IMG/VR virus record: IMGVR_UViG_3300045988_159115
Source: a virus
Length of the DNA: 64,000 bases
Reading direction: 5' to 3' (one strand)
Shown: positions 1 through 64,000 of the stretch, piece by piece
How the letters are laid out: the number at the start of each line of letters is the position of its first letter
How positions within the stretch are numbered: the stretch's first letter is position 1
Notes under the pieces: model-generated
Database searches by the model: none
Seen by the model: only the letters and a program-made list of their open reading frames with translations
What the model was told of the DNA's origin: nothing
Program-made: the position numbers and the translations under genes

Positions 1-240
1 GTCTTATAGGTGAATCCTGTATTTGCCATAAGCCCATTCTGATGAGTCATCTCACCAGAATAAAGCTGAGTGGAATCAGGAAGTACACCATAGAACTTCA
101 GACATGCAGACACGAAGCCAGAGCAATCAGAACGAGTCCGAATAGTACGTCCACCAATTGTGACGTTGACATATCTATTTGAACTGTATCCAACACCAGA
201 TCTTGCGATCTGCTTCTTTACTTCAATGACGATATCCATC
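1..240 (-). other. NlpC/P60- or CHAP-like Cys peptidase domain of the giant ORF (truncated by window edge)
   Basis: The sequence RTRSDCSGFVSACLKFYGVLPDS (Cys codon about 123-125) contains the DCSGFV catalytic-Cys motif typical of NlpC/P60-type peptidoglycan peptidases. The downstream His is outside the window. Confidence 0.45.
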
Positions 241-3200
241 CAGCGATCGCGATTGCTTCTACCACGGCCACCAACAACGCGACGAATGATATTACGGAAA
301 CTCTTACGATGGCCGGAACCACCATAAGGCTTGTAATCGTCAAACGTCCAAACTGCTGATGTGTTATTATTGAGCTCATCGGGAGACACTGCTCCAGAAT
401 ACTCAACGCCGCGAGGATCGTTAATGATAATATTGCCATTCGAATCAACGCCGTTTGCAACCACATAGTGGCCAGAATCAGTATAAGGAGAATTTCCATT
501 ACCGTTATCACGGCCAAGAAGCATGACAGGACCGTTGGAATTGCGAACCTTACTGACGATCTCAGAGGAAGACGGATTCCGTTCCATAGAAGAGCGTACG
601 CCATAAGCGCTTGCTGCATTCTGAACGAAATTCATATTCGTACCAGTTTCGTCACGGTCGCCAGTCTGCTGAGCAAGACGTGCAAGAGACACAGGATCAG
701 TGTGATTTGCAGAGACATCCGAAAGAACCATTGCCATAGCCGTCGGGCCACAGCCGGTATCAGACATTGTTGCAGATGCATCAGAACCATCAGCCTTAGA
801 GTAGGACTTCGATGCCCAACGAGAATCGTCCTGAGAATAATAAGTGCCACCATTCAGTGTATCAGGAGCAAGCCCACGACCACCGGATGTCTTACGGCGG
901 CCAGAGCCACCTTCAGTCTTGTTAATCTCTTTAACGTCATTATTGATCTGATCCCAATCAACACCGTTACCAGAACCACCATCTGTCTTCTTCTTACCAC
1001 GGATCCAATCCATGAGAGAAGTACCGATGGAGTTGATAGCGTTCTTAATGGTGTCTCCGATGCTGTTGAAAATTCGAGGAATACCTACTGTAATCCAAGA
1101 AGCAAGTTTAATGGCACCGCCAATAAACTTTTTGAGACCATTGTCTTTTGAGTTCGGCATTTCAGCCTTCTCGAATCCAGACCAAGACTTGCTAGGATCA
1201 GTATATTGCTTCAGAGTTGACTGATAAGCTGCAATATCCTTATCAATTCCACCAAGTCCGACTGCAGTGAGAGCCTTGTCGACAAGTCCGCCGATCTTAT
1301 TCATGGCATAATTATAACCAGTGACAATATACATCGGAGCTCTGGAAATCTTAACGATTGCACCAGATAAGAGGCCCTTAGTTTTATCCTTACCAGCAGA
1401 AAGGAATTTAGAAAAGTCGCCAGTCACAGCAGCGTCCCAAGACTCGCCAACACCAGTCTTAATTGCGTCAATCTGCTCTTGATGGCTATCAATGAATTCA
1501 TCAATCTTACCCTTAACGCCTCTGATAGCAAATGCAGGGAGAGATCCGATAAGGAACGGAAGCTTCAGAACACCACAGACTGCTCCAGAGATTCCAGCAA
1601 GAGGACCATCAAAGTCGATATTAGCGTTACCAATTGCAGAAGGATCACCCTTCACCATATTGACGCTATAATCGGCAAGATGCTTAGGAATTTCAGCAAT
1701 ATTACCTGCTGCTCCGCCAATAAACTCAGGAACTTTCTTAAGCAGGAAGTCTCCACCAACAGATCCAAGCTTGCCAATCAAATGACCGACAAACACTGCA
1801 ACCTTACCAACACCAAGTGTTGCTCCGATGATTCCGTGGAGAGGGTTGTTCGGATCGGAAGTATTGACTTTAGCCTTTGCATAAGACATGAAATCAATAT
1901 TTGGATCGTTGAAGTTCTGATTGATTGTGCGGAAACCTGTTACAAGTGCACTACCAGCATCACCAAGAGTAGTAGTAAGATTCTTTCCAAAATTACCAAA
2001 GAACTGCTTGGCAGAATTAAATCCGCCCTTAATCATTTCAATGGGTTTTGTAAGAAGTCCACTCTTCTGCTCAGTAGTATCCTCGTAGCGACCGTTCTCA
2101 CCAGTCTGTCCCTCGAATGCTCTAGCATCAAGCTTAGCTGTTCCCAGCTGCTTACCAGTTGTAGCATCGTATGCCGAGAAAGTACCATCACTGTTTTCAC
2201 GATACTCAGTATTGGACTGCTTATCGACGAAAACTCTCTGCTTCTTACCGACGAGTTTCTCACGAGCCTTGTCGCCAAAGCCCTTAAGACCCTTCTGAAG
2301 ACGAGAACCAAGTGTCTGATTCTTCTCATCATTATAGTCAGCAAACGACTGAATATTTGCGCCATACTCGCCATTCTTAGCACCCTCAGTGAATTGCTCC
2401 AAAGTAACGCTAGGATCGAGCAGGCCTGCTTTGATCATCTCATTATACTGAGACTCAAGGTTTGAACTCACATTGGCATCGTATGCTTCCTTAAGTTCAG
2501 TCTGACCAGCAGCCAGAGCAGCAAACTTATCGTCACCAGCCACCATCTGATAAATCAGAGTAGCCAGTTCAGTATACATATCAACGCCAGTAACAGAAAC
2601 GATCAACTCATTGACACAGTCAACGATACTACCAAATGTTGAACCACTGAATGCACCAAAGAGTCCAGCGATGATCATCATAGTAGCATCTGGCTGACTA
2701 GATGTGCGGAAAAGTCTCTTAGCACCAGAAACGCCATTGATAGCACCAAGAACCACCCAAGTAGATTCTTTTGCTGCATAACCAACAACTGTAGTTGCGA
2801 GACCAGCTGCTGTGCCGAGAATAGTTGCAATCTTAGCAGAAATCTTCTTAAAGTGCTTCTGGACACATCCGGTCGCACTAGACAGAAGTTTGGTAACCTT
2901 ACCAGGTTTGATTGAGCCGCCAAATCGAGCGCTTGCTTTCTCCATGATGCTAGAGAAGAATTTCTTCACAACGTCAATGACTTTTGTGATACCACTCTTC
3001 TCACTTGCAGCCATGATCTTATCAGCTGTTGTATTCGCAAACTTACCAACCTTCGATGCAACAGATGCTACATGGTCACCGTTATTGATGTTATCCTCCA
3101 TCATTCCTGTGAGGATTTCATTGGAGAAGGTTTCGTTCGATAATGCCTTACCAGCACCATACTTGAAACCATTCACTGCAGAAGAGGTAACCTCAAGGTA

Positions 3201-6200
3201 TTTATTCTTGATACCACTACCAATCTTATTCTTAAGACCAGAGACAGCTTTACCGGCTCTTGTATTAGCAAGAGCATTGCCGATGAATTTTCCACCCTTA
3301 CGAAGATCACCACCAAGGTTCTTGATGTTGTCAATTCCACCCTTCACCTTAGGAATAGCCTTCTTACCAGCCTCATAGATCGTGTTTGCGCCACCAGCAA
3401 CGCCTTGCGCGAGAAGCTTGGTACGAGCTCCAGTTTCGTTGTAAATATTACCGTCCTTATCATAGAGGAAACTCTTGATAGCGTCCGGAATATTACCAGT
3501 AAGAAGATTACCAACGGTGTTCTTCAAACCATCCAGTTCATCAGAAATGACATCTGCAGATGTTCTACCGTCACCGAGTCTTTCCTTTCCATACATATAG
3601 TCCGAAACAAGACGTTCTGCAGGATTCGTTGACTCGGAAGACCCATTGCCAGGATTTGCAAAGAGACTGATAAGTCTACCAAGAAGCTTCAGCACCATAG
3701 GAGCAAGGAGAATGAATGCACCTGTGATAATACCCTTCTTCGAGAAAATCGAATTCCAGATAGTATTATGAGAATGAATACCTTCGTTAATGGATTCCAT
3801 CAAACCAGTATTCTTCTTATCCTTTGCTTCCTGCTCAGCCTTTTCATCAACAGCAGCACGCTGAGCACGCTGTTCATCTGCTGTCTTACCCTTAGGAGCA
3901 GACTGATCCGGATTGATAGTTGCGTCACCGTAAGAAATCTCACCATCGGTAGTTTCCTCACTAGCAACGGTCTTACTAGGATCAATCGTAGCATTGGCTT
4001 TCAGTGCAGAAGTGATTGCGGTATTTGCACCAGCAAACGGAGAATTTGAATTTCCAATATTCGGTACCGAAATATTGGTAGGAGCCTTCACGGACGCATC
4101 CGTAGAAGTATAGGTTTTCGTGATATTGGTATCGGCATCTTCACGAGCAGTTTCCATATCACTAAATCCACCCTTAACGGTATCAAAGATACCACCGAGC
4201 AGATCACGGATATCCGCAAAGATACCTACGAGGCCAGTACGAGCAGAAGCATCATTCGGAATGACCTTCTCGCCACCAGCCATCTCACGAACTTCAGGAC
4301 CGCTGGTACCGACGACAGTTGCACCCTTATCGGTAACAACCATCTCTTCGCCTTCCTCACCGACATCGGCGGGACCCGGCTTAGCATTATCGGTACCATC
4401 AGCATAATGAGCACGCTTCCTCTTTGCTTCAAGCTCCTCTTTGCGTCTACGGCGACGTTCCTCAAGTGCACGATGTGCTGCTTCCTTTGCTTCGCGATTT
4501 GCTTTGACGCGATCAAGATACGCCTCATAGTTAATATCGCGTTGCTGTTTCATCTCATGACGAGTCTGATCGGAATCCAGCATCGTGCCATTCTTACGAC
4601 GGTCTTTACGACGCTGCTTATAATCTTTATTCGATTCTTTAGCGCCAGCACGAAGACCACCGATATTGGACAGAGCAACTTCAATACCGCCAAAGAACCC
4701 ATAGTCCTTCATGTAGTCAGAGAACTTCTTTTGACGATCCTTAGAAGACGACTTTGTTGCGCGATCACGTGCAGCTTCAGCAATCTTAATTTCAGCACCA
4801 TGATTTCCGTTCTCATCCTTATGAAGAAGCTCAATATTGCGATCGGTGTTACGATCAGTATATCCCTGAGCCTTACCTGTTGTAAAAGCTTCCGCCTTTG
4901 CTTCGTCTTTTGTAAGCTTAGGTTTACGGCCAAGAATAAAATCGAGCGCCTTATGAAGAATAGCATTCGTATCCTTCTGGACATCGAGCGATGCATCCTG
5001 GAATTTCTCAGTTTTGATCTGAGATTCAGTCTTGATGGCATCTCCCTTGAAACTGATATGCTCACCACGCTCAAGCGCAGCAGCTTTTGCAAATGCACGG
5101 TTTTCCTCAGTATCTTCCGATCTCTGATTCTTCGTGTACTTTGCAATCAGTCTCTGGTTATTAAGGAGGTCTTTGCGTTTCTGCCGACGCTCCTTAGCCA
5201 TATTCTTCTGACGTTCTTTTTTTTCCTTATTTAAACGAACTCTTGTCGCCCAAGGAAGACCCTTACCGGCATCTTTAATACTGCCATCAGGATTAAAGAG
5301 CATCTTGGAGCTAACGTCCTTCTTTTCCATTCCGTACTTTGTTGAATCCCAAACCTTACGGAAATAAGCTCCGAGACCACTACCCTCTTCGCGCTTCTCA
5401 GCTCCAAGACCAAAGAACTTACGACCCTTATCAATGATACCATTGATCCAAGTCATAGGATTCATGAAGTGAAGGATGTTCTTAACAGATTTTGTGATTG
5501 CGCCAGTAACCTGATCACGAACGTAAGTAACAGCAGACTTTGCAAGATCAACCACAGGACTCACAAGACGGCGCATACCGCCCTGAACCCAGCGAAGAGC
5601 ATCTTGTGCACTCTTGAAAGCAGTCTGAATCAGACGCATCGGCCAAGAATTCATGACGGCGTCTTTTACATCACGAAGAACCGAGATGCCAAAACGACCA
5701 ATATGAGCGACAGTGCCGATGATCTTATCATTAATGAATCCGAATGTCTTCTGAACTGCCTTAAACGGGAGAGAAACAGCAGTGCCAATAGCTTTTGCAG
5801 CAACACCGAGTGCCTTAGAGAATACACCAAAAGTAGTCTTAACTGCGAGACCGATCGGAGTAGTAATCGCCTTAATAGCGAGACCAACGCCATGACGAAG
5901 TGCAGTAGCCATGGGCGACAGCATTGTCATAACGAGATTGATCGGTGTAGAAATGATTGCTTTAGCAGCTCCCCAGATAGCATTACCAGCTGCAGTAGCT
6001 GCGGCAGTAACAGGCTGAAGAATCTTCTTCGTAGCATCGACCATTCCACCAAGGAAGTCTTCCTTAATGAATCGGCCGACATCTTTTGCAGTATTCCAAG
6101 CAAACGAAGTCAGACTACCAATCATGGACGATACAGCATCGCCAATCGGTTCCATGATCAGAGTGATCTTATTGAAGACGTCAAACTGAAGGAAATTCTT

Positions 6201-9200
6201 CGCGTCGTCAATGAAGTTTGCAGCAGCATTCTTGATAGGCTGGAATACGGAGACATTCAGAGCATTCTTAAACTGGCCAAGAATACCTTCTCGTTTTACT
6301 CCAGTCTCTTCATCAACTTTGCCGAACAGCCATTCATGGAAGTTATCCTTCTGAGCAAGAATAGCTGCACCAAGACCAAGAGATGCACCGAGAACAGGAC
6401 CGCCAACGAGAGTACCGAGTAAGCCGCCTGTGCCAAGGCCAATACCAAGCATACCAGCAAGCTTACCGCCAGAAACGCCACCATTGGATTCAGCATCACC
6501 AACGATGTTGCGCATCCACTTCTTGCCAAGAGTGACAATACCGAGCTGTCCGTTTTCAGCATCACCAAAAAGGAACTTCTGGAAAATTTCACTCTTTAAA
6601 ACAGTAGCGGATGCAAGACCCATGAGTGCGCCAGCAATAGGACCGCCGACGATAGTACCGAGGATACCACCACCAGTGATTGTACCAGTAACGGCACCTA
6701 CTGCAGCGCCGCCTGTTAAGAACTTTCCATGCTCATGGAAGAATTCTTGAGTTTTATCACTGATAAAGCCTTCGTGGTCTTCTGTACCAAAAAGCCAATC
6801 TTGGAATTTTTCAGACTTTGAAAGAATACCACCAGCAAAGCCAAGAAGAGCTCCGCCGATAGGACCACCGACGAGAGTACCGAGTAAACCGCCAGCAGCA
6901 ACGCCGCCAGCAGCACCAACGGCTGCGCCAGCCATTCCGGAAGGAAGCATCTCAGAGGCTTTCTCTTTGATAGAATCAATGACTTCTTGCTGAGTCTTCT
7001 CATCATCTTCGTCATCATTCGTACCAAAAAGAGCGTTCTTCCAACCAACTAATCCTTTACGTAAAGAATCTGCTACAGAAGATAATCCAGAGGTAGCCTT
7101 ATGAATAAGGCCTTCTTTTCCAGATTCTTCTTCGCCCTCTTTTTTCTCGCCAAAGAGACGAACCTCAATACCTTCTTTGATATGATTGACCATACCGGTA
7201 AGCTTACCCTTAACGGTATTCTTCATCTCTTCGTCATTGGCCTTCGGAACAGCAGTGCCATCTGCTGCAATGTAACCTTCACCTGTGATCATATGGCGCA
7301 GGCCAAAATATGATTCACGGATTCGGTTATTCACACCAGAAAGAATACCATTCTGCTTATAGCCATTCTCGTCCTTGCTACCAAAGAGAGTTTCTTTTAA
7401 AGGAGTAAGGAATTTCTCAGAGATATATTCTCCGGCCTTAGTAAACGAAGCACCAAGACCCTTCATCATAGCGTCCCAAGCAGCATCAGAATCTCCATTC
7501 ATGATACCAGCAAGGACGCCACTCGCTTTCTGGAAGAAAGTAGCAGTAATACCACCAAGCTGACCTTTTTCAGGTTCAGGCTGAACGATATTCGGCTGAG
7601 CAGCAAAGAGCTTTTCGTAGTCGTCTGCTGTCTGCGGGCCCTCAGGTTCAGGAGGATTGACAAAATGATTCAATACGGGAGCCTGGCTCGCTGCTTGTTG
7701 TGCAGAAACGAGCAGACCGTGAGCATTCTGCTTAAACCCTTCCATCAACGGATGATTCGGTACATATACACCAGTTTTCTGGTCTCTATGGTACATCGTT
7801 CCGTCAATGCCCTTTGTCTCGTCATTATACGGGATTCTGATATCGTCGTCAATATCTACGCCGTCCAGCTTACGACGAATCTGGACGAAAATACCACGAC
7901 GAAGAATATCCCGAATGTCAGTGACAAGAGAAGGAAGAGAAGCTGCCGGGCTCGGATTAACAGGACGAATCTCTCCACCCTGCTTAATCGTCTCAACAGC
8001 ACGGTCATTGATCATCTGATCAATATTACGGCCATCAAAAATCTTACCGACGTTATTATGCTCACCCGCTTCGTTGTAACCGGTAACAGATTTGACTCGG
8101 TTTGCAGATGCTCTCTGCTTTGCATAGTTTGCGGAAATTAATGCTCCATCATTGGTTTTCACCATATTCTGGAACATGCCAAGATAAGCATTCTTTACCC
8201 GCTCATCAGCAGTCTCAAGACTATTGATAAGAGTCTCTCGATTCAGGGCATCTTCAAGACGAAGCGGACCATTGATCTGCTCCATCTTGAGAAACAGCTC
8301 AGGAAGACTCTTTAAGAATGATTCTTGGAGAGCTGGATCAACTGACCCAAGGTTTGCAGCATAAATCTTTGCTTTCTTACCAAAATCACTCTTGTTAAAT
8401 TCATTGACCGTATCATACGTGAGGTTATCCGTGATCTCATCACGCATCTGTTTTACGGTCTTATATCTGCCTTCCTCCCAATCATATGCCTGAATATTCT
8501 TATCGAAATCACTCGCGTTCTTACCAGTAACAGCAATTGCGATCTGCTGTAAATATCCGGTAGACTCACGAAGATATTTCGGAATAATTTCAGTAATGGC
8601 ATGGTTGGCCATTCCGTTATACGGAACCGGAGTCGCGTCAACTCTCTTGAGGTCAAAATCTTTGGTACGCTTTGTTCTCGTACCAAAGATAGCACCAATT
8701 GTACGCTTACCTTCACCAATGAGGGTTGCATCATCTTCACCCCAAGCACCAATACGCTCAAGGACAGAAGGAATGAATGCTTTCAAAGTATTATCAAACT
8801 GCTTCATAGCAGATTTGGTAATCTTCGGAATCATTGCATCAATACCCATCTTAAGAGCAGCGCCTACAGGATTTGCTGTAAGAGCTTCCTTGTTCTCAAG
8901 AAGAGTATTTGCCATACCAACCACGTTACCGAGTGCGGTTGCAGATTGGTCAATCTTTTTGATATTCTGAGTAACGTACTTGACATAATTACCCAGATCG
9001 AATCCGCCTTCCATGGTGACAAGGTCCTTCGAAGTGATCTCGTCTTTCCCACCCTTGTACGGATCTTCCTGCTTAGGAGTCATTTGCTCATAGTATGCGA
9101 TAGAAGCATCTATGAACTTCGTCATATTCTCTGTCTGATAATTCAGTAATGCAGAGATGTTAGAATTAATTGACGTTAACTGACCAATTACTTCTTGACC

Positions 9201-9803
9201 GATCTCAGCATTTTTTGCCAAAGAAATAGACGTAAGCGAAACCATCGCATCAACTTGTGCCTTAGCAGCAGTAAGTTGATACTCGGATTGCTTTTGGATT
9301 AATCGAACGGTCGCATCATTGCTTCCATTAGACTGCGTTTGATTAACTACGTTATTATTGATTTGGACATTTGTGTCGTCATCAATATCTGAGAAAGAAA
9401 CGTCTCCAGAAGAATCAAAGAGTTTATCAATATCATCTTCTGAAAATTGATCTTTCTGGTCACCATAACCACCCATGAGCGCTTTTTCTTCACGCTCTTT
9501 ATTATAGAGATTACCAGATTTCAAGTCTTGCAGCGAGTTATCAATTACCTGCTGGGCGAATTTAACTGCCGGAGTACCTTTGATCATGGTAATTACTTTT
9601 CCGGAGGTTAACTTTGAATCTCGAATGGTCTTTGCAACTTCCGATGAAGATTGTGATACCGACTTAATAGTAGAAGCGGTTGACGGCATGATGTCTTTGA
9701 TGACTTCAGTGCCAGCCAAACCGAGACTATTAAGAGCATTTCGTAACCAAGGAGAATTTAACTTCGTCCTGGTTACCGTGATATCGGTATTTTTCTTAGC
9801 CAT
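1..9803 (-). CDS. giant virion-associated protein (tape-measure/ejection-like) with C-terminal cell-wall hydrolase domains; C-terminus runs off the left edge (at least 3267 codons in window)
   Basis: My own minus-strand translation from ATG 9803-9801 (SD-like GAAAGGAG about 13 nt upstream) reads MAKKNTDITVTRTKLNSPWLRNALNSLGLAGTEV... and meets no stop down to position 1. It is absent from the track only because its stop lies outside the window. Every track ORF between 218 and 9843 is a short alternative-frame ORF inside it. It contains basic/coiled-coil stretches, three glycine-zipper TM modules and two Cys-peptidase-like domains. Confidence 0.85.
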   Translation of the reverse strand, partial: MAKKNTDITVTRTKLNSPWLRNALNSLGLAGTEVIKDIMPSTASTIKSVSQSSSEVAKTIRDSKLTSGKVITMIKGTPAVKFAQQVIDNSLQDLKSGNLYNKEREEKALMGGYGDQKDQFSEDDIDKLFDSSGDVSFSDIDDDTNVQINNNVVNQTQSNGSNDATVRLIQKQSEYQLTAAKAQVDAMVSLTSISLAKNAEIGQEVIGQLTSINSNISALLNYQTENMTKFIDASIAYYEQMTPKQEDPYKGGKDEITSKDLVTMEGGFDLGNYVKYVTQNIKKIDQSATALGNVVGMANTLLENKEALTANPVGAALKMGIDAMIPKITKSAMKQFDNTLKAFIPSVLERIGAWGEDDATLIGEGKRTIGAIFGTRTKRTKDFDLKRVDATPVPYNGMANHAITEIIPKYLRESTGYLQQIAIAVTGKNASDFDKNIQAYDWEEGRYKTVKQMRDEITDNLTYDTVNEFNKSDFGKKAKIYAANLGSVDPALQESFLKSLPELFLKMEQINGPLRLEDALNRETLINSLETADERVKNAYLGMFQNMVKTNDGALISANYAKQRASANRVKSVTGYNEAGEHNNVGKIFDGRNIDQMINDRAVETIKQGGEIRPVNPSPAASLPSLVTDIRDILRRGIFVQIRRKLDGVDIDDDIRIPYNDETKGIDGTMYHRDQKTGVYVPNHPLMEGFKQNAHGLLVSAQQAASQAPVLNHFVNPPEPEGPQTADDYEKLFAAQPNIVQPEPEKGQLGGITATFFQKASGVLAGIMNGDSDAAWDAMMKGLGASFTKAGEYISEKFLTPLKETLFGSKDENGYKQNGILSGVNNRIRESYFGLRHMITGEGYIAADGTAVPKANDEEMKNTVKGKLTGMVNHIKEGIEVRLFGEKKEGEEESGKEGLIHKATSGLSSVADSLRKGLVGWKNALFGTNDDEDDEKTQQEVIDSIKEKASEMLPSGMAGAAVGAAGGVAAGGLLGTLVGGPIGGALLGFAGGILSKSEKFQDWLFGTEDHEGFISDKTQEFFHEHGKFLTGGAAVGAVTGTITGGGILGTIVGGPIAGALMGLASATVLKSEIFQKFLFGDAENGQLGIVTLGKKWMRNIVGDAESNGGVSGGKLAGMLGIGLGTGGLLGTLVGGPVLGASLGLGAAILAQKDNFHEWLFGKVDEETGVKREGILGQFKNALNVSVFQPIKNAAANFIDDAKNFLQFDVFNKITLIMEPIGDAVSSMIGSLTSFAWNTAKDVGRFIKEDFLGGMVDATKKILQPVTAAATAAGNAIWGAAKAIISTPINLVMTMLSPMATALRHGVGLAIKAITTPIGLAVKTTFGVFSKALGVAAKAIGTAVSLPFKAVQKTFGFINDKIIGTVAHIGRFGISVLRDVKDAVMNSWPMRLIQTAFKSAQDALRWVQGGMRRLVSPVVDLAKSAVTYVRDQVTGAITKSVKNILHFMNPMTWINGIIDKGRKFFGLGAEKREEGSGLGAYFRKVWDSTKYGMEKKDVSSKMLFNPDGSIKDAGKGLPWATRVRLNKEKKERQKNMAKERRQKRKDLLNNQRLIAKYTKNQRSEDTEENRAFAKAAALERGEHISFKGDAIKTESQIKTEKFQDASLDVQKDTNAILHKALDFILGRKPKLTKDEAKAEAFTTGKAQGYTDRNTDRNIELLHKDENGNHGAEIKIAEAARDRATKSSSKDRQKKFSDYMKDYGFFGGIEVALSNIGGLRAGAKESNKDYKQRRKDRRKNGTMLDSDQTRHEMKQQRDINYEAYLDRVKANREAKEAAHRALEERRRRRKEELEAKRKRAHYADGTDNAKPGPADVGEEGEEMVVTDKGATVVGTSGPEVREMAGGEKVIPNDASARTGLVGIFADIRDLLGGIFDTVKGGFSDMETAREDADTNITKTYTSTDASVKAPTNISVPNIGNSNSPFAGANTAITSALKANATIDPSKTVASEETTDGEISYGDATINPDQSAPKGKTADEQRAQRAAVDEKAEQEAKDKKNTGLMESINEGIHSHNTIWNSIFSKKGIITGAFILLAPMVLKLLGRLISLFANPGNGSSESTNPAERLVSDYMYGKERLGDGRTSADVISDELDGLKNTVGNLLTGNIPDAIKSFLYDKDGNIYNETGARTKLLAQGVAGGANTIYEAGKKAIPKVKGGIDNIKNLGGDLRKGGKFIGNALANTRAGKAVSGLKNKIGSGIKNKYLEVTSSAVNGFKYGAGKALSNETFSNEILTGMMEDNINNGDHVASVASKVGKFANTTADKIMAASEKSGITKVIDVVKKFFSSIMEKASARFGGSIKPGKVTKLLSSATGCVQKHFKKISAKIATILGTAAGLATTVVGYAAKESTWVVLGAINGVSGAKRLFRTSSQPDATMMIIAGLFGAFSGSTFGSIVDCVNELIVSVTGVDMYTELATLIYQMVAGDDKFAALAAGQTELKEAYDANVSSNLESQYNEMIKAGLLDPSVTLEQFTEGAKNGEYGANIQSFADYNDEKNQTLGSRLQKGLKGFGDKAREKLVGKKQRVFVDKQSNTEYRENSDGTFSAYDATTGKQLGTAKLDARAFEGQTGENGRYEDTTEQKSGLLTKPIEMIKGGFNSAKQFFGNFGKNLTTTLGDAGSALVTGFRTINQNFNDPNIDFMSYAKAKVNTSDPNNPLHGIIGATLGVGKVAVFVGHLIGKLGSVGGDFLLKKVPEFIGGAAGNIAEIPKHLADYSVNMVKGDPSAIGNANIDFDGPLAGISGAVCGVLKLPFLIGSLPAFAIRGVKGKIDEFIDSHQEQIDAIKTGVGESWDAAVTGDFSKFLSAGKDKTKGLLSGAIVKISRAPMYIVTGYNYAMNKIGGLVDKALTAVGLGGIDKDIAAYQSTLKQYTDPSKSWSGFEKAEMPNSKDNGLKKFIGGAIKLASWITVGIPRIFNSIGDTIKNAINSIGTSLMDWIRGKKKTDGGSGNGVDWDQINNDVKEINKTEGGSGRRKTSGGRGLAPDTLNGGTYYSQDDSRWASKSYSKADGSDASATMSDTGCGPTAMAMVLSDVSANHTDPVSLARLAQQTGDRDETGTNMNFVQNAASAYGVRSSMERNPSSSEIVSKVRNSNGPVMLLGRDNGNGNSPYTDSGHYVVANGVDSNGNIIINDPRGVEYSGAVSPDELNNNTSAVWTFDDYKPYGGSGHRKSFRNIIRRVVGGRGRSNRDRWMDIVIEVKKQIARSGVGYSSNRYVNVTIGGRTIRTRSDCSGFVSACLKFYGVLPDSTQLYSGEMTHQNGLMANTGFTYK
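405..850 (-). other. peptidase C39-like (papain-fold Cys peptidase) domain of the giant ORF
   Basis: The sequence reads YYSQDDSRWASKSY...SDTGCGPTAMAMVLSD (Cys codon about 750-752) ...GHYVVANGVDSNGNIIINDP (His codon about 468-470). This is the typical Q...W / CGPT / GHY..V / DP layout of the C39_2 family, recalled from memory. Confidence 0.6.
6321..6893 (-). repeat. three tandem glycine-zipper membrane modules inside the giant ORF
   Basis: R1 (6786-6893) is GGLLGTLVGGPIGGALLGFAGGILSKSEKFQDWLFG. R2 (6564-6671) is GGILGTIVGGPIAGALMGLASATVLKSEIFQKFLFG. R3 (6321-6428) is GGLLGTLVGGPVLGASLGLGAAILAQKDNFHEWLFG. Spacing is 222 and 243 nt. The repeat is also visible at DNA level (ggaccNccNacgaNagtaccgag). 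Confidence 0.85.
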
Positions 9804-9884
9804 AGTGGCTCATCCACTCCTTTCTATTTTGAGAGTTGAGTAGATCGCAATACTCATTAATACAATGATTAACCGTTACAAGTC

Positions 9885-9892
9885 TGTTTTTA
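9885..9892 (-). promoter_or_regulatory. TAAAAACA upstream motif (copy M1), ahead of the giant gene
   Basis: In gene orientation the sequence is CCTCTTAAAAACAGACTTG, 82-89 nt upstream of ATG 9803. It shares TAAAAACAGA with copy M5. Confidence 0.35.
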
Positions 9893-9910
9893 AGAGGATT
9901 TGCCAATGGA

Positions 9911-9960
9911 CGGACAAAAAAGAAGACTACACGCTATAAATTAGCAATGTAGTCTTCTTT
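9911..9960 (-). terminator. intrinsic terminator after the 125-aa gene
   Basis: Stem agaagactaca/tgtagtcttct (9921-9931 / 9948-9958), flanked by an A-run and a T-run. It is usable on both strands and lies directly after the stop at 9962. Confidence 0.7.
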
Positions 9961-9961
9961 T

Positions 9962-10339
9962 TTACTTCTGCATGGAGAGGTTGGGATCATGGCCAACTTC
10001 TTCAATCGTTGCATACCGAATCATGCTTTCTCCTTCTTCCGGAGAAAAATAGTTATTCACGACAGCAACGACGTACTTCTTGTCACGCTTATACTTCCGA
10101 TACTTAAGCTTCGTAATATCAGCGCCAACGTCACGATCGTCTGCCATAATCATAATACCGGTCGTTGTAGCAATGATATCACGGAACGCCTGATTATTCA
10201 GAATGCGTCCAGCGTGCTTGCCACTGATAGGCCGGATTGCATGATTTGTCATCGTAAGGGTACCATCTTCATTTCGATACCACATCTCAATGGACTGTGC
10301 AAAACGACCGAGCTCACGTAGGATAGTCTTCTTTGTCAT
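9962..10339 (-). CDS. hypothetical protein (125 aa)
   Basis: AAGGAGG lies 7 nt upstream of ATG 10339. No motif recognised. Its position just upstream of the giant gene matches that of a tail-assembly chaperone, but this is inference only. Confidence 0.7.
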   Translation of the reverse strand: MTKKTILRELGRFAQSIEMWYRNEDGTLTMTNHAIRPISGKHAGRILNNQAFRDIIATTTGIMIMADDRDVGADITKLKYRKYKRDKKYVVAVVNNYFSPEEGESMIRYATIEEVGHDPNLSMQK

Positions 10340-10394
10340 AGTAATTCCTCCTTAAGGATCATAGTAATTAGAATAAAGTCATCCATATAATATC

Positions 10395-10434
10395 AAAAAA
10401 GAAGGATACCTAACTGGATGTTAGGTCCTTCTTT
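10395..10434 (-). terminator. intrinsic terminator (twin of 56976-57016)
   Basis: Stem aagaaggatacctaac/gttaggtccttctt plus a T-run on the minus strand. Its reverse complement is nearly identical to the terminator at 56976-57016. Confidence 0.75.
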
Positions 10435-10445
10435 AAACCGCATAC

Positions 10446-10511
10446 TCAGTTCTTGAGCATGTAGTTCATAGTCCACACCAAAAGTGCGAGGTCGGCAAGT
10501 TTACGGAGCAT
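10446..10511 (-). CDS. possible 21-aa hydrophobic micro-protein (MLRKLADLALLVWTMNYMLKN)
   Basis: A perfect SD (AAAGGAGGAG) lies 7 nt upstream of ATG 10511, and the stop sits 10 nt before the terminator. The ORF fills an otherwise untranslated 115-nt gap. Confidence 0.35.
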   Translation of the reverse strand: MLRKLADLALLVWTMNYMLKN

Positions 10512-10560
10512 TATGACTCCTCCTTTCTTTTCATAATATAAATTCTGTGAGCGCAAGATA

Positions 10561-11079
10561 TCAGATAATCTTGAGCTCATAGCTGATGGCGTCAGTCCAG
10601 GCATTGGGCTTCTCACCATCAAATGAGATGAGTGCGTAATCGCCGCTATGACTACGATAGCGAACGACGCGGCCATCATCGTAAGAAGAGCACTGGCTCG
10701 CGATGTACTCTTTAGCAGAGGTCTCACCGCCAACGAAATTGGTAACCGCTCTCTGCGTTGCTTCATAATGGCCATCGGCTTTCTTTACAAGGGTCCAGGT
10801 GGTCAGGATCGCGCTGTGCTTGCCCTCCTTACGAAGGTCACGCTTAGCAATCGAAACCGTGCCGATATTGCAGCGAGCACGCTCCCACAGCTCTTCACGA
10901 GTCATGGGCTGAAGCGGGAAGTTTGCTTTACGTGCACGAGAACGCATAGCCATAAGATTAGCGAACTCGTAAGCGCTACGTGCTTCGTAGCTGGTGGCCA
11001 TCTCAATCAGACCATCAACAGCCAGGCAGCCGAAAGCAAACTTAGCGATAGAACGAACCTTAGAAGAATTGATAGACAT
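10561..11079 (-). CDS. hypothetical protein (172 aa)
   Basis: The track ORF starts at 11118, but GGAAGGAG precedes ATG 11079 (MSINSSKVRS...). No motif recognised. Confidence 0.7.
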   Translation of the reverse strand: MSINSSKVRSIAKFAFGCLAVDGLIEMATSYEARSAYEFANLMAMRSRARKANFPLQPMTREELWERARCNIGTVSIAKRDLRKEGKHSAILTTWTLVKKADGHYEATQRAVTNFVGGETSAKEYIASQCSSYDDGRVVRYRSHSGDYALISFDGEKPNAWTDAISYELKII

Positions 11080-11172
11080 AGTAAACTCCTTCCGACCCTC
11101 TATTCTTATGAGGATCATACAAATGATTTATTTTAAGCAAGGTATTTATTATTCCTTGCTTTCTTTCACCAA

Positions 11173-11182
11173 TATAATATAT
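11173..11182 (-). promoter_or_regulatory. ATATATTATA promoter-like motif (P2)
   Basis: Gene-orientation sequence is AATGATATATTATATT, 94 nt upstream of ATG 11079. Confidence 0.4.
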
Positions 11183-11207
11183 CATTATTTTTAAAGAATA
11201 TACGGAT

Positions 11208-11256
11208 AAAAACAAAAAAGAAAGACTAGAAGATTTTGCAGGTCTTCTAGTCTTTG
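11208..11256 (-). terminator. intrinsic terminator
   Basis: Stem aaagactagaaga/tcttctagtcttt, followed on the minus strand by TCTTTTTTGTTTTT. Confidence 0.75.
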
Positions 11257-11261
11257 CTGAG

Positions 11262-11453
11262 TTACTTATCTACTTCTTTGTGAGATTCTGGAGTAGATAA
11301 GGAGGAATCTTCACGTTTCGATTTTACACGGGTCCAGTGAAGATCCTCAACTGGGGTAACGGTTATGGACCCGTCTAAGTCTATAACTCTACCTCCTTCC
11401 AAATTCATATAGATGAATGCGAGTGTTTCATTTGAGAAGATATGCATAATCAT
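11262..11453 (-). CDS. hypothetical small protein (63 aa; alternative start at 11447)
   Basis: AAAGGAG lies upstream and the ORF sits between promoter motif P3 and a terminator. Confidence 0.5.
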   Translation of the reverse strand: MIMHIFSNETLAFIYMNLEGGRVIDLDGSITVTPVEDLHWTRVKSKREDSSLSTPESHKEVDK

Positions 11454-11510
11454 GGCTCCTTTGCAGAAGTAAATTTGTATATCCCATCATCCTAACACTG
11501 CATTCATCTA

Positions 11511-11520
11511 TATAATATAT
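11511..11520 (-). promoter_or_regulatory. ATATATTATA promoter-like motif (P3)
   Basis: Gene-orientation sequence is AATGATATATTATATAG, 58 nt upstream of ATG 11453. Confidence 0.45.
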
Positions 11521-11737
11521 CATTTTAATTTCAATCTACCGAAAAACACATCGGTAATGAATGAATATGTTGCCAGTAGCTCTTTTCCATACCAAGTCGC
11601 GCTGGTCGGAGAGTAAAAACCTCAGAAGCATTCATAAACTTCAATATCCCATTTGCTGTTGCGCATCTTCATTGGGAAACCTTTCAGGTTGACGAGAGAG
11701 TATGTTTAAGCTTCCATACTCTCTCGTCTTCCCACCC

Positions 11738-11798
11738 AAAAAAATACAAAAAAGACGGCTGCCACGAATTACTCATAATCGAGTTTCGTGGCAGCCGT
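11738..11798 (-). terminator. intrinsic terminator
   Basis: 14-bp stem acggctgccacgaa/ttcgtggcagccgt, followed on the minus strand by TCTTTTTTGTATTTTTTT. Confidence 0.85.
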
Positions 11799-11828
11799 AA
11801 AAGCTGCTTAGTTATATCGCAACCAAGA

Positions 11829-12416
11829 TTACTTCTTGGTCACGTTCTTGAGGCGGGTCTTCATCCAGTTGGGGCAACCAGACTTCACAGTAGCCTCCCA
11901 ATGGGGCTTCATGTCAGTCTGGTAAGTACCCAGAGTTTCGCCGGTGGAGGGGTTCAGCAGGGTACCCTTCTTCGTCTTTGCATCGACATGCTTCATGCCG
12001 ATGGATGCCTTGAAGTCCTTCTTCGGCAGCAGATCGAAGCGATGTGCGCCCTCGCACATGTACTCGTACATGGCGGTAGCGAAGAACTCGTACAGGCCAT
12101 CGACGTTGTCGAAGGTGAAGTCCTTGGTCAGGACAATGGCGCTCTCGTTCTTGTCGATGCCGGCCTTCTCGAGGACCTTCTGCAGGAACTTGCGGAAGCC
12201 CTCTGTGACCTTGATCTCCTCGACGCTCTTGAGCTCACCCTTGGAGGTCAGAGCGACCTTGGTAGTGAAGTCAGTGTCGTTCAGCATAGCACGCATGAGG
12301 TCATTGAAAGACTTCTGGCTGAAACGAGCCAGATTGCGCTTGCCGTTCTCCTTCACTTCAGGATTGGGCTTAATGTTATTGAGAACTTCAGCCACGGACA
12401 GAATTTCCTTAGACAT
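11829..12416 (-). CDS. hypothetical abundant protein (195 aa); the C-terminal half resembles the DNABII (HU/IHF/TF1) beta-arm
   Basis: SD is TAAGGAG. Codons end strongly in C/G, unlike neighbouring genes, and a very strong terminator follows. The stretch AKTKKGTLLNPSTGETL...VKSG resembles the HU motif R.GRNP.TGE......K.G. A tail-module structural role by position is an alternative. Confidence 0.55.
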   Translation of the reverse strand: MSKEILSVAEVLNNIKPNPEVKENGKRNLARFSQKSFNDLMRAMLNDTDFTTKVALTSKGELKSVEEIKVTEGFRKFLQKVLEKAGIDKNESAIVLTKDFTFDNVDGLYEFFATAMYEYMCEGAHRFDLLPKKDFKASIGMKHVDAKTKKGTLLNPSTGETLGTYQTDMKPHWEATVKSGCPNWMKTRLKNVTKK

Positions 12417-12479
12417 ACTTTATATCTCCTTACTTATTATATTTGAACAGCTTAATGCTATTCCAGTTTTACTTACAAG

Positions 12480-12653
12480 TTATGAAGCTGATTTTTTATT
12501 ACGCTTCTTTCCCTTGTGCGATTTGGACTTCTCTTCGGGATGATCGTCTTCATACTCAAGACGTCCGACTGAAAAATCGAATACGTCCTTGAGAGTGAAG
12601 TCATCATAGTTCTTCCCGAAGAATTCTTTTGCTTGTTTCTTTTGACTAGACAT
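12480..12653 (-). CDS. hypothetical small charged protein (57 aa)
   Basis: AAGGAGG lies 11 nt upstream of ATG 12653 (MSSQKKQAKEFF...). The longer track start at 12734 lacks an SD. Confidence 0.55.
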   Translation of the reverse strand: MSSQKKQAKEFFGKNYDDFTLKDVFDFSVGRLEYEDDHPEEKSKSHKGKKRNKKSAS

Positions 12654-12669
12654 CCATATCAATACCTCC

Positions 12670-12909
12670 TTAATCCTGGATTTCCATGTTATCCATGAGC
12701 TGCGAGTCGATGCTTGCCACGGTAACCGTAACAATCGACGAAACTGCCATGGTAGCAGCAGATGCTACCTGGACCTTCTTCAGCATCTTACGCTGCTTCC
12801 GATGGAACTTGGGAGTGTTCTCCAAGGCAATCGTAGATCCCACATACACAGAACCTGCAATTGCCGCAGTAGACGAAGTTGCAAGGACAACCTTAGACGT
12901 ATCAACCAT
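12670..12909 (-). CDS. small two-TM membrane protein (79 aa)
   Basis: GGAGG lies 7 nt upstream of ATG 12909 (MVDTSKV...). There are two hydrophobic segments, VVLATSSTAAIAGSVYVGSTIAL and VASAATMAVSSIVTVTVASI. Confidence 0.6.
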   Translation of the reverse strand: MVDTSKVVLATSSTAAIAGSVYVGSTIALENTPKFHRKQRKMLKKVQVASAATMAVSSIVTVTVASIDSQLMDNMEIQD

Positions 12910-12952
12910 AATTATACCTCCAATCATTCATGGGATTGCTTTACGTCTTAAG

Positions 12953-12962
12953 TATAATATAT
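12953..12962 (-). promoter_or_regulatory. ATATATTATA promoter-like motif (P4)
   Basis: Gene-orientation sequence is AATGATATATTATACTTAAG, 44 nt upstream of ATG 12909. It shares a 16-mer with P10. Confidence 0.45.
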
Positions 12963-13045
12963 CATTAAAAACGAGAACTAAAAACTTATCCATTATCAAA
13001 CCATTAAGTAGTTAAGGACATGAATGGTAGATTAAGGAGGTATAT

Positions 13046-14062
13046 ATGAAACGCCCAACTATTGAAGAAAAGATTCGATCCACAATAACTGGATTTGATC
13101 TAATCTGCTATCCACGAAACTCAAATTTCATTTATAGGTTCAATCAGGTAATTCATAAGATTGATACGTTTGATGGGGAAGACAAGTATCAGATAAAGCA
13201 AGTCCATCATACCATAAAGGAAGATGGATTCTTGACATACTACGTATCAAAATTATCCTTCTTTATGAGTTTTGGAAATACTCTTGACGAAGGCGGATTT
13301 GAACGATTCACGATCAAATTAACCGATATTAATCCTTATAATCTTTTCGGTGCAAATTCGATTTTGCATGGAATAAATGATTCCACGTATGAAGACTCAG
13401 CTGCTCCTTATGTGGAATTAATGGACTTCTTGAAATACATCGGATACTATTCATCCGACGATTCGGAAGACAAACCGAAAGATCAATGGCTTCTGAAAAA
13501 TGTGATTTGCTCTCAAGACTTCTATGTCAATGGACATCCAGAGTTCTATCTGGAGCTTTTCAGAAGAGTTGCTATAGAAGCAAGCTCCAAGCAAGTTTCC
13601 AATGAAAAAGGATATAATTGGAATGATCAATGGGACGATGATATCGTATCAATTCGACTCGTCCATTTGAAAAAGCTTGCAAAGAAATATAATAATTTCC
13701 TTGAAGATAATAAACTGACTCCAGTGAAAAAGAAAGAATTAAAACTCTGCGAAAATCGTCTTAGATTTCAGGTGTGTCTCAAAACACCTCAGATAATCCG
13801 TCAGTTCTCAAATACGACAGACGGAAATCTTCTCTTGGAAATCTTAAGCGGAAAATATCAGACAGCAGTTGCTCTGATTGAGTATGCCGATAAATATTTC
13901 TCTGATAAAAAGTGGATTCTTTCTGATCACAATTCTATTCCAAAGAGAATTCAGGATGAGTATATTATCATCAATGGAGATAACTTCGACAAAACCTTTA
14001 CAAAGCTTTTCTATAGCTGGAAAACTTGCAAAGCAAATATGTCTCAATACGTAGTCTTATAA
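13046..14062 (+). CDS. hypothetical protein (338 aa); a lone plus-strand, A/T-rich gene inside a minus-strand block
   Basis: TAAGGAGG lies upstream of ATG 13046 and the gene has its own terminator. No catalytic motif recognised. Confidence 0.7.
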   Translation: MKRPTIEEKIRSTITGFDLICYPRNSNFIYRFNQVIHKIDTFDGEDKYQIKQVHHTIKEDGFLTYYVSKLSFFMSFGNTLDEGGFERFTIKLTDINPYNLFGANSILHGINDSTYEDSAAPYVELMDFLKYIGYYSSDDSEDKPKDQWLLKNVICSQDFYVNGHPEFYLELFRRVAIEASSKQVSNEKGYNWNDQWDDDIVSIRLVHLKKLAKKYNNFLEDNKLTPVKKKELKLCENRLRFQVCLKTPQIIRQFSNTTDGNLLLEILSGKYQTAVALIEYADKYFSDKKWILSDHNSIPKRIQDEYIIINGDNFDKTFTKLFYSWKTCKANMSQYVVL

Positions 14063-14066
14063 TAAA

Positions 14067-14110
14067 ATGACCATAGACAGTTTCTTTCGATTCTGTCTAT
14101 GGTCATTTTC
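14067..14110 (+). terminator. intrinsic terminator
   Basis: Stem atgaccatagacag/ctgtctatggtcat followed by TTT. Confidence 0.75.
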
Positions 14111-14401
14111 ATGTCTAGAAATAAATGACGTACTTCAATTCTCAGAGGATAACGGCCTCCTGGCGAACTGAATTTCTTTCTTCAGCCATAACCGCCATTG
14201 AGTACAAAAGAAGGCGATAGTCATTTAAATCAGTGACGCAAAGGTCGCTTATATGACTCGTACTATCAGTCATTCTACCTCTGGGATACCGACACCAGTC
14301 TCAAATGAATAACTTATACATCGAATGCATAAGTCCAAGGATAATAAAAGTTTCCACAAACGAATTCTTCGCTAACAAATTGTATTCGGTATCCGGATAA
14401 A

Positions 14402-15319
14402 TTACGACGCAGAGAAATGCTTATCCTCTTTGTGGTCTTCCTTATCAGCTGTGCCAGCCATGGGAAGATTCTTTACCCACATCTCAAGAGAATCCATATA
14501 CTTCTGCTTCCACTTGCTCATCTGATTCGGATCATCATTCTCACTCATAGGCTTCACATACAGAGCCTTGAAGCCATTATCGAGAACCTTCCACTCCCAA
14601 TACTTCGGAGTCGTATTGAAGCGATAATCCTTTGAAAAGACGATACGTGCAGACGATGCTGTCTTACCGTTGATGACGCCATCCTTATTTCGGTCTCTCT
14701 TAAAATGAGAATCCATATAACCGGGAGAAGAATACTTCACACGGTAACCCTTACCCTCAAGTGCAACAACGATGTGCTTGATCGGATCAGGAGTCTTCTC
14801 ATTGGAATCGTCATTATTCGCATCAGCTTCAAAGAAACCTTTAAACATGGAATCCACAAGATTCGTACTTTCCATTTTTAACTCATCTCCTTTGATATAT
14901 TTCTTCAAGCGGTTCTTTTCTCCAATTACGTCTATAGTAATAGAGTACTCTTTCATTTTCTCGAAGATTGCCTTAGCTAGTTGTTTTTCGTGCTGTTTGT
15001 CAACACGGTTAAACATCTGAATTGCAAGAAGTACATGCTTTTTATCCGGCATGGGATACTTCTTTAATTCAGGAATTCCATAGTCAGACAAAGCAACTTT
15101 ACTGCGATCCAGCTTTGCTTCCAGAGTAAAATTCAAACTCTGATTAGCAAGTTCATTCGTTCTCCGAATCAGATCGTCTACGGTTACTTTGTCATATTCA
15201 TGCTTTCCACAACTACCACTTAGATCAATCGTAGGAAGCATTGCGCCTACAGAATATTCATTCAATTCATCATCTGAAATCTGAGTAGATGAATCATCAA
15301 ATACTGAAATATTTTTCAT
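14402..15319 (-). CDS. hypothetical protein (305 aa)
   Basis: GAAAGGAG lies upstream of ATG 15319. No enzymatic motif recognised. Confidence 0.7.
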   Translation of the reverse strand: MKNISVFDDSSTQISDDELNEYSVGAMLPTIDLSGSCGKHEYDKVTVDDLIRRTNELANQSLNFTLEAKLDRSKVALSDYGIPELKKYPMPDKKHVLLAIQMFNRVDKQHEKQLAKAIFEKMKEYSITIDVIGEKNRLKKYIKGDELKMESTNLVDSMFKGFFEADANNDDSNEKTPDPIKHIVVALEGKGYRVKYSSPGYMDSHFKRDRNKDGVINGKTASSARIVFSKDYRFNTTPKYWEWKVLDNGFKALYVKPMSENDDPNQMSKWKQKYMDSLEMWVKNLPMAGTADKEDHKEDKHFSAS

Positions 15320-15360
15320 GGATTACGATTTCTCCTTTCTATTAAAATTAGTATATAGTC

Positions 15361-15412
15361 AAAACAGAAATAACCCCAGTGTAGCATGATGGAAACTACA
15401 CTGGGGTTATTT
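15361..15412 (-). terminator. intrinsic terminator
   Basis: 17-bp stem aaataaccccagtgtag/ctacactggggttattt. Confidence 0.75.
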
Positions 15413-15483
15413 ACTGATGGTAGGACATAGATAGATTGAAGTTATGGAAACCTTCGACCCTATCAAAATGTTACTGTAGTAAT

Positions 15484-16671
15484 TTATTGAGAAAGAAGAT
15501 ATCGCTTCACATCTTCTGGAGCAATTTCTTTTCCATACTCATCCTTGATGAAATAACTTACTTTATCTTCTGTAGATAGATTATCATCAAAGATAAATCC
15601 ATACTTATTCTTCATTGCAGTCAAAACTTCTTTATCTGCTTTATACTGAGAGGAAGCTTTCAAATTCTTCACTGCAATTTTAACGGATGGGTTATTCTTA
15701 TATCGCTCTCCAATAATTTTTGTAAAAGCTGTATCTTCTTGGTAATCTTCTGGGATATTAAAAACGTATCGAGTATGCTCAACACCAAGATCTTGATTGA
15801 CAGAATCCATTCTACCGAGAGTATCTATCAGCTCTTCTTGAGAAGAGTAAATATTGCTTCCTTTGGAAAACTGAATGGTATTAAATTTTGGAGCAAGTTC
15901 ATTCACAATAAATTCGTTTTCATACCTAGACTTACTAGGAGTAAATGTAAGATGATAAAAGCCTTTTTGCTCTTCTTCACCAAACTGCCACCTACTGTAG
16001 CTCCCTACATAATGAACGGTATCACGAATTGTAGAGTGAATGTGATAATGACCAAAATAGACTTCTCCATTACAAGCGTCCATCAATTCTTCTGATGAAA
16101 ATACTGGAACTTTCTTTCTACTACTGCTCTCATTAGAAGATTTGATAGATACCATAATATCATTGATCACTCCATGACCAAAAATATAGTCATAAGAATT
16201 TTCAGAATAGAGGTAATCTTTATAAAAATCTTCTTTTGATACCATGTATTCTTCTGGAAGATATAATACATGCATATCTGGTAGAAGTTCTTCATCAGAA
16301 ACTGATTTTATGATTCTGAAGTCAATATCTTTTCTGTCTTTATAGACATCAAAAATTCCATATTGATTTGATTCATGAGATTCTGTACCATAGATAATCC
16401 GAATTGGACAGAATTCTCCACAATCTGGATTCGTATGTCTCTTTGCAATTTCTACTACTTGATTCATAAATTCAATTGCATAAGAAACTGAATCATCATT
16501 TAATGAAAGTCTTTTATCAAAATAATCTCCATCAAAGATAATGAAGTTTAATTGATCCATAGATTCTATATATTGAAGAAAAACTTCTTCTAATTCTCTT
16601 TTTAGATGAGTAATATTAGTAGATCCAAAATGAATATCTGCTATTACTACTCCTTCATATTTTTTCTTCAT
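15484..16671 (-). CDS. Mre11/SbcD-like (T4 gp47-like) metallophosphoesterase nuclease (395 aa)
   Basis: Calcineurin-like phosphoesterase motifs occur in order: VVIADIHFG, IFDGDYFD, YGTESHE, FGHGV, FGHYHIH. The start is moved to ATG 16671 (MKKKYEG...), which is preceded by AAGGTGA. Confidence 0.8.
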   Translation of the reverse strand: MKKKYEGVVIADIHFGSTNITHLKRELEEVFLQYIESMDQLNFIIFDGDYFDKRLSLNDDSVSYAIEFMNQVVEIAKRHTNPDCGEFCPIRIIYGTESHESNQYGIFDVYKDRKDIDFRIIKSVSDEELLPDMHVLYLPEEYMVSKEDFYKDYLYSENSYDYIFGHGVINDIMVSIKSSNESSSRKKVPVFSSEELMDACNGEVYFGHYHIHSTIRDTVHYVGSYSRWQFGEEEQKGFYHLTFTPSKSRYENEFIVNELAPKFNTIQFSKGSNIYSSQEELIDTLGRMDSVNQDLGVEHTRYVFNIPEDYQEDTAFTKIIGERYKNNPSVKIAVKNLKASSQYKADKEVLTAMKNKYGFIFDDNLSTEDKVSYFIKDEYGKEIAPEDVKRYLLSQ

Positions 16672-17103
16672 AGATTTCACCTTTTTATCTTTATAGATTA
16701 TTTTTACGTAGAAGAAGAAATCTATACTCACTTATATTATATATTTTATATTATATATTTCGCCTCTCAAAAAATTTTTAAAAACATTTCATCATTTTTT
16801 CATAGATTGCTAGTTATATTAATTATTATAGGTTGAGATATATGAAAAAACGTTAAAATGTTTAAAGTGAAAAATAGAGAAATCAATAAAGTTCTAAGGG
16901 TAAGTAAAAATCATAAAAATTTCACTTCTATTTTTTGGAAATTTTTTCATCTATTTTGGGGTAAAATTTGGTAGAAATTGATCGAATCTAAAAATTCGGA
17001 ATCAACTTCTACCAAAAAATTCAAAAATTGGGGCAAAAAAAGACTCGAGCGCTTGAACAGGACACCGAGTCAAAAATCGCCGCGACCTGACATGCATTCG
17101 CGA

Positions 17104-17200
17104 CTTACTTCTTTTTTCTTTTCTTTCATTTATTCTAATTTCTTTTTCTTCTTTTCTCTCTTTTTCTTTCTTCTTATTCACTTTCTATTCTTGTATTATT
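17104..17200. repeat. polypyrimidine (plus strand) / polypurine (minus strand) tract of about 100 nt
   Basis: The sequence cttacttcttttttcttttctttcatttattctaatttctttttcttcttttctctctttttctttcttcttattcactttctattcttgtatt is almost entirely C/T on the plus strand. Confidence 0.9.
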
Positions 17201-17345
17201 AGATGACCATATCTTTTCCCCCCTTCAGTCAGAATTATTTTTTACTACGAATTGGTCAGTATGACGTAGCAATCTGCCCCGGGGCGATACGGGCATGACT
17301 AAGATAACGATTAGCCAGCGAATTAGATATATATGAGAGATATGA

Positions 17346-17397
17346 TGAAAAATAATTAGCATACATAATTACTCTTATGTATGCTAATTATTATTTT
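17346..17397 (-). terminator. intrinsic terminator after the fibre-like gene
   Basis: 18-bp stem aataattagcatacataa/ttatgtatgctaattatt plus a T-run on the minus strand. Confidence 0.8.
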
Positions 17398-17414
17398 AAA
17401 ATACAATTGTATTT

Positions 17415-18005
17415 TTATGCACCCTTGATCAGGCACATAGTGGTAGACTTGATATTACCACCAGCCCAAGCTGTGTTGTAATCTGCCATAGAAGCGAAAG
17501 TTTTGAAGCTTTCAGATGCGGCAGTGGCGGAAGATTTTGCTTCGGCTGCGATACTCTTAGCAGAGTCAGCTGTGCTCTTTGCAGTATTAGCAACGGACTT
17601 CGCTGAGTCCGCTGCTGTCTTAGCAGCATTTGCAGTTGTAACCGCATTGGATGCTGCCTTAGACGCGGCGCTTGCTGAATCCTTTGCTGTTGTAGCATTA
17701 GACATTGCTGTGTTAGAGTTAGTCAGCGCTGTGTCAGCAGTACTCTTTGCAGTATTTGCAGTCTTAGTAGCTGCATCTGCTGCGGTCTTAGCTGCATTTG
17801 CTGTGGAGTTGGCAGTGTTTGCTGTAGACTGAGCTTTGCTGGTAGCAGTATCCATGCTGGTGATCTTGGAAGCCAGCGTAGTACCTGTGCCGTTCATGAT
17901 AACGAGATTGCTCAGGGTACGAGGCAGGAACGGGATCTTACCATTGACGTTACCAGAAGAATCGAACGTCTTTTTATACAGCACACCCATTAAGGCATTT
18001 GCCAT
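17415..18005 (-). CDS. Ala/Thr/Ser-rich heptad-repeat fibre-like protein (196 aa)
   Basis: The central part of the protein, about 120 residues, consists of 7-residue units (TANTAKS TADTALT NSNTAMS NATTAKD SASAASK AASNAVT TANAAKT AADSAKS VANTAKS TADSAKS IAAEAKS). Confidence 0.7.
   Translation of the reverse strand: MANALMGVLYKKTFDSSGNVNGKIPFLPRTLSNLVIMNGTGTTLASKITSMDTATSKAQSTANTANSTANAAKTAADAATKTANTAKSTADTALTNSNTAMSNATTAKDSASAASKAASNAVTTANAAKTAADSAKSVANTAKSTADSAKSIAAEAKSSATAASESFKTFASMADYNTAWAGGNIKSTTMCLIKGA
17495..17861 (-). repeat. heptad-periodic coding repeat
   Basis: 21-nt periodicity at DNA level (gcNgtcttagcNgcatttgc variants), about 16 heptads. Confidence 0.8.
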
Positions 18006-18033
18006 AGTTTAATTTACCACCTTTCGTTTGAGT

Positions 18034-19014
18034 TTACATCACACGAGCGAGTTCACTGTAGAACCTATTGATATTCTTCGTGTTCTTTATGATATCGTTT
18101 AAAGCCGTCTGACTCACCAAGAATGTGCTCATGACAACGTTCGTAATCACAAAGAATACATAAGGAAGATAATCAATGCTTAAGATAGATGACCCGTGGT
18201 AGGTCTTGATGAATCGTTCGATATAATATCTCAAATTCAGATCACTCATTCGAGGAGACAGCGATTTTACAAACTCTAAGAGATTTGCAATCGTTTTAAT
18301 CTCCATTTTAGAATAAGTGGCATCAAGTGCATCCAAATCAAACTGCTGAATATACTTCAGATCACTGGATGCGTAATTTGAGACAAGACCCGTATTAGGA
18401 TACTCCCATACACATTCCAGATAGAATCTCTTGATACAGTAGCACACTTTATCGTAAAGAACCTTATCCAGAGTGAGAGCATATTCCTTATTCAGGATTC
18501 TTGCCATCATCTCAGTATAGACGGAAGCTGTTGTCATCATCAGCTCTGCATTCTTCATAACCTTTACCGGATCGGTTTGAAGTTTCAGAGCGATATATGC
18601 ACCCTCCATCAGGCCGTAGAGCTGTTTTGCAGGAATGACAAGAATGGAATCGTCTTTAATCGTTGCAAACGCATTGATAAAGATAGTAGAAACGATCTTA
18701 CCATCACTTTTTCTACGTACGATGAAAGGCATGGCAACACCGACCTTTTCTGTATTATTCCAGATAATTTCGATATCGCCATTGTTAAATGCTTCCAGTA
18801 CTTTCTGAGATAGAGGGGAAATACCAGCACCACGACGAATGATCGCATACTGATCTTCAATGTAAGATTTATCAAGCAGAACGCCAGAGGATAAATACTT
18901 GACGATTTTATCTACAACGCCATTCGCTTGATTAAACGTCTTATAGACAAGAGAATCTTCCATTGTATTTTCACAGACGTAGTCGGCATCTGTGAGAAAG
19001 CGTGAAATATCCAT
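18034..19014 (-). CDS. hypothetical protein (326 aa), probably late/structural by context
   Basis: AAAGGAG lies 6 nt upstream of ATG 19014, and motif M2 precedes the gene. Confidence 0.7.
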   Translation of the reverse strand: MDISRFLTDADYVCENTMEDSLVYKTFNQANGVVDKIVKYLSSGVLLDKSYIEDQYAIIRRGAGISPLSQKVLEAFNNGDIEIIWNNTEKVGVAMPFIVRRKSDGKIVSTIFINAFATIKDDSILVIPAKQLYGLMEGAYIALKLQTDPVKVMKNAELMMTTASVYTEMMARILNKEYALTLDKVLYDKVCYCIKRFYLECVWEYPNTGLVSNYASSDLKYIQQFDLDALDATYSKMEIKTIANLLEFVKSLSPRMSDLNLRYYIERFIKTYHGSSILSIDYLPYVFFVITNVVMSTFLVSQTALNDIIKNTKNINRFYSELARVM

Positions 19015-19057
19015 ATCTATCTCCTTTCTTTCGTTATTTATTTAGCTAAATAAGTGA

Positions 19058-19087
19058 CTTACCCTATTGTTTTTAAGGGGTATATTG
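19058..19087 (-). promoter_or_regulatory. TAAAAACA upstream motif (copy M2) with CCCTT..AAGGG/TAGGG dyad
   Basis: Gene orientation is CAATATACCCCTTAAAAACAATAGGGTAAG. The plus-strand 18-mer cttaccctattgttttta is identical to the one at 55986-56003. Confidence 0.5.
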
Positions 19088-19088
19088 A

Positions 19089-19128
19089 GCAAAAAGAGAG
19101 ATTACGGATAATCTCACGTAATCTCTCT
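19089..19128 (-). terminator. intrinsic terminator
   Basis: Stem agagagattacg/cgtaatctctct followed by TTTTTGC on the minus strand. Confidence 0.7.
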
Positions 19129-19157
19129 TAGTTTTTGGAAAATTGGAGTACTCCAAA

Positions 19158-20168
19158 TTAGATGTCCATGTATGCGAAGATATCATCCCAGCTGGAAGAC
19201 TCGCTCAGGAAGCTACCGGATGCAAAGTCGGAGTATGCACTACTATTAACATTCTGCTCCTTCGTCTTGTCATCTTTAGGAGCGGGGGTACCGCTCTTAG
19301 GTGCAGCAGCATCCTGTTCATCCTTAGGCGTCTGCTCGGCTGCCGGAGTTTCAGCTGCTGCAGCTTGAGCACCAGTTCCACCACCTGCTGCGTTTGCTGC
19401 TTCTTCCTCTTTCGGATCCAGCTTAAGCTCCTTACCGTCTGCGCCTTTCTCTTCTTGGGCATTAAGTTTTTCAGCAGATTTATTGATCATCTGGCCGATT
19501 TTCTTTCTCATCCAACCAACGAGGGTAACCTTTTCAGCCTTAAAATCCTTAAAGATTTTTGTAAGCATAGCAGCACCTGACGCACCAAGTGCTGTGACAA
19601 CGCTCGCATTTGGATGATCTTTGATATATTGGGCAGCATCACTACCATCCTTGATAGCGGTTGCCTGCAGGTCGACAAATTTCTTGTATGTCATCTTAAC
19701 CTTTCGACCTGCAAAAATTGATGCGCCAATACTAGCCGCAATACCAGCAATTCGAGCAGCAATACCTGGTGTGCTATGACCTGATGTGATTTCGTGGCAG
19801 AGACCGCTGAACTTCTTGTAAAGGCTTACCTTTTCGGCATTTACCGGAATGACAGGGTTGCCTTTAAATTCGATACCGAAGATCGCAGAAATAATACCCT
19901 GTAACCAGCTCACGAATTTATCCCAGATTTCCTTGACGCCCTCAGTATACACCTGAGCCTGCTCCTGGAAATCGGAGAAATCCATACAGCCGTTTGCAGC
20001 TTCCATGGCAACACCCATGAAGGTATTTTCCAGAGCTTCATACTCGGCAACAATGTGATCGCCCTCGATATCCATGACCTTTTCCAGCATCTGAGTGGCC
20101 TGGGGACCAGAAATTTCACCACTCTGATACGACTCATAAATACTACGACGTAAATCATTATAAGTCAT
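19158..20168 (-). CDS. hypothetical protein (336 aa) with a low-complexity A/P/E/K C-terminal region
   Basis: SD is TAAAGGAG. The C-terminal third reads ...EEKGADGKELKLDPKEEEAANAAGGGTGAQAAAAETPAAEQTPKDEQDAAAPKSGTPAPKDDKTKEQ. A scaffold or internal-protein-like character is inference only. Confidence 0.65.
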   Translation of the reverse strand: MTYNDLRRSIYESYQSGEISGPQATQMLEKVMDIEGDHIVAEYEALENTFMGVAMEAANGCMDFSDFQEQAQVYTEGVKEIWDKFVSWLQGIISAIFGIEFKGNPVIPVNAEKVSLYKKFSGLCHEITSGHSTPGIAARIAGIAASIGASIFAGRKVKMTYKKFVDLQATAIKDGSDAAQYIKDHPNASVVTALGASGAAMLTKIFKDFKAEKVTLVGWMRKKIGQMINKSAEKLNAQEEKGADGKELKLDPKEEEAANAAGGGTGAQAAAAETPAAEQTPKDEQDAAAPKSGTPAPKDDKTKEQNVNSSAYSDFASGSFLSESSSWDDIFAYMDI

Positions 20169-20268
20169 AATGTATTCTCCTTTACATTAAAAATTTAAAG
20201 TCCCAGAATATCTAGGACACAATTGGTTAATTAGCTGTTTCTCGGAAAACGCATCGAGGTGATTAATT

Positions 20269-21060
20269 ATGAAAGCGTTTTTATCAGTTCTATTCATTCC
20301 ACTGGCTGCTATTCTCTTATCGGTTAACGTAAACTACACAAAAGAATTTGGCCTTGTAGCCGACGCATCTTATCATGATACGACGATGTCGATTGCGTCA
20401 GACTATTCAGATCGTCAAATGGTTACAGACAAAGAAAAAGCGTATCTTCATCAATTTGGCGAGAAAAAATTTAATGAGGTCTGGACTTCGCTATTGAAAG
20501 ACGAATTATCTACTCTTGATGAAGAAAACGATTATACATCGGTTGTAGATACTTTCAGTAAGTTTTATCGTCTCTATAAAGAAGTCTATCCAGATTCTCA
20601 GCAAGTTTCAGATCTTGACTCTCTCTATCAAGAGGGCTTGAAGCTCTTTAATATTATTTCAAATTCAGAGTCTTCTTATGGATTTAATCTGTCTCGATAT
20701 CTTATTCTTTTAAAGGGAGCTACGATTCAGATTCATTCCAAAATCAACGCTTCTAATCAAAGCATCATTGCGTCTTATTCTCATCCATACTATGGATATT
20801 TTTACGTAAATATCTTAAACCAGCCAGATCAATCTTTCTCTGGCGATTTGATTTTAGCAATTCCAGATTCTATTCCGGTCACAGAAGGAAGTATCTTGAG
20901 AACAGATGTTGGCCTGTTCGATGATACAGAAAATTCTTCGGAGACATATGGGATCGTAATGAATAGAAGTGTCTATGAGGATGAAATGAGAACGTATGAA
21001 AACGCTCTAGTTTCATATTACATTGAGCTTCCTCAAAAGATCTTAGATAGATTCTTATAA
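20269..21060 (+). CDS. membrane-anchored/secreted hypothetical protein (263 aa), paralog of 23303-24049
   Basis: There is an N-terminal hydrophobic segment FLSVLFIPLAAILLSV. Shared motifs with the paralog are F.EVWTSLLKDELS and F..FY.LY...YPDS. Confidence 0.7.
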   Translation: MKAFLSVLFIPLAAILLSVNVNYTKEFGLVADASYHDTTMSIASDYSDRQMVTDKEKAYLHQFGEKKFNEVWTSLLKDELSTLDEENDYTSVVDTFSKFYRLYKEVYPDSQQVSDLDSLYQEGLKLFNIISNSESSYGFNLSRYLILLKGATIQIHSKINASNQSIIASYSHPYYGYFYVNILNQPDQSFSGDLILAIPDSIPVTEGSILRTDVGLFDDTENSSETYGIVMNRSVYEDEMRTYENALVSYYIELPQKILDRFL

Positions 21061-21061
21061 A

Positions 21062-21103
21062 AAAGAAGAAGGAGTACCTAATGCCAAGGTACTCCTTCTT
21101 TTT
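21062..21103. terminator. bidirectional terminator between convergent genes
   Basis: Stem aagaaggagtacct/aggtactccttctt, flanked by an A-run and a T-run. Confidence 0.75.
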
Positions 21104-21743
21104 ACTGCTTGAAGGTTCCTCCGTAGTATCTTACGAATAGAGCCATTTCGTCAAATGCATACCCGTCTCTGAATTCTTCTAAGATGAGATTGCACGCAGG
21201 ACCATAGGAATTATAGGTTGAATCATAGTCTGGTTCGTAAAGCATGAATCCTTTCTTTTTCTTATAGAAAGAATATGCATCGTTGTAAAGAAGACTCTGA
21301 AGAGCATCTCGGTATTCCTGTCTAAGTAGACTTGGATCATTGCTCGGATCAATCGCATATTCCCAAACCGAGTCTGCCATCATCATAGTAGTCTCTTCTT
21401 CTCCAGACGTACATGTCACCGTTGTAGGAACTCTTCTCGTTGGATCTTCTTGATCTCTTGCATAGAATCTTCCAACCTGGAGATACTCCCTGGGATACTT
21501 TGCACAGATGCTCATATACATCTCATGGCTCATCTTCGTTTTTACGAAGTTAAATTTCGTCATGTCTCGTAATTCTCTGAACGAGTCTGCGAGAGCCTTA
21601 TCATCGGTGTATGCATACAATCTGGCTGTATCCGTTATATTCATAAACTCCAGTTGATTCAGTTTTACAGGAAGAGGCCCGCTTAAAGTTCCGTTGGAAA
21701 ACGTCATCATCTTTGGCTTCAGATAGAATAGGTAGACTTTCAA
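21102..21743 (-). CDS. MKVY-family paralog 1 (213 aa), TTG start
   Basis: GGAGG lies 7 nt upstream of TTG 21743. The N-terminus is MKVYLFYL, followed by LYAYTDDKALADSFRELRDMTKF and YRDALQSLLY, motifs shared with the genes at 26707, 27222 and 27862. Confidence 0.75.
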   Translation of the reverse strand: MKVYLFYLKPKMMTFSNGTLSGPLPVKLNQLEFMNITDTARLYAYTDDKALADSFRELRDMTKFNFVKTKMSHEMYMSICAKYPREYLQVGRFYARDQEDPTRRVPTTVTCTSGEEETTMMMADSVWEYAIDPSNDPSLLRQEYRDALQSLLYNDAYSFYKKKKGFMLYEPDYDSTYNSYGPACNLILEEFRDGYAFDEMALFVRYYGGTFKQ

Positions 21744-21760
21744 CTACTTCACCTCCATTC

Positions 21761-22186
21761 TTAAGTAATCTTTTCTTGGTAATCGGCTTCCATAGAGAGA
21801 AGCTCTTCCATCGTATCAATCGTTGGAGCCTCCTCTGGATCTATCTCGTCCTCTAAAATTAAGATGGCTTTCTCTATATGCTTTTTCTTTTTATCAGAGA
21901 GATCCGAATATTCCAAGACGTTTAAGAGGACATCTCTAGCGTACTTAATATCATAATTACGCTGACTAGACACATCTTCAAGAGCAGTATAATATTTCGA
22001 CGGAATATAGTCTTCCCCATATCGAACCAAAATCAAATCTGCTCTATCGGATGCTGCTAGTTCCTTTTTTCTTACTTTCACAATCCCACTGATAAACTTC
22101 TTGTTTTTCACAACGAAGCTATTGATATGATCAAGGTCGTCGCTTATTGCAAGAAGCTTTCCACCTGTGGAAATTACACCATACAC
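21761..22186 (-). CDS. hypothetical protein (141 aa), GTG start
   Basis: This is the only open start in the frame, and the gene is tightly packed between neighbours. Confidence 0.6.
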   Translation of the reverse strand: MYGVISTGGKLLAISDDLDHINSFVVKNKKFISGIVKVRKKELAASDRADLILVRYGEDYIPSKYYTALEDVSSQRNYDIKYARDVLLNVLEYSDLSDKKKKHIEKAILILEDEIDPEEAPTIDTMEELLSMEADYQEKIT

Positions 22187-22218
22187 ACTCGGTACTCACA
22201 TCCTTTCTTTCTTACTCG

Positions 22219-22719
22219 TTAGACACAGAGTGCAAGATCATGTACCTTTACGAGTTTCGTGATAAAATTGACGGGCAAAACTTCTTTCACATAGGAAGTT
22301 CTTAAGAAGATTCCAATGACTTCGGCAATCTTCAAAGCGATCGTTTTTACAATCGGGATCACTGCACCCAGTACGGCCATGACTGTATCCAGGAATCCGA
22401 TTTTCGTCCATTTCTCACTGATCTTTTTCCTTTCCTTGATGCCCTGGATGGAATAATAGAATTCCTTCTCTTTCCCATTGATCATGGTACGATGCTTTCG
22501 ATCAACTCGTTTGTCGACTTCAAAGAGTCTCATCCGAGTATATTCGATCTCATCGAGAATGGAATCAATATTTCGATCCAGAGCGCTCTTATACTGATTG
22601 ATTCCCTTCTTAAGGCGTTTTGCATTCTTCTCCTTTCCATCGTCCCAGAAGAGTTCGTCGTGCCAATTTACTTCATACCCCCATTTCTTACTTCCTTTGC
22701 TTTTCTTTTTCTTGGCCAT
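22219..22719 (-). CDS. hypothetical protein (166 aa), basic N-terminus and C-terminal TM
   Basis: The N-terminus is MAKKKKSKGSKKW... and there is a hydrophobic stretch FLDTVMAVLGAVIPIVKTIALKIAEVIGIFL. Confidence 0.65.
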   Translation of the reverse strand: MAKKKKSKGSKKWGYEVNWHDELFWDDGKEKNAKRLKKGINQYKSALDRNIDSILDEIEYTRMRLFEVDKRVDRKHRTMINGKEKEFYYSIQGIKERKKISEKWTKIGFLDTVMAVLGAVIPIVKTIALKIAEVIGIFLRTSYVKEVLPVNFITKLVKVHDLALCV

Positions 22720-22777
22720 GATTTTGCGTACCTTCCTTATGTGAGATTCTTGACTAAGTAATTTCCCTAGTCTAATA

Positions 22778-22787
22778 TATAATATAT
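22778..22787 (-). promoter_or_regulatory. ATATATTATA promoter-like motif (P6)
   Basis: Gene orientation is CATTTATATATTATATATTAGAC, 59 nt upstream of ATG 22719. Confidence 0.45.
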
Positions 22788-22928
22788 AAATGAATCTAAA
22801 AACAATAAATTAGCTCCTACTTGAGGTTGCGAACGTTTTTGCTTTGCCGCTCGTAGACGCTCATGCAACGTAAGAGCTTTTAGGGGAAAGCGACAAAAGA
22901 AGGGTGAACCTTTTGTCGTGGGAAGGTG

Positions 22929-22977
22929 ATACAGCCAGCCGGTTTGTCTTTGTGATAGCCGGCTGGCTGTATTTTTA
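22929..22977 (+). terminator. plus-strand intrinsic terminator 1 in the non-coding island
   Basis: Stem atacagccagccgg/ccggctggctgtat followed by TTTTT. Confidence 0.7.
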
Positions 22978-23140
22978 ATCTTATAACAAAATGATAGCGA
23001 TGAAGCAGAGAGCTACATATGCTCATCGTATCAAGTAATGTAGCACAGGTATTATCCTTTTTCTACATTTCATTACCGCAAATTTCATTTTCGTTTTCAC
23101 ACCAACCGTTTTCGAAACAAACCCAAGCTTCATTCTGCCA

Positions 23141-23182
23141 AAAGACCACCTATAGTGCCGCAAGCTATAGGTGGTCTTTTAT
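23141..23182 (+). terminator. plus-strand intrinsic terminator 2 in the non-coding island
   Basis: Stem aaagaccacctatag/ctataggtggtcttt followed by TTAT. Confidence 0.65.
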
Positions 23183-23259
23183 TGCTAGAACAAAGTCTTA
23201 TGGGAGTACCATAGAAAGACTTTCTCTGCATTGTGACGCTTTTTCGGTTTCTCTTTTTC

Positions 23260-23304
23260 CCGGCGACTCAGCTACTATTTCAGTAAACTGAGTCGCCGGT
23301 TTTT
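23260..23304 (+). terminator. plus-strand intrinsic terminator 3 in the non-coding island
   Basis: Stem ccggcgactcag/ctgagtcgccgg followed by TTTTT. It abuts the stop of the convergent gene 23303-24049. Confidence 0.7.
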
Positions 23305-24049
23305 AATTGTCTTCAATGACGCCAATTGCTCTTAAAATCTTCATGGGATTCGTTTTATTATAATTATCTTCCATCCGAATGAAATCACTAATAACTTCTT
23401 CATGCTCTTTGGAGAAGGCAACTCCAACTTTCATATCCTTATAGGTAACATCTGTCGTTACAACACTAAGAGTTTGAGTGCTTCCAATTTCAAATGGAGT
23501 AAAAGAAGCTAATATGATTTCTTTATGGATTCCATAATGCGCTTTGTAATAGCTCACATTGGAATCTGTTTTTAAGAGCTCATCAATCACAAAGTCATTC
23601 ATCACAGCACTATCAATACCAAGCTCATTGAGATAATTCATGGTATCTCCGTATTCAGTGTGCTCGTAGATGACTTTGATTGTGATCCAGTAAAGACTAT
23701 AGTATTTCTTTAGACATGCGCTATCAGGATAAATCGTATCGTATAATTCATAATACGATACGAAAGTCTCATTCATCTGATTGCGACTATAATTCGATGA
23801 GGGTTTCGTAAGACGAGACACCTCATCTTCTTTTAAGGCGGTTAGCCAGACTTGATAGAATTCTTCATCTGTCATAGAGTTTCGGATACTCTCTACATCA
23901 CGCATAGTAAGAGATTCGGAATCTTTGACAGCACTTTTCAGAAAAGGGATACTCACACTAACTGCATTCACTTTCATAAAACCATACCCGAAGATGATAA
24001 GATATACGATAAGGACGACCAAGGCATATGGCCAAATTCGTTTGTTCAT
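23303..24049 (-). CDS. membrane-anchored hypothetical protein (248 aa), paralog of 20269-21060
   Basis: SD is AAAGGAG. There is an N-terminal TM segment WPYALVVLIVYLIIFGYGF. Shared motifs are FYQVWLTALKEDEVS and F.SYYELYDTIYPDS. Confidence 0.7.
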   Translation of the reverse strand: MNKRIWPYALVVLIVYLIIFGYGFMKVNAVSVSIPFLKSAVKDSESLTMRDVESIRNSMTDEEFYQVWLTALKEDEVSRLTKPSSNYSRNQMNETFVSYYELYDTIYPDSACLKKYYSLYWITIKVIYEHTEYGDTMNYLNELGIDSAVMNDFVIDELLKTDSNVSYYKAHYGIHKEIILASFTPFEIGSTQTLSVVTTDVTYKDMKVGVAFSKEHEEVISDFIRMEDNYNKTNPMKILRAIGVIEDN

Positions 24050-24117
24050 GATAGGATCTCCTTTGTGAAAAAGATACGGTATGACATTTAGAATTGTGTC
24101 ATACCGTATCTAATTTA

Positions 24118-25275
24118 TCAGCCTACCACAGATTCAACGATCTGAAGATAGATATTGATGTCGTTCTTGAGAGCTTCGATTTCCTCATCCTGGAAAGGAG
24201 TTGCAACGAAATCCTTCACTTTTGCCATGGACATTTGCACGGTGTAAGTGATCGGAGTACCGTTGAAGATGAAGTTGAACTTATTCAGATCAACTGTCTG
24301 AGAGGAATCCAGCTCAACCTTAAACGAGTTGATGTAGTTAATCGCACTGGAAATGCGTGCATTATACTTCGTGATGATATCATCACTGACGTTGACGTTT
24401 TCCTTCTTATAGACGAGATTCAGATTCTCGTACTCTACGACTTTCCAAGAATCCCGTGCTCCAAAGAAAATCTGAGAGAAGAGATCGAATGTCGTATTGA
24501 ATACGAAGCCGATCGTGATATCTTCCGGGAAAACATACGGAGACGATTCCTGCGAAGCTTTGATACGATCAACCTGAAGAGCGAGGTTTTTCGGATCGGT
24601 TCCGAGGAAGTTCAGCTGGCCAAATGGAGTATTGACGTATGCGATATTGCAGATAGCATCGGAGTAGTCAAAGAAGTTCTTCTTTGCCTCGAACATCGAG
24701 ACTGCATCAACAGCCTTCATATGAGAAAGCATATATGCATAGAAGTTCTGTACGAATCGACCAGCACAGTTGGATTCAACAGCTTCATCGCCAGCATACT
24801 CTGTCCACGTTTTTGAAGTATGCTTTTCGTTATCAGTGGTCGTGAAGACTTCATTTACAACCGCACCAGTAACTGCCATGATAGCAGCGCCATTGAAGAT
24901 AGCCAGGACATGATGCTTCATGCAGCCAACGGGCAGTACATTATTGACATTGCACTTATTAGCGTCGATGTCTGAGTCGTGAATCATTTCGCCATGGATA
25001 GACAGAATCGCATCCAGCTTCTGATGAACGTCCATCTGCTTCTCTTTATTGACGAAATTCTCGAACTTCATGTCCAGTTCACGAAGTTCAGAACAGAAGG
25101 TTTTCAGATAGAACTTCTCCATGGTGGTAATGTCTTCCATCTCAATGCTGAGCATTGCATGCTGGACGTACTTACCAAAATCGGAGCCGAATCCGGACTT
25201 ATTCAGTTTTGCTGCATCCTTGTAGCCTTCAAACAAACGCTGAAAACCACAAGCTCTTACCTTTTTGATAATCAT
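24118..25275 (-). CDS. hypothetical protein (385 aa), last gene of the gmk operon
   Basis: SD is GAGGTGA, and an ATGA overlap joins it to the upstream gene. No catalytic motif recognised. Confidence 0.7.
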   Translation of the reverse strand: MIIKKVRACGFQRLFEGYKDAAKLNKSGFGSDFGKYVQHAMLSIEMEDITTMEKFYLKTFCSELRELDMKFENFVNKEKQMDVHQKLDAILSIHGEMIHDSDIDANKCNVNNVLPVGCMKHHVLAIFNGAAIMAVTGAVVNEVFTTTDNEKHTSKTWTEYAGDEAVESNCAGRFVQNFYAYMLSHMKAVDAVSMFEAKKNFFDYSDAICNIAYVNTPFGQLNFLGTDPKNLALQVDRIKASQESSPYVFPEDITIGFVFNTTFDLFSQIFFGARDSWKVVEYENLNLVYKKENVNVSDDIITKYNARISSAINYINSFKVELDSSQTVDLNKFNFIFNGTPITYTVQMSMAKVKDFVATPFQDEEIEALKNDINIYLQIVESVVG

Positions 25276-25466
25276 TCGCTTTCACCTCGTAATTCAGTAT
25301 CTTTTACTAGAATCTTGCATGTGTAGATTCCGTTTTCGAACGTTGCATTGTCACAGTGGCTGCAAGTTTCTGTAGTCTGCTTATCAGAGCAGAACTGCTT
25401 ATATACCTCATTTGCAGAGCAGCAGCCAAGCGGACAATCATAACCATGAATATTAGTGGTTGGCAT
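25272..25466 (-). CDS. small Cys-rich protein (64 aa, 7 Cys)
   Basis: The sequence reads DCPLGCCS...FC...TCSHC...TC. The gene overlaps both neighbours (14 nt and 4 nt), suggesting translational coupling. Confidence 0.6.
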   Translation of the reverse strand: MPTTNIHGYDCPLGCCSANEVYKQFCSDKQTTETCSHCDNATFENGIYTCKILVKDTELRGESE

Positions 25467-26079
25467 ATTCTTTCATCCTCTCTTTTCGATCAGTATCAAT
25501 GATATCATCCATGTATAGAATGATATTGCGTGTAGTATTAAATGCATACCCGTCGTTATTGAAAGTATTTTCAGGACGGATTCCAGCATCATATAATACT
25601 TTTTGAGTATATCTCTCCTCGTCAGATTGGAATCTTCGCTTGAACTCTTCGAAGTTCGGATGCTCAAGACGCATTTCACGCATTTCAAGTCTCTTATAGC
25701 GAATACCACTGTCGATGGAGATATAGATGGGATAGACTGTGATTCCAGGAACTGCCATGCAGGTTGGGATCACATCCGGCGTCATGGTTGTGATGGAATA
25801 ATTTGATTCAGGAAATCCTGTACCATATTTCCATACGTCACCCTGTGCCTGAGTGTATTTTCTATGTTCCATGAGGAGGTTGTGCTGAATCATCAGTTCG
25901 AATTGGTCATCCGTAATGAAGAAGTATTCATCAGAATTCTTTTCATTACTTCTCATAGGACGAGTTGTGTAGCTCTGGAGTTTTTCGATATCTTTTCCTT
26001 TTACTTCTCGGATCATGTTGAGAATTGTGGATTTTCCACTACCAGTTTTTCCGAGAAGAACGAATACAAGTTTATTCAT
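25453..26079 (-). CDS. gmk: guanylate kinase-like nucleoside monophosphate kinase (208 aa)
   Basis: There is a P-loop LLGKTGSGKST and the motif YTTRPMRSNEKNSDEYFFITDDQF, matching the guanylate kinase signature TTR.pR..E..G.dY.F. The start is set at ATG 26079, preceded by GGAGGAAAATAAT. Confidence 0.75.
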   Translation of the reverse strand: MNKLVFVLLGKTGSGKSTILNMIREVKGKDIEKLQSYTTRPMRSNEKNSDEYFFITDDQFELMIQHNLLMEHRKYTQAQGDVWKYGTGFPESNYSITTMTPDVIPTCMAVPGITVYPIYISIDSGIRYKRLEMREMRLEHPNFEEFKRRFQSDEERYTQKVLYDAGIRPENTFNNDGYAFNTTRNIILYMDDIIDTDRKERMKEYANH

Positions 26080-26184
26080 ATTATTTTCCTCCGGCATTGA
26101 TGAAGTTTAGAATTCTGTCTTAAGAATAGTTTCTCAGCAAAAACGTAATATTAACGGTTCCACCATAAGAAAGGAGAAATATCT

Positions 26185-26589
26185 ATGGAAACGATTATCA
26201 CCATGCTGGGCAGTGACGTTTGGACTGTCCTCGTTACCCTCATTTCCATCGTTCTTGTCTTCGTTGGCATTATCGCATCAAAGGTTCTTCTGCTTCTTTC
26301 AAAGAAGCTCGGAATCGACGTTGATGCTCAGACCATGAAGACGATTCAGGCTCTTGTCAATAAGCTGGTTCAGGCAATGAATCAGAGTGTTGTCAATGAC
26401 CTGAAGAAAGCGAATCCGGATGGTAAGCTGACTGCTGAGCAGAAGGCACAGGTATTCAATGATGTACGAAATGATTTGGAGAAGTCTCTGACTGATGAAG
26501 AGAAGCAGTATCTGATTGATAAGTTTAAAGATCTTGATACTGCACTGAAGGCATTGATTGAGTCCTCTGTTGGTGAGAACCATAAGTAA
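26185..26589 (+). CDS. putative holin (LL-H-like), 134 aa
   Basis: There is a single N-terminal TM segment (VWTVLVTLISIVLVFVGIIASKVLLLL) followed by an amphipathic helical tail ending ...LKALIESSVGE. The layout matches LL-H family holins as I recall them. Confidence 0.5.
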   Translation: METIITMLGSDVWTVLVTLISIVLVFVGIIASKVLLLLSKKLGIDVDAQTMKTIQALVNKLVQAMNQSVVNDLKKANPDGKLTAEQKAQVFNDVRNDLEKSLTDEEKQYLIDKFKDLDTALKALIESSVGENHK

Positions 26590-26592
26590 TTG

Positions 26593-26634
26593 AAAGCACC
26601 CTAGTAGTTTTTCATAGCTACTAGGGTGCTTTTG
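26593..26634 (+). terminator. intrinsic terminator
   Basis: Stem aaagcaccctagtag/ctactagggtgcttt. Confidence 0.75.
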
Positions 26635-26664
26635 AGAAAAGAATTTTCATTCAGACTCATATTT

Positions 26665-26674
26665 ATATATTATA
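26665..26674 (+). promoter_or_regulatory. ATATATTATA promoter-like motif (P7)
   Basis: The sequence is TTTATATATTATATTGATAG, 33 nt upstream of ATG 26707. Confidence 0.45.
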
Positions 26675-26706
26675 TTGATAGATGGATAGAAAGGAGGGTG
26701 ATTATT

Positions 26707-27225
26707 ATGGACCAAGAATACATGAAAATTTGGTTAATCTATCTCATTGATCAAGATGAGCCAAATATTTATGGCTATTCTACCAATAAAGAATTGGTGA
26801 AGAAATTTAGAGAAACTAGGAATATGAAGCATTATAAGATATTCAAACGAGTTATTACGAAGGGAGAGTTTGAAAGTATTTCGTTTGAATATATGACGGC
26901 AATCTTAATGGAATTCGAAGGATATGGAAAAGACCAGAACGGCTACCCGATTCCATTTAAATTTGTCGTCACACAAAAAGAATTAAACCACATTCGTGCA
27001 AGAGAATCGTTCTTATTTGAAACGGAAATATTCAAACTTGTTTCCGTGAATCATGGAATGGCTGTAAAGAATTCGTATCGAGATGCACTTGCGTCTCTCA
27101 TGTATTTCGTTTACAATAGTTACCTGTCTGATCAAACTGACCTAAGTGAACGAATGATTTTAGCACGAACCAAACGAAATGATTTTGAGGTACTGATGGA
27201 ATTATATAAGGATGTGATATTGTGA
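26707..27225 (+). CDS. MKVY-family paralog 2 (172 aa)
   Basis: AAAGGAGGG lies 7 nt upstream of ATG 26707. Family motifs present are MKIWLIYL, IYGYSTNKELVKKFRETRNMKHY and YRDALASLMY. Confidence 0.75.
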   Translation: MDQEYMKIWLIYLIDQDEPNIYGYSTNKELVKKFRETRNMKHYKIFKRVITKGEFESISFEYMTAILMEFEGYGKDQNGYPIPFKFVVTQKELNHIRARESFLFETEIFKLVSVNHGMAVKNSYRDALASLMYFVYNSYLSDQTDLSERMILARTKRNDFEVLMELYKDVIL

Positions 27226-27875
27226 AAGTATATCGGTACTATCTTCAACTTCCAGATGATTTTTCAAAGACTCTTCCAGAGGAATCACGACAGGCTTTTT
27301 ATCTTATCGAATCTGGTCTTGAGAAATTGCAATCCGTGAAACGTGACGGATATATCATCTACTTCTATGCTTTTACAAACCGGAAGGCATTGGCAAAGCA
27401 ATTTGAAGAGCTTCACAACATGAGCCTCTTTTCTACCTACCATAAGAAGATGTCTAAGAAAGAATACAAAGAGCTTTTGAAGATGCATCCATATTCGGAG
27501 TTTAAACTCCAAGAAATTGATGAGTTTTCTTATGGTGGGCAGAAAGGATATATGTATTGCACCGGTGCAGAAGCATATGATTTATATGGGGCGGCATATG
27601 ATTTCATAGTAAATAAGCTGATGGATGTCTCTGTCTACCCATATGATATGATAAAGCAAAAATACCAAGTATCATTGGATATCCTTCGTTATACCTATTA
27701 TTACGATTGCGTTTTCTCTGATGATCTGTCACAGTTGAGTGATATGGAGTCATATGGCTTGACTCCTCTTGGATACGGATGTGGAGAGCACGTTCATCCA
27801 AATCTTCTTACCTGCTATGCTCGAATTTATGCACCACTATTAAAGAAAGGAAGTGTGCCCCTTGAAAGTCTATAA
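27222..27875 (+). CDS. MKVY-family paralog 3 (217 aa), GTG start overlapping the upstream stop (GTGA)
   Basis: Family motifs present are MKVYRYYL, YFYAFTNRKALAKQFEELHNMSLF and YQVSLDILRY. Confidence 0.75.
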   Translation: MKVYRYYLQLPDDFSKTLPEESRQAFYLIESGLEKLQSVKRDGYIIYFYAFTNRKALAKQFEELHNMSLFSTYHKKMSKKEYKELLKMHPYSEFKLQEIDEFSYGGQKGYMYCTGAEAYDLYGAAYDFIVNKLMDVSVYPYDMIKQKYQVSLDILRYTYYYDCVFSDDLSQLSDMESYGLTPLGYGCGEHVHPNLLTCYARIYAPLLKKGSVPLESL

Positions 27876-28491
27876 ATTTTACCTCAGTCAAGATGATGAT
27901 ACGGTAAGACGGGCTATTGAGACTGGGAATAATATGCGCGATGTCCATCCTCTTTATGCATTTACAAACAGCAAAGAGATGCGAGACGAATTCGTAGAAA
28001 TGCATAATATGAAATGCTTTTACGAAGTCGTCTCGAAAATGCCGAAATCGGAATGGGCGGAGTTTGCAAATAATAATCGTGGCAGGCTCTTGGAATATTT
28101 TGATTATAAGACACGATTCTATGATGATGCTGGTGTCATGCATCTTACGGATGAAGCTACAAATGGAATGAGCGGAGTTTCGATTCTTTCTACCAATAGC
28201 GAGCGTCTTCAGATTGAGTCGAATACGGATATCTTTAATGGTGTTCAGCTCATCAATGGAGAGCTTGCAGATATTTCGTGGCCAAATCCTTGGATTCTTA
28301 AACCGAAGTATCAAGAATCTCTCTTAGCTTTAGCATACGATAATTTTTGGAGACTTCTCAGAGATCCCGCTCAGCCTAAACTTGATGAGTATGCACCAGA
28401 ATGCTACGATCCTTATTCTGAATGGTGTGATGCAACTTTTGACGAAGCAGCAGCTTATGTTGCTGAGTACAAAGACTATCTGCGGAAGTAA
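27862..28491 (+). CDS. MKVY-family paralog 4 (209 aa), TTG start
   Basis: The track start GTG 27853 has no SD spacing. TTG 27862, 9 nt after AAAGGAAG, gives MKVYKFYL, matching the paralog N-termini. Other family motifs are LYAFTNSKEMRDEFVEMHNMKCF and YQESLLALAY. Confidence 0.65.
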   Translation: MKVYKFYLSQDDDTVRRAIETGNNMRDVHPLYAFTNSKEMRDEFVEMHNMKCFYEVVSKMPKSEWAEFANNNRGRLLEYFDYKTRFYDDAGVMHLTDEATNGMSGVSILSTNSERLQIESNTDIFNGVQLINGELADISWPNPWILKPKYQESLLALAYDNFWRLLRDPAQPKLDEYAPECYDPYSEWCDATFDEAAAYVAEYKDYLRK

Positions 28492-28528
28492 GCCTTGGAA
28501 CAGCTCTATAAGAAAGGAGCTGTGTTAC

Positions 28529-29194
28529 ATGACTGGTATTGATCGTATTCGTAAGAAGACGTTCCAAGCACCGGAAGATATGGAATATACCGTTACGTTT
28601 AATAACTCGAAAGATAAGACGAAGTTCATTAAGCGTTGCGAACGCCTTATCCGGTCTTCTATGGAATATCGAGATTACATTTCGTATTTGAAGGAGTACG
28701 TTGACATGAATCATTGTGCTTTCTTCAATAACGTTGAGAACGGGAATGGAAGTCGTGTTCGTATTGAGATTCATCATGAACCGTTTACACTGTACGATAT
28801 CACAAATGTCGTAGTGAACCGATTCCAGAAGGACGGCATTCCTCTGAATGATTACTTCATTGCCGATGAAGTGATGAAGCTTCATTATCAGAATGAGGTT
28901 GGCCTGATCCCTCTCTCAAAGTCGCTTCATCAGATGGTACACTTCTCGGATAACATCGTGATTCCGTTTAACCTCATCTACGGGAACTACCGTAAGTTTA
29001 TTGAGGATTACAGTGATTACTTTGATTTCGATGGTGATACCTCGATTCTCGATAAGTTTGAAGCAAAGGCTATTGATAGCCGGAAGTTCAGCGCAGAGAT
29101 GCTGAATAAGCTGACTCCGTCGTTTGTGTACATCGCAGTTGATGGCTTCTCGCTTCCTCAGAAAGTTCCTGTACAGGAATTGGAACACGCATAA
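28529..29194 (+). CDS. His-Me-finger/HNH-like protein (221 aa), paralog of 38025-38699
   Basis: The start is moved to ATG 28529, preceded by AGAAAGGAG. Motifs are FIKRCERLIRSS..Y..YLK...DMNHC, RIEIHHEPFTLYD and NEVGLIPLSKSLHQMVH, giving an HH...N...H...H spacing as in HNH folds. Confidence 0.45.
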   Translation: MTGIDRIRKKTFQAPEDMEYTVTFNNSKDKTKFIKRCERLIRSSMEYRDYISYLKEYVDMNHCAFFNNVENGNGSRVRIEIHHEPFTLYDITNVVVNRFQKDGIPLNDYFIADEVMKLHYQNEVGLIPLSKSLHQMVHFSDNIVIPFNLIYGNYRKFIEDYSDYFDFDGDTSILDKFEAKAIDSRKFSAEMLNKLTPSFVYIAVDGFSLPQKVPVQELEHA

Positions 29195-29200
29195 AAACAG

Positions 29201-29251
29201 TTAGATGACTCCATGTAGCTTTGATATAACTACATGGAGTCATCTAATTTT
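29201..29251 (+). terminator. intrinsic terminator
   Basis: 18-bp stem ttagatgactccatgtag/ctacatggagtcatctaa followed by TTTT. Confidence 0.85.
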
Positions 29252-29394
29252 GAAAAAACACACATCGAAAAACCAAAGGAGAATCTATTAAAGAAAAGTC
29301 AGATTGTGAAAATCTTAGTTCCTTAGCCGATTGTTAGATGATGAAAAAGTAAATAACTGTCGACTATATGATAGATTGAAAGGTCTATTCTCAA

Positions 29395-30714
29395 ATGAAA
29401 GGAAGCATTAGAATGAATAAGTTTAGAGACATTGAAGACACTATTTTCGATCTTTACATCGCTGATATTGAAGAAGACAGCGAAGAAGAAGCCAGCATCG
29501 TGACCCCTAAGTTACCCATGCTGGCTTCTAATGATTTAGCCCATAAGATTTCCGGTGTGTACAATCCGGATTATATCACGGATAACAGCGACAATGCCTT
29601 TTATAAGGTCATCTGCAATAAGATGATTGCGCTCGATCCGAGCCTCAAGGACAATATCCGCACCCTTGAGGACTATGAGACTGGCGGTAAGAAAAACAGC
29701 CGCGCGGACGTTAGTCAGACGATTCTGACTATGACGAAAAATACGCTTGCTCCTGGCATCTATTATGTGAAGGCTGGTAAGAAGGTATACTTCTATCTCA
29801 CGATTTCTGTGTATACCCCGAAGTCTGCTGATGACGATCGTAGCAGCTACTTCTATAAGGAGAATTCTCTCAGCTATGAGTTCTGGATTATCGGTAGGAA
29901 GTGGAAGAAGTATTTCGATGAACTCGTTGCTGAGAAGGATAAGTATGATAAGGAGTGCGAGAAGTCCTCTTCTGACTGGTTCATCGTTCCTGACGGACAG
30001 GAAGGCCGTGATCGGAAGACTGTCTTTAAGTCTTTCGACAATCTGGTTATGAGAGACAAGGACAAGGTTATCAAATACATTGACAACTGGGTCGCGAACA
30101 TCCCGTATTTCTACAAGAAGTACAATATGATTTCGAAGCTCTCGGTAATTTTGTACGGCGAACCCGGCACTGGTAAGAGCACTTTCTGTCAGGCAGTCGC
30201 TCGGTACCTTGGCATCCATAACATCGTTCCGATTCAGCCGAATACGTTTGAGACGAAAGCAACGATTCGTTCTCCGTTCAGCGAGCTCGTTCCTGTCATC
30301 TATTCCATTGACGACATCGACTGTGTTTGCAAGTCCCGTGACGATAAGAAGAGCACCAAGGAAGATTCGATGGCAACGGCAAACGTTCTCGCATTCCTTG
30401 ATAATCCTCCCACGTTCTTCTTTAAGGCAAAGGACGGGATGATGTATCCTGTTTCCATCTGCATTGCTACCACGAACTACTATGACAAGTTGGATCCGGC
30501 TGTGAAGCGTTACGGTCGATTCGACCTCCATATTGCAATGAATGAGTTTGATAAGGAACTTGCAGAGGAGATGTGCAAGGTTTATGACTTGGAGCTCAAG
30601 GATGTTTTGAGTGAGGAAGAGCTTAATGCAAAGAACTTCCATTACTCTCCTGCAAAGCTTCAGGCAATGTGCCTTGCAAATATCGACAAGCGGATGAAAG
30701 AAATCAAGGAATAA
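29395..30714 (+). CDS. classical AAA ATPase (439 aa; alternative start ATG 29413)
   Basis: Motifs are Walker A LYGEPGTGKST, Walker B VIYSIDDID, sensor-1 IATTN and the Arg-finger region LDPAVKRYGRFD. The ATPase lies in the C-terminal half and the N-terminal roughly 240 aa are unknown. Confidence 0.8.
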   Translation: MKGSIRMNKFRDIEDTIFDLYIADIEEDSEEEASIVTPKLPMLASNDLAHKISGVYNPDYITDNSDNAFYKVICNKMIALDPSLKDNIRTLEDYETGGKKNSRADVSQTILTMTKNTLAPGIYYVKAGKKVYFYLTISVYTPKSADDDRSSYFYKENSLSYEFWIIGRKWKKYFDELVAEKDKYDKECEKSSSDWFIVPDGQEGRDRKTVFKSFDNLVMRDKDKVIKYIDNWVANIPYFYKKYNMISKLSVILYGEPGTGKSTFCQAVARYLGIHNIVPIQPNTFETKATIRSPFSELVPVIYSIDDIDCVCKSRDDKKSTKEDSMATANVLAFLDNPPTFFFKAKDGMMYPVSICIATTNYYDKLDPAVKRYGRFDLHIAMNEFDKELAEEMCKVYDLELKDVLSEEELNAKNFHYSPAKLQAMCLANIDKRMKEIKE

Positions 30715-30722
30715 ATTCGATT

Positions 30723-30732
30723 ATATATTATA
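30723..30732 (+). promoter_or_regulatory. ATATATTATA promoter-like motif (P8)
   Basis: The sequence is GATTATATATTATATCAATAG, 44 nt upstream of ATG 30776. Confidence 0.45.
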
Positions 30733-30775
30733 TCAATAGCAGGCAGAATAACTTTAGTAAAGGAGTGTGAATCAA

Positions 30776-32164
30776 ATGGATGAAGAATTGGATACGTTAG
30801 TATTCAACGTCAAATCCAAGAGACCTGTGTTGGCATCCGATGAAGATGCGACAGAGATTATGGAAGAGGAATCCAGAACGACGAGGAGGAATTCTGTTCG
30901 TCGGTATACCCATCAGGAAATCAAGGTGAACCTTCCGAAGGGAGCAAAGTACGATGAGTATGCTGCTCTCTATAGCCACGTGGCAGTTCATGATTATGGT
31001 GAGAATGATGACTATAATCTGGACGATGCCACAAAGATTGCACGTCAGAAGTATTACGCAGAATTTGCGAAACTGCGTAAGGCGAAGCGTCGTTATCGTG
31101 AGATTGACAAGTATGTCAGAACTTGTCGTCAGTGCTATGTGTGTATGAAGCTCGTAGCATATACGAATGGCGTTTATCCTCCTGACGAGTTCATGCAGCG
31201 TGTTCTCGATAAGAAGATTCACATCGTTGGTGTGAACTTCCCGAAATACGTTGGAAAAGACCGCAAGAAGATCAACTGGGATTTCATCCAGAAGTATATC
31301 GAGAATCCGTCTCTGGATCTTCGTGAGATGATGGACGAACTGACTGGTACAGTTCCCGATATTGACATGGATGATATTCCGGATAATCCGGAACTGAATC
31401 GACTCATGGCAAGTATCACGTCCGATGATGATCTCGTGGATGTTGTTTTCCTGAGTAAGAAGGACAACAAGAAGTTCATGAAGGTCTTTGGTGATGAAGC
31501 AGCTTCTGCATTTGAAGATGTTGTGAAAGCCAAGAAGGGTCAGAATAATCGTGTTGGAAGCATGTCTCAGTTTGGCGATCATGCTTATGACACGTCTTCT
31601 GACATCGACAAGATCATGAAGCTTGATAAGAAGCGTAAGATCTTCCATGACGATGATATCCCGGATGTCACTGGACCGATTCAGTCTCTCGATGATCTGG
31701 ATGCTCGTATTGACGCAATGGATGATTTCCTGTATCGTCATACTACGGTCGTCTATAACAACAAAGCTGTTACTCCGGAGCGTCGTGATGAGATCAAGAT
31801 CAAAGATGCTATGGAGAGTGGCGGCTTTAACGTTCGTATGCTCATGGATACTCGAACGGATGAAGAGCGTCAGAGAGATAAAGAAAAGGAACGTGATAAG
31901 AAGAAGGAAGAAGAACTTCTTAAACGTCTTCAGGAAATCGACGCACGGAAGAAGGCTCGTAAGAAGGGCAAGGACATCGTGGAAGTCGATGTGAAGAAGA
32001 GCGAGAAAGAGGAGGCTGCTGAAAAGAAACACAAGAAGAAGGAAAAGAAAAAGGCTAAGAAAGAAAAGAAAGCTCGTGAAGCCATGGACAACATCACGAA
32101 AGATGATGACTTCGATACTGCGAAAGAGTATCAGAAGTACATGGAAGACTTTACGAGCTTTTGA
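30776..32164 (+). CDS. hypothetical protein (462 aa) with a very K/E-rich C-terminal tail
   Basis: AAAGGAG lies 10 nt upstream of ATG 30776; the track start GTG 30767 is too close to the SD. The tail reads KEKERDKKKEEELLKRLQEIDARKKARKKGK...KKHKKKEKKKAKKEKKARE. Confidence 0.7.
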   Translation: MDEELDTLVFNVKSKRPVLASDEDATEIMEEESRTTRRNSVRRYTHQEIKVNLPKGAKYDEYAALYSHVAVHDYGENDDYNLDDATKIARQKYYAEFAKLRKAKRRYREIDKYVRTCRQCYVCMKLVAYTNGVYPPDEFMQRVLDKKIHIVGVNFPKYVGKDRKKINWDFIQKYIENPSLDLREMMDELTGTVPDIDMDDIPDNPELNRLMASITSDDDLVDVVFLSKKDNKKFMKVFGDEAASAFEDVVKAKKGQNNRVGSMSQFGDHAYDTSSDIDKIMKLDKKRKIFHDDDIPDVTGPIQSLDDLDARIDAMDDFLYRHTTVVYNNKAVTPERRDEIKIKDAMESGGFNVRMLMDTRTDEERQRDKEKERDKKKEEELLKRLQEIDARKKARKKGKDIVEVDVKKSEKEEAAEKKHKKKEKKKAKKEKKAREAMDNITKDDDFDTAKEYQKYMEDFTSF

Positions 32165-32178
32165 TGGGAGGACAAAAG

Positions 32179-33084
32179 ATGGTATCCAATGTGGAACTTC
32201 AGGGTACTAAGATGAAGATGCGTTCTCGCATTCTTCAGTATTTCCCTGTGGAACTCCTGATGAAACTTCGTCAGGTAAGTGATGCTCATGGAGTGAGTAA
32301 TAATGAGAAAACTCCGAAGATCATTGAGCTTCTCAATGAGTATCACGTTCCGTTCGATCGCCTTGGTAATGGCACAAATCGTTATGGCATTTTGATTGAT
32401 GGATATGCCGTAAAGATTGCGCTGGATAGTGCAGGCCGAATGGACAATCGTCGTGAGTTTAAGTATGCTCACAATCTGTATCCGTATGTCGTCAAAGTCT
32501 ATGAGTGCTCGGAGGATGGACTCATTGCATTCTTTGAGTATGTGACGATCTTTTCCATGGCAGACTATATGGCATGTCAGGATCAGATGAGAGACATTCT
32601 GAGAGAAATCAGTCAGAACTATCTGGTTGGCGATATCGGCGTTTCGTCCAATAACTACGTGAACTGGGGAACGAGAGAAAACGGCGAAATCGTGATTCTC
32701 GATTTCGCATATATCTATTCCTTGTCTTATCGTGGTTTTGAATGTACGAAGTGTGACGAGCATGCTCAACTTCAATTTGATCCGGACTACAATAACCTGA
32801 TTTGCCCATTCTGTAAAGAGAAGTATAGCTTTTCTGCGATCCGGAGAAGAATTTCGAAGGAAGACGAGCAGAATGAGATCGGCAATATCATGGAAGCTGA
32901 AGGCGCTTATAAGCTGACTGCTCCGACTCAATTCGTTGAGATTGGTGAGAAGAAAGCGATGAAGTATCGTGGCAAGTCCAAGAAAGAGACGCTGGAAAAA
33001 GATTGCTCTGGTCCGAAACTGAAGAAAGATATGACCTCGGAAGAAGCCAAGACATATCTGGATCAGTTGATCGCTATGGCATAA
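32179..33084 (+). CDS. eukaryotic-like (Hanks/ePK-fold) protein kinase with C-terminal zinc ribbon (301 aa)
   Basis: There is a Gly-rich loop plus Lys (LGNGTNRYGILIDGYAVKIA), a catalytic-loop-like YLVGDIGVSSNNYVNW and a DFG-like IVILDFAY, followed by CTKC..(17)..CPFC. The start is at ATG 32179, preceded by GGGAGGA. Confidence 0.6.
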   Translation: MVSNVELQGTKMKMRSRILQYFPVELLMKLRQVSDAHGVSNNEKTPKIIELLNEYHVPFDRLGNGTNRYGILIDGYAVKIALDSAGRMDNRREFKYAHNLYPYVVKVYECSEDGLIAFFEYVTIFSMADYMACQDQMRDILREISQNYLVGDIGVSSNNYVNWGTRENGEIVILDFAYIYSLSYRGFECTKCDEHAQLQFDPDYNNLICPFCKEKYSFSAIRRRISKEDEQNEIGNIMEAEGAYKLTAPTQFVEIGEKKAMKYRGKSKKETLEKDCSGPKLKKDMTSEEAKTYLDQLIAMA

Positions 33085-33087
33085 TTA

Positions 33088-33133
33088 GAAACAGCACTAA
33101 CTCCCGGCTAGAAAGTTAGTGCTGTTTCTTTTT
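33088..33133 (+). terminator. intrinsic terminator
   Basis: Stem agaaacagcactaact/agttagtgctgtttct followed by TTTTT. Confidence 0.85.
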
Positions 33134-33135
33134 GT

Positions 33136-33170
33136 CATTTATATGTAATATACTAGAGAGGTAAAAACTC
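33136..33170 (+). promoter_or_regulatory. variant promoter region (TATATGTAATATA plus GGTAAAAACTC)
   Basis: This is a degenerate version of both upstream motif families, 30-60 nt upstream of ATG 33200. Confidence 0.3.
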
Positions 33171-33199
33171 TTAAAATAATTAAAGGAGTGAAATCGAAA

Positions 33200-35482
33200 A
33201 TGTCTAAAAAGAAAAATGGGTTTGTAGATTTTGCAAACCAAGTTCGTCCGGTATTTATCAATCCGGATCCCTCTGTGAAAGAGGACATTCATTATCTGGG
33301 CTATACTCTGAAAGCCCAGCGTCGGTCTCGTGATGAGCAGGCTGCCTTGACGCTCGATGCGTTGATTGCTCTCGATGATATGGCAACCGAAATTGAAAAG
33401 AAGACCGGTAAGCCTGTTGACATGAACAAGGTTCGTGCAGAGGCTAAGAAAGAGAAATGCAAGAAAGGAGATACTGTCGTTGTCAAGGGTAAGCATGTTC
33501 CGACGAAGATTACGACAGAGGATCTCCTGAATCAGCTTCCTGTATGTTATCCGATTTTGAATGATTCTGAAGATGAGGAGGAAGAGTCTTCTGATGTGTC
33601 TGATAACGATCTGATTCTGAGTCAGATGACGGAAGAAGAGGAACCTGAGGAGAAGGACAACGGAAAGTTCGTTGGTGTCTTCAAGTATGCTCAGGCAAAT
33701 GACTCTGACGATTCTGATGAGGATGATGAGGATGACGACGAATCAGAAGAGGACGATGACGAAGAGGAAGAAGATTCTACCGATGAGTCTGACGAAGGTG
33801 ATGATTCTGAGGAAGAATCCGATGTCCATATCGACCCGGGTAAGTTCGGCGAGCCGGATGATGCTGATGATGAGGACTTCGAGAAATGGATGAAGAGTCT
33901 TTCGTCCAATCTGGGCTTTGAGTATAATCCGGAGGATTCTTTCTTGAAGAAAGGTAACAACGGAGTCCCTGAGTCTTTGGAATTGACTCCTCCTGTTCCG
34001 AAAGTCGATGATGATGAGGATGACGAAGAGAGTGAACCTCCGAAGAAGGTTGATTTGGAAGAGGCATCTAAGCACGATGATTATCTGAAGAAGATTCTCG
34101 ATGCTGCTCGGAATGATTCTGGATTTGGTCAGAATGATGTTGTCAAGCAGGAGAAGCCGAAAGAGCCTGAGACAATTCCTCCGGAGGTTTTGGAACAGGC
34201 GAAGGCAAAGGAACCTGTGCCTCTTGTGTTTGAAGAGATCAAAGCTCCGATGCCCCATGACGTTCAGTTTGTGTCTCACGATATTAAGTATACGATTCCG
34301 ATCGAGAGTCAGTTCAATTCTCTCCATATCTTCTTCAAAGACAATCCGGTTTCTCAGCAGCTGTTTGATAATGTCGTCAAGATTGGTGATGGTGTCAATG
34401 CTCTGTGCATCAATCTGGATTATCTCAAGGTGAATCCGAATGCGAACACGATCGTTGGGCACAAGGATACCATCGAAGCATTCGATTGGTTCATGAATTC
34501 CGCAATTCATTTCCGTCCGAGTTTCGTTATGTCTCGTGATGAGTTCGCAGCATCCATGGCAACGATTACTGAGTTCAATGATACTCAGTATAAGTTCTTC
34601 CCGGTTGGTACGAATTATGTTGCGGGATATTATGCGGACAATGAGAGCTTTGACAACTTTGCCATTGCTTTCAATTATCTTGCAGAGCACGGTATCTGTG
34701 AGACGTTCTTCAAGAAGTATCTTGAGACGGTTATGGCAGAGTCCAGTTTCAGCTTTACGAATGCAACGATGCCTCAGGTTGCAGCGATTTGCAAGTCTGA
34801 AGACAATGCTCGGGCAATGAAGGCATTCTTCCATAAGTTCTATTTGGATCCGGATACTGAGATGACTGCTGGGAATACTCCTGCGAACAAAGACATCTCT
34901 GAGTATCTCGTTGATACCAAGTGGAACGATCCTGAGTTCATTGGTTCCATCTTCCAGTTGATCATGGATGCCAATGAGCCTGAGGATGATGATCCGATCG
35001 AAGGCGTTGACGAAGAAACCGATGCAGAAGCAGCACGTTTGAATGCAATCTATGATGAGCAGAAAAAGCGTGTTGAGTCTGGAGAAGGGATTGATCCGTC
35101 CGTTGCGATGGCCACTGGAATGCCTCTGACTCCGGATATGATTGCAACCGATGAAGAGATTGCAGAAGCGACTGGAGTCTCTGATGCGTCTGAAAAGAAG
35201 CGTGAACTTCTGACGGATGTTGCTGAAATTCTCGCGCCTATTAATGATCCGGCAAAGCTTGATCAGATCATTGCGCGTTATAAGCAGATTGGTGATCCGA
35301 ATTACAAAAAGGAAGAACCGAAGCAGGATTCGTCTGACGATGATGACGAAGACGATGATGCTTTCGATGAGGATGACTTCTTCCCGGATCGTCGGAAGGA
35401 AGAGAAGCGTGCAGCAACCATTATGCGTACTCCTCAGAAAGACGACGATGAGGACGAGAACTTCGTCATTACTCGTCGTTGA
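33200..35482 (+). CDS. hyper-acidic large protein (760 aa)
   Basis: AAAGGAG lies 11 nt upstream of ATG 33200. Poly-D/E/S tracts include DSDDSDEDDEDDDESEEDDDEEEEDSTDESDEGDDSEEESD, DDDEDDEESE, DSSDDDDEDDDAFDEDDFF and DDDEDEN. These flank a non-repetitive core of about 300 aa. Confidence 0.75.
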   Translation: MSKKKNGFVDFANQVRPVFINPDPSVKEDIHYLGYTLKAQRRSRDEQAALTLDALIALDDMATEIEKKTGKPVDMNKVRAEAKKEKCKKGDTVVVKGKHVPTKITTEDLLNQLPVCYPILNDSEDEEEESSDVSDNDLILSQMTEEEEPEEKDNGKFVGVFKYAQANDSDDSDEDDEDDDESEEDDDEEEEDSTDESDEGDDSEEESDVHIDPGKFGEPDDADDEDFEKWMKSLSSNLGFEYNPEDSFLKKGNNGVPESLELTPPVPKVDDDEDDEESEPPKKVDLEEASKHDDYLKKILDAARNDSGFGQNDVVKQEKPKEPETIPPEVLEQAKAKEPVPLVFEEIKAPMPHDVQFVSHDIKYTIPIESQFNSLHIFFKDNPVSQQLFDNVVKIGDGVNALCINLDYLKVNPNANTIVGHKDTIEAFDWFMNSAIHFRPSFVMSRDEFAASMATITEFNDTQYKFFPVGTNYVAGYYADNESFDNFAIAFNYLAEHGICETFFKKYLETVMAESSFSFTNATMPQVAAICKSEDNARAMKAFFHKFYLDPDTEMTAGNTPANKDISEYLVDTKWNDPEFIGSIFQLIMDANEPEDDDPIEGVDEETDAEAARLNAIYDEQKKRVESGEGIDPSVAMATGMPLTPDMIATDEEIAEATGVSDASEKKRELLTDVAEILAPINDPAKLDQIIARYKQIGDPNYKKEEPKQDSSDDDDEDDDAFDEDDFFPDRRKEEKRAATIMRTPQKDDDEDENFVITRR
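33701..33825 (+). repeat. acidic low-complexity coding tract
   Basis: There are GAT/GAA/GAC/GAG runs with interspersed TCT/AGT codons. Confidence 0.85.
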
Positions 35483-35504
35483 TTCCCAGAAAGGATGAGA
35501 AACG

Positions 35505-36191
35505 TTGATATACTTTATGAGTGGTAAAACGCTCATCACAAAGTATGTCGTAGAAGAAAAAGCCGAGGATATCTTTGAGACCAATTTCGTGTTGGCATCT
35601 CAAAGAGTCCGTCGTGGGACGATCGCGAATAATAGTAAGTTTAAAGAGCAAATCATAGACGGGTCTATTGGATTCTATCCGGACATGGAAATGATTCTGG
35701 ATTATAAAGACTATAAAGATCCTGAATATGAAAGGAAGTATAAGGAGTCTCTTCATAGAATGCTTCCGACACTTGCTCTTATGATCAAGGCACATTATGA
35801 ATCTGATCTTACGATTGTATTTGTATGCGCCGAGTGCGAGAAGAAGTATCGGCATCTCAAGCTCATTCGTGATTTCGTGAGAGAAGAATTCCTCGGATTT
35901 GAAATCTACGACTATAAGAAGACTGGGCACATGAAAGGAGGTGGTGCTCTTACTCAAAACGACATTGACATCCTGATTCTCTGCGATGATGTAATTAAGG
36001 GTGCCAAGGAAGAGGACAAGATGCGTAGTATGATGACGCGTCGAGGACGTAAAATGTACGTGCAAAGTTGTACCACGAAGCAGTTGAAGAATGAATTGAA
36101 AGCCAGAGATGAGTATTATTCTGATATGAATCACGCAGAAATGGCTAGTAAACTTCTTGAACTGCTTGAGGCACAATACAACAGAAGATAA
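35505..36191 (+). CDS. hypothetical protein (228 aa), TTG start (alternative ATG 35517)
   Basis: AAAGGA lies 9 nt upstream of the start. No motif recognised. Confidence 0.6.
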   Translation: MIYFMSGKTLITKYVVEEKAEDIFETNFVLASQRVRRGTIANNSKFKEQIIDGSIGFYPDMEMILDYKDYKDPEYERKYKESLHRMLPTLALMIKAHYESDLTIVFVCAECEKKYRHLKLIRDFVREEFLGFEIYDYKKTGHMKGGGALTQNDIDILILCDDVIKGAKEEDKMRSMMTRRGRKMYVQSCTTKQLKNELKARDEYYSDMNHAEMASKLLELLEAQYNRR

Positions 36192-36201
36192 TTTCCCTAG
36201 T

Positions 36202-36245
36202 GAGACAGTTCGGTGGGCGAAAGCCCACTGGCTGTCTCTTTTTTG
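36202..36245 (+). terminator. intrinsic terminator
   Basis: Stem gagacagttcggtgggc/gcccactggctgtctc followed by TTTTTTT. Confidence 0.85.
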
Positions 36246-36296
36246 TCTTCTCATAGTGAAATCGACAGGAAATTAATCGAAAAGGAGGTTGTGAAA

Positions 36297-37100
36297 ATGG
36301 CAGAAGAATATAGTAAGCTATACCTCAAAGATAATTACCTCAATAAAGGAATTTCCATTTTAACTGGAAAGACGATTATTGAGTATGACTTAAAATCAGC
36401 AAATACTAGCCTGTGCTCTGAATACCATCTTTTACCACAGGATCAGATTGAAAAAATATCGGCTCTACCAAGAAGTAAACGAGTGGTGAAGATTGGTAAG
36501 CTGTGTAGAAAAAATAAAGAGTTTAATGAAGGATTAAAGAAAGCATTCGTTGACATTCGTAGAAGATTCTTTGAAGCAAATAATATCCAAGATGAAGATA
36601 TTCTTGCGATCAAGAAAGATGCAATCTTTTGCCTTCGGAAATGCAAGGTAAATGAATTTGGCCCATGCCTATTCAGACCGAAAAATGTCTATAGCTCTTA
36701 TCTCTATTTACCACCACTGGAGCTCTACTACAAAGGCTCATATTTGCCTAGCAAAGAACTACTTGCCGTGAAGGGAATCTCTGATGAGACTCTACATCTT
36801 CACGAAGATTACATGCTCACATTTTTCAAACAACTTTTCAGACATATTGAGGAAGGAAAACAACACAACATTTTTCGATATCTTTCAGATTTTACGACAG
36901 CGTATAAGCTGAAACAGCTAGAACCTGGGTACTATCGAGAATTCAACCAGAATAGTCTAATGATTGATGAAGGTGGAGAAGTCACGTACGATGATGAGAC
37001 TTTCATACCATATGAAGGATCGGAGAAATCAGCTCATCTAAATATCGACTATAACTTCTCTAAGGTGATAATTCCTCTCCTCAATATTCTGATATACTGA
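36297..37100 (+). CDS. hypothetical protein (267 aa)
   Basis: The start is moved to ATG 36297, preceded by AAAGGAGG. The track start at 36213 lies inside the terminator hairpin. Confidence 0.7.
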   Translation: MAEEYSKLYLKDNYLNKGISILTGKTIIEYDLKSANTSLCSEYHLLPQDQIEKISALPRSKRVVKIGKLCRKNKEFNEGLKKAFVDIRRRFFEANNIQDEDILAIKKDAIFCLRKCKVNEFGPCLFRPKNVYSSYLYLPPLELYYKGSYLPSKELLAVKGISDETLHLHEDYMLTFFKQLFRHIEEGKQHNIFRYLSDFTTAYKLKQLEPGYYREFNQNSLMIDEGGEVTYDDETFIPYEGSEKSAHLNIDYNFSKVIIPLLNILIY

Positions 37101-37113
37101 GGAGAGGATTGAT

Positions 37114-37530
37114 TTGCTCGAAGTTATTTACAACGAAATGTATGGGGTATGCCAACCGGATGGATTGATTCCTGATTGGATCAGCAATTACTTTTATAAG
37201 AATCACGACGATATCATGTCGGATGGGTTCTGCTGTAAGCTTTATGTCTCACAGTATCAGTTCATTGATGATCTGATTATCTTCCTTAAACTGACAGACT
37301 ATTACACTCCGCATGTGAAATTCTTCTATCATGAGAGGGAATGCTTCAAGGTAAAACAGAAATGGAATACGATTGATTTCCATCCCTATAAATTCCGAGA
37401 AGAACTTGAAAAGGCTAAGTATCGGTACGATATGATGCCGAATAAAATCTCCACGTCTCCTGCTCAGATTGAGAAGAAGTACGTGGAGGAAACTGGCCAT
37501 TACCAGTACGAATTTACTTTGAGTTCTTGA
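37114..37530 (+). CDS. hypothetical protein (138 aa), TTG start
   Basis: GGAGAGGA lies 5 nt upstream of the start. Confidence 0.6.
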   Translation: MLEVIYNEMYGVCQPDGLIPDWISNYFYKNHDDIMSDGFCCKLYVSQYQFIDDLIIFLKLTDYYTPHVKFFYHERECFKVKQKWNTIDFHPYKFREELEKAKYRYDMMPNKISTSPAQIEKKYVEETGHYQYEFTLSS

Positions 37531-37543
37531 CATGTATGATGGA

Positions 37544-38023
37544 TTATGCTTGCTCTTTCTGAGTCAGCTGATCCATCATATTTTTGTCCACATATGTGAG
37601 GACAGCAACGAAAGTTCTCTTTGTGATGCAACGCATCAGATATTCTTTCGTCATGACAAGATTCTTATCACTGAAGATTTCAGGCTTGATTGAATTAAAT
37701 ACTGCCTTAGAAATTTCTTCAATGTCTTTATCAATATCCATATTTTTTCCTTTTTTATCGAGGAAAATTTCATAGCGTTTATTATTCACAAGCTCGAGAG
37801 TTACTGTATCATCTATGAGAGTCAGTAACTCTCGAGTACATTTGATTCTTTGATCAATTTCCAAAGTAGGAGTGGAATCCTGAATCCGATTGATAAGATT
37901 CTGAGTTTCTGTAAGAACCTTATTGATTTTATAATTATATAGGACATAGACAATGCGTGATGCGACAGCTGCACCGATAATAAATGCAACTATCACAATC
38001 GCAATTACGAGAGATGTAGACAT
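37544..38023 (-). CDS. N-terminally membrane-anchored hypothetical protein (159 aa)
   Basis: SD is AAAGGAG. The TM segment is LVIAIVIVAFIIGAAVASRIVYVLY. Confidence 0.7.
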   Translation of the reverse strand: MSTSLVIAIVIVAFIIGAAVASRIVYVLYNYKINKVLTETQNLINRIQDSTPTLEIDQRIKCTRELLTLIDDTVTLELVNNKRYEIFLDKKGKNMDIDKDIEEISKAVFNSIKPEIFSDKNLVMTKEYLMRCITKRTFVAVLTYVDKNMMDQLTQKEQA

Positions 38024-38024
38024 A

Positions 38025-38699
38025 TTAGTCTCCTTTCTTAGCGGCTAGTTTAACTACCGTGTCGTTTAGCTGGAGAATGCCAAAGTCGTTACTATCATAC
38101 ATCATAGAACGGTCGATGTACTTATTGAGTTTTTCTTTGAGGCGATCACTCATTGCAATACCATATTTCTCAATGAATGCATTTAGATCACCCCATGCCT
38201 GATTGTAGTTGATGAAGATATTTCTGTTATGAACTTCCTCATGAACTGTAGCAAGAAGCATCACAACCTGAATATGGTTTAACTGATGCTCATTCATTAC
38301 TTCATCAGCAATTCTAAAGGTGCTGATCTTTTTATTATTGAGGATGAACCATTCTGTCATAATCTCACAATAATCAAAGAGTGTGAAGATTGGACCATGG
38401 TGCATCTCAATTTCAATCTTTCCCTCTACATCAGGCTCTACATCAGGAAGAACTTGGCAATGATCCAGACCAATGACATTCTTTAAGTAGTAAATGTATT
38501 TTGAGTAACGATCATTCGTTCTCACCATACGTTCACAGCCTTTGATGAAATTCGTATAGGAATCAATATTTGAGAAGTATTCAACTCCTTTATACAGAGG
38601 AATCTGATACATACTTTCGCCAGCATTGACGAACGGAATTACTTTTCCGGATTCATTTTTTTCTTGGTTATATTCGATACCAGGGAGATTTCTTGGCAT
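38025..38699 (-). CDS. His-Me-finger/HNH-like protein (224 aa), paralog of 28529-29194
   Basis: Motifs present are FIKGCERMVRTN..Y..Y..YLK...GLDHC, KIEIEMHHGPIFTLFD, FRIADEVMNEH and N.IQVVMLLATVHEEVH. Confidence 0.45.
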   Translation of the reverse strand: MPRNLPGIEYNQEKNESGKVIPFVNAGESMYQIPLYKGVEYFSNIDSYTNFIKGCERMVRTNDRYSKYIYYLKNVIGLDHCQVLPDVEPDVEGKIEIEMHHGPIFTLFDYCEIMTEWFILNNKKISTFRIADEVMNEHQLNHIQVVMLLATVHEEVHNRNIFINYNQAWGDLNAFIEKYGIAMSDRLKEKLNKYIDRSMMYDSNDFGILQLNDTVVKLAAKKGD

Positions 38700-38735
38700 A
38701 GTAGTTTCTCCTCTCTATTAAAAATCGTTAATAGC

Positions 38736-38755
38736 ATGTTTTTAGGGCATATTCT
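38736..38755 (-). promoter_or_regulatory. TAAAAACA upstream motif (copy M3)
   Basis: Gene orientation is GAATATGCCCTAAAAACATG, 38-45 nt upstream of ATG 38699. The plus-strand 16-mer tgtttttagggcatat is identical to M4. Confidence 0.5.
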
Positions 38756-38786
38756 TATTGGCCCTAGAATTCTCTAGTGAAGACAT

Positions 38787-38795
38787 TGGTATAAT
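38787..38795 (+). promoter_or_regulatory. host-type extended -10 promoter element TGGTATAAT
   Basis: This is a perfect TGnTATAAT, 40 nt upstream of ATG 38835. Confidence 0.45.
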
Positions 38796-38834
38796 CTCTG
38801 AGAATGAAATAATAATGGAGGTGAGTGTGATACA

Positions 38835-41800
38835 ATGGCTGATATTAATATGGTAAGTCAGCTTTCAAAAGACTTTATGACCATCGTACAAGATTCTGTC
38901 ATCAAGTATAAAGTCTTAGCTGACGAATCAGAGACTTTGGAAAGTATGCGGAACGGCGATCTCTACGTAAGAGCAATGCGCAAAGAAGATACTTTTGAAG
39001 GTTACGAAAATTTCACTGAAGAAGAAATTCTCGAAGTTTATGATGCTGCGGGAATTACGATCACACGAGGGGAACTGCTTGATTATGTCTATAATAATCG
39101 GGAGATTCCTGTCATTTATAAATACAAAAATGCTGATGGTACGATCGGTTTCCAGCATGATGTAAGAAAAGATCTCGTCGAGAATCGACGCAAGAAGATT
39201 ATCTCTACCTATGTGGAAGAGAATAACTACTATCGCATGCTGATCGGTCTTCCTGATCGAGATGAAGATCCGGATGAGTATTTTTACGTACCTGCTGACA
39301 TCGCAGAAGAATATAATCTTCCCAGCGATGTCGCTATTCATGAACTGGATATTGGTCAAGTATCAGTGCTTCAAGCAATTGGATACATTGATAAACTGAT
39401 TGCTGAGAATCCTACTAAGAAATATTTGAATTATCTTGGTAGTAAAGCAGTCGACCTTGTGACAGCAAGAAGTGCAAAGGCTTTTGATATTATCCGAGTT
39501 CCGAATATTTCTTCTGCTACGATGTGGAATAGTTTCTCTTTGATCTATTCTCAGTGCAGAGAATATTTTATGGTGACGATTTATGTCCCCGAGCATCGCC
39601 AGACGATTGGGTATTATGACAATTTCATTGCTCTGTGCATCATGGTGATGACTCTTCAGCAGTTCGTTGCTCGTATTTTGAAGTTCACGATTGAGCGTGA
39701 TTTCTTTGATGAGTATTGTGTGAGATGCCTGTTTAATTGCTATGGCGTTCCGTATGATAGTGCATTGGATAATGATACGAAGCTTCAAATCGTTCAGAAT
39801 CTGAATCTTCTCGTTCAGAATAAGGGTACAACGAAAGTTCTTGTAGACATCGCATCCATCCTTGGATTCGATCGTCTTAAGATCTATAAATACTGCCTGG
39901 TTAAAGATCGGCTGTTTGACGAAAATGGATTGCCTATTGTGGCAACGAAGAAAGATCCTGCTACAGGAAGAGAAGTTCCTGATTATGAGACGATGTATGA
40001 CGTTTATTTCAAGAAGATTGATGTGAGCGCTCATGACTACTATCATGCTCTTCAGAAAGAAGCTATTTCTGAATCGTATAGTAGCGTTACTTCTCCTGAT
40101 CCGTACTGGATTGATGACGATGAGTTAAAGAAATCATTGTATGAGATTGAGTATAACTATGCTGAGACAAAGTACATGGGTGTCTCAATTTCGTATCGAA
40201 TGACTCGACTTTTCTTTGATAACGTCTATGCTCTGAAGATGCTTCTGGATAATCGTTTTAAGGAATACACGATTTTCCTTGATCTTCCGAAAATTCTTAC
40301 CTATCAGAGCATTAGCATCTTCGATGCGATCGTTACTCTTTGTGCTCTTACATGTAAGATGAATAATCTTCGTGGTAACATCTTGTATACCCCTTCTAAG
40401 ATTCTTCATGTGATGGGATTCAACTTCCGTGAGAATTTTGATAAGATTCGTGAGAAGGTTATTCTTGGTTATGAGTATAAAGAGAATCCTAAGGAAGAAG
40501 AGAAGGAAGCGTATGAGAAGAAGCTGAAGTCCAGTCCGTATTATGACAGACTGAATGATGAGCTTGCTAAGTACTTTGAGCGTCCTGAGATGGATGGTCC
40601 GTATACGGCAGAGAATCTGAATATGATGTATTCGGATATTCTTACGATGTACGATTTCCTTCTGAATAAAATGGCTCATGCGGAAACGATTGAAGAATAT
40701 CGTCTGTATAAAGATTTCTATTATGCAGCATATTATGCTGAAGAAACGCAGGATATTTTTGCAATCGGTGACTCGAAGCCGTTTACCGATTGGGATACCA
40801 TCACTCAGAATGATGGATTCACAAAAGGATGGATTCTTGCTCACGTTGATACTACAAAAGATGCAGAGCATTGTCTTGTCCATGATAAGACTACGATTAC
40901 GACATGCAATTATCTGAGCAATCTGTTTAAAGATATCCAGGAAGGCTCTTATGTGGAGTTCCACCCGGCATCTAGCACATGGTCTCAGGTATATGAGTTC
41001 GATGCCAACGATACCTATATCAGAAGTTATAATCCTGCTTATGATTACGATAGCGGAAAGAGCTTTATTAAGTTCCTTCCAATTCGTGGTCATAAATATT
41101 ATATCAGTATGCGCCCATCTGATGCTGCCATTTCAACACGAGACAATCGAGTCATTTTCGATGATGAACTTGCTGGTATGGTAAATGGATGTCGTCTGGA
41201 GTTTGCTCCTAGATATGCATCAACGTTTATGGATTATCTGATGTACCGGAATCCGGCACTTTGGGCATTCGTCGAAAGTACTGACAAAGATCAGGTTCCT
41301 CAGTATGCAAATCATATCATCAATCGTCTTTTGAAGCTGATTCCTTCTTTGAGAACTCTGGGTTCGTCTATTGGATATTCCTCTACGATGGAGGATGTTC
41401 TTCTGAGATTCATCCGGTTCTTCAAATCCTATACAACAGACCTTCTGAATATGGAAGTTATCTATGTCTTGGATATGAAGCCAGAGAGTTTGCTCCGTCT
41501 AATGGATTATGGACGATATATCGTTACATTGTATCCGAAAGATGACCAGTTATTTGGCTATACAGACATGCTGGAAGCTTCTATTACGGAGCATATGGAT
41601 ACGAAGTTGACATTCAGAGATAATGTGAACGTGTCTTCCATTTTGTATCTTTTCTCTGATCTTCGGTTCATTGATGACATCCATCATATCCAAGTAGATA
41701 TCCGAAAGAAAGATGATCTCAAGATCAATGATAGGAATCAGTTTGAACTGATCACAGATTATATCTGGCTTCAGTCGATTCTTCATATTCATGATTGGTT

Positions 41801-42524
41801 CCGGTATGAAGTTATCTATAAGATGTATGAGAACCGAATTCCTTTCCGAGATGAAATTCTCAGGACTTTTATAGATCTCGTAGCAAACGACACTCAATTT
41901 GGCTTCTATGATATGCTCTTCGATTATTCCAAGTTTATTCATCCAGATACTTACATGAAGTTTAAGGATGGATTGGATTATCAGACGTATTACCCGATGC
42001 AGACTGGATATACGCTTAGAGATAGATCTGATGTCGTGTCAAAGACTGATGAACTCAACGATAAGACCTTCCGTCTCTACGTAGAGAAATTCTTTAAGAA
42101 AGAGATTGAAGTCTTTGATAAAGACGGATTCAGGTTCACTGATGACACAGATAAATTTGCTATTCTTTTACAGGATAAAACTTATCTGCGCTATCGTGAT
42201 GCAATTCGCATTGAAGTTCTTATGAGACTCTTTGATAGAAAGACCTTCACTGATCAGATGAATCATATGCAAGTTGTAATTGATCGACTGATGAGTAAGT
42301 ATCATTTCACGGATGCTCATAAAAGCACTCATGGTGATTATTTGACTCCGGATGGATACCATTTCTCTGATGAAGTTTCCTATATATCGAAAGAGTATCT
42401 CGCAAAGCACGGTGCAGCATCTCATATGGGATTCTATGACTTTATCATGGCTCCCGAGATAAATGAATCGGTAAATACAAAACTTGGATTTAAAGACGAA
42501 TGCAGAATCTTCTATGAAGAATAA
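38835..42524 (+). CDS. large hypothetical protein (1229 aa), possibly virion/baseplate-associated
   Basis: SD is GGAGGTGAG. It is the longest complete ORF in the window. No enzymatic motif recognised, and a structural role is inferred from size only. Confidence 0.7.
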   Translation: MADINMVSQLSKDFMTIVQDSVIKYKVLADESETLESMRNGDLYVRAMRKEDTFEGYENFTEEEILEVYDAAGITITRGELLDYVYNNREIPVIYKYKNADGTIGFQHDVRKDLVENRRKKIISTYVEENNYYRMLIGLPDRDEDPDEYFYVPADIAEEYNLPSDVAIHELDIGQVSVLQAIGYIDKLIAENPTKKYLNYLGSKAVDLVTARSAKAFDIIRVPNISSATMWNSFSLIYSQCREYFMVTIYVPEHRQTIGYYDNFIALCIMVMTLQQFVARILKFTIERDFFDEYCVRCLFNCYGVPYDSALDNDTKLQIVQNLNLLVQNKGTTKVLVDIASILGFDRLKIYKYCLVKDRLFDENGLPIVATKKDPATGREVPDYETMYDVYFKKIDVSAHDYYHALQKEAISESYSSVTSPDPYWIDDDELKKSLYEIEYNYAETKYMGVSISYRMTRLFFDNVYALKMLLDNRFKEYTIFLDLPKILTYQSISIFDAIVTLCALTCKMNNLRGNILYTPSKILHVMGFNFRENFDKIREKVILGYEYKENPKEEEKEAYEKKLKSSPYYDRLNDELAKYFERPEMDGPYTAENLNMMYSDILTMYDFLLNKMAHAETIEEYRLYKDFYYAAYYAEETQDIFAIGDSKPFTDWDTITQNDGFTKGWILAHVDTTKDAEHCLVHDKTTITTCNYLSNLFKDIQEGSYVEFHPASSTWSQVYEFDANDTYIRSYNPAYDYDSGKSFIKFLPIRGHKYYISMRPSDAAISTRDNRVIFDDELAGMVNGCRLEFAPRYASTFMDYLMYRNPALWAFVESTDKDQVPQYANHIINRLLKLIPSLRTLGSSIGYSSTMEDVLLRFIRFFKSYTTDLLNMEVIYVLDMKPESLLRLMDYGRYIVTLYPKDDQLFGYTDMLEASITEHMDTKLTFRDNVNVSSILYLFSDLRFIDDIHHIQVDIRKKDDLKINDRNQFELITDYIWLQSILHIHDWFRYEVIYKMYENRIPFRDEILRTFIDLVANDTQFGFYDMLFDYSKFIHPDTYMKFKDGLDYQTYYPMQTGYTLRDRSDVVSKTDELNDKTFRLYVEKFFKKEIEVFDKDGFRFTDDTDKFAILLQDKTYLRYRDAIRIEVLMRLFDRKTFTDQMNHMQVVIDRLMSKYHFTDAHKSTHGDYLTPDGYHFSDEVSYISKEYLAKHGAASHMGFYDFIMAPEINESVNTKLGFKDECRIFYEE

Positions 42525-42589
42525 GGTCTGAAAACATTAGTGTAACCTGATTTTTTGAGAACCTGCATTACTCAATATACTAAGAAAGG

Positions 42590-43513
42590 ATGATGAAATC
42601 TATGATTAAGAAACTTAACGATAGATTTTCCATGAATGACAAGGTCGACATTGGCAATGACCATCACCATCGGAATACCCTGTGGGCTCGTACCCAGATC
42701 ATTGGTGGCTACGGCCTCCATAAGAATCCTGAGACTGGTCTTTCTGAACTTGATGAGGTCGTGTTCGAGACTGAGAACATGGTTCCTATTGGCGGCGTCC
42801 AGTTTGCTATGGAGCAGATCTTTGGTGTGAAGGGCCCTCTTGAGGTTCCTTCTCTGAATAAGGATCTTGGCATTGCAACAGGCGCTACTGTGAAGCCGAC
42901 TGCCCCCAACCCTCATGCATATGGTACGAAGGTTTGCCTGTTCGGTATTGGCGTCAGTGGTTCTGCTGAGAACAACCTGACTGCTAAGGAAGTTAAGTAC
43001 CGTGACAGTGCTGTTGACGGTATGGTTCCATTCCGTTATACCAATGAGACTCTGTCAACTGATGATCAGAAGCGTTACTTTGGTAAGGTGAAGAAGACCG
43101 ATACAAACACCACCGCTTACTATCTGAAGCGTTTCGATGGCGAACCTGTCATCAAGCACTTCTATGACGATTCCACTGAGGATGGCGTGGATGGTTCTGA
43201 GGTCAAGAGCGATATCTTTACCAAGGATTATGGTAAGGGCGTTCAGACTCTGACTGAGATGAACCTGATCATCTCCAAGAAGGACATCAAGGAGTGGTTC
43301 ACTGCTCAGGGTAACGTTGAGGAGAGCCGTGTGAACTCCATTGCTCTGTATTCTGCCGTCTATGACGCGAATGCAAAGCTGAACCCTGCAGATACGAATG
43401 AGACTATGGGTGACTATACTGACATCCATCTGTTCTCTAAGCTGAACATCCCCACTGAGCCTATGAGCCTCACAAAGGATATGCACATCATTTATCGCGT
43501 TTACGGTTCTTAA
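42590..43513 (+). CDS. hypothetical, probably highly expressed protein (about 303-307 aa; start 42590, 42593 or 42602)
   Basis: Codon usage is C/G-ending and a strong terminator follows. No motif recognised. Confidence 0.7.
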   Translation: MMKSMIKKLNDRFSMNDKVDIGNDHHHRNTLWARTQIIGGYGLHKNPETGLSELDEVVFETENMVPIGGVQFAMEQIFGVKGPLEVPSLNKDLGIATGATVKPTAPNPHAYGTKVCLFGIGVSGSAENNLTAKEVKYRDSAVDGMVPFRYTNETLSTDDQKRYFGKVKKTDTNTTAYYLKRFDGEPVIKHFYDDSTEDGVDGSEVKSDIFTKDYGKGVQTLTEMNLIISKKDIKEWFTAQGNVEESRVNSIALYSAVYDANAKLNPADTNETMGDYTDIHLFSKLNIPTEPMSLTKDMHIIYRVYGS

Positions 43514-43551
43514 AATCAAACAGATATTTGATGCCTGTAAGCTGAAACTAG

Positions 43552-43597
43552 CCGCATGAATAAAATGACATTGCGTCAATTATTCATGCGGTTTTTT
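43552..43597 (+). terminator. intrinsic terminator
   Basis: Stem ccgcatgaataa/ttattcatgcgg followed by TTTTTT. Confidence 0.85.
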
Positions 43598-43601
43598 GTT
43601 T

Positions 43602-43611
43602 ATATATTATA
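43602..43611 (+). promoter_or_regulatory. ATATATTATA promoter-like motif (P10)
   Basis: The sequence is GTTTATATATTATACTTAAG, 68 nt upstream of ATG 43679. Confidence 0.45.
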
Positions 43612-43678
43612 CTTAAGTACGAAAGCTGAAACCATTAGTTATTCGTGCAAAAAAATATTTTTTTAGGAGGCATGATTT

Positions 43679-44824
43679 ATGCTAAGTATTTCTGTAGTGG
43701 GTATCGGTAACTGCGGTTCGCAAATCGCTGCGTTGGCTATGAAGAAGCTAAACGTACCTGTGATTGCGATCAACAGCAGTGAAAGAGATATCCAGACCCT
43801 GCCGGAAGACGTTCCGGTTTACTTGATGGGTGACGCCAAGGGCGCTGGCAAGCAGCGTATCATGGCAAAGCAGATGCTCAAGAAGTCCGTTATGGACATC
43901 CTTGAGAATCCGAAACTGAAGGACGTCTTCGCAAGTGACATCCTGTTTGTGGTGTCTTCTACTGGTGGCGGTACCGGTTCTGGTACTGCGATCCTGATGA
44001 CCAATATCATTCGTGAGGTCTACACGAAGGGTACTGTCGTCACGGTTGGCGTGCTTCCTACGCTCAAGGAAGCTCTGTCGACTCAGTTGAACAGCGTTGA
44101 GTATCTGAAGGAGCTGTATGGCACCATGACGGATACTACATATATGCTGTATGATAATGATCGTTGTTCGAAGAGTGCGATCGCCATGATGGATTCTGTG
44201 AACGAGCAGGTCGTCAACGATATGGATGTCATCCGCGGAACCTATCAGATTCCGACTCGTTACGCATCCATCGACGAGAGAGACATGCTCAACATCATCG
44301 GTACTCCTGGCCGTCTTGTTGTTGCTGGCGTTCGGGATATCGCAAAGCGTCGTGACGCAGATAACATCGACATCGAGGATGCTCTGATTGATGCTCTGCG
44401 TACCGCTCCGATTGCAGATCTCGAGAAGGATGGCGTGATTGCACGTACTGGTGTGATCAGTGCGCTGTCTTCTGATCTGAACGATCGGTTTGATACCCAT
44501 ATCCCGAAGGTTCTGAATGTCGTTGGTACTCCTGTCGAGGAGTTTGAGCATGTGGCGGTCAATACTGATCGTCATCTTCCGTCCAACGTCTTCATCGTGT
44601 GCTCTGGCATGAGCCAAGCAAACGATCGTCTTCGTAAGATCAATGATCGAATCGAAGAGATCAATTCTTTGCAGGAGAAGGCAAAGGCTGACGATTCTAT
44701 CATCTCCGAGATTGATGTTTCGAAGCTGAGCCAGAAGGTGAGCCACACCCGTACTCCTGCAAAGGAAAAGGAAGCAGGTACAGATTTCGACCTGAAGAGC
44801 ATCTTCTCGAAGTTCGGCATCTAA
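43679..44824 (+). CDS. tubulin/FtsZ-superfamily GTPase (phage tubulin, PhuZ/TubZ-like), 381 aa
   Basis: There is an N-terminal GIGNCGSQIA (compare tubulin GQCGNQIG), an exact tubulin signature GGGTGSG (nt 43964-43984), a T7-loop-like MLYDNDRC (compare tubulin VDNEA), and an extended C-terminal tail ending TDFDLKSIFSKFGI. Confidence 0.85.
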   Translation: MLSISVVGIGNCGSQIAALAMKKLNVPVIAINSSERDIQTLPEDVPVYLMGDAKGAGKQRIMAKQMLKKSVMDILENPKLKDVFASDILFVVSSTGGGTGSGTAILMTNIIREVYTKGTVVTVGVLPTLKEALSTQLNSVEYLKELYGTMTDTTYMLYDNDRCSKSAIAMMDSVNEQVVNDMDVIRGTYQIPTRYASIDERDMLNIIGTPGRLVVAGVRDIAKRRDADNIDIEDALIDALRTAPIADLEKDGVIARTGVISALSSDLNDRFDTHIPKVLNVVGTPVEEFEHVAVNTDRHLPSNVFIVCSGMSQANDRLRKINDRIEEINSLQEKAKADDSIISEIDVSKLSQKVSHTRTPAKEKEAGTDFDLKSIFSKFGI

Positions 44825-44837
44825 GTAAGGTTTCATA

Positions 44838-44898
44838 AGAGGGGAATAGTATTTTACCGAGGTGGTTACACTAAGGTAATTTTGGCTATCCCCTCTTT
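44838..44898 (+). terminator. long-loop hairpin after the tubulin gene (attenuator or weak terminator)
   Basis: Stem agaggggaatag/ctatcccctct with a loop of about 36 nt, followed by TTT. Confidence 0.35.
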
Positions 44899-44931
44899 AT
44901 GGGATAAATAAATTCAAGGAGGACTCATTAT

Positions 44932-45918
44932 ATGAGTAAGGACAACAACAAAAAACGGGAATTTAAGATTCCTAAGGAAGTCAAGAATTTCCTCATGCCG
45001 TTCAAGAAGTGGCGTAAGGACAATGACTTTTACGAGAGCAAGAAGGATGCTCGTAAGGCCTATTACACCGAGAAGCTCGAGTGGATGGGCGAGAGTGTGA
45101 TTCCTCTGCTCGTCAGTTATGGCTATCGTCAGGAAGTGATTGAGATCAAGAACGACCTCTACGAAGGGTTGTCTGATCCCGAGTTCGTGAAGGCCTGCAC
45201 AAAGGCTGTCAAGAAGGGCGATGGTTTTGAGAACCAGTCCCTGTATGCAGTCCTGGTCCAGGACATGGCTGAGGCGCTGGCAAAGCAGGCTCGCGTTGAG
45301 TCTGCTAAGACTGGTGAGACCATCGTTACGGATATCGACGATATGGTTGAGCTGTCCAAGCTGGTTCTGGCAAAGAAGATCAAGAAGGCAAAGAAGGCCG
45401 GGATTGATGAAGCCACTGCATTCAGTGTGCTGAGCATCCTGCCGGATACTTCCATTCTGGATATCCGCAACGACAACCGCTGTAATAAGAAGTTCTACTT
45501 CTACAGAAAGCTTATCAATTGCCTGTATACTCTGGCAAAGGATAAGCCTCTGTGTGCACCGGTTGGTGAGATCATCGAATTCGTCTTCCGTAAGGGCGAC
45601 GACTTCATCCCCAGTTTCATCGTGTGTGCGATGCTGGAGCGTAAGGAGCGTTACAACAGCCTCAACAAGACTCAGCAGGAGGTCTATGACCAGCTGACTA
45701 CTTGGGCTTTTGGTAAGCTCGAGAGTTACGATAAGGAAACCATCACTGCCGCCCTGCGTCTGTATTACAACTGGCGCAAGGACGACGCAGCAAACAACCG
45801 TGATTCTCAGCGCCGATACTATGTGAGCAGCCTGCCGGAGAATGAATATCCGAAGACTGTCGCATGCATGAACAAGATCATCGCAAGCGGCGATGAGCAC
45901 ACCAAGGACTTTTTCTAA
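44932..45918 (+). CDS. hypothetical protein (328 aa), tubulin-operon partner 1
   Basis: SD is AAGGAGG. The N-terminus is Lys-rich (MSKDNNKKREFKIPKEVKNF...). Codon usage is C/G-ending, as in the tubulin gene. Confidence 0.75.
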   Translation: MSKDNNKKREFKIPKEVKNFLMPFKKWRKDNDFYESKKDARKAYYTEKLEWMGESVIPLLVSYGYRQEVIEIKNDLYEGLSDPEFVKACTKAVKKGDGFENQSLYAVLVQDMAEALAKQARVESAKTGETIVTDIDDMVELSKLVLAKKIKKAKKAGIDEATAFSVLSILPDTSILDIRNDNRCNKKFYFYRKLINCLYTLAKDKPLCAPVGEIIEFVFRKGDDFIPSFIVCAMLERKERYNSLNKTQQEVYDQLTTWAFGKLESYDKETITAALRLYYNWRKDDAANNRDSQRRYYVSSLPENEYPKTVACMNKIIASGDEHTKDFF

Positions 45919-45936
45919 TAAAGGAGAGCAAGAATA

Positions 45937-46521
45937 ATGGGCAAGCATAATAATCGTTATGATAAGCGTAAGGGTGTTTCCGAGAAGGTGAGCACCAAGC
46001 TGTCCAAGCGTCTGGACGAGAAGAGCATGAGCGAGACGTTGAGCGTCAGCTGCATGAAGAATCCCGTTGAGTATGCTTCTAAGCATGCCAACAAGAAGCT
46101 TCGTCTGAAGGGTATCAGCAAGGCTGAGAAGAAGCTGCTGACCTGTGGCTGTGAGCACGTCATCATCAACAAGAAGGGTCGGCGCAAGGCTGCTCTGCGC
46201 CCTGCTGAGAAGGGCATGATGCAGTGCCGTCTGTGCGGCAAGATCATTTCTCCCACCATTCCCACCGAGGAGGATCTGGATAAGATCTGGGAGGCTTCCG
46301 ATGCAGTCGACAATCAGGTTCGTCTGATGGTCGGTATGCTGGATCTCGGCGCAAACGTCGATCGTGCAACCTATGCGTTCGCATGGCGTCAGAAGATGTG
46401 GCGTAAGTTCGAGGCCAAGATCATCAAGCTGGGTGCCAAGAATCAGGTGATCCAGGACAAGAAGCACGGCAAGGGCAACAACGACAACGATGGCTCCGGT
46501 GTTGCTGGCGAGTGGTATTGA
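45937..46521 (+). CDS. hypothetical zinc-ribbon protein (194 aa), tubulin-operon partner 2
   Basis: SD is AAAGGAG. The N-terminus is basic, there is a TCGCEH...(about 30 aa)...QCRLCGK motif, and the tail is Gly/Asn-rich. Confidence 0.75.
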   Translation: MGKHNNRYDKRKGVSEKVSTKLSKRLDEKSMSETLSVSCMKNPVEYASKHANKKLRLKGISKAEKKLLTCGCEHVIINKKGRRKAALRPAEKGMMQCRLCGKIISPTIPTEEDLDKIWEASDAVDNQVRLMVGMLDLGANVDRATYAFAWRQKMWRKFEAKIIKLGAKNQVIQDKKHGKGNNDNDGSGVAGEWY

Positions 46522-46615
46522 TCTACAGAGAAAGATAAGCTTAGCTACCTTATCTCAAAACGTGCTACAATCGCGTCAAAATTGAAGCACTGTGTTTAAC
46601 TGTAGTTAAATGAGA

Positions 46616-46667
46616 AGAATCCAATGTGATTTGTGTAATAGCAAATTCACATTGGATTCTTTTTTTC
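46616..46667 (+). terminator. intrinsic terminator closing the tubulin operon
   Basis: Stem agaatccaatgtgatttg/caaattcacattggattct followed by TTTTTTT. Confidence 0.85.
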
Positions 46668-46746
46668 GTGCTAGGAAGTCTATGATCCGAAAGGGATTTA
46701 ATCTCATAAATTGGGAAACTTTCCATTAATCCGTATAGGACTACGC

Positions 46747-46773
46747 ATGAAAAACGAAAGGACGATATGAATG
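46747..46773 (+). promoter_or_regulatory. conserved leader / 7-codon uORF MKNERTI, with TGA abutting the topoisomerase B start
   Basis: The sequence ATGAAAAACGAAAGGACGATATGAATGG is 27/28 identical to 49373-49400. The uORF stop at 46768-46770 is immediately followed by ATG 46771. Confidence 0.55.
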
Positions 46774-49194
46774 GCCCAATTTAAAGACGATAAGATGGAA
46801 TACATCGAATCGGATATTGAAAAGATCCAAATGAAAACCGGCATGTATATCTCTTATGTCGGTCGTAAAGGTGCACTGCATCTGGCAAAAGAAGTAATTC
46901 AAAATGCTATTGATGAATGTGCAAACCCCAAAAGTCCTGCTAAGAATATTCAGGTAACTCTTGACGTTTTGGATGGTTCTCTGATTGTCGAAGACGATGG
47001 TCGTGGCATTCCGGAGACTCAGGAGATCCCGATGGATATTCTGTGTACAAAACTGAATTCCGGTAGTAAGTTTACCCGTGAACAGGGTGGCGCTTCTTCC
47101 GGTGAAAACGGTGTCGGTCTGACTGCTACAAACGCACTGTCTGCCATGTTCCGTTGGGAATCTTACCGCGATGGAAATTGCCACCACATCGAGTTTGAGA
47201 ATGGTGTGAAGATTGCAGACGAGCATAAGAAGTCTAGCAAGAAGCATGGTTGTATTCTCAAATTCATTCCCTCTACGAAGTACCTCGGTAAATCAGCAGT
47301 CATCAATAAAGATGACCTGAAAGAATGGCTGGATGGTATTTCGTATTTCATCCCTTCTGATTGCAAGATCGTTTATACGGTCGAGAAGGGTATGGATAAA
47401 GTTATCTCCAGCACCAAGTATAAGTCTGGCAATATGAGTGATCTTCTGAAATCTCATCTGACAGATTCTGTCTTGGTAAAGCCGAAAGATTTCCACGGTG
47501 AAACCAAACTCGATGAGGATTACCGTGGAGAAAAGACGATTAAGAGAAGCCTGTCTCTTCAGTTTGCATTTGCATACACGACTTCTCTTGAGCCTTGGGT
47601 AGATTCTTTCTGTAACTACGTGAATACCACTTCTGGTGGCGTTCATCTGAATGCAGTCAGAGAAGCTATCTGGCGATTCTTTATGAAGAAGACAAATGAA
47701 GCTCTGAGTGAGAGAGAGAAGAATAAGTATTCTGTGTTAAAGGTTGATATTGAATCCGGTATGAATCTGGTTGTCAATATCTTCACCGATGCTCAGATGC
47801 AATTCGTTGGTCAGACCAAGAACGAGATCTCCAACGACATGCTCTTCGCTCCGATTAAGCAGCTCGCTTCCGATGCGATGGATGGATACTATTCCAAGCC
47901 GGAGAATAAGGACGAGCTGAATGCGATCGTGAAGGTTATTAAGACGAACTGCAAAGCTCGTGTTGATGCTTCCAAGATCCGTGAGCAGACGATCAAGGAG
48001 ACCGTCAATAAGTTTGACAAGCACAAGATTCCGAACTTCACTCCTTGCAATAACGATGGCAAGGCTTACAAAGAGCTTCACATCTGTGAGGGACGCTCGG
48101 CAGCTGGCTCTCTGGTTAACGGTCGTGATCCTGACACTCAGGCATTCTTCAGTTTCCGTGGCGTCACTGCGAACGGTTTTAAGCGTGACGCATCTACCAT
48201 CCTTGCCAACAAGGAATGGTATACCTACGTCAAGCTTCTGAAGACAAACTTTGGCCCGAAGTTTAACCTTGCCAATTGCTATTATGACAAGATTATCATC
48301 GAGACAGACTCCGATGTCGACGGCTATAATATCTCTTCTGGTATCGGTGCGTTCCATGCACTGTATATGCCGGAACTGGTTAAAGCCGGTAAGCTGTACA
48401 AAGCAATCGCTCCTCTGTACCATATCGACGATAAGAAGACTCCGTTTGTCCGTTCTAAGAACGAGTACATCGAAGCATATCAGGATAAGGTGCTGAAGAA
48501 CTATAAGGTCGCTCTTGATTCTTATGGTAAGGACTATCTGAAGAGTTCTGTCTTTAAGAAGTTCATCTATGATACGGAATTCTATCCTGATGAGCTGACT
48601 CGTGTCTCCAACCACTTCGGTGTCAATAAGTTCCTCATTGAGCGTATCGCCGCATACTTCGTTATCGGTGGTTATATGACGTCGGACATTCCCACTCTCT
48701 TTGGTAATCGGAAGTTCCTTCTGAAGTTCACCGAGATGCTCCAGTTGAAGTTCCCTGAGCTGAAAGTAACCGATAAGGGTTCTATCACTGGCATCATTGA
48801 TGGTAAGTTCCAGTCGATCAAGATTACCGATCGCTTCATCAAGAAGATCGAGGACCTCGCTCCTATCTACTCTGAGTATGGTTATATGATGAGAGTTTGT
48901 GAGAAGGATGGTCCTGAGATTCCGATGAGCATTGGTGAGTTCCTCGATTCTGCCAATAAGTACAAGGCGAAGATTCTGTCTCGCTTTAAAGGACTTGGCG
49001 AAGCAAACGGTAAGGAACTGTGGCAGACTACCCTTGACCCGAACAACCGTATTCTGATTCAGTTGACTATGGATGATGTTGAGAAGGATCTGAAGATCTT
49101 TGCAAAGCTCCATGGTACAACGGAAGAAGATCTGAGAGCACGTAAGGAAATGATGGCTGCTTACCGCATCAAGAGAGATGATCTGGATAACTAA
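46771..49194 (+). CDS. type IIA DNA topoisomerase, ATPase/Toprim subunit (GyrB/ParE/T4 gp39-like), 807 aa
   Basis: Motifs present are EVIQNAIDE, EDDGRGIP, GENGVGLTATNALS, Toprim ICEGRSAAGS and ETDSDVDGYNI, and RFKGLGEANGKELWQTTLDP. Confidence 0.92.
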   Translation: MAQFKDDKMEYIESDIEKIQMKTGMYISYVGRKGALHLAKEVIQNAIDECANPKSPAKNIQVTLDVLDGSLIVEDDGRGIPETQEIPMDILCTKLNSGSKFTREQGGASSGENGVGLTATNALSAMFRWESYRDGNCHHIEFENGVKIADEHKKSSKKHGCILKFIPSTKYLGKSAVINKDDLKEWLDGISYFIPSDCKIVYTVEKGMDKVISSTKYKSGNMSDLLKSHLTDSVLVKPKDFHGETKLDEDYRGEKTIKRSLSLQFAFAYTTSLEPWVDSFCNYVNTTSGGVHLNAVREAIWRFFMKKTNEALSEREKNKYSVLKVDIESGMNLVVNIFTDAQMQFVGQTKNEISNDMLFAPIKQLASDAMDGYYSKPENKDELNAIVKVIKTNCKARVDASKIREQTIKETVNKFDKHKIPNFTPCNNDGKAYKELHICEGRSAAGSLVNGRDPDTQAFFSFRGVTANGFKRDASTILANKEWYTYVKLLKTNFGPKFNLANCYYDKIIIETDSDVDGYNISSGIGAFHALYMPELVKAGKLYKAIAPLYHIDDKKTPFVRSKNEYIEAYQDKVLKNYKVALDSYGKDYLKSSVFKKFIYDTEFYPDELTRVSNHFGVNKFLIERIAAYFVIGGYMTSDIPTLFGNRKFLLKFTEMLQLKFPELKVTDKGSITGIIDGKFQSIKITDRFIKKIEDLAPIYSEYGYMMRVCEKDGPEIPMSIGEFLDSANKYKAKILSRFKGLGEANGKELWQTTLDPNNRILIQLTMDDVEKDLKIFAKLHGTTEEDLRARKEMMAAYRIKRDDLDN

Positions 49195-49256
49195 CAGAAA
49201 AGTAATCCGCGATGGGTTATTGGTTTCCATAATTCAAACTCTCTTTAAAATATAAA

Positions 49257-49305
49257 ATAAGACGTAGACAGTGAGCTCGTGTAACTACACTGTCTACGTC
49301 TTATT
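49257..49305 (+). terminator. hairpin terminator
   Basis: 18-bp stem aataagacgtagacagtg/cactgtctacgtcttatt. The T-run is weak. Confidence 0.65.
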
Positions 49306-49372
49306 CCTTGTATTTCCATTGTCTGGAAAACGTATATATAGGAGTGATCCTTATGTAAACTGAGATTACATC

Positions 49373-49399
49373 ATGAAAAACGAAAGGACGACATGAATG
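49373..49399 (+). promoter_or_regulatory. conserved leader / 7-codon uORF MKNERTT, with TGA abutting the topoisomerase A start
   Basis: The sequence is ATGAAAAACGAAAGGACGACATGAATGG. The uORF stop at 49394-49396 is immediately followed by ATG 49397. Upstream there is an SD (AGGAG, 49340-49344) followed by a start-stop ATGTAA (49353-49358). Confidence 0.55.
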
Positions 49400-51763
49400 G
49401 AACAAATCATTCGTAAGAATTTGGCGGAAGAGTGTGAAAACTACATCAAGCTGTTTGGTGCAAATAAGAATCTCTACCGTATTATTCCGTCTATGATCGA
49501 CGGATTGAAACCCGTTCAGAGACGATTCCTCTATTCTCTGTATAAGGGAAAGGGTCGTACTCAGTTTATTAAAATGGCAAAGGCTGCTGCGGATACCACC
49601 GCAGCATATCATCCTCATGGTAGTGCATCAGTTGAAGACGTCGGTGCGAAGATGGCTTCTCCGATTGCGAATAACCTTACTACCGTGGAAGGCCAGGGAA
49701 ACTTCGGTTCCTATAAGTCAGACGAGGCAGCAGCTTCTCGTTACATTGAGTGCAAACTTTCGAAGTATGCACTGGAGTGCTTCTTCCGAGATTTCGATAT
49801 CTCCAATGTCGACATGAAGCCGACTTATACTGGCGATGACGTTGAGCCGGAATATCTCCCTGCAAAGTATCCTCATGCATTGATCAATCCTCAGCTGTCT
49901 GGTATTGGCTATGCATTTGCTTCTAATATCCCTCCTTTTAATTTTAAGGAAGTCTTGGAAGCAACGATTACCCTTCTGAAGAATCCGGATGCAAAGATTC
50001 TTCTGATTCCGGATTCTCCTACTGGAGCAGAAATCGTTGATGATGGTCAGTTTGAAAGAATCAATGCCGAAGGCCTTGGTACTTTCACTCTCCGTGGTAA
50101 ATGTGAAGTTGACGTTCAGAAGAATATCATCACCATTACTTCGATTCCTCTTCAGACAACCATTGATGATATCATCCGAAAGATCGTTGAGCTTCGTGAG
50201 AAAAAGGTCTTTGATGAGATTAAAGACATCAAGGACTATTCTGGAGAGAAGCACGTTCGGACTCTCATCTATCTTGATCAGAATGCCGATCCGTATGCAA
50301 CGATCGAGAAACTCTATACGAAGGGAACTGGTCTGAAGAAGACTTATCCTGTCGGTCTGAAGATGGTCGATGACTATCGTGACATCGACTATGGTGTGAA
50401 GTCTTTCCTTCTGGATTGGATTTCCTATCGTAGAGATACAGTTCGTTCTTCCTTCAATTCGAAGCTGATTGCTACGATGGAAGAGAAGAATATCAACGAC
50501 GCTCTTCTTCTGATCCTTGCTGGTAAGAATGGTGAAGCAACGATTAAGCTCGCTCGTGAGTCTTCCAATAAGGATGCTTTTGCGAAAGCACTGATGGAGA
50601 AGTATGGGATCAATTCTCAGCAGGCGTCTACGATTTCCAATATGCGAATCTACGCATTCACCAAGGATGCGTACGAAGAGTATAAGAAGAAGGAGCCTCT
50701 CTTGATTCAACAGATCAAAGATCTTGAAGCAACTCTGGATGACGACGGGAAGATTGATGAAGTGATCATCAGTCAGCTGAAGGAAGGCATTAAGCTGTTC
50801 GGTTCTCCCCGTAAGAGTCCAATTGTGAAAGAAGGTGAAGAAGACGAGATTGAATCAACTGATCATTGTGTTGCTATCTCTGAGGATGGATTCATTAAGA
50901 AGGTACTCCTCGGAGAGAGTAATGTCGGTAAAATCGGAGAAAAGATGAGCACTCGGACTATGGTTATCCCTGTCAATAATGAGCGCTCTCTGATTATCTT
51001 CGATGTGAATGGTCGAGCATACCGTCTTCCTGTTCATGCTCTTCCGGACTCTCTTCCGGAGGAGAATGGGATTCCTGTGGAGCGCTATTGCAAGGGTATC
51101 GGTGCCATCGTTGCTACTATGATCCAGCCCACAAAGAGTCAGCTTGAGAAGCATTCTATCTATGCTATCTTCCTGACTAAGAAGGGCGTTATGAAGGCGA
51201 TTGATGCAAACGAGATGTCCAACAACTTCAAATCCATGAACGTCATTAATGTGACGGATGGAGATGCTCTTGTTGGTGCAGCTTGCTCTATTGATCGAAG
51301 CCTGAATAACTTCATCATTTATACCGACGAGGGCAATGGTCTCCGTAAGGAACTCAGTGATATTCCTATCATGAAACCTGCTGCACAGGGAAGCAGAATG
51401 ATCAATCTGAAGAAGCATGAAAGCTGTGTTGGCTTTAATGGCATTTCTTCGAAGGATAAGTTCGTTCTGTATGTGACAGATCAGGGACGTGCAAAGGTCA
51501 CTGAGATGAAGTATTTCCCTCTGTCTAAGAAGAAGGAAATGGTCGCATTGATCACAATGGATCCAGGTGAACGTCTTGTCTGTGTCCGTGGTATTGAGCC
51601 CGGTTCTCTTATCACAGCATATGCAAAGACTGGATCTGAGACGATTAAGTCTGGCGACGTTCCTCTGTCCACTAGAGTAGCAGCACCGAAGAAGGTCTTT
51701 AAGCTCGGTAATTCTCGTACCAAGATCTTAGCGATTACTGTCGATAGACAGAACGCTGAGTAA
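49397..51763 (+). CDS. type IIA DNA topoisomerase, breakage-reunion subunit (GyrA/ParC/T4 gp52-like), 788 aa
   Basis: Motifs present are IDGLKPVQRRFLYSL, YHPHGSASVEDV and the active-site Tyr region AASRYIECKLS. Confidence 0.92.
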   Translation: MEQIIRKNLAEECENYIKLFGANKNLYRIIPSMIDGLKPVQRRFLYSLYKGKGRTQFIKMAKAAADTTAAYHPHGSASVEDVGAKMASPIANNLTTVEGQGNFGSYKSDEAAASRYIECKLSKYALECFFRDFDISNVDMKPTYTGDDVEPEYLPAKYPHALINPQLSGIGYAFASNIPPFNFKEVLEATITLLKNPDAKILLIPDSPTGAEIVDDGQFERINAEGLGTFTLRGKCEVDVQKNIITITSIPLQTTIDDIIRKIVELREKKVFDEIKDIKDYSGEKHVRTLIYLDQNADPYATIEKLYTKGTGLKKTYPVGLKMVDDYRDIDYGVKSFLLDWISYRRDTVRSSFNSKLIATMEEKNINDALLLILAGKNGEATIKLARESSNKDAFAKALMEKYGINSQQASTISNMRIYAFTKDAYEEYKKKEPLLIQQIKDLEATLDDDGKIDEVIISQLKEGIKLFGSPRKSPIVKEGEEDEIESTDHCVAISEDGFIKKVLLGESNVGKIGEKMSTRTMVIPVNNERSLIIFDVNGRAYRLPVHALPDSLPEENGIPVERYCKGIGAIVATMIQPTKSQLEKHSIYAIFLTKKGVMKAIDANEMSNNFKSMNVINVTDGDALVGAACSIDRSLNNFIIYTDEGNGLRKELSDIPIMKPAAQGSRMINLKKHESCVGFNGISSKDKFVLYVTDQGRAKVTEMKYFPLSKKKEMVALITMDPGERLVCVRGIEPGSLITAYAKTGSETIKSGDVPLSTRVAAPKKVFKLGNSRTKILAITVDRQNAE

Positions 51764-51768
51764 ATGAT

Positions 51769-51815
51769 AAATCCATAGTGAGTAGCTACCTGTGCTCTCA
51801 CTATGGATTTTTTTG
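51769..51815 (+). terminator. intrinsic terminator
   Basis: Stem aaatccatagtgag/ctcactatggattt followed by TTTTT. Confidence 0.85.
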
Positions 51816-51861
51816 TATTTGCACAATTCCTTAATACTTTTAATACGGGAGGAAGAAACCA

Positions 51862-52104
51862 ATGAAACAATCTGACGTACATCATCACATTCTGAAGACT
51901 CTTTACAAAGTAAACTCAGCAGTTCTCTTCTTCTTAGGTCTGTATCTTACCATTCGATTTGAAGTCGAGAACTGGAATACTAGACGAATCATTGCTCTCA
52001 TCAATAATCCTATGGAAGTTTTTGTTGGAGTGCTTGCGATTCTCGGTGGTTTCTTCTTCTTGTATAAATATCGTCACTATAATGAAGAAAGGGATGGGGA
52101 TTAA
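51862..52104 (+). CDS. small two-TM membrane protein (80 aa)
   Basis: SD is GGGAGGAAG. The hydrophobic segments are VLFFLGLYLTIRF and VFVGVLAILGGFFFLY. Confidence 0.7.
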   Translation: MKQSDVHHHILKTLYKVNSAVLFFLGLYLTIRFEVENWNTRRIIALINNPMEVFVGVLAILGGFFFLYKYRHYNEERDGD

Positions 52105-52403
52105 TGGAATACAAACAGATTCATGGTAGTTCCGGTGGTAGAAGTGCCGGAACTCCTCTTGATATTCCTTGGACTATTCGAAATGGCAGAGCTGCTCAAT
52201 GCACTTGTCTTCCGATGGTTGAAGAATGGCTGAAAGATGAAATTAACGCACGAAAGAACTGCGGTTGTACTGCTTGTGAATATTCCAAGAATATGCTTAG
52301 AGAACTTCAGCATATCGTGCAGGTTTATTCTAAGACCGAAGAGGGTATGAGCAGACGCTGTGATCGTGTTGATTCGTGCGATAAAATTCGAAATAAATTG
52401 TGA
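52104..52403 (+). CDS. small Cys-rich protein (99 aa, 7 Cys)
   Basis: A TAATG overlap joins it to the upstream gene. The sequence reads QCTC...NCGCTAC...RC...SC. Confidence 0.6.
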   Translation: MEYKQIHGSSGGRSAGTPLDIPWTIRNGRAAQCTCLPMVEEWLKDEINARKNCGCTACEYSKNMLRELQHIVQVYSKTEEGMSRRCDRVDSCDKIRNKL

Positions 52404-52480
52404 TTCCAACTGAGTGGTAATCGGAGGATAAAAATATTCTCTGAAAATCACGTCATGATGGTAAACATGGAGGTTTTATT

Positions 52481-52588
52481 ATGAGCGTAAATCGGTTTTT
52501 TAACGCAGTCACAAACGGTCTTGCTATCGCAGCGGTGATCATCTTTGCACCGATCGTTGCGGTGGTCGTTGGGACTCTGAAGGACTGA
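52481..52588 (+). CDS. unannotated 35-aa TM micro-protein
   Basis: ATGGAGG lies 10 nt upstream of ATG 52481. The product is MSVNRFFNAVTNGLAIAAVIIFAPIVAVVVGTLKD. It falls below the track length cutoff. Confidence 0.5.
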   Translation: MSVNRFFNAVTNGLAIAAVIIFAPIVAVVVGTLKD

Positions 52589-52598
52589 GGTGAGTACA

Positions 52599-52724
52599 AT
52601 GACATACAAAGCATACAGAGCAAAGTGCCGGGGAGAAAACTTCTCTTTCCTGGTGTATATCATTGGTCTTCTCATTTGGCTGCTCTTCGGCACGAATGAC
52701 ATTAAGCCCACTGGGAATAAATAA
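52599..52724 (+). CDS. unannotated 41-aa TM micro-protein
   Basis: GAGGTGAG lies 4-5 nt upstream of ATG 52599. The product is MTYKAYRAKCRGENFSFLVYIIGLLIWLLFGTNDIKPTGNK. Confidence 0.5.
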   Translation: MTYKAYRAKCRGENFSFLVYIIGLLIWLLFGTNDIKPTGNK

Positions 52725-52797
52725 TACTGAAAACGAAGAAGTAATGGATTCACATATAAGTCCGTTACTTCTTCATATTTTTATTTGGAGGTTTGTT

Positions 52798-54195
52798 ATG
52801 ACACATACAGATGTAGATGAAAATGGCATGGGTATGGTTCTCCTTACCGACTATCTTACGAGGTATTGGGACAATCGCCACCCTGAATATGAGCATGATC
52901 GTGCTCATTGCCACTATACCTATCGTAAGCATTCCGAATGGGATAAGCATGAGGTTAAAGATGTTCCTCCTTATTCCATTGATATTCCCTGTAACATCTC
53001 TATGAATCCGTTCAGTGGTATGATTTTTGAGACCATTGATGAGGCTCGTTCTACCCTGGCTGATTACATCAGCATGTTTGGTCAGGAAGCTACTTCTTAT
53101 GTCTATAAGAAGGATAGCCGCCTTGGTATGGTTCTCACTACCACGTTCGATGACACGGATGGTGAAACTTGGACCTGTGACATTATCCGTTTTAACACTG
53201 AGAATGATGCCAATACATATGTCATCAACATGTGGTGTGAGGTTGATCATTTTGTCAGTGGCTTGAAGGTTTCTTGCTTTGAGAAACGGCTTTACATGTG
53301 CAGCCAGACTGGTGAGTTCGTTGAACTGAAAGAGAATGATAATGGCGATGCAGGTCGCGGCGAAGTAGGTCGCATCGTTGTATATCCGAATATTTATGAC
53401 ATCGAGTTCAATTCCTACAATGGTGCTATGGAAGCATGGTGTTCCATTACCCACAAATGCAGGTTTATGAAGTTTGATCGGCACGTCTATCCGATTCATG
53501 GTTGCATGTATACCGCGTTTTCCGATGATTATGAACTTGGCATGCCAGATGAATCTTCAACCGTTACGGCTGAAGAGGTTGTTGCTTTGATGCCTAGTAA
53601 AAACGGCAATGGTAAGTGCTACCGCATCGTTTCTTTGAGCTGCGGCTGTGACAATATTGATGAAGTTTCTGCACTTGAAGCTACTCCGATCCCTCATCAC
53701 CAGACTGGCAAGACGGTTGATCTTACGACTCTGATGTGTGATGGCATTTATTATACCAAGAATCCGATGATGATTTATCAGACTCGTCGGAATTGTAACT
53801 GCCGTGACGGAAATGACAATGTTGTATTCTTCACGAATTCCGTAGCAGCCGATGGCGTTACTGGATTTGATAATTTCTCGAGGTTTATCTTCGGTGATTA
53901 TCAGGCAGCTTGCGATACCTTAAGGATCTTCCTCACAATGATGGGATACAAGTATGTGAAGGTGTCTCTTGATGGATCAATCACCGGTCTTGAGGATGAT
54001 CGCTATACGTATCACATCACTGCAAGAGTCGCTCAGGATCATGGTGCCAAACTTAGTACCATCCACGTTGCACTTCTCCCGATTTACGGTTCTGGCAGTG
54101 GAGTTGATAATTGCAATGTCAATTATGTTCCCATGTTCTATTCCGGTTTCTCCACTCTTCCTGTGATTCCCAAGAAATCTTCTGAAGATAAGTAA
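52798..54195 (+). CDS. Cys/His-rich hypothetical protein (465 aa)
   Basis: The start is moved to ATG 52798, preceded by TTGGAGG. There are many Cys and His residues and no recognised domain. Confidence 0.7.
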   Translation: MTHTDVDENGMGMVLLTDYLTRYWDNRHPEYEHDRAHCHYTYRKHSEWDKHEVKDVPPYSIDIPCNISMNPFSGMIFETIDEARSTLADYISMFGQEATSYVYKKDSRLGMVLTTTFDDTDGETWTCDIIRFNTENDANTYVINMWCEVDHFVSGLKVSCFEKRLYMCSQTGEFVELKENDNGDAGRGEVGRIVVYPNIYDIEFNSYNGAMEAWCSITHKCRFMKFDRHVYPIHGCMYTAFSDDYELGMPDESSTVTAEEVVALMPSKNGNGKCYRIVSLSCGCDNIDEVSALEATPIPHHQTGKTVDLTTLMCDGIYYTKNPMMIYQTRRNCNCRDGNDNVVFFTNSVAADGVTGFDNFSRFIFGDYQAACDTLRIFLTMMGYKYVKVSLDGSITGLEDDRYTYHITARVAQDHGAKLSTIHVALLPIYGSGSGVDNCNVNYVPMFYSGFSTLPVIPKKSSEDK

Positions 54196-54203
54196 ATAAC
54201 GAA

Positions 54204-54244
54204 AGTCGCCCACGATTAGCGGTCAATACTAATCGTGGGCGACT
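54204..54244. terminator. bidirectional hairpin between convergent genes
   Basis: 16-bp stem agtcgcccacgattag/ctaatcgtgggcgact. Confidence 0.75.
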
Positions 54245-54308
54245 TCCACTGTTATAAATTCAAGGAGGAAAAATATGAAGAATGAAGAAAAGACAAAGCA
54301 TCTTTCTC

Positions 54309-55034
54309 TTATCCATATGTAAATGGAATAATGTCCATTTGATACAGATTAGCCCAGTCATCAACGAGCTGCTTTCGCTGGTCAGCAGCATTCTGCCAGT
54401 CATCCAGTTTCATCTGAATGGTGCCATATGCTGTCTGAATCTCATTGTAGTGCTTCATCGTCTGATAGAGCATGTCCTTGACATCCAGAATTGCAAGATC
54501 ATGGAATGACTCTTCCATTGTCGGAGTGATAGTGGTCAGATTCTTGTCATGAATCATAGCGATATCAAAGACAAGCTGAGAACTACATAAGACGTTGTAG
54601 AGAGTGACCTTGCGAGGAGGCTCGTATTTGAAGAGTAGCTTCGGAACTGTCTGTCGTGTTAGAGCAAGACCAGCATTTGAGAGGATGCTCTGATTCATCA
54701 TATTGCCATGCAGAATTGGAATACCACCACCCCAATAGCCGATACCAGAAATATCTGCTTCATCGTATTTCACATCTACGATTTGAGTAATTTCATGGTT
54801 TGCGAAAATATCAGGGAGAAGATAAGTTTCCCAGTTTGCGTGCTTCTCTACACGTGTCAGATCCGTAAGATCAAACCGATAGGTTTCACGGTAAGGGCAA
54901 TATGTGCTGAACGTTCTTACGGTAATCGTCTGGATAACATCCATAATGGCTTGATCCAGATTATCAAACGGGAGTGCTAACGAATAAAGACCGAGTTCGA
55001 TTTTCATTCGTGTGACTAGAGTAGAAATATTCAT
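54309..55034 (-). CDS. hypothetical protein (241 aa), likely head-morphogenesis context
   Basis: SD is GGAGGTGAG. It lies directly downstream of the prohead protease in the same operon. Confidence 0.65.
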   Translation of the reverse strand: MNISTLVTRMKIELGLYSLALPFDNLDQAIMDVIQTITVRTFSTYCPYRETYRFDLTDLTRVEKHANWETYLLPDIFANHEITQIVDVKYDEADISGIGYWGGGIPILHGNMMNQSILSNAGLALTRQTVPKLLFKYEPPRKVTLYNVLCSSQLVFDIAMIHDKNLTTITPTMEESFHDLAILDVKDMLYQTMKHYNEIQTAYGTIQMKLDDWQNAADQRKQLVDDWANLYQMDIIPFTYG

Positions 55035-55064
55035 AATAACTCACCTCCAAAAATGAGTTGAGTA

Positions 55065-55943
55065 TTACTTACCGAAAGAACGGAAGAAATCATCAACCAG
55101 ACGCTTGGAGTTCTGATTGATATTGCAGTAGATGGTGTTGGTGTCCTGATCACGAATGATCATCTGCTTACGGCTACGAGTAAAGCCCATGACAGAATCT
55201 TCATCCAGGTCAAAGCTTTCCATCAGAACCTGAGCGTTCGGATCAGTTGCAGAAATACGGCCGATCAGATCCTTCATGGGGATAGCAATATCAGCAGCCT
55301 CACTGATGTAATGATTGGTTGTAACAACCTTATTACCTTCAGGATCCTTTGTGATAAACTTATTATCGACAGAAGTAATCTGCTCAGCTTCACGATGAGA
55401 CTGGAACAGAACCCAGTCGTAAGTGATGATCTGACGCACATTGACAACGGGTTTGGAGTTCTTGATGTTCATGGTCGCAATTGCGCGGCAGCTGAAACCA
55501 GGGATGAAGCCCTGAACCATCTTACGTGCAAGATTCATACCGGCGGCAGTGCCAGAGTCAGTCTGAATCTTGGAGATAAGCAGATTACGCTCGACATGAG
55601 GATTCAGCATCTTGTGAGAGGTGTTATTCATGTCGATATCACGAATGCGCTCAGGAGCGAGGGGCATATCCTTGTACTTCGGAGTGGGATGATTCATCTC
55701 ACCGAACCAGCCGCCATGAGACAGATAATGCTGAATACGCTCAGTCTTCAGGCACTGCTCAATATTGGCAGCTTCATACATACGGGAGTTACGATTCATA
55801 ACATCGAATGAGTGAATGCAGGATTCAAACTCGACATAAAAGACATCACCGTCATGATGGACTTTCATATCTTTAACGATATTCTGCTCGGGAGAAGTCT
55901 CTTCAGCAATATACATCACGCCGACATCTTGATCAATCGTCAT
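55065..55943 (-). CDS. prohead core protease, T4 gp21-like (292 aa)
   Basis: VMNRNSRMY, FGEMNHP and FIPGFSCRA align with T4 gp21 VNRNKRLY, LGELNHP and WIPGVSSRG, recalled from the gp21 sequence. Confidence 0.75.
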   Translation of the reverse strand: MTIDQDVGVMYIAEETSPEQNIVKDMKVHHDGDVFYVEFESCIHSFDVMNRNSRMYEAANIEQCLKTERIQHYLSHGGWFGEMNHPTPKYKDMPLAPERIRDIDMNNTSHKMLNPHVERNLLISKIQTDSGTAAGMNLARKMVQGFIPGFSCRAIATMNIKNSKPVVNVRQIITYDWVLFQSHREAEQITSVDNKFITKDPEGNKVVTTNHYISEAADIAIPMKDLIGRISATDPNAQVLMESFDLDEDSVMGFTRSRKQMIIRDQDTNTIYCNINQNSKRLVDDFFRSFGK

Positions 55944-55985
55944 AGTATATCAATCCTTTCTGTTTAGTATAGTTAGGAGCAAAAG

Positions 55986-56013
55986 CTTACCCTATTGTTT
56001 TTAGGGCATATAC
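55986..56013 (-). promoter_or_regulatory. TAAAAACA upstream motif (copy M4) with CCCTA..TAGGG dyad
   Basis: Gene orientation is GTATATGCCCTAAAAACAATAGGGTAAG, 53-60 nt upstream of ATG 55943. Confidence 0.5.
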
Positions 56014-56043
56014 TTACCATCCGTATATTCTATTAGTATAATG

Positions 56044-56053
56044 ATATATTATA
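56044..56053 (+). promoter_or_regulatory. ATATATTATA promoter-like motif (P11)
   Basis: The sequence is AATGATATATTATACAGGTAG, 87 nt upstream of ATG 56140. Confidence 0.4.
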
Positions 56054-56139
56054 CAGGTAGAAGATAGAGGAAGAAGAGTACTCTGTCAAATCAATTTGTA
56101 TGATCCTCGAGAATAAGAGGGTCGGAAGGAGATCATATT

Positions 56140-56745
56140 ATGAAAACCAACAACATCATCAAGAACGCAAGCAAGGCCATCCGTAACGGCAGCAAGAACT
56201 ACATCGGTTACTGCAACAAGTGCGCCGCACAGCGTGCTGTCGCTCGCAAGAACGATGCCAAGTACGACAGCAAGGTCTTCGCTAAGGCCCTTGTTGGAGG
56301 CGCAGCGATCTATTTGACCGTTGCTGCTGTCGATTTTGCAATCGACGTTGCACCCATGATCGTTAATAAGATCAAGGGTGATGCGAAGAAGGCGCTCGAC
56401 GAGAAGAACTCGGTGACTGTCCAGACCATGGAACGAGAGATGGCTATGCGCAAGGCCACCCTCGAGAACACCGGGTACACTGACTACTACGTCAGCGGAG
56501 ACACCATGGCGATGAACCACGGTGAGCTCACTGGTGGCGTGATCACCAAGGCTTGCCTCGATGCTAAGCCTGGCACGCTGCCCAGAATCATCATTGGCAA
56601 CTCTGTCAGTGATGAGCATGTGGACAAGATCTACACCGTCGATGGTCAGCCGAAGTGCTGCCCTTACGGTGAAGACCCTGCAACCACCAAGCATGAGAAG
56701 GATGTCACCTTCCCGATGTTCGGTGACCACAAGGTTGAAGAGTAA
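56140..56745 (+). CDS. hypothetical protein (201 aa) with a central TM segment
   Basis: SD is GGAAGGAG. Codon usage is C/G-ending. The TM segment is ALVGGAAIYLTVAAVDFAIDVAPMIV. Confidence 0.7.
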   Translation: MKTNNIIKNASKAIRNGSKNYIGYCNKCAAQRAVARKNDAKYDSKVFAKALVGGAAIYLTVAAVDFAIDVAPMIVNKIKGDAKKALDEKNSVTVQTMEREMAMRKATLENTGYTDYYVSGDTMAMNHGELTGGVITKACLDAKPGTLPRIIIGNSVSDEHVDKIYTVDGQPKCCPYGEDPATTKHEKDVTFPMFGDHKVEE

Positions 56746-56788
56746 AAGAAATCGAATAGCGTAAAATAGCGTAAAGGAGAAAACCACT

Positions 56789-56968
56789 ATGAAAAACAAT
56801 AACAGCACGAGCACGTCGACCATCATCGCCAATGTGGTTGTGTCCACCGTATTCATGTACGGCTGGATGCGACTCATCCTGAAGGACGTACCGGAGTACG
56901 TCAAGAGCAAGGGCCTCTTGAAGGTGGCCAAGGAGAAGTATGATTCCTTCATGGCGAAGGAAGCATAA
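56789..56968 (+). CDS. unannotated 59-aa TM protein
   Basis: AAAGGAG lies 8 nt upstream of ATG 56789. The product begins MKNNNSTSTSTIIANVVVSTVFMYGWMRLIL... The stop sits 8 nt before the terminator. It is one codon below the track cutoff. Confidence 0.6.
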   Translation: MKNNNSTSTSTIIANVVVSTVFMYGWMRLILKDVPEYVKSKGLLKVAKEKYDSFMAKEA

Positions 56969-56975
56969 CTTCTCA

Positions 56976-57016
56976 GAAGAAGGACCTAACAACCAGTTAG
57001 GTATCCTTCTTTTTTT
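56976..57016 (+). terminator. intrinsic terminator (twin of 10395-10434)
   Basis: Stem gaagaaggacctaac/gttaggtatccttct followed by TTTTTTT. Confidence 0.85.
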
Positions 57017-57070
57017 GTAATTACATTGATTACCTTAAATATAATTACAAAACTAAGGAGGATCATAGAA

Positions 57071-57508
57071 ATGACGATTACAGATGGTAGAGTTCCACAC
57101 GTCTGTGAGAATAGTACGATTGACAAATACATCAATACAAAAGCCCTCTTTAAGTTAGATGCGCATGGCGGTGTAATATTGGATCGGTTTTACATCGAGA
57201 TTTTCTACCACAGAGAACGGAGAAAGCAATTCCCGTATCAGCCAAATGTGACTTCATTAAAGATTCGAATCAAGGATCTGAATAATTATTCTGAGAAAAT
57301 CTTTGAAGATAAATTTGAGCAGTGGGAATTTTCTTCGATTCGAAAAATGATCAAAAAATATTCCGATTTTGAAAAAGTCGATTTTGAGTCGGCATATGTG
57401 GCTTTCAAAAAGAATTTGGAAGGAAGACTCACACTCATGCTTTATGACAATGCCGGAAAAGATATTTTATATAATGCGACAATGAATTCGGAGGGAGAAT
57501 TTGAATGA
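57071..57508 (+). CDS. hypothetical protein (145 aa)
   Basis: The start is moved to ATG 57071, preceded by TAAGGAGG. Confidence 0.65.
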   Translation: MTITDGRVPHVCENSTIDKYINTKALFKLDAHGGVILDRFYIEIFYHRERRKQFPYQPNVTSLKIRIKDLNNYSEKIFEDKFEQWEFSSIRKMIKKYSDFEKVDFESAYVAFKKNLEGRLTLMLYDNAGKDILYNATMNSEGEFE

Positions 57509-58404
57509 AACCAAGACATGTATACCAGCTTGCTGCTGGTCTAATGGAATCGTATGCTACCTCAGCTCTTCAATTCCTTAATCCTTTGACTGGAATTGAT
57601 GACTTAAGGAAATCCGGTGTTCGATATGAAGTATCGGATTTTATTGGCCGGATTATTCCAAAGGGAGCAAATAAGATTTCTCGAAGTAAAGGGAATCCGA
57701 TCAAAGGAGTTTATCTTGGCACCGTTTCTGGAGCAATACCGATTTTTTTGTTTATGGATATGGATACGGCATATCTTGTGAAGACGACCGTAAACGGAGA
57801 AGTTGAATCGGCTGAACCGTATAAAGGATATAATCCTTTTCGTGGGATTGACCCATCGGATTCTTTTGTGGCAGATTCTACTTTTACCACGATATCAAAT
57901 TCTCTTTATCAGATTCCATTGACAAAAGCGATGTATGAATTTATAATTCATGGTGGTAGATATATTTCCCTCTCAAATCCGAATGGTTGGAATTATATTA
58001 CTCCGACTATTTGCAAACGAAAGAATCTGGAAGATCCATCCGTTTTATCTTATAAACTTCTCGGAAATCCACTTCCAGATTACACGTATCCGTTTGTGGA
58101 ATATGTGAATGGAAAGTTTGCACGAATTACTCAGATCGTGGATGACAGGAAGGTATCTATTGAAGAGCATGATATGAAGTCAGATTCTGAGCTCCGTTGG
58201 ATTACGAATTTCAAATGGCCAAATATGGACGCTTGTATCAGTACTCTCTTTCGATATGAATTGATTCGAGATTATCAGCCTATTTCCGATCTTACGGTAT
58301 CAAATTGTGATAATACAGAAATCTTCAATGTTTGTGCTCGGAATAAGCATCAGAAGACTTTTATCTATGAGCGTTCCACTGGACATATGACTTTGATTTT
58401 ATAA
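57505..58404 (+). CDS. hypothetical protein (299 aa)
   Basis: An ATGA overlap joins it to the upstream gene. Confidence 0.65.
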   Translation: MKPRHVYQLAAGLMESYATSALQFLNPLTGIDDLRKSGVRYEVSDFIGRIIPKGANKISRSKGNPIKGVYLGTVSGAIPIFLFMDMDTAYLVKTTVNGEVESAEPYKGYNPFRGIDPSDSFVADSTFTTISNSLYQIPLTKAMYEFIIHGGRYISLSNPNGWNYITPTICKRKNLEDPSVLSYKLLGNPLPDYTYPFVEYVNGKFARITQIVDDRKVSIEEHDMKSDSELRWITNFKWPNMDACISTLFRYELIRDYQPISDLTVSNCDNTEIFNVCARNKHQKTFIYERSTGHMTLIL

Positions 58405-58408
58405 TACG

Positions 58409-58465
58409 TATACCTCCTTTCTTTGATTATATATTATAAAGGTAATCAATAAGAAAGGAGGTATA
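58409..58465 (+). promoter_or_regulatory. 15-bp perfect inverted repeat pairing an anti-SD with the SD of gene 58470; the loop holds promoter motif P12
   Basis: TATACCTCCTTTCTT (58409-58423) pairs with AAGAAAGGAGGTATA (58451-58465). The loop contains ATATATTATA at 58429-58438. Confidence 0.6.
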
Positions 58466-58469
58466 TATT

Positions 58470-58679
58470 ATGGCACGTACTAGCTATGTAAAAGGCGACA
58501 GCAACTATACATCACTAACATGTAAGTTGCTGTCGCCTGTTGCAGACTACGCTGAAGTCTCACGAGATGAACTGACGCGTAGTTTCACCAGCCAGATGTC
58601 TAGGTTTAATAGTAATGGCGTATTTGGTAAGTATTTAGCTACATCTCCAAATATGGACCAAACTATTAGCCTCGTCTAA
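58470..58679 (+). CDS. hypothetical small protein (69 aa)
   Basis: AAAGGAGG lies 7 nt upstream of the start, and the gene has its own promoter motif and terminator. Confidence 0.6.
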   Translation: MARTSYVKGDSNYTSLTCKLLSPVADYAEVSRDELTRSFTSQMSRFNSNGVFGKYLATSPNMDQTISLV

Positions 58680-58686
58680 TGGCTGA

Positions 58687-58728
58687 AAAGAAAGAGTGGG
58701 AGCGATACACTTTCACTCTTTCTTTTTT
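58687..58728. terminator. terminator between convergent genes
   Basis: Stem aaagaaagagtg/cactctttcttt followed by TTTT. Confidence 0.75.
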
Positions 58729-58751
58729 GTAAGTTTATCAATAGAAAAATG

Positions 58752-59981
58752 TTAGTAGTCTAATTCTTCCTTATCCACGATAATCTCAGAAGGAGATACC
58801 GTAGACAGTTTTGCTTTCAGAGCAGGAATAATAGTATCGTACATGACTCTGTAAAGTTCCTTATTCTCTGTAAATGCTTCATGCACATTTCGTCCAGGGA
58901 ACTTCAAATCCTTCCGGTCGCCAAAGTAATAGCCATTGATGTTACCACCAAGCATACCGATTTCCTTCGCATAGTTGATAGACGAACGAATGGAGTCGTA
59001 TCCATGTACCTTGTCAAAAACAAGAGGCACAGAGACGCCATCGGTATTACTTCGGTTTTTGACGAAATATGCCGAAACGCCAAATCCATCAAATCCATTG
59101 GTTGCAACTTCATATTTTTCGCTACCAATAGAGGTAAGACGAATCATGGTATTGGTGTAATACTGAAGAGCCTTACCAGCAGGAAGAGTTTCGTTCTGCT
59201 TCAGACCACGCATCTCAGCAGGCTGAGGAACACCCATGCTAATCTTATCTTTGATGTGGTTAATCATGATAAGAATGATATTGGCGGCCTTCAGCATCTG
59301 CATGATTTCTTTCAGGAAACGAGTCATCAGTCCAGCGAAACGAGAACTATCAGTCTGAGAAGAAATAGAATCCATCTCAGCCTGACCATCCTTCGTGTTC
59401 TCATTGATGAAAGAAGACATAGATGCGACAGAGTCGATGATGATGACGGTAGGCACGTAGACGTAGACCTTGTCACCGAATTCATCAACTTCACCAGTAT
59501 CATACTTAAACTGATCTGGATTTGCAGTCTTTGTACGATACAGCTCAGCAATCGTCTTCTTGATCTCTTCAATGGATACACCGAGCTGACGAACGATGTA
59601 TTTACCATTACGAAGTTCTTCTGGAGTAAATCTGCTCAAGGCAGAAATACGAGTCATATTCGTACCACCCTCAAGGTCGAAATGGATAACGAATCCATTG
59701 TCGAAAGGACGGACGATACTAGATCCAATCTGAGTAGCAAAAGTAGTTTTACCAACGTGGGTCTTACCGATAATCGTAACGATAGAACCACAGGTCACGC
59801 CGATAGAAGGATATACTTCTTTCACGTTTCCATCAGCGTCAAATACATTTACGTTGAAACCCATTGAATAATCGAGAGCAGGGAAACCTGTCCGATATGC
59901 AGTGAATGTGGAATTTGTAGTAAACATGTTTCCGATTTTAGCATTACTACGCAATGCTTCCAGTAAAATATTCTTACCCAT
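58752..59981 (-). CDS. RecA/UvsX/RadA-family recombinase-like ATPase (409 aa)
   Basis: Motifs present are TGFPALDYSMG, Walker A IIGKTHVGKTTFATQ and Walker B VIIIDSVASM. Confidence 0.7.
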   Translation of the reverse strand: MGKNILLEALRSNAKIGNMFTTNSTFTAYRTGFPALDYSMGFNVNVFDADGNVKEVYPSIGVTCGSIVTIIGKTHVGKTTFATQIGSSIVRPFDNGFVIHFDLEGGTNMTRISALSRFTPEELRNGKYIVRQLGVSIEEIKKTIAELYRTKTANPDQFKYDTGEVDEFGDKVYVYVPTVIIIDSVASMSSFINENTKDGQAEMDSISSQTDSSRFAGLMTRFLKEIMQMLKAANIILIMINHIKDKISMGVPQPAEMRGLKQNETLPAGKALQYYTNTMIRLTSIGSEKYEVATNGFDGFGVSAYFVKNRSNTDGVSVPLVFDKVHGYDSIRSSINYAKEIGMLGGNINGYYFGDRKDLKFPGRNVHEAFTENKELYRVMYDTIIPALKAKLSTVSPSEIIVDKEELDY

Positions 59982-60034
59982 AATTGAGCACTCCTTTTCT
60001 CTCAGGTCTTACTGAGCTGTTAAAATGAGCATGC

Positions 60035-60085
60035 AAAAACAGGAGACGCTATCTAGACTAGGCTTGTCATAGATAACGTCTCCTG
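60035..60085 (-). terminator. intrinsic terminator after the helicase gene
   Basis: Stem caggagacgctatct/agataacgtctcctg followed by TTTTTGC on the minus strand. Confidence 0.75.
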
Positions 60086-60095
60086 ATAAATGATC

Positions 60096-61292
60096 TTAAA
60101 GAATAATAGTGATTTTATCTATTGCTCGTGTAATTGCTGTGTATTGAAGTTTTTTATATAGATTGTCAGGGAAATTCTGGAATCTGCTTTCGTTGACAAG
60201 CAGCACACGATTATACTGACTACCCTGAGAAAGATGAGTTGTGATAGCATAAGCATACTCAAATTTATTGAGCTGATTATATTTATCCATCCCATCATTC
60301 TGGGTTCCCGGGTCAGCTTTCATCGCAGGTAAGTCAACTTTTAGATTTCGGAATTGCTTTTCTGGAGGAAGGAAGTCTGGGTGGAAATCAATTGTCAGAT
60401 ACTGACTATTCCTATTCTGGTCATCAATATATGTGATTTCTCCAGCAGTTCCATTCGTCAAGAAAAGGATGTGATCAATCGTTCGTTTCCAGTTATTTTT
60501 TCTGCAAATGACTCGCTCTCCAAGAACCGGATTATCTTCTTGCTTCTTTCGATAGAATTCTTTCCGATAGAAATTATTGATCAATCCACGCATTTTATTA
60601 GAATACGTAAGAGTGATATCATGCTTCTTAAGAAGTTCTCTCGTTACTTTTGTATCATGACCGAATACGATGGAATCTCCGTACGTACCAGGTTCCAGTG
60701 GTCTATTATTTAGAACGCATTGGGATAGGTAGATGATTGGATTTCCCTCTTCTTGTCGCATGATTTGAGTAAGATGATAATCTGGCTCTGTAAGGAAGAA
60801 AGCACCTCCAATAACAGGAGGCAACTGATTTAAGTCACCCATAGCAATAACTGGGATATTATAACTGAGAAGGTCTTGTGCAATCTCAGCAGATACCATA
60901 GATGCTTCGTCGACTACAATGAGCTTGTAATCTTTTTGAAGCGTTTCTTTTTTACGAAAAATCCACTTCTGAATGACTTTATTCTTATCGTCAAATTGGT
61001 AATGACCTTCGTCATCAAGAATTGGCACTTTCACATAGTCGTAGATTAAGCTATGAATCGTTTGAGCGGGTAAGCCGTTTCGAGCCATGACCATTGCGGC
61101 TTTTCCCATGAAAGCAGTGAAAGCACAGTCGCTAATATCGAGTCCAATGGAATCTATGAAGAAGTTCACTAGAAAAGTTTTTCCTGCTCCACTCACTCCA
61201 GATAACTCGAATACTTGCTCATCGTGTCTTTCCCACCAGTTCTGTATTAGAAAAAGAGCTTGTGCTTGATCTCTATTCAATTCAATTCCCAT
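60096..61292 (-). CDS. SF1B helicase, Dda/RecD/Pif1-like (398 aa)
   Basis: Motifs present are Walker A SGVSGAGKTF, Walker B LIVVDEASMV, AMGDLNQLPPV and YAITTHLSQGSQYNRVLLV. Confidence 0.85.
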   Translation of the reverse strand: MGIELNRDQAQALFLIQNWWERHDEQVFELSGVSGAGKTFLVNFFIDSIGLDISDCAFTAFMGKAAMVMARNGLPAQTIHSLIYDYVKVPILDDEGHYQFDDKNKVIQKWIFRKKETLQKDYKLIVVDEASMVSAEIAQDLLSYNIPVIAMGDLNQLPPVIGGAFFLTEPDYHLTQIMRQEEGNPIIYLSQCVLNNRPLEPGTYGDSIVFGHDTKVTRELLKKHDITLTYSNKMRGLINNFYRKEFYRKKQEDNPVLGERVICRKNNWKRTIDHILFLTNGTAGEITYIDDQNRNSQYLTIDFHPDFLPPEKQFRNLKVDLPAMKADPGTQNDGMDKYNQLNKFEYAYAITTHLSQGSQYNRVLLVNESRFQNFPDNLYKKLQYTAITRAIDKITIIL

Positions 61293-61335
61293 AGGGATAT
61301 TTTCCTCCTTGCTCTTCTTTTTAGCTTATGATTTC

Positions 61336-61343
61336 TGTTTTTA
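61336..61343 (-). promoter_or_regulatory. TAAAAACA upstream motif (copy M5)
   Basis: Gene orientation is GAGGTAAAAACAGAAATC, 44-51 nt upstream of ATG 61292. Confidence 0.35.
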
Positions 61344-61406
61344 CCTCTATCTGAACCCACTATGAAAACAGAATTTTAAGCACATTGACTAAGGAGGGAA
61401 ACTAAT

Positions 61407-61772
61407 ATGTCGATTACTGGATTTGATATGATCTATTCTATAGATAATCAAGAGTATGGATACGTTCCTGAGGACTTTAAACCGAAGCGTCGTCAGGAAC
61501 GTATTAGCCTTGTTGTCCCTCGTATTATGGGTGCTCTCACTGCTACGGGAACTGCAAATATTACTGGTAATAAGCTCTTTGCAAATGGAAAAGAGTGTAA
61601 GATCAATTTTAATAAGAGCATTAAATTTGGTAAGGCATTCACAGTAGAGCTTCAGGATAGTAATACTTGGATTGATAAAATTGATAAGGATGGTAATGTC
61701 GTAAAGGGCAAGAAGTTCACCGTTGATTTTATCAATGGAAATATTCAGTATCCGTATGCAACCACAAAGTAA
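61407..61772 (+). CDS. hypothetical protein (121 aa)
   Basis: SD is TAAGGAGGG. Confidence 0.65.
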   Translation: MSITGFDMIYSIDNQEYGYVPEDFKPKRRQERISLVVPRIMGALTATGTANITGNKLFANGKECKINFNKSIKFGKAFTVELQDSNTWIDKIDKDGNVVKGKKFTVDFINGNIQYPYATTK

Positions 61773-61787
61773 TTAGGAGGATATCCC

Positions 61788-62186
61788 ATGTATATGACAT
61801 CACAAGGTGAGAAACCTACAGGAGAATGCTATCTGATTCCTCCAGACGACAACGGAGTTGCTTGGCTGGTTGCCCATTATTATGATGGGACCAATGTCAA
61901 GCTGATTCGTTTCAGAAAACCTGAGAAATCTCCTAAGAGTGATTCTCCTATGCAACGAATGTATGACCTCGAAGATAATCAGCTGAAGCTTGCTCAAGTT
62001 CTTACAGTTGCTCAGACTGTTATCATGAGTTTGACTGGCGTAAATATTGATTCTGCTGGTAATCTTCCGAAGGTTATTTCTGATCTTACTGCTATCAAGG
62101 GCGCTCGAAATGGCCTGAATAATATGGGAGATGCGGAATACGTTGTGACAAACGTTGAGCAGCTCCTGAATCAGAGAGGATGGTGA
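61788..62186 (+). CDS. hypothetical protein (132 aa)
   Basis: SD is TAGGAGG. Confidence 0.65.
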   Translation: MYMTSQGEKPTGECYLIPPDDNGVAWLVAHYYDGTNVKLIRFRKPEKSPKSDSPMQRMYDLEDNQLKLAQVLTVAQTVIMSLTGVNIDSAGNLPKVISDLTAIKGARNGLNNMGDAEYVVTNVEQLLNQRGW

Positions 62187-62189
62187 GTT

Positions 62190-62594
62190 ATGGCAGATCA
62201 GTATTATGCAACGATCAGTGAGCTTATTCGATCAATTGATCACGAAGAGATCAGTTATCGAAATCTGCATACGACTTTCTGTATTCGTGAAAATGGTACA
62301 GATACAATCCAAGTTCCATATAAATCAATTATCCGTGAGTACATTGACCTTATGAATGAGGATGCTGTGAGTGTGAAGCTCCCTGATGATGAAGTCCGTA
62401 TTTATCAGTATAAGCCGAAGAAGCTTTCTCTTGATCTATATGGGACGACAGAACTTTGGGCTGGACTTCTTGAGCTCAATCACATGTATTCTATCTTGAA
62501 CTTCGATTGTCTGAAGCCTTTCCTCGTATTTAATCCGGGCACGGTAAGAAAGAAGATCAACGAGATTCTGATTGCTGAAGAAGTTATTAAGTGA
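62190..62594 (+). CDS. hypothetical protein (134 aa)
   Basis: SD is GGTGAG, and the gene is tightly coupled to the upstream gene. Confidence 0.65.
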   Translation: MADQYYATISELIRSIDHEEISYRNLHTTFCIRENGTDTIQVPYKSIIREYIDLMNEDAVSVKLPDDEVRIYQYKPKKLSLDLYGTTELWAGLLELNHMYSILNFDCLKPFLVFNPGTVRKKINEILIAEEVIK

Positions 62595-62643
62595 ATTAAA
62601 GTACCAGACTATCAATTCTCAAGTAGTCTGGTACTTTAATTTA
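62595..62643 (+). terminator. intrinsic terminator
   Basis: 17-bp stem attaaagtaccagacta/tagtctggtactttaat followed by TTT. Confidence 0.8.
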
Positions 62644-62652
62644 TATATTATA
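62643..62652 (+). promoter_or_regulatory. ATATATTATA promoter-like motif (P13)
   Basis: The sequence is AATTTATATATTATATAATAGAC, 34 nt upstream of ATG 62686. Confidence 0.45.
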
Positions 62653-62685
62653 TAATAGACGAAATATCAAGGAGGTAATAATCAA

Positions 62686-64000
62686 ATGGCATTAAACGTC
62701 AATTTCAATGACCTTTATCAGAGAATGGTTGATGGCGAAACTTCTGTTGCTGAAGCATCCAGATTCATGCAATCGCCTGAAGTTCATAAGCTCATCAATT
62801 CTCTGGTCTACAAAAAGTCCATTGATCAGATGGTTCCTTTCTACCCTGAGGAACTTCAAAATATTCAGGGTATTATCAACGTGGCGCAGTTCATCTATAA
62901 CGATTCTGGAATGGATACTGGACTTACCGATTCGGAATATGATGCACTTTATGAAGCAATGCTTCGTAATGGTGGAGACGATATCATCACGGTACCGATT
63001 CTTCCGAATGCAAATAATATTGCGCATCATAAGTACCCGTCTCTTCGTGGTACTCTGACGAAGACCTACTATCTTTCCACAGATGAGAAGCGCACAAATC
63101 CGTCTCGCCATTATCTGGATGAATGGATTCAGACGATGGAGAATAAGATCTATCAAGCAACCGGGAAGCAGATGTATCTCAATGATGAAGAGATCTATGT
63201 TTTCCCGAAGTTTGATGGAGTCTCCGGCATCTTTGAGATGAATGCTGACGGAACGATCGGCAGAGTTCTTACTCGTGGATTCACTGAGCGAAACGAGGCT
63301 CAGGATATCACACGTCATTTCCAAGGTCTTCCTATCCGTAAGTATCATGAAATCAATGGTGCTTATGGTTTGAAGACAGAGGTCATGATGTATGAATCCG
63401 ACCTTGCAAAGTTCAATGAGACGTATCATACGGATTACAAGAATACCCGATCCATCGTATCTGGTATTCTGAATAGTGAAGAATATGACCCGTATAAGGC
63501 ACAGTATCTTCACGTAGTTCCTCTTCGTGTTGGAGATCTGGATGGTAATCAGGAACTTGCACAGGAAGCTTTCAATCTGTACCCGTATCTTCGTTGCCGT
63601 CTGAAAGACCGTGAAGCAATCAGAAATTTCGCCTATTCTCATCGTTATATTCATGATGAACTTCGGTGTGATGGTGCAGTTATCTATATCATCAATCCCG
63701 AGATTCAGAAGATTCTTGGACGCGAGAATGATAAGAATAACTTCGAAGTGGCTTACAAGTTCACGGAAGAATCTGCTATGACGATTCTGGAAGACGTCTC
63801 TTTCAATATGGGTTCTTTTGGAAGACTAGCTCCGGTTGCAAAGGTGAAGCCGGTTAAGCTAAAGGGAAACACCATTGAGAAAGTTTCTCTTGGGTCTGTT
63901 GGTCGATTCCGTTCTTTGAAGCTTCATGAGGGTGACAAGGTTAAGATTCTTTACGACATCATTCCGTATCTTGCCTTCGATAAAGACTGCTCTCATAACT
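62686..64000 (+). CDS. ligA: NAD-dependent DNA ligase (LigA-type), N-terminal about 438 codons; runs off the right edge
   Basis: My own translation from ATG 62686 (AAGGAGG 8 nt upstream) reads MALNVNFNDLYQRMV... Motifs present are the Ia-domain-like LTDSEYDALYEAM, the adenylation motif FPKFDGVS (KxDG), NNFEVAYKF, and the OB region LKGNTIEKVSLGSV...LHEGDKVKILYDIIPYL. It is not in the track because there is no stop in the window. Confidence 0.75.
   Translation, partial: MALNVNFNDLYQRMVDGETSVAEASRFMQSPEVHKLINSLVYKKSIDQMVPFYPEELQNIQGIINVAQFIYNDSGMDTGLTDSEYDALYEAMLRNGGDDIITVPILPNANNIAHHKYPSLRGTLTKTYYLSTDEKRTNPSRHYLDEWIQTMENKIYQATGKQMYLNDEEIYVFPKFDGVSGIFEMNADGTIGRVLTRGFTERNEAQDITRHFQGLPIRKYHEINGAYGLKTEVMMYESDLAKFNETYHTDYKNTRSIVSGILNSEEYDPYKAQYLHVVPLRVGDLDGNQELAQEAFNLYPYLRCRLKDREAIRNFAYSHRYIHDELRCDGAVIYIINPEIQKILGRENDKNNFEVAYKFTEESAMTILEDVSFNMGSFGRLAPVAKVKPVKLKGNTIEKVSLGSVGRFRSLKLHEGDKVKILYDIIPYLAFDKDCSHN

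Follow-up and report, generated by a model that had tools for sequence, protein, structure and literature searches.

The window analysed here, a stretch of 64,000 nucleotides of viral DNA, begins with a region for which the list of open reading frames offers only short, overlapping entries. The question is whether this region holds one giant gene and, if so, what its product does in the virion. An original prediction, made from the sequence letters, had placed an open frame on the minus strand, running from an ATG at 9803 to the window edge. Translation of positions 1-9803 confirms it: from 9803 to 1 there are 3,267 sense codons and zero stops, and the chance of such a run at this base composition is about 3e-86. 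An in-frame TGA lies two codons ahead of the ATG, and the Shine-Dalgarno sequence AGGAG lies 13 nt ahead of it. The frame is absent from the list because the list leaves out any frame that continues past the sequence end. The place where it ends, which the original prediction had proposed to seek by extending the contig, was estimated through P0001, a 93% identical relative that served as the reference for full length. The window fragment aligns to residues 1-3300 of P0001; since P0001 has 3,941 aa, the full length is taken as about 3,941 aa, with some 640 C-terminal residues and the stop lying beyond the window.

The product is best read, with a probability of roughly 0.7, as a tape-measure or ejection-lysin protein of the tail lumen, belonging to a jumbo myophage, as yet uncultivated, within the phiKZ / AR9 / phiR1-37 supergroup. 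By sequence and by position, the gene is the orthologue of phiKZ gp181, SPN3US gp239, AR9 gp203, BpSp gp263, phiR1-37 g083 and JD-Fnp1 gp176, all of them 'tape measure / tail lysin' proteins of jumbo myophages. The original proposal of a tape measure or ejection protein equipped with wall hydrolases is supported by homology of the N-terminal domain, by conserved downstream genes and by the C-terminal hydrolases. As judged from sequence comparison, these three are marks of the family of the phiKZ gp181 / AR9 gp203 type, and all were found for the window protein, the downstream genes on a 93% identical contig. The features of the gene are collected in Table 1.

Table 1. Features of the giant gene; positions are those of the window, residues those of the translated product.
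Feature	Residues (aa)	Positions	Strand	Basis
Start context: in-frame TGA (9810-9812) and Shine-Dalgarno AGGAG (9817-9821)		9810..9821	-	
Giant ORF, 3' end cut by the window edge		1..9803	-	translation, dN/dS
N-terminal family-defining domain	5-603	7995..9791	-	profile matches, AF2
Three tandem glycine-zipper hydrophobic modules of ~77 aa	950-1006, 1026-1080, 1112-1161	6321..6956	-	
Ala/Val/Ile-rich amphipathic block, conserved	1166-1411	5571..6308	-	
Lys/Arg/Glu-rich basic region, holding ERRQKRKDLLNNQR and EERRRRRKEELEAKRKR	1421-1850	4254..5543	-	composition
Second hydrophobic/Gly-rich half	2011-2961	921..3773	-	
Three GG[S/R]G motifs in the linker just N-terminal to the C39-like domain	2942, 2965, 2974	873..980	-	
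C39-like cysteine peptidase domain	2983-3140	384..857	-	Pfam PF13529, E = 5e-12
Two GG[S/R]G motifs in the linker between both hydrolase domains	3161, 3178	261..323	-	
Second Cys-His hydrolase, N-terminal part, cut by the edge	3179-3267	3..269	-	ELLD / NlpC-P60-like

The N-terminal domain defines the family. Its profile matches the window protein at 1.5e-220 across the whole domain, and it also recovers AR9 gp203 (3e-70), BpSp gp263 (8e-72), JD-Fnp1 gp176 (8e-42) and phiR1-37 g083 (5e-34), in each of these four over the full ~570 residues. For phiKZ gp181 the coverage is partial, being restricted to residues 468-620 (5e-12). In tblastn searches, aa 19-590 match AR9/PBS1 gp203. The domain was found in 2,010 cluster representatives, and because lengths in the family centre on a median near 3,600 aa and reach 5,717 aa at most, the giant protein is typical in size for its own family. 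The original description of it as several-fold longer than typical tape-measure proteins therefore stands in so far as the protein is longer than usual, but not in the sense of an outlier among its relatives. On the strength of these matches, the window protein is a relative of the phiKZ, AR9 and phiR1-37 jumbo-phage proteins, very large yet recognisable. Counting against a tape measure, the profiles for that class in Pfam and PHROGs gave no match to it; Pfam returned C39_2 only and PHROGs nothing. The AF2 model of aa 1-633 is nearly all helix, including a helix of 79 residues, with a mean pLDDT of 51 and a confident subdomain at about aa 440-600, and structure comparison found no solved structure resembling the N-domain.

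Because the window ends inside the giant gene, the neighbourhood was read on L002, a 93% identical contig, where the gene is followed by that of a 612-aa protein and then by RusA. The 612-aa protein is homologous to AR9 gp204, BpSp gp264, phiKZ gp182 (3e-15) and SPN3US gp238 (4e-17), and RusA is placed likewise in AR9, BpSp, phiR1-37 and JD-Fnp1. Upstream, the ORFs gave no family matches and resembled none of the genes that precede the orthologues, and neither a tail-chaperone pair nor any other conserved gene was found among them. The missing chaperones weigh little, since gene order in jumbo phages is scattered. The context in the window is that of a jumbo phage, with tubulin, gyrase A and B, virion structural proteins and a tail-fibre-like gene.

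The central part of the protein is built from hydrophobic, amphipathic and basic modules. The three glycine-zipper modules that had been claimed are present in tandem within aa 950-1161, each with a G-rich hairpin (...LLGTLVGGPxxGAxLG...) followed by F..WLFG, and the block is kept in 90-98 of 99 relatives. The amphipathic block behind them recurs in weaker copies at aa 2223-2370 and 2752-2961, and the module is common to JD-Fnp1, phiR1-37 and phiKZ gp181 (4e-6 for the last). Both basic stretches named at the outset were recovered, at aa 1538-1551 and aa 1781-1797 respectively; the region around them has 18-30 K+R per 100 residues and little Pro, a composition that suggests a helical spacer. 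In the second half, TM-like segments lie at aa 2019-2037, 2325-2343, 2376-2394, 2655-2673 and 2735-2753, together with a conserved 'mid' block at aa 2273-2464. The glycine zippers are TM-like and the N-terminal region is predicted to be helical, as in other tape measures. Predicted structures cover about 1,070 of the ~3,940 residues, and the central 1,800 residues are judged helical by composition alone.

The C-terminal part carries the enzymes, and a wall hydrolase lies near the C-terminus in every orthologue. In the C39-like domain the catalytic residues are Cys 3018 (GCGPTA), a His (GHYVV) and an Asp (NDP), and this Cys-His-Asp triad is invariant in 130-138 of the 140 C39 domains of the family. 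The profile PF03412 scores 25.2 bits on P0001 against a cut-off of 22. In Foldseek comparisons of the predicted model, the nearest folds are the double-glycine peptidases PCAT1 (E = 1e-5), ComA (ComA-PEP, TM 0.79, rmsd 2.4 Å) and LahT150. Predicted fold, triad and profile all agree with a C39 peptidase; cleavage after Gly-Gly is a putative activity of this domain. In ABC exporters, C39 peptidases form the N-terminal domain, whereas here the domain is embedded far inside a phage structural protein. The second hydrolase has D-C-S-G-F at aa 3226-3230, its DCSG ... G-H motif is invariant in the aligned relatives, and its AF2 model has a pLDDT of 88-97. PF25309 (ELLD) matches this domain in 10 of 19 relatives (best E = 9e-8), and PF00877 (NlpC/P60) remains below its cut-off (E = 0.0063, 16.9 bits vs 23); by these profile scores, ELLD suits the domain better. 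Of the two C-terminal Cys-peptidase-like domains originally predicted, the first is upheld as C39-like, and the second, which falls short of the cut-off of NlpC/P60 itself, is rather an ELLD / NlpC-P60-like hydrolase. Outside the window, residues 3473-3650 of P0001 match Phage_lysozyme2 (PF18013, E = 2.7e-24). Among the structural neighbours that BFVD gave for the enzyme region are Lysin A and one protein that bears the label 'Tail tape measure'.

The architecture and the homology described above are observed, and from them we infer the individual steps of a mechanism. A few copies of the protein, probably three, would enter the tail tube at assembly, and there its long stretches of helix and spacer would help to set or fill the length of the tail. 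Sheath contraction would expel the giant protein through the tip of the tube. The C-terminal cassette, comprising the C39-like peptidase, the ELLD/NlpC-P60-like hydrolase and the PF18013 tail lysozyme, would digest thick peptidoglycan, and the glycine-zipper modules would insert in the cytoplasmic membrane to give a DNA conduit.

Comparison with known systems shows how far this architecture is shared. AR9 gp203, PBS1 gp95 and BpSp gp263 (Takahashivirus, annotated 'tail tape measure' or 'lysis domain') have the ~570-aa N-domain at 24% identity, the downstream order of gp204-like virion protein, RusA and gp211-like protein, hydrophobic Gly-rich segments and a wall hydrolase near the C-terminus. 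However, they are half the size (1,797-1,925 aa), have 1-2 hydrophobic segments as opposed to the triple zipper plus five here, and essentially lack the GGxG punctuation; in AR9 and BpSp, one VgrG3-like lysozyme stands in place of the C39, ELLD and PF18013 cassette. The Chimalliviridae proteins phiKZ gp181 and SPN3US gp239, homologous to each other at 1.5e-29, share part of the N-domain, the amphipathic module, the next gene (gp182 / gp238) and a lytic domain near the C-terminus. They differ in length (2,237-2,372 aa), in having a single transglycosylase or lysozyme domain and in their Gram-negative hosts, and phiKZ gp181 has no TM segment at the hydropathy threshold used. Experiments have shown that the SPN3US protein is tail-associated and that phiKZ gp181, a virion-associated hydrolase of peptidoglycan that has been characterised (PMC5380687), is muralytic.

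The Fusobacterium phage protein JD-Fnp1 gp176 ('papain-like cysteine protease') and the Yersinia phage protein phiR1-37 g083 ('putative tape measure tail fibre protein') share the full-length N-domain, the zipper and amphipathic modules, and a virion protein followed by RusA downstream; the tails of both phages are long and contractile. JD-Fnp1 gp176 also has C39 domains, but two of them in 3,026 aa, and it is without ELLD, the lysozyme domain and the GGxG punctuation, while phiR1-37 g083 has 2,553 aa and an SLT domain. Phage G infects a Gram-positive host; this jumbo myophage has a 450 nm tail and a helix-rich tape measure of 2,893 aa, gp183 (PMC8570332). The likeness is one of architecture: gp183 is a very long protein of the tail and carries a pair of wall hydrolases at its C-terminus (glucosaminidase, M23). 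Its gene comes after frameshifted tail chaperones within a canonical tail module, an arrangement not seen in the window. The Tal proteins of TP901-1 and Tuc2009 are alike, by description, in having a Gly-rich motif directly before a catalytic wall-degrading domain, but Tal is a gp27-like tail-tip protein of siphophages, neither a tape measure nor the bearer of a C39 peptidase.

The next question is whether the length of the protein sets that of the tail. In cultured phages, four orthologues pair with their tails as 1,925 aa/200 nm, ~1,990 aa/233 nm, 2,553 aa/383 nm and 3,026 aa/335 nm (r = 0.81, n = 4; 1.0-1.5 Å per residue), which is suggestive of such a relationship. Calibration on these orthologues gives an uncertain prediction of roughly 300–590 nm for the tail of the present phage. 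A distinctly possible alternative, although not the preferred one, is that the giant, though a tail-associated ejection/lysin protein, does not fix the length of the tail by its size, and that the tail has an ordinary 200-300 nm. The ~2,000 residues beyond AR9 would in that case be cargo carried in the tube or baseplate, made up of membrane modules and enzymes, and the protein would possibly be equivalent to a fusion of two genes that are separate in Staphylococcus jumbo phages, 'TMP' and 'tail lysin'. MarsHill and DC4 do have adjacent genes for 1,990 aa ('TMP') and 1,962 aa ('tail lysin', PF18013 + PF00877), and the MarsHill tail measures 233 nm; because these relatives reach 233 nm with two separate ~2,000-aa proteins, total length is a poor ruler. 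In keeping with this alternative, a hydrophobic segment starts at about aa 2010-2040, and conservation rises from there. Length variation in the family is mainly C-terminal (r = 0.83 with the C-terminal enzyme region, r = 0.58 with the spacer region), and the spread of the ratio per residue among orthologues also favours cargo over ruler. However, no sequence similarity to the Staphylococcus genes was detected, and the tails of JD-Fnp1 and phiR1-37, at 335 and 383 nm, are indeed long. Space in the tube is a further objection: three chains of 3,941 aa, a copy number that is assumed, occupy about 1,570 nm3, which with an assumed 4-nm bore means 50-63% fill at 200-250 nm vs 20-31% in the calibrated phages.

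The linkers between the enzymes raise a possibility that complements the tape-measure role without replacing it. An unexpected feature, the conserved GG[R/S/K/N]G motifs that bracket the enzymes beside a double-glycine-type peptidase, may indicate self-processing: the C39-type peptidase would cut these linkers during assembly or infection, releasing or unlatching the wall hydrolases and perhaps C-terminal fragments. This proposal is tentative and somewhat doubtful. In its favour, P0001 has 8 motifs, all beyond residue 2975 and bracketing each enzyme, where block shuffles give 1.9 +/- 1.3. Of 419 motifs in the family as a whole, 80% are located in the final three length deciles, whereas plain GG is most frequent at the zippers; a motif precedes 64% of C39 domains, at a median of 9 aa upstream, and 19/19 aligned relatives (34-52% identity) keep the GGxG that follows the C39 domain. 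In the predicted model, the motifs sit in low-confidence linkers between two confident domains, and the P0001 linker equivalent to that before the C39-like domain likewise has low model confidence. The invariant triad and the fold resemblance to PCAT1, ComA and LahT150 also fit, and a precedent exists in TP901-1 Tal, in which proteolytic processing takes place at a Gly-rich motif immediately ahead of the first catalytic domain (PMC11409707). Motif density is higher in proteins with a C39 domain than in those without (1.12 vs 0.30 per 1000 aa, p = 4e-4), but phylogeny and the number of enzyme domains both confound this comparison. On the other hand, Gly-rich linkers commonly serve as flexible joints, no double-glycine-leader-like pattern was found ahead of the motifs, and JD-Fnp1 gp176 has one motif despite its two C39 domains. 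Moreover, C39-like domains are peptidoglycan peptidases too, as in mycobacteriophage Lysin A (PMC3314691). The conserved linkers could be either flexible joints or processing sites.

A bolder and rather unlikely reading joins both themes: the giant would be a self-cleaving virion polyprotein that frees its wall hydrolases at the infection site, and family members of 4,000-5,700 residues would specify contractile tails of 0.4-0.8 micrometre. If true, such tails would exceed any measured so far.

The original prediction had also offered a giant ejected or internal virion protein as its alternative. In such a reading, the product would be packaged along with the DNA as an internal protein of the head or an ejection protein, like T7 gp16 or the phiKZ inner body, and would be no component of the tail. 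Ejected core proteins of the T7 gp16 type also combine membrane segments with a muralytic domain. The gene of the giant protein adjoins the portal gene in JD-Fnp1, and in phiKZ and SPN3US that of the orthologue adjoins virion RNAP genes, as such a role would have it. This placement in the head is nevertheless disfavoured and very improbable, because SPN3US gp239 is missing from tailless, DNA-filled particles (PMC5105663), which do contain virion RNAP subunits. The correlation of orthologue length with tail length argues in the same direction, and for the tail-lumen protein.

Finally, the reality of the gene itself may be considered. Against a 93% identical relative, dN/dS is 0.11 for the giant ORF and ranges from 0.03 to 0.17 across all 400-codon blocks; by this measure, purifying selection acts over the whole gene. 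A fusion of genes by frameshift error or a chance open frame, the artefact that the original prediction had feared and that only the unusual size of the ORF favours, is effectively refuted by this uniformly low dN/dS and by unbroken orthologues (93-97% identity) on at least 7 independent contigs, as well as by a module order identical in 100 homologues, matches in ~2,000 clusters and orthologues of 1,797-3,026 aa in the genomes of cultured phages. The short plus-strand ORFs are antisense shadows of the giant gene, whose codons include CTA 0, TTA 20 and TCA 21 times; one antisense frame therefore has 41 stops per 9.8 kb.

The giant protein encoded in the first 9.8 kb of the window is a new, uncultured member of the gp181/gp203-type tape-measure/tail-lysin proteins of jumbo myophages. 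As stated in the original prediction, the minus strand is open from ATG 9803 to the window edge. Translation of 1-9803 (-) gives 3,267 sense codons and zero stops, an outcome with a chance of about 3e-86 at the local base composition. Upstream of the ATG, an in-frame TGA is found at two codons and an AGGAG motif at 13 nt. In comparison with P0001, a 93% identical full-length relative, dN/dS is 0.11 overall and 0.03-0.17 across all 400-codon blocks. Consequently, the entire frame is a real gene under constraint. It is missing from the ORF list only because ORFs cut by the end of the source sequence are left out of that list. Only short overlapping ORFs are listed in this region, and many of them are antisense shadows of the giant gene. 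Codons whose reverse complements are stops are nearly absent from it (CTA 0, TTA 20, and TCA 21 of 3,267), so that one plus-strand frame contains only 41 stops in 9.8 kb. Elsewhere in the window, real genes are likewise opposed by spurious antisense ORFs that reach 300-600 aa, such as 33743-35584 (-) opposite 33188-35482 (+) and 47737-49230 (-) opposite gyrB.

From a large protein collection, 100 homologues measuring 2,359-5,477 aa were retrieved, located on contigs of up to 272 kb. The closest of these, P0001, has 3,941 aa and is encoded on a contig of 261,862 bp. Because the alignment with the window fragment covers residues 1-3300 of P0001, about 640 residues are placed past the window edge. 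N-terminal regions 97% identical to the query are present on four IMG/VR contigs (50, 145, 255, and 259 kb), and the search for related loci with the single giant protein retrieved 97% identical relatives only. The 9.8 kb gene had no megablast match among isolated phages, and the whole protein matched no PHROGs family. The size of the family was assessed with a profile of the N-terminal ~600 residues (the N-domain), built from the 100 homologues and used in an exhaustive search over 1.84 billion cluster representatives. This search gave 2,010 proteins at E <= 1e-3 and 1,336 at E <= 1e-30, with the domain always at the extreme N-terminus. Among the best 150 of the 2,010 matches, 134 have at least 2,000 aa (median 3,605 aa, maximum 5,717 aa), 42 at least 3,941 aa, and 10 at least 5,000 aa. 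Within this family, the window protein is of ordinary size, and the cultured members form the short end. The longest characterised tape measure found in a literature search is the 2,893-aa protein of phage G (PMC8570332); the uncultured relatives routinely reach 3,000-5,700 aa, and most of them exceed that length.

The assignment to this family is based on homology and gene order. Residues 19-590 of the giant protein match AR9/PBS1 gp203, annotated as 'tail tape measure protein' or 'lysis domain protein', and BpSp gp263. The N-domain profile matches, at near full length, AR9 gp203 (3e-70), BpSp gp263 (8e-72), Fusobacterium phage JD-Fnp1 gp176 (8e-42), and Yersinia phage phiR1-37 g083 (5e-34). 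The match to phiKZ gp181 covers residues 468-620 (5e-12) and corresponds to the N-domain subdomain that is confidently modelled by AlphaFold. SPN3US gp239 has no direct match to the profile and is linked via phiKZ gp181 (homology 1.5e-29) and the neighbouring gene, which is conserved. Downstream of the giant gene, the P0001 contig encodes a 612-aa protein and then RusA. The 612-aa protein is homologous to AR9 gp204, BpSp gp264, phiKZ gp182 (3e-15), and SPN3US gp238 (4e-17), and the order giant gene, virion protein, RusA is also found in phiR1-37 and JD-Fnp1. Upstream of the giant ORF there is no such conservation: the genes there resemble none of those that precede the orthologue in AR9, BpSp, phiR1-37, phiKZ, or SPN3US. 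Homology, synteny, and domain identities together make the original reading, a tape-measure or ejection protein carrying wall hydrolases, essentially right. The analysis also unites an inconsistently annotated core gene of the phiKZ / AR9 / phiR1-37 / JD-Fnp jumbo-phage supergroup, within which JD-Fnp1 gp176 (3,026 aa; 335 nm tail) is an unrecognised tape-measure candidate. The gp181-type domain occurs in 198 phage records. GenBank labels of such proteins and their orthologues include tail fiber, endolysin, tape measure, lysozyme-domain protein, peptidoglycan hydrolase, lysis domain protein, and papain-like cysteine protease.

The basic region, glycine zippers, and C-terminal hydrolases that had been described from the sequence are all present, and the modules are listed in the table. 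Their order is identical in all 100 relatives, with spacers of variable length between them. The N-domain has no relatives in the PDB by sequence or fold, and its AlphaFold model reaches a mean pLDDT of only 51, except for aa ~440-600. Foldseek matches of this domain to coiled-coil and filament proteins (all E > 1) were discarded because of the low-confidence model. PDB sequence searches with the whole protein, the N-domain profile, and the second hydrolase segment gave nothing meaningful. Repeats inside the giant protein are not detected by self-BLAST, whereas profile searches recovered repeated modules. The amphipathic block, also detected in JD-Fnp1 gp176 and phiR1-37 g083 (several copies each) and in phiKZ gp181 (one), is a repeated module of ancient origin that may represent the actual 'ruler' unit. 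A tblastn search of phages with the conserved post-zipper block gave no match.

Features of the giant protein, of neighbouring window genes, and of two orthologue loci (aa, residues of the window protein unless P0001 is named; other positions are nucleotides)
Feature	Position	Strand	Remarks
N-domain, family-defining	aa 5-603		predicted nearly all helix, including a 79-residue helix
Glycine-zipper hydrophobic modules, three in tandem, 77 aa each	aa 950-1161		kept in 90-98 of 99 relatives
Ala/Val/Ile-rich amphipathic block	aa 1166-1411; window 5571-6308	-	
Amphipathic block, weaker copies	aa 2223-2370 (window 2694-3137); aa 2752-2961 (window 921-1550)	-	
Lys/Arg/Glu-rich region	aa 1421-1850		holds both basic stretches quoted in the original prediction
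Acidic low-complexity stretch	aa 1850-2010		
Second Gly-rich hydrophobic half	aa 2011-2961		five more TM-like segments; conserved block aa 2273-2464
GGxG motifs	aa 2942, 2965, 2974, 3161, 3178; within window 261-980	-	
C39-like peptidase	aa 2983-3140		PF13529, 5e-12
Second Cys-His hydrolase	from aa 3179		cut by window edge
'Phage tail lysozyme' domain	P0001 3473-3650		PF18013; past window edge
C-terminal tail, ~280 residues			past window edge, after tail lysozyme
196-aa ORF	within 17415-19014	-	matches tail-fibre PHROGs
326-aa ORF, adjoining the 196-aa ORF	within 17415-19014	-	matches virion structural protein
1,229-aa ORF	38835-42524	+	matches PHROG virion structural protein
Tubulin/FtsZ-family protein (PhuZ-like?)	43679-44824	+	
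Gyrase B	46771-49194	+	complete gene
Gyrase A	49397-51763	+	complete gene
JD-Fnp1 gp176	L008 (JD-Fnp1 locus) 7933-17013		
phiKZ gp181	L011 (phiKZ locus) 11335-18048		

The giant protein differs from the cultured members in its size, in its three-enzyme cassette, and in the conserved GGxG motifs next to a double-glycine-type peptidase. An AlphaFold model of P0001 2960-3400, obtained from 19 sequences (mean pLDDT 77.6), contains two confident globular domains with low-confidence linkers between them. The closest folds to the C39-like domain are the double-glycine peptidases PCAT1 (E = 1e-5), ComA-PEP (TM 0.79, rmsd 2.4 A), and LahT150; papain-like toxins, pseudomurein endoisopeptidase, and staphopains are more distant. 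In 140 family domains, the catalytic triad is kept at Cys (137/140), His (138/140), and Asp (130/140). The second hydrolase matches the PF25309 'endolysin-like domain' in 10 of 19 relatives (best E = 9e-8), with an invariant D-C-S-G and His, and its similarity to NlpC/P60 is sub-threshold only (E = 0.006). In the viral structure library, the enzyme region has its best neighbours among fragments of large gut-virome proteins, which carry the labels 'morphogenesis protein 1 ... hydrolase' and 'tail tape measure'. The PF18013 lysozyme domain (within 19598-21823 on L002, the P0001 contig; P0001 3200-3941) is ~41% identical to Faecalibacterium/Acutalibacter phage endolysins. The sequence thereby gives no more than a hint of a Clostridia-type (Oscillospiraceae-type) Gram-positive gut bacterium as the host. 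The cassette may serve as a source of modular lysins.

The distribution of GG[S/R/K/N/T]G motifs is biased toward the enzymes. P0001 contains 8, compared with 1.9 +/- 1.3 in shuffles preserving local composition, and all are past residue 2975 (2975-3897), bracketing each enzyme domain; in the model of P0001 2960-3400 they fall in the low-confidence linkers, which are predicted to be disordered. In the 100 relatives, 80% of 419 motifs occur in the last three length deciles, while plain GG peaks in the zipper region. A motif precedes 64% of the C39 domains of these relatives (median 9 residues upstream) and shortly follows 57%; 19 sequences of 34-52% identity all retain the GGxG that follows the C39 domain. 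The motifs may be self-processing sites for the resident double-glycine-type peptidase, although this is considered less likely than not. A precedent is the tail lysin of TP901-1, in which a Gly-rich motif immediately ahead of the first catalytic domain is a known processing site (PMC11409707). Motif density per 1,000 aa is also higher in proteins with a C39 domain than in those without (1.12 vs 0.30, p = 4e-4), an association that is confounded by phylogeny and to which JD-Fnp1 is a counter-example. Evidence against self-processing is that C39-like domains also act as wall peptidases in mycobacteriophage Lysin A (PMC3314691). The pairing of GGxG with a double-glycine-type peptidase provides a directly testable idea for deploying a multi-enzyme cassette against thick Gram-positive walls.

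The location of the protein in the virion can be approached through its characterised relatives. SPN3US gp239, called tape measure by its authors, is among 28 proteins absent from tailless, DNA-filled particles, in which the virion RNA polymerase subunits stay (PMC5105663). For phiKZ gp181, muralytic activity and association with the virion have been characterised (PMC5380687). Together, these two observations argue for a location in the tail rather than the head. The giant protein probably occupies the tail lumen, and it may also form a membrane channel. The Goslar virion-structure preprint does not mention a tape measure. P0001 has ~8 cysteines in 3,941 residues, the first only past residue 2300; among them are the catalytic residue of the C39-like domain and the D-C-S-G Cys of the second hydrolase. 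This scarcity is consistent with a protein that threads the tail tube and acts extracellularly.

A role as a length ruler is possible, and its consequences were estimated by comparing published tail lengths with annotated orthologue lengths. The four points are PBS1/AR9 (1,925 aa, 200 nm), MarsHill (~1,990 aa, a length taken from the related phage DC4; 233 nm), phiR1-37 (2,553 aa, 383 nm), and JD-Fnp1 (3,026 aa, 335 nm); phage G (2,893 aa, 450 nm), which is not among the orthologues, was set beside them. The orthologues give 1.0-1.5 A per residue (r = 0.81). Extrapolation to 3,941 aa predicts a tail of ~410-590 nm, with a regression value near 500 nm, and the same ratios applied to the ~2,970 residues preceding the first enzyme give ~300-450 nm. 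An estimate of volume, which assumes three copies and a 4-nm bore, points the same way: a trimer (~1,570 nm3) would take up 50-63% of the lumen volume in a tail of 200-250 nm, compared with 20-31% in the calibrated phages. On the other hand, length variation in the family follows the C-terminal enzyme-bearing part (r = 0.83) more closely than the spacer (r = 0.58), and Staphylococcus relatives have two separate ~2,000-aa proteins, yet a tail of only 233 nm. Both facts are evidence against a simple ruler. The giant gene might correspond to a fusion of the 'TMP' and 'tail lysin' genes of the Staphylococcus jumbo phages MarsHill/DC4, phages that tblastn queries did not retrieve. If length sets tail length, tails of 0.3-0.8 micrometres are expected in these phages. 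If it does not, the tape-measure rule fails here and the tail tube is loaded with a large cargo of enzymes and membrane modules.

The window also encodes tubulin, gyrase B, gyrase A, an AAA ATPase, a UvsX-like recombinase, a Dda-like helicase, virion structural proteins, and a tail-fibre-like protein, a set that represents jumbo-phage gene content. The structural ORFs at 38835-42524 and 17415-19014 lie among replication genes, scattered as in other jumbo phages. A 764-aa ORF at 33188-35482 (+) matches neither Pfam nor PHROGs, and no tRNAs were found in the window. The tubulin/FtsZ-family gene adjoins the complete gyrase B and gyrase A genes, an arrangement typical of jumbo phages. The GC skew is negative over 1-24 kb and positive from 26 kb. 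Its change of sign at ~24000-26500 coincides with the switch from minus- to plus-strand genes, a position that marks either a boundary of divergent transcription or a switch related to replication.

Follow-up and report, generated by a model that had tools for sequence, protein, structure and literature searches.

Two kinds of phage tubulin machinery are already known. PhuZ is paired with a chimallin nucleus in phiKZ, 201phi2-1 and other Chimalliviridae, and to our knowledge has no dedicated co-encoded partner. TubZRC(Y), a type III partition system, is carried by the Clostridium botulinum phage c-st, in which TubZ is CST189, TubR is CST190 and CST188 occupies the TubY position. The tip of the c-st TubZ tail contacts upper subunits and binds both TubR-centromere and TubY (PMC5322520), and TubY is built from a DNA-binding domain, a coiled coil and a lysine cluster (PMC7762940). 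Bacillus phage G, a giant phage of a Gram-positive host, encodes gp138, an uncharacterised FtsZ/tubulin-like GTPase that went undetected in the phage G proteome (PMC12484599).

Here we describe a terminator-bounded unit at positions 43550-46668 of a 64,000-nt stretch of DNA (the window) from an uncultured jumbo (giant) phage of ~255 kb. The unit comprises a promoter motif and the genes for a tubulin and two proteins that we call P2 and P3. Its three open reading frames lie on the + strand where the original prediction had placed them, at 43679-44824 (381 aa), 44932-45918 (328 aa) and 45937-46521 (194 aa). Virion genes lie on one side and replication genes on the other, and the claim that the unit is immediately 5' of both topoisomerase II subunits is borne out by Pfam matches to DNA_gyraseB/Toprim and to DNA_topoisoIV (1.5e-91).

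Family and active site of the tubulin

The first gene product is a TubZ-like GTPase of the tubulin/FtsZ superfamily (phage G / phage c-st type), matching Pfam Tubulin PF00091 (E=5.8e-15) and PHROG 4733 (E=5.9e-13). A Shine-Dalgarno sequence, AGGAGG, can be read at 43665-43670 (+ strand), 8 nt before the ATG. The motifs on which the protein had been called a phage tubulin are present, with GIGNCGSQIA at residues 8-17 and GGGTGSG at residues 96-102. These fall in the T1 loop (8-15) and T4 loop (96-102), and further along the chain are the T7 loop (197-202), the C-terminal helix (~313-333), a variable acidic linker (~335-368) and a conserved terminal peptide, D-L-K-S-I-F-S-K-F-G-I. The T1 and T4 loops are invariant in the family alignment, as is the T7 loop, S197-I-D199-E200-R-D202 (S197-I-D-E-x-D202 across the family). 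The DN[DE] motif that had been taken for a T7-like loop is misplaced, since residues 159-161 correspond to the strand S6/T6 'YDN' position. T100 of c-st TubZ aligns with T99, and its experimentally defined catalytic E200 aligns with D202. The residues for GTP hydrolysis and polymerisation are thus present on alignment, and the tubulin is, judged by its sequence, catalytically intact.

When the tubulin profile was compared with the PDB, c-st TubZ was the closest solved tubulin (70 and 63 bits, full length), followed by CetZ, a group of archaeal cell-shape tubulins (55-61 bits), and FtsZ (at most 44 bits; 35-44); PhuZ was not among the 60 best matches. The family HMM scores phage G gp138 at 123 bits, the best for any isolated phage, c-st TubZ at 66 bits and phiKZ PhuZ at 5.7 bits. 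The protein is not a PhuZ, and gp138 and c-st TubZ are its nearest relatives. Placement in a PhuZ/TubZ superfamily, as first proposed, was therefore right as to a phage tubulin and too broad as to its relatives. One member of the family is annotated as CetZ by JGI. The likeness to CetZ, an archaeal cellular protein, is limited to the GTPase domain; the C-terminal region differs, and CetZ lacks partners resembling P2 or P3. Phage G gp138 is 26% identical to the tubulin over 85% of the protein, and differs from it in its terminal peptide and in its neighbours, gp136, gp137 and gp139-142, which show no similarity to P2 or P3.

The tubulin shares with c-st TubZ the catalytic T4 Thr, the T7 acidic residues and the tail architecture, although the two are only ~27% identical over the GTPase domain. 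The terminal peptides are homologous and aligned by the HMM, reading ...IDINDFFSKYM in c-st and ...DFDLKSIFSKFGI here. Given that this peptide is also conserved in a sister tubulin clade that lacks P2, as well as in c-st TubZ, it is not a P2-specific docking site.

The FtsZ C-terminal tail binds many division proteins, and a conserved peptide past a flexible linker recalls its layout. Together with the similarity to CetZ and FtsZ, and with an inferred early expression that would fit host take-over functions, this could suggest a module that interferes with or co-opts the host FtsZ ring or cell shape, causing a division block or cell enlargement. We consider such host manipulation, as opposed to transport of phage cargo, very unlikely: it is c-st TubZ that the terminal peptide matches, and the FtsZ consensus is not matched; by the bit scores above, bacterial FtsZ is no nearer to the tubulin than TubZ is; and neither P2 nor P3 resembles any known division protein or inhibitor.

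Promoter, terminators and phage lineage

The predicted motif upstream of the tubulin gene, ATATATTATA, is found at 43602-43611 (+ strand), within a promoter element (43602-43617) whose predicted transcription start is G43617. The window holds 10 copies of the motif where 0.28 would be expected, a count reached in 0/100 shuffles. Every copy is oriented with a gene and lies upstream of a Shine-Dalgarno sequence and an ATG, and all 10 have a purine 6 nt past ATATATTAT. Upstream of the tubulin, the motif is kept in the related loci L003, L006, L032, L035, L043, L066 and L025. The early promoters of phage AR9, which are used by its virion multisubunit RNA polymerase, have the consensus AAATATATATTAT-(6N)-G+1 (PMC5312081). 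The ATATATTAT core is identical in the two phages, whereas the AAAT that lies upstream of it in the AR9 consensus is not retained here. By motif identity and lineage, ATATATTATA thus matches the AR9 virion-RNA-polymerase early promoter type, and the unit is probably transcribed early. No gene for a multisubunit RNA polymerase or one of its subunits was identified within the window.

The unit has its own 5' and 3' boundaries. At 43550-43599 (+ strand) lies the intrinsic terminator of the preceding virion-protein gene, a hairpin of -22.9 kcal/mol (z=-6.5; 0/200 shuffles equally stable) built on a 12-nt perfect inverted repeat (43552-43563 / 43580-43591) and followed by U6; relatives likewise have a terminator and then the motif. 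The strong closing terminator that had been claimed lies at 46612-46668 (+ strand), where an 18-nt inverted repeat, 94% complementary, forms a hairpin of -29.4 kcal/mol (z=-7.7) followed by UUUUUUU. No ATATATTATA motif occurs between this terminator and the topoisomerase gene. The description of a self-contained operon accordingly holds for promoter and terminator, and is qualified by an extended hairpin in the gap between the tubulin and P2 genes (44830-44905, + strand; -35.8 kcal/mol, z=-4.5, 0/200 shuffles as stable), since this element might attenuate transcription once the tubulin gene has been read. At the same position L003, L006, L007, L008 and L035 have strong hairpins whose sequences are unrelated (z -2.9 to -5.5), some with U-runs after them, and L025 has none. 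The element may serve as an attenuator or leaky terminator, or may stabilise the mRNA. As to the C/G-ending codon usage said to be common to the three genes, P2 and P3 are extreme in GC3 (0.67 and 0.71, with other genes at 0.22-0.58), but the value for the tubulin (0.58) is matched by several other genes.

The phage belongs to the AR9/PBS1/phiR1-37 lineage, grouped also with Staphylococcus jumbo phages. PBS1, PALS_2 and phiR1-37 possess the multisubunit RNA polymerase (msRNAP) and lack chimallin (PMC10299810). Isolates of the AR9/PBS1/phiR1-37 lineage also lack a tubulin.

These observations bear on whether the tubulin forms a PhuZ-like spindle that centres or rotates a compartment of chimallin, the gene for which would be elsewhere in the genome, with P2 and P3 as neighbouring early genes of unrelated roles. 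Both tubulins come from jumbo phages of the phiKZ-related supergroup and have an AT-rich early promoter class, and both plausibly position phage DNA in lytic growth. In addition, the best PHROG family carries the name 'tubulin PhuZ', the promoter type is the one from which phiKZ-related phages express early genes (PMC5312081), phiKZ has PhuZ among its early genes (PMC13282480), and animal and oral samples commonly contain metagenomic phages of 200-324 kb with chimallin and PhuZ (PMC12625630). Even so, a spindle of this kind is quite unlikely, given the negligible similarity to PhuZ and the fact that the nearest isolated relatives of the window form an msRNAP-positive, chimallin-negative group. 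A search with phiKZ chimallin found nothing in the window, in agreement with the original prediction, although the window amounts to 64 kb of ~255 kb, about one quarter, and the remainder could hold chimallin, TubR-like genes, a centromere, an integrase or a partition locus.

Linkage of P2 to the tubulin

P2 (44932-45918, + strand) is an all-alpha, Lys-rich orphan protein (12.5% K, pI 8.7) and a conserved partner of this tubulin clade. It has no match in Pfam, PHROG, NCBIfam, PDB or PADLOC. Its AF2 model is all-helical with a mean pLDDT of 61.5, a moderate confidence that rises to 77-90 in the C-terminal half, and a fold search with it returned nothing in the PDB and, in BFVD, uncharacterised gut Myoviridae proteins only. 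In a set of 1.84 billion proteins the family amounts to 190 representative clusters, all of which are stand-alone proteins of 280-370 aa. A search of 185,579 bacterial and archaeal genomes found no homologue, and hence no copy in a resident prophage or plasmid.

Loss of synteny in relatives had been set beforehand as a refutation test of the partnership, and the loci examined do not refute it. P2 lies directly 3' of the tubulin in 51/51 viral loci gathered by tubulin identity (at least 37%), with a gap of ~0-325 nt, and a tubulin lies upstream of P2 in 13/13 loci gathered with P2 as the seed. Main-clade synteny is that of a largely collinear backbone (virion genes, module, topoisomerase II), and alone proves little. 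The pair is also kept with other neighbours in three independent, more distant and rearranged contexts: L025, where the tubulin is 37% identical and P2 is found by HMM at 2e-30; L065/L066/L069; and L097/L098/L101, where the tubulins are 28-30% identical and the P2 HMM values range from 4.5e-10 to 6e-6. None of these contexts contains the virion gene or topoisomerase II. In the sister tubulin clade, an AAA ATPase takes the place of P2. P2 is found essentially only beside tubulins of this clade. Were P2 unrelated to the tubulin, as the chimallin spindle would have it, such invariant adjacency in differing neighbourhoods would be difficult to account for; for PhuZ, no equivalent of P2 is known.

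It is improbable that the association is one of inherited gene order only, with P2 and P3 belonging to the DNA-metabolism block (topoisomerase II and its neighbours) or acting as independent early genes. The entire neighbourhood is collinear across the main clade and P3 is present only with topoisomerase II nearby, as such an explanation would have it, but the tubulin-P2 pair outlasts both the virion gene and topoisomerase II in at least three contexts, insertions accrue at the P2/P3 and P3/topoisomerase II gaps and never at the tubulin/P2 gap, and in the window one promoter and one terminator enclose all three genes and leave topoisomerase II outside.

P3 and the proposed tubulin system

P3 (45937-46521, + strand) is a basic orphan protein (pI 9.8) with a putative zinc knuckle. 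It had been described as a CxC...CxxC zinc ribbon; in the family alignments C70 is not conserved, and the invariant motif is instead C72-x-H74...C97-x-x-C100. The protein also has two predicted long helices, a tail rich in Lys and a terminal G-x-W that is conserved. Its AF2 model, with a pLDDT of 40, is unusable, and secondary structure alone was taken from it. No significant match was found in PDB, Pfam, PHROG or NCBIfam, the best being the Rad50 zinc hook at E=0.14, and a word-indexed search gave 2 matches only. The two partners thus do lie outside known families, as had been proposed. The P2/P3 gap holds neither a terminator nor a promoter motif, on which basis P3 is predicted to be co-transcribed with P2. 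As a partner of the tubulin, P3 has a mixed record: it occurs in 47/51 main-clade loci, 1.1-2.4 kb after the tubulin, and is absent from L025, L065, L066 and L069. It diverges fast and is seen only where the topoisomerase block is nearby. By this distribution P3 tracks that block and not the tubulin-P2 pair, which makes it a weaker partner candidate than P2.

The unit differs from TubZRC(Y) in several respects. Neither P2 nor P3 is similar to TubR or TubY, P2 has no counterpart in c-st, and the tubulin gene comes first here, in contrast to the tubR-tubZ order. The original observation that TubR and iterons are missing was confirmed, with no iteron array within 43400-46900 and no small wHTH or TubR-like gene adjoining the tubulin; a MerR-type TubY is likewise lacking. 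Both systems have a downstream gene (TubY in c-st, P3 here) for a basic, partly helical protein that carries a lysine cluster, a likeness that is architectural only. Finally, c-st is a plasmid prophage, whereas the unit belongs to a lytic-type jumbo phage and is preceded by a general early-promoter motif.

A carrier state or pseudolysogeny is a known trait of PBS1-type phages. The unit might be a type III (TubZ) system for partition in a carrier state that is plasmid-like or pseudolysogenic, with P3 or P2 replacing TubR as the adaptor that binds the centromere, and with the centromere outside the examined region. Its closest characterised relative, c-st TubZ, does partition a plasmid prophage, P3 combines basic charge with a zinc-type motif and a TubY-like lysine cluster, the proteins that bind centromeres are notorious for lacking homology from one system to the next (PMC7762940), and Iyer et al. 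tie phage tubulins to segregation in pseudolysogeny (PMC7824862). We nevertheless regard partition as unlikely in view of the lack of iterons within 43400-46900, of an adjoining small wHTH gene and of similarity to TubR or TubY, a promoter that is of a general phage class with ~10 uses in the window and not an autoregulated operator, the lack of P2 hits in the bacterial and archaeal genomes searched, and the position of the unit between virion and replication genes.

We instead propose, at about even confidence, that the unit encodes an early-expressed TubZ-like filament with P2 as obligate co-factor and P3 as accessory basic protein. The tubulin would bind GTP and polymerise head to tail, with its T7 loop (D199/D202) activating GTP hydrolysis and its flexible acidic linker presenting a short conserved hydrophobic-basic peptide, as in c-st TubZ. 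Through the hairpin after its gene, the tubulin mRNA would probably be in excess over the mRNAs of the partners. On the strength of genomic association, we propose P2 and P3 as tubulin adaptors or modulators: P2, helical and lysine-rich, would most likely be a cargo adaptor or an assembly nucleator or modulator of the filament, and P3, with its Cys/His knuckle, long helices and lysine cluster, may be a nucleic-acid- or membrane-binding component, a role that we propose beside its architectural parallel to TubY. Such a system would need neither a chimallin nucleus nor a TubR-centromere pair to position or move phage DNA, or other large cargo, in the infected cell, and points to a third kind of tubulin machinery in phages.

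Organisation and predicted early transcription of the tubulin unit

The tubulin gene and the two genes that follow it all lie on the plus strand, at exactly the coordinates of the original prediction. The tubulin ORF occupies 43679-44824 (381 aa), and it is followed by the ORFs for a 328-aa protein, which we call P2 (44932-45918), and for a basic 194-aa protein, which we call P3 (45937-46521). The preceding gene (42590-43513) encodes a 307-aa protein with a weak match to a PHROG of virion structural proteins, and a strong terminator stands at its end (43550-43599; -22.9 kcal/mol, z=-6.5, then U6). Three bases past this terminator is a plus-strand promoter motif, ATATATTATA (43602-43611), and an AGGAGG Shine-Dalgarno sequence lies approximately 55 nt past the motif, before the tubulin ATG. 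A second strong terminator closes the unit after P3 (46612-46668; -29.4 kcal/mol, z=-7.7, then U7). The two topoisomerase II subunits come after it, the first matching Pfam DNA_gyraseB/Toprim and the second DNA_topoisoIV (1.5e-91), and ATATATTATA is absent between the closing terminator and these genes. Given the terminators at both ends, the unit's own ATATATTATA and the lack of another copy before the topoisomerase genes, the three genes constitute a self-contained unit, as had been proposed. The topoisomerase II B subunit itself is a single 807-aa ORF in the window (46771-49194), while in relatives it is divided between two genes that lie several hundred bases apart (526 + 276 aa in L006:12281-15133 and 119 + 690 aa in L008:12125-15026, two loci retrieved from related viral contigs), which suggests inserted mobile elements or introns.

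The third-position GC content is 0.58 for the tubulin gene, 0.67 for P2 and 0.71 for P3, compared to 0.22-0.58 for 29 other ORFs. The C/G-ending codon usage that all three genes were said to share thus sets apart P2 and P3 only, since the value for the tubulin is equalled by several other genes. Long antisense ORFs cover the tubulin (43748-44836, minus strand, 362 aa) and P2/P3 (44914-46467, minus strand, 517 aa); these are most likely non-coding and simply mirror how GC-rich the third positions of the sense genes are.

Within the 107-nt spacer between tubulin and P2 is an extended hairpin (44830-44905; -35.8 kcal/mol, z=-4.5). Strong hairpins of unrelated sequence also follow the tubulin stop codon in loci L003, L006, L007, L008 and L035 (z -2.9 to -5.5), some of them trailed by U-runs and the one in L007 by a TATATTAT-like element; no hairpin was found after the tubulin of L025, a distant relative. 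A hairpin that is conserved in position fits partial termination or 3'-end stabilisation, either of which would be expected to yield more tubulin message than partner message.

The motif ATATATTATA occurs ten times in the window, compared to an expectation of 0.28, with copies at 11173, 11511, 12953 and 22778 on the minus strand and at 26665, 30723, 43602, 56044, 58429 and 62643 on the plus strand. Each copy precedes a Shine-Dalgarno sequence and start codon by 25-100 nt, in the orientation of the gene. The ATATATTAT core is identical to the AAATATATATTAT of phage AR9, whose injected virion RNA polymerase reads the early promoters (PMC5312081). The seventh position past the core (6 nt between) is a purine in all ten copies and a G in six of them, including G43617. 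In both core and start spacing, then, ATATATTATA has the features of a putative AR9/phiKZ-type early promoter. The order of terminator, motif, Shine-Dalgarno sequence and ATG upstream of the tubulin recurs in L003, L006, L032, L035, L043 and L066, and the distant L025 shows the same order with an exact copy of the motif. From the AR9-type motif and the recurrence of this order, we infer that the unit is transcribed early; the ten copies would mark out a group of early units in the genome of this phage. A scan for sigma-70 promoters found fewer sites than in shuffled sequences and was uninformative.

No Rpb1 or Rpb2 domain or other RNA polymerase subunit gene was detected in the window ORFs scanned. 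Near the tubulin-P2 pair of L025, a 748-aa protein (L025:9836-12082) contains RNA polymerase Rpb2 domain 6 (Rpb2_6, 2.4e-23), which confirms that at least L025 derives from a phage encoding a multisubunit RNA polymerase (msRNAP). The lineage of the phage was placed using two window proteins, a virion protein (38835-42524) and the product of the ORF at 28382-29194. Among isolates, homologues of these proteins occur only in Bacillus phages AR9, PBS1 and BpSp, Yersinia phage phiR1-37, Staphylococcus jumbo phages (PALS_2, S6 and others), Listeria phage LPJP1 and Fusobacterium jumbo phages. The second of these proteins (plus strand, 270 aa) contains the sequence DFDGD and matches phrog_12252 (1.2e-49). 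Hypothetical proteins with 35-42% identity to it are confined to AR9/PBS1, phiR1-37, BpSp, Staphylococcus jumbo phages and Listeria LPJP1. It thus marks the lineage, and it may be a fragment of a divergent RNA polymerase beta-prime subunit.

Prichard et al. list PBS1, PALS_2 and phiR1-37 as msRNAP-encoding, chimallin-less representatives (PMC10299810). In agreement with the earlier observation that no chimallin is seen, a tblastn search with phiKZ chimallin gp54 gave no match (best E=4.6) in the window, which covers 64 kb of a genome of about 255 kb. None of the isolates named above as lineage relatives has a tubulin. The 64-kb window of this jumbo-phage genome contains no tRNA genes, and the strong AGGAGG-type Shine-Dalgarno sequences suggest a Gram-positive-like or Fusobacterium-like host.

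Conserved residues and placement of the tubulin

The tubulin matches Pfam PF00091 at 5.8e-15 (56.5 bits against a cut-off of 33). We aligned 33 family members with 45-74% identity and found that G8, G10, N11, G13 and Q15 of the T1 loop, the T4 signature S93-S94-x-G96-G-G-T-G-S-G102 and the T7 loop S197-I-D199-E200-x-D202 are invariant, the last of these aligning to the T7 loop of CetZ. The DN[DE] element originally read as a T7-like loop turned out to be something else: residues 159-161 are a conserved Y-D-N of strand S6/T6, and the true T7 loop is S197-D202. When aligned to TubZ of the Clostridium botulinum phage c-st, T99 corresponds to T100, D202 to E200, and the T7 acidic residues to D197/E200; T100A and E200A are catalytic mutants of c-st TubZ (PMC5322520). 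The domain after H7 is likewise represented, since positions 25-375 of the family profile align to residues 29-359 of c-st TubZ chain 3v3t. The predicted protein therefore has the T1/T4 GTPase domain, the T7 loop and the C-terminal domain of the Tubulin/FtsZ superfamily. As judged from these residues, which bear out the prediction of intact GTPase and polymerisation positions, we consider the tubulin to be real and competent.

To place the tubulin among known tubulins, we compared the family profile to all PDB sequences. The best scores were obtained for c-st TubZ (70 and 63 bits, the 63-bit match covering profile positions 25-375) and CetZ (55-61 bits), followed by archaeal FtsZ (44 bits), bacterial FtsZ (about 35 bits), pXO1 RepX/TubZ (33 bits) and BtubA (29 bits); neither PhuZ nor pBtoxis TubZ was among the 60 best matches. 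When scored directly, the family HMM gave 123 bits for gp138 of Bacillus phage G, a tubulin-like GTPase, and 66 bits for c-st TubZ, but only 5.7 bits for phiKZ PhuZ (gp39). A match of the tubulin to PHROG 4733 (5.9e-13) might be taken as a sign of PhuZ identity. Given the direct HMM scores and the absence of PhuZ from the best PDB matches, that identity is ruled out, and the PHROG match reflects the common GTPase domain rather than membership of the PhuZ clade. By profile scores, in which CetZ comes close behind c-st TubZ, the tubulin appears to be TubZ-like, of the phage G / c-st type. Of the original assignment to a "PhuZ/TubZ superfamily", the TubZ-like part is thus favoured and the PhuZ part does not stand.

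In its three-part C-terminus, the tubulin has a conserved helix (N315, D316, R324 and E327) joined by a variable acidic linker to a terminal peptide that is also conserved. A variable acidic linker and conserved tip are also found in c-st TubZ, whose terminus (...EIDINDFFSKYM) is HMM-aligned to that of the window tubulin (...DFDLKSIFSKFGI). The c-st tip touches the upper filament subunit and is a binding site for TubY as well as for the TubR-centromere complex (PMC5322520); by analogy, the same dual role is plausible for the tip of the window tubulin, in which partner docking would be putative. A peptide so well conserved might have been a docking site specific for P2. That possibility is ruled out because the peptide, [DN]-[IL]-x-x-[ILMF]-F-x-K-[FY], is common to tubulins linked to P2, to tubulins linked instead to an AAA ATPase and to c-st TubZ, and for the same reason it is regarded as ancestral.

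The candidate partner proteins and their linkage to the tubulin

A nucleotide search of the unit against GenBank phages gave no match. IMG/VR contigs of 250-260 kb carry tubulins that are 97-98% and 72% identical to that of the window, and the protein database contains 695 tubulin relatives, from sources that include bovine metagenomes and one NCBI assembly; each of the best 120 of the 695 is full-length, and their contigs reach 295 kb. Among viral loci retrieved with P2 as the seed, 13 of 13 have the tubulin immediately before P2 and a gene of the P3 family after it. A search seeded with the tubulin yielded 77 loci, and we restricted the count to the 51 with a tubulin identity of at least 37% and room downstream. 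P2 starts within about 0-325 nt of the tubulin end in all 51, and P3 lies 1.1-2.4 kb downstream in 47. Added ORFs occur between P2 and P3 and between P3 and topoisomerase II, and none occurs between tubulin and P2. One of these is an orphan ORF of 312-337 aa in the P2-P3 gap of many relatives (for example L007:10300-11238 and L008:10343-11356). It is absent from the window, has no Pfam match, and may be an optional fourth member of the module.

The pairing of tubulin and P2 persists where the neighbourhood has been rearranged. L025, a 227-kb contig with 29% GC, encodes a tubulin that is 37% identical to that of the window and a P2 recognised by HMM at 2e-30; this locus, located with a four-sequence alignment of the distant P2 subgroup, lacks the virion gene, topoisomerase II and P3, and has a polymerase beta-like gene downstream. 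Likewise, P2 is present in L065, L066 and L069 with neither P3 nor topoisomerase II nearby. In L097, L098 and L101, tubulins of 28-30% identity are followed by a distant P2 homologue of approximately 390 aa (HMM 4.5e-10 to 6e-6).

In a sister clade of tubulins, which are 30-36% identical and retain the C-terminal peptide, the place of P2 directly downstream is taken by an AAA ATPase (L072:6179-7543, L081:6219-7514, L083:6237-7559 and L086:6129-7412; Pfam PF00004, Walker A GKPGTGKS). Enlarged forms of 583-800 aa (L070:6252-8003, L090:6219-8621 and L093:6205-8400) contain large insertions between the conserved halves, which may be inteins.

Taken together, these locus linkage data strongly support P2 as the specific companion of the window-type tubulin, by genomic association, and they support less strongly P3 as an accessory that is often present and varies together with the topoisomerase block. 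The adaptor or modulator roles first suggested for the two proteins are putative. They also indicate that the downstream slot is the place where this tubulin lineage keeps its co-factor. Synteny of the partners in relatives, on which the original prediction had staked itself, thus holds fully for P2, and the three-gene arrangement holds more weakly for P3, which is missing from L025, L065, L066 and L069.

P2 is 12.5% Lys with a pI of 8.7. A word-indexed search returned only six matches; an exhaustive HMMER search of 1.84 billion representatives found 190 P2 clusters, all of them stand-alone proteins of about 280-370 aa. A 39-member P2 profile had no match among PDB sequences at E<=10, no Pfam family matched more than two of the 39 members, and 185,579 bacterial and archaeal genomes yielded no relative. 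The AF2 model of P2 is all-helical (mean pLDDT 61.5, pTM 0.54, with 77-90 in the C-terminal half). Foldseek searches with this model reached only E=0.43 and a TM of 0.2 against the PDB; against BFVD, they returned just three gut "Myoviridae sp." proteins, all uncharacterised and close to P2 in length, that probably belong to the P2 family.

P3 is still more basic (14.9% Lys, pI 9.8) and diverges rapidly, with 38% identity where the tubulin has 72%. Across 13-16 aligned orthologues, C72-x-H74 ... C97-x-x-C100(G) is invariant; the alignment also reveals a Gln conserved within a helical region, a tail of the KKxKKKNK type and G-x-W at the very end. The CxC...CxxC motif first ascribed to P3 therefore needs correction, as C70 is not conserved. 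The AF2 model of P3, built from near-identical input sequences only, was unusable (pLDDT 40); predicted secondary structure suggests two long helices, with short strands around the Cys/His motif. The P3 profile gave only sub-threshold zinc-hook and zinc-finger matches in the PDB (best, Rad50 zinc hook, E=0.14), and no Pfam family matched more than two of 13 members.

For both partners, searches of Pfam, PHROG, NCBIfam and PADLOC returned only noise, and tblastn against 50,697 phage records gave no match at E<=1. That neither belongs to a known family, as first proposed, is consistent with all of the sequence and fold searches. Like the terminal G-x-W of P3, the K-[YF]-[LF] that ends P2 is a conserved short aromatic tip; such tips are typical of peptide-in-groove contacts, which the two proteins may conceivably make.

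Comparison with known phage tubulin systems

In TubZRC, a small winged-helix TubR adjoins the tubulin and a tandem-repeat centromere (tubC/tubS) lies beside the operon. In the window, by contrast, the upstream gene is of virion type and ends in a terminator, and no centromere repeat is found next to the unit: intergenic DNA of 43400-46900 has no iterons, with only scattered two- or three-copy chance matches in coding sequence. The original remark that both TubR and an iteron centromere are missing is thus upheld for this region. The P2 and P3 HMMs scored about 1 bit or less on c-st TubR (CST190), below 0 bits on CST188, which occupies the TubY position in c-st, and showed no similarity to phage G gp136-142. 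TubY is MerR-like, whereas P2 and P3 have no MerR or HTH Pfam match. TubY combines a DNA-binding domain and a coiled coil with a lysine cluster to which DNA and membranes bind (PMC7762940); P3 is alike in general layout (a binding module or metal-type knuckle, long helices and a lysine cluster), without sequence homology. The system also appears to differ from that of the nucleus-forming phages, in which chimallin accompanies PhuZ: the window tubulin falls outside the PhuZ clade, and its phage's nearest isolated relatives are chimallin-negative.

The papers on phage tubulins that we searched recognise only c-st-type TubZ and PhuZ subgroups, and we found no description of this clade, P2 or P3 in that literature. 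We propose, tentatively and with somewhat less than even confidence, that P2 represents a new family of tubulin-associated proteins which, with a TubZ-like tubulin and mostly P3, forms a third phage cytoskeletal machine. This machine would be independent of chimallin and TubR and would organise phage DNA or a replication factory early in the infection cycle of widespread uncultured gut, rumen and oral jumbo phages, with the sister-clade AAA ATPase as an exchangeable co-factor of the same filament.

Only two phage tubulin systems are understood, the TubZ-TubR-centromere partition system and the PhuZ spindle around a chimallin nucleus, and the module described here would be a third solution beside them. 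It is common in metagenomes, with hundreds of tubulin clusters on 200-295 kb contigs and the P2 clusters noted above, it belongs to a jumbo-phage lineage whose cultured members have neither tubulin nor nucleus, and it has a dedicated partner of unknown fold. The analysis also adds uncultured relatives to the phages with a predicted AR9-type early promoter. For those who study bacterial and phage cytoskeletons, this three-gene, heterologously expressible system would allow one to ask how a tubulin filament of bacterial type, lacking a centromere adaptor, is linked to its cargo. How partners (P2 or an AAA ATPase) come to be swapped on a filament that is itself conserved is a second question open to such work.
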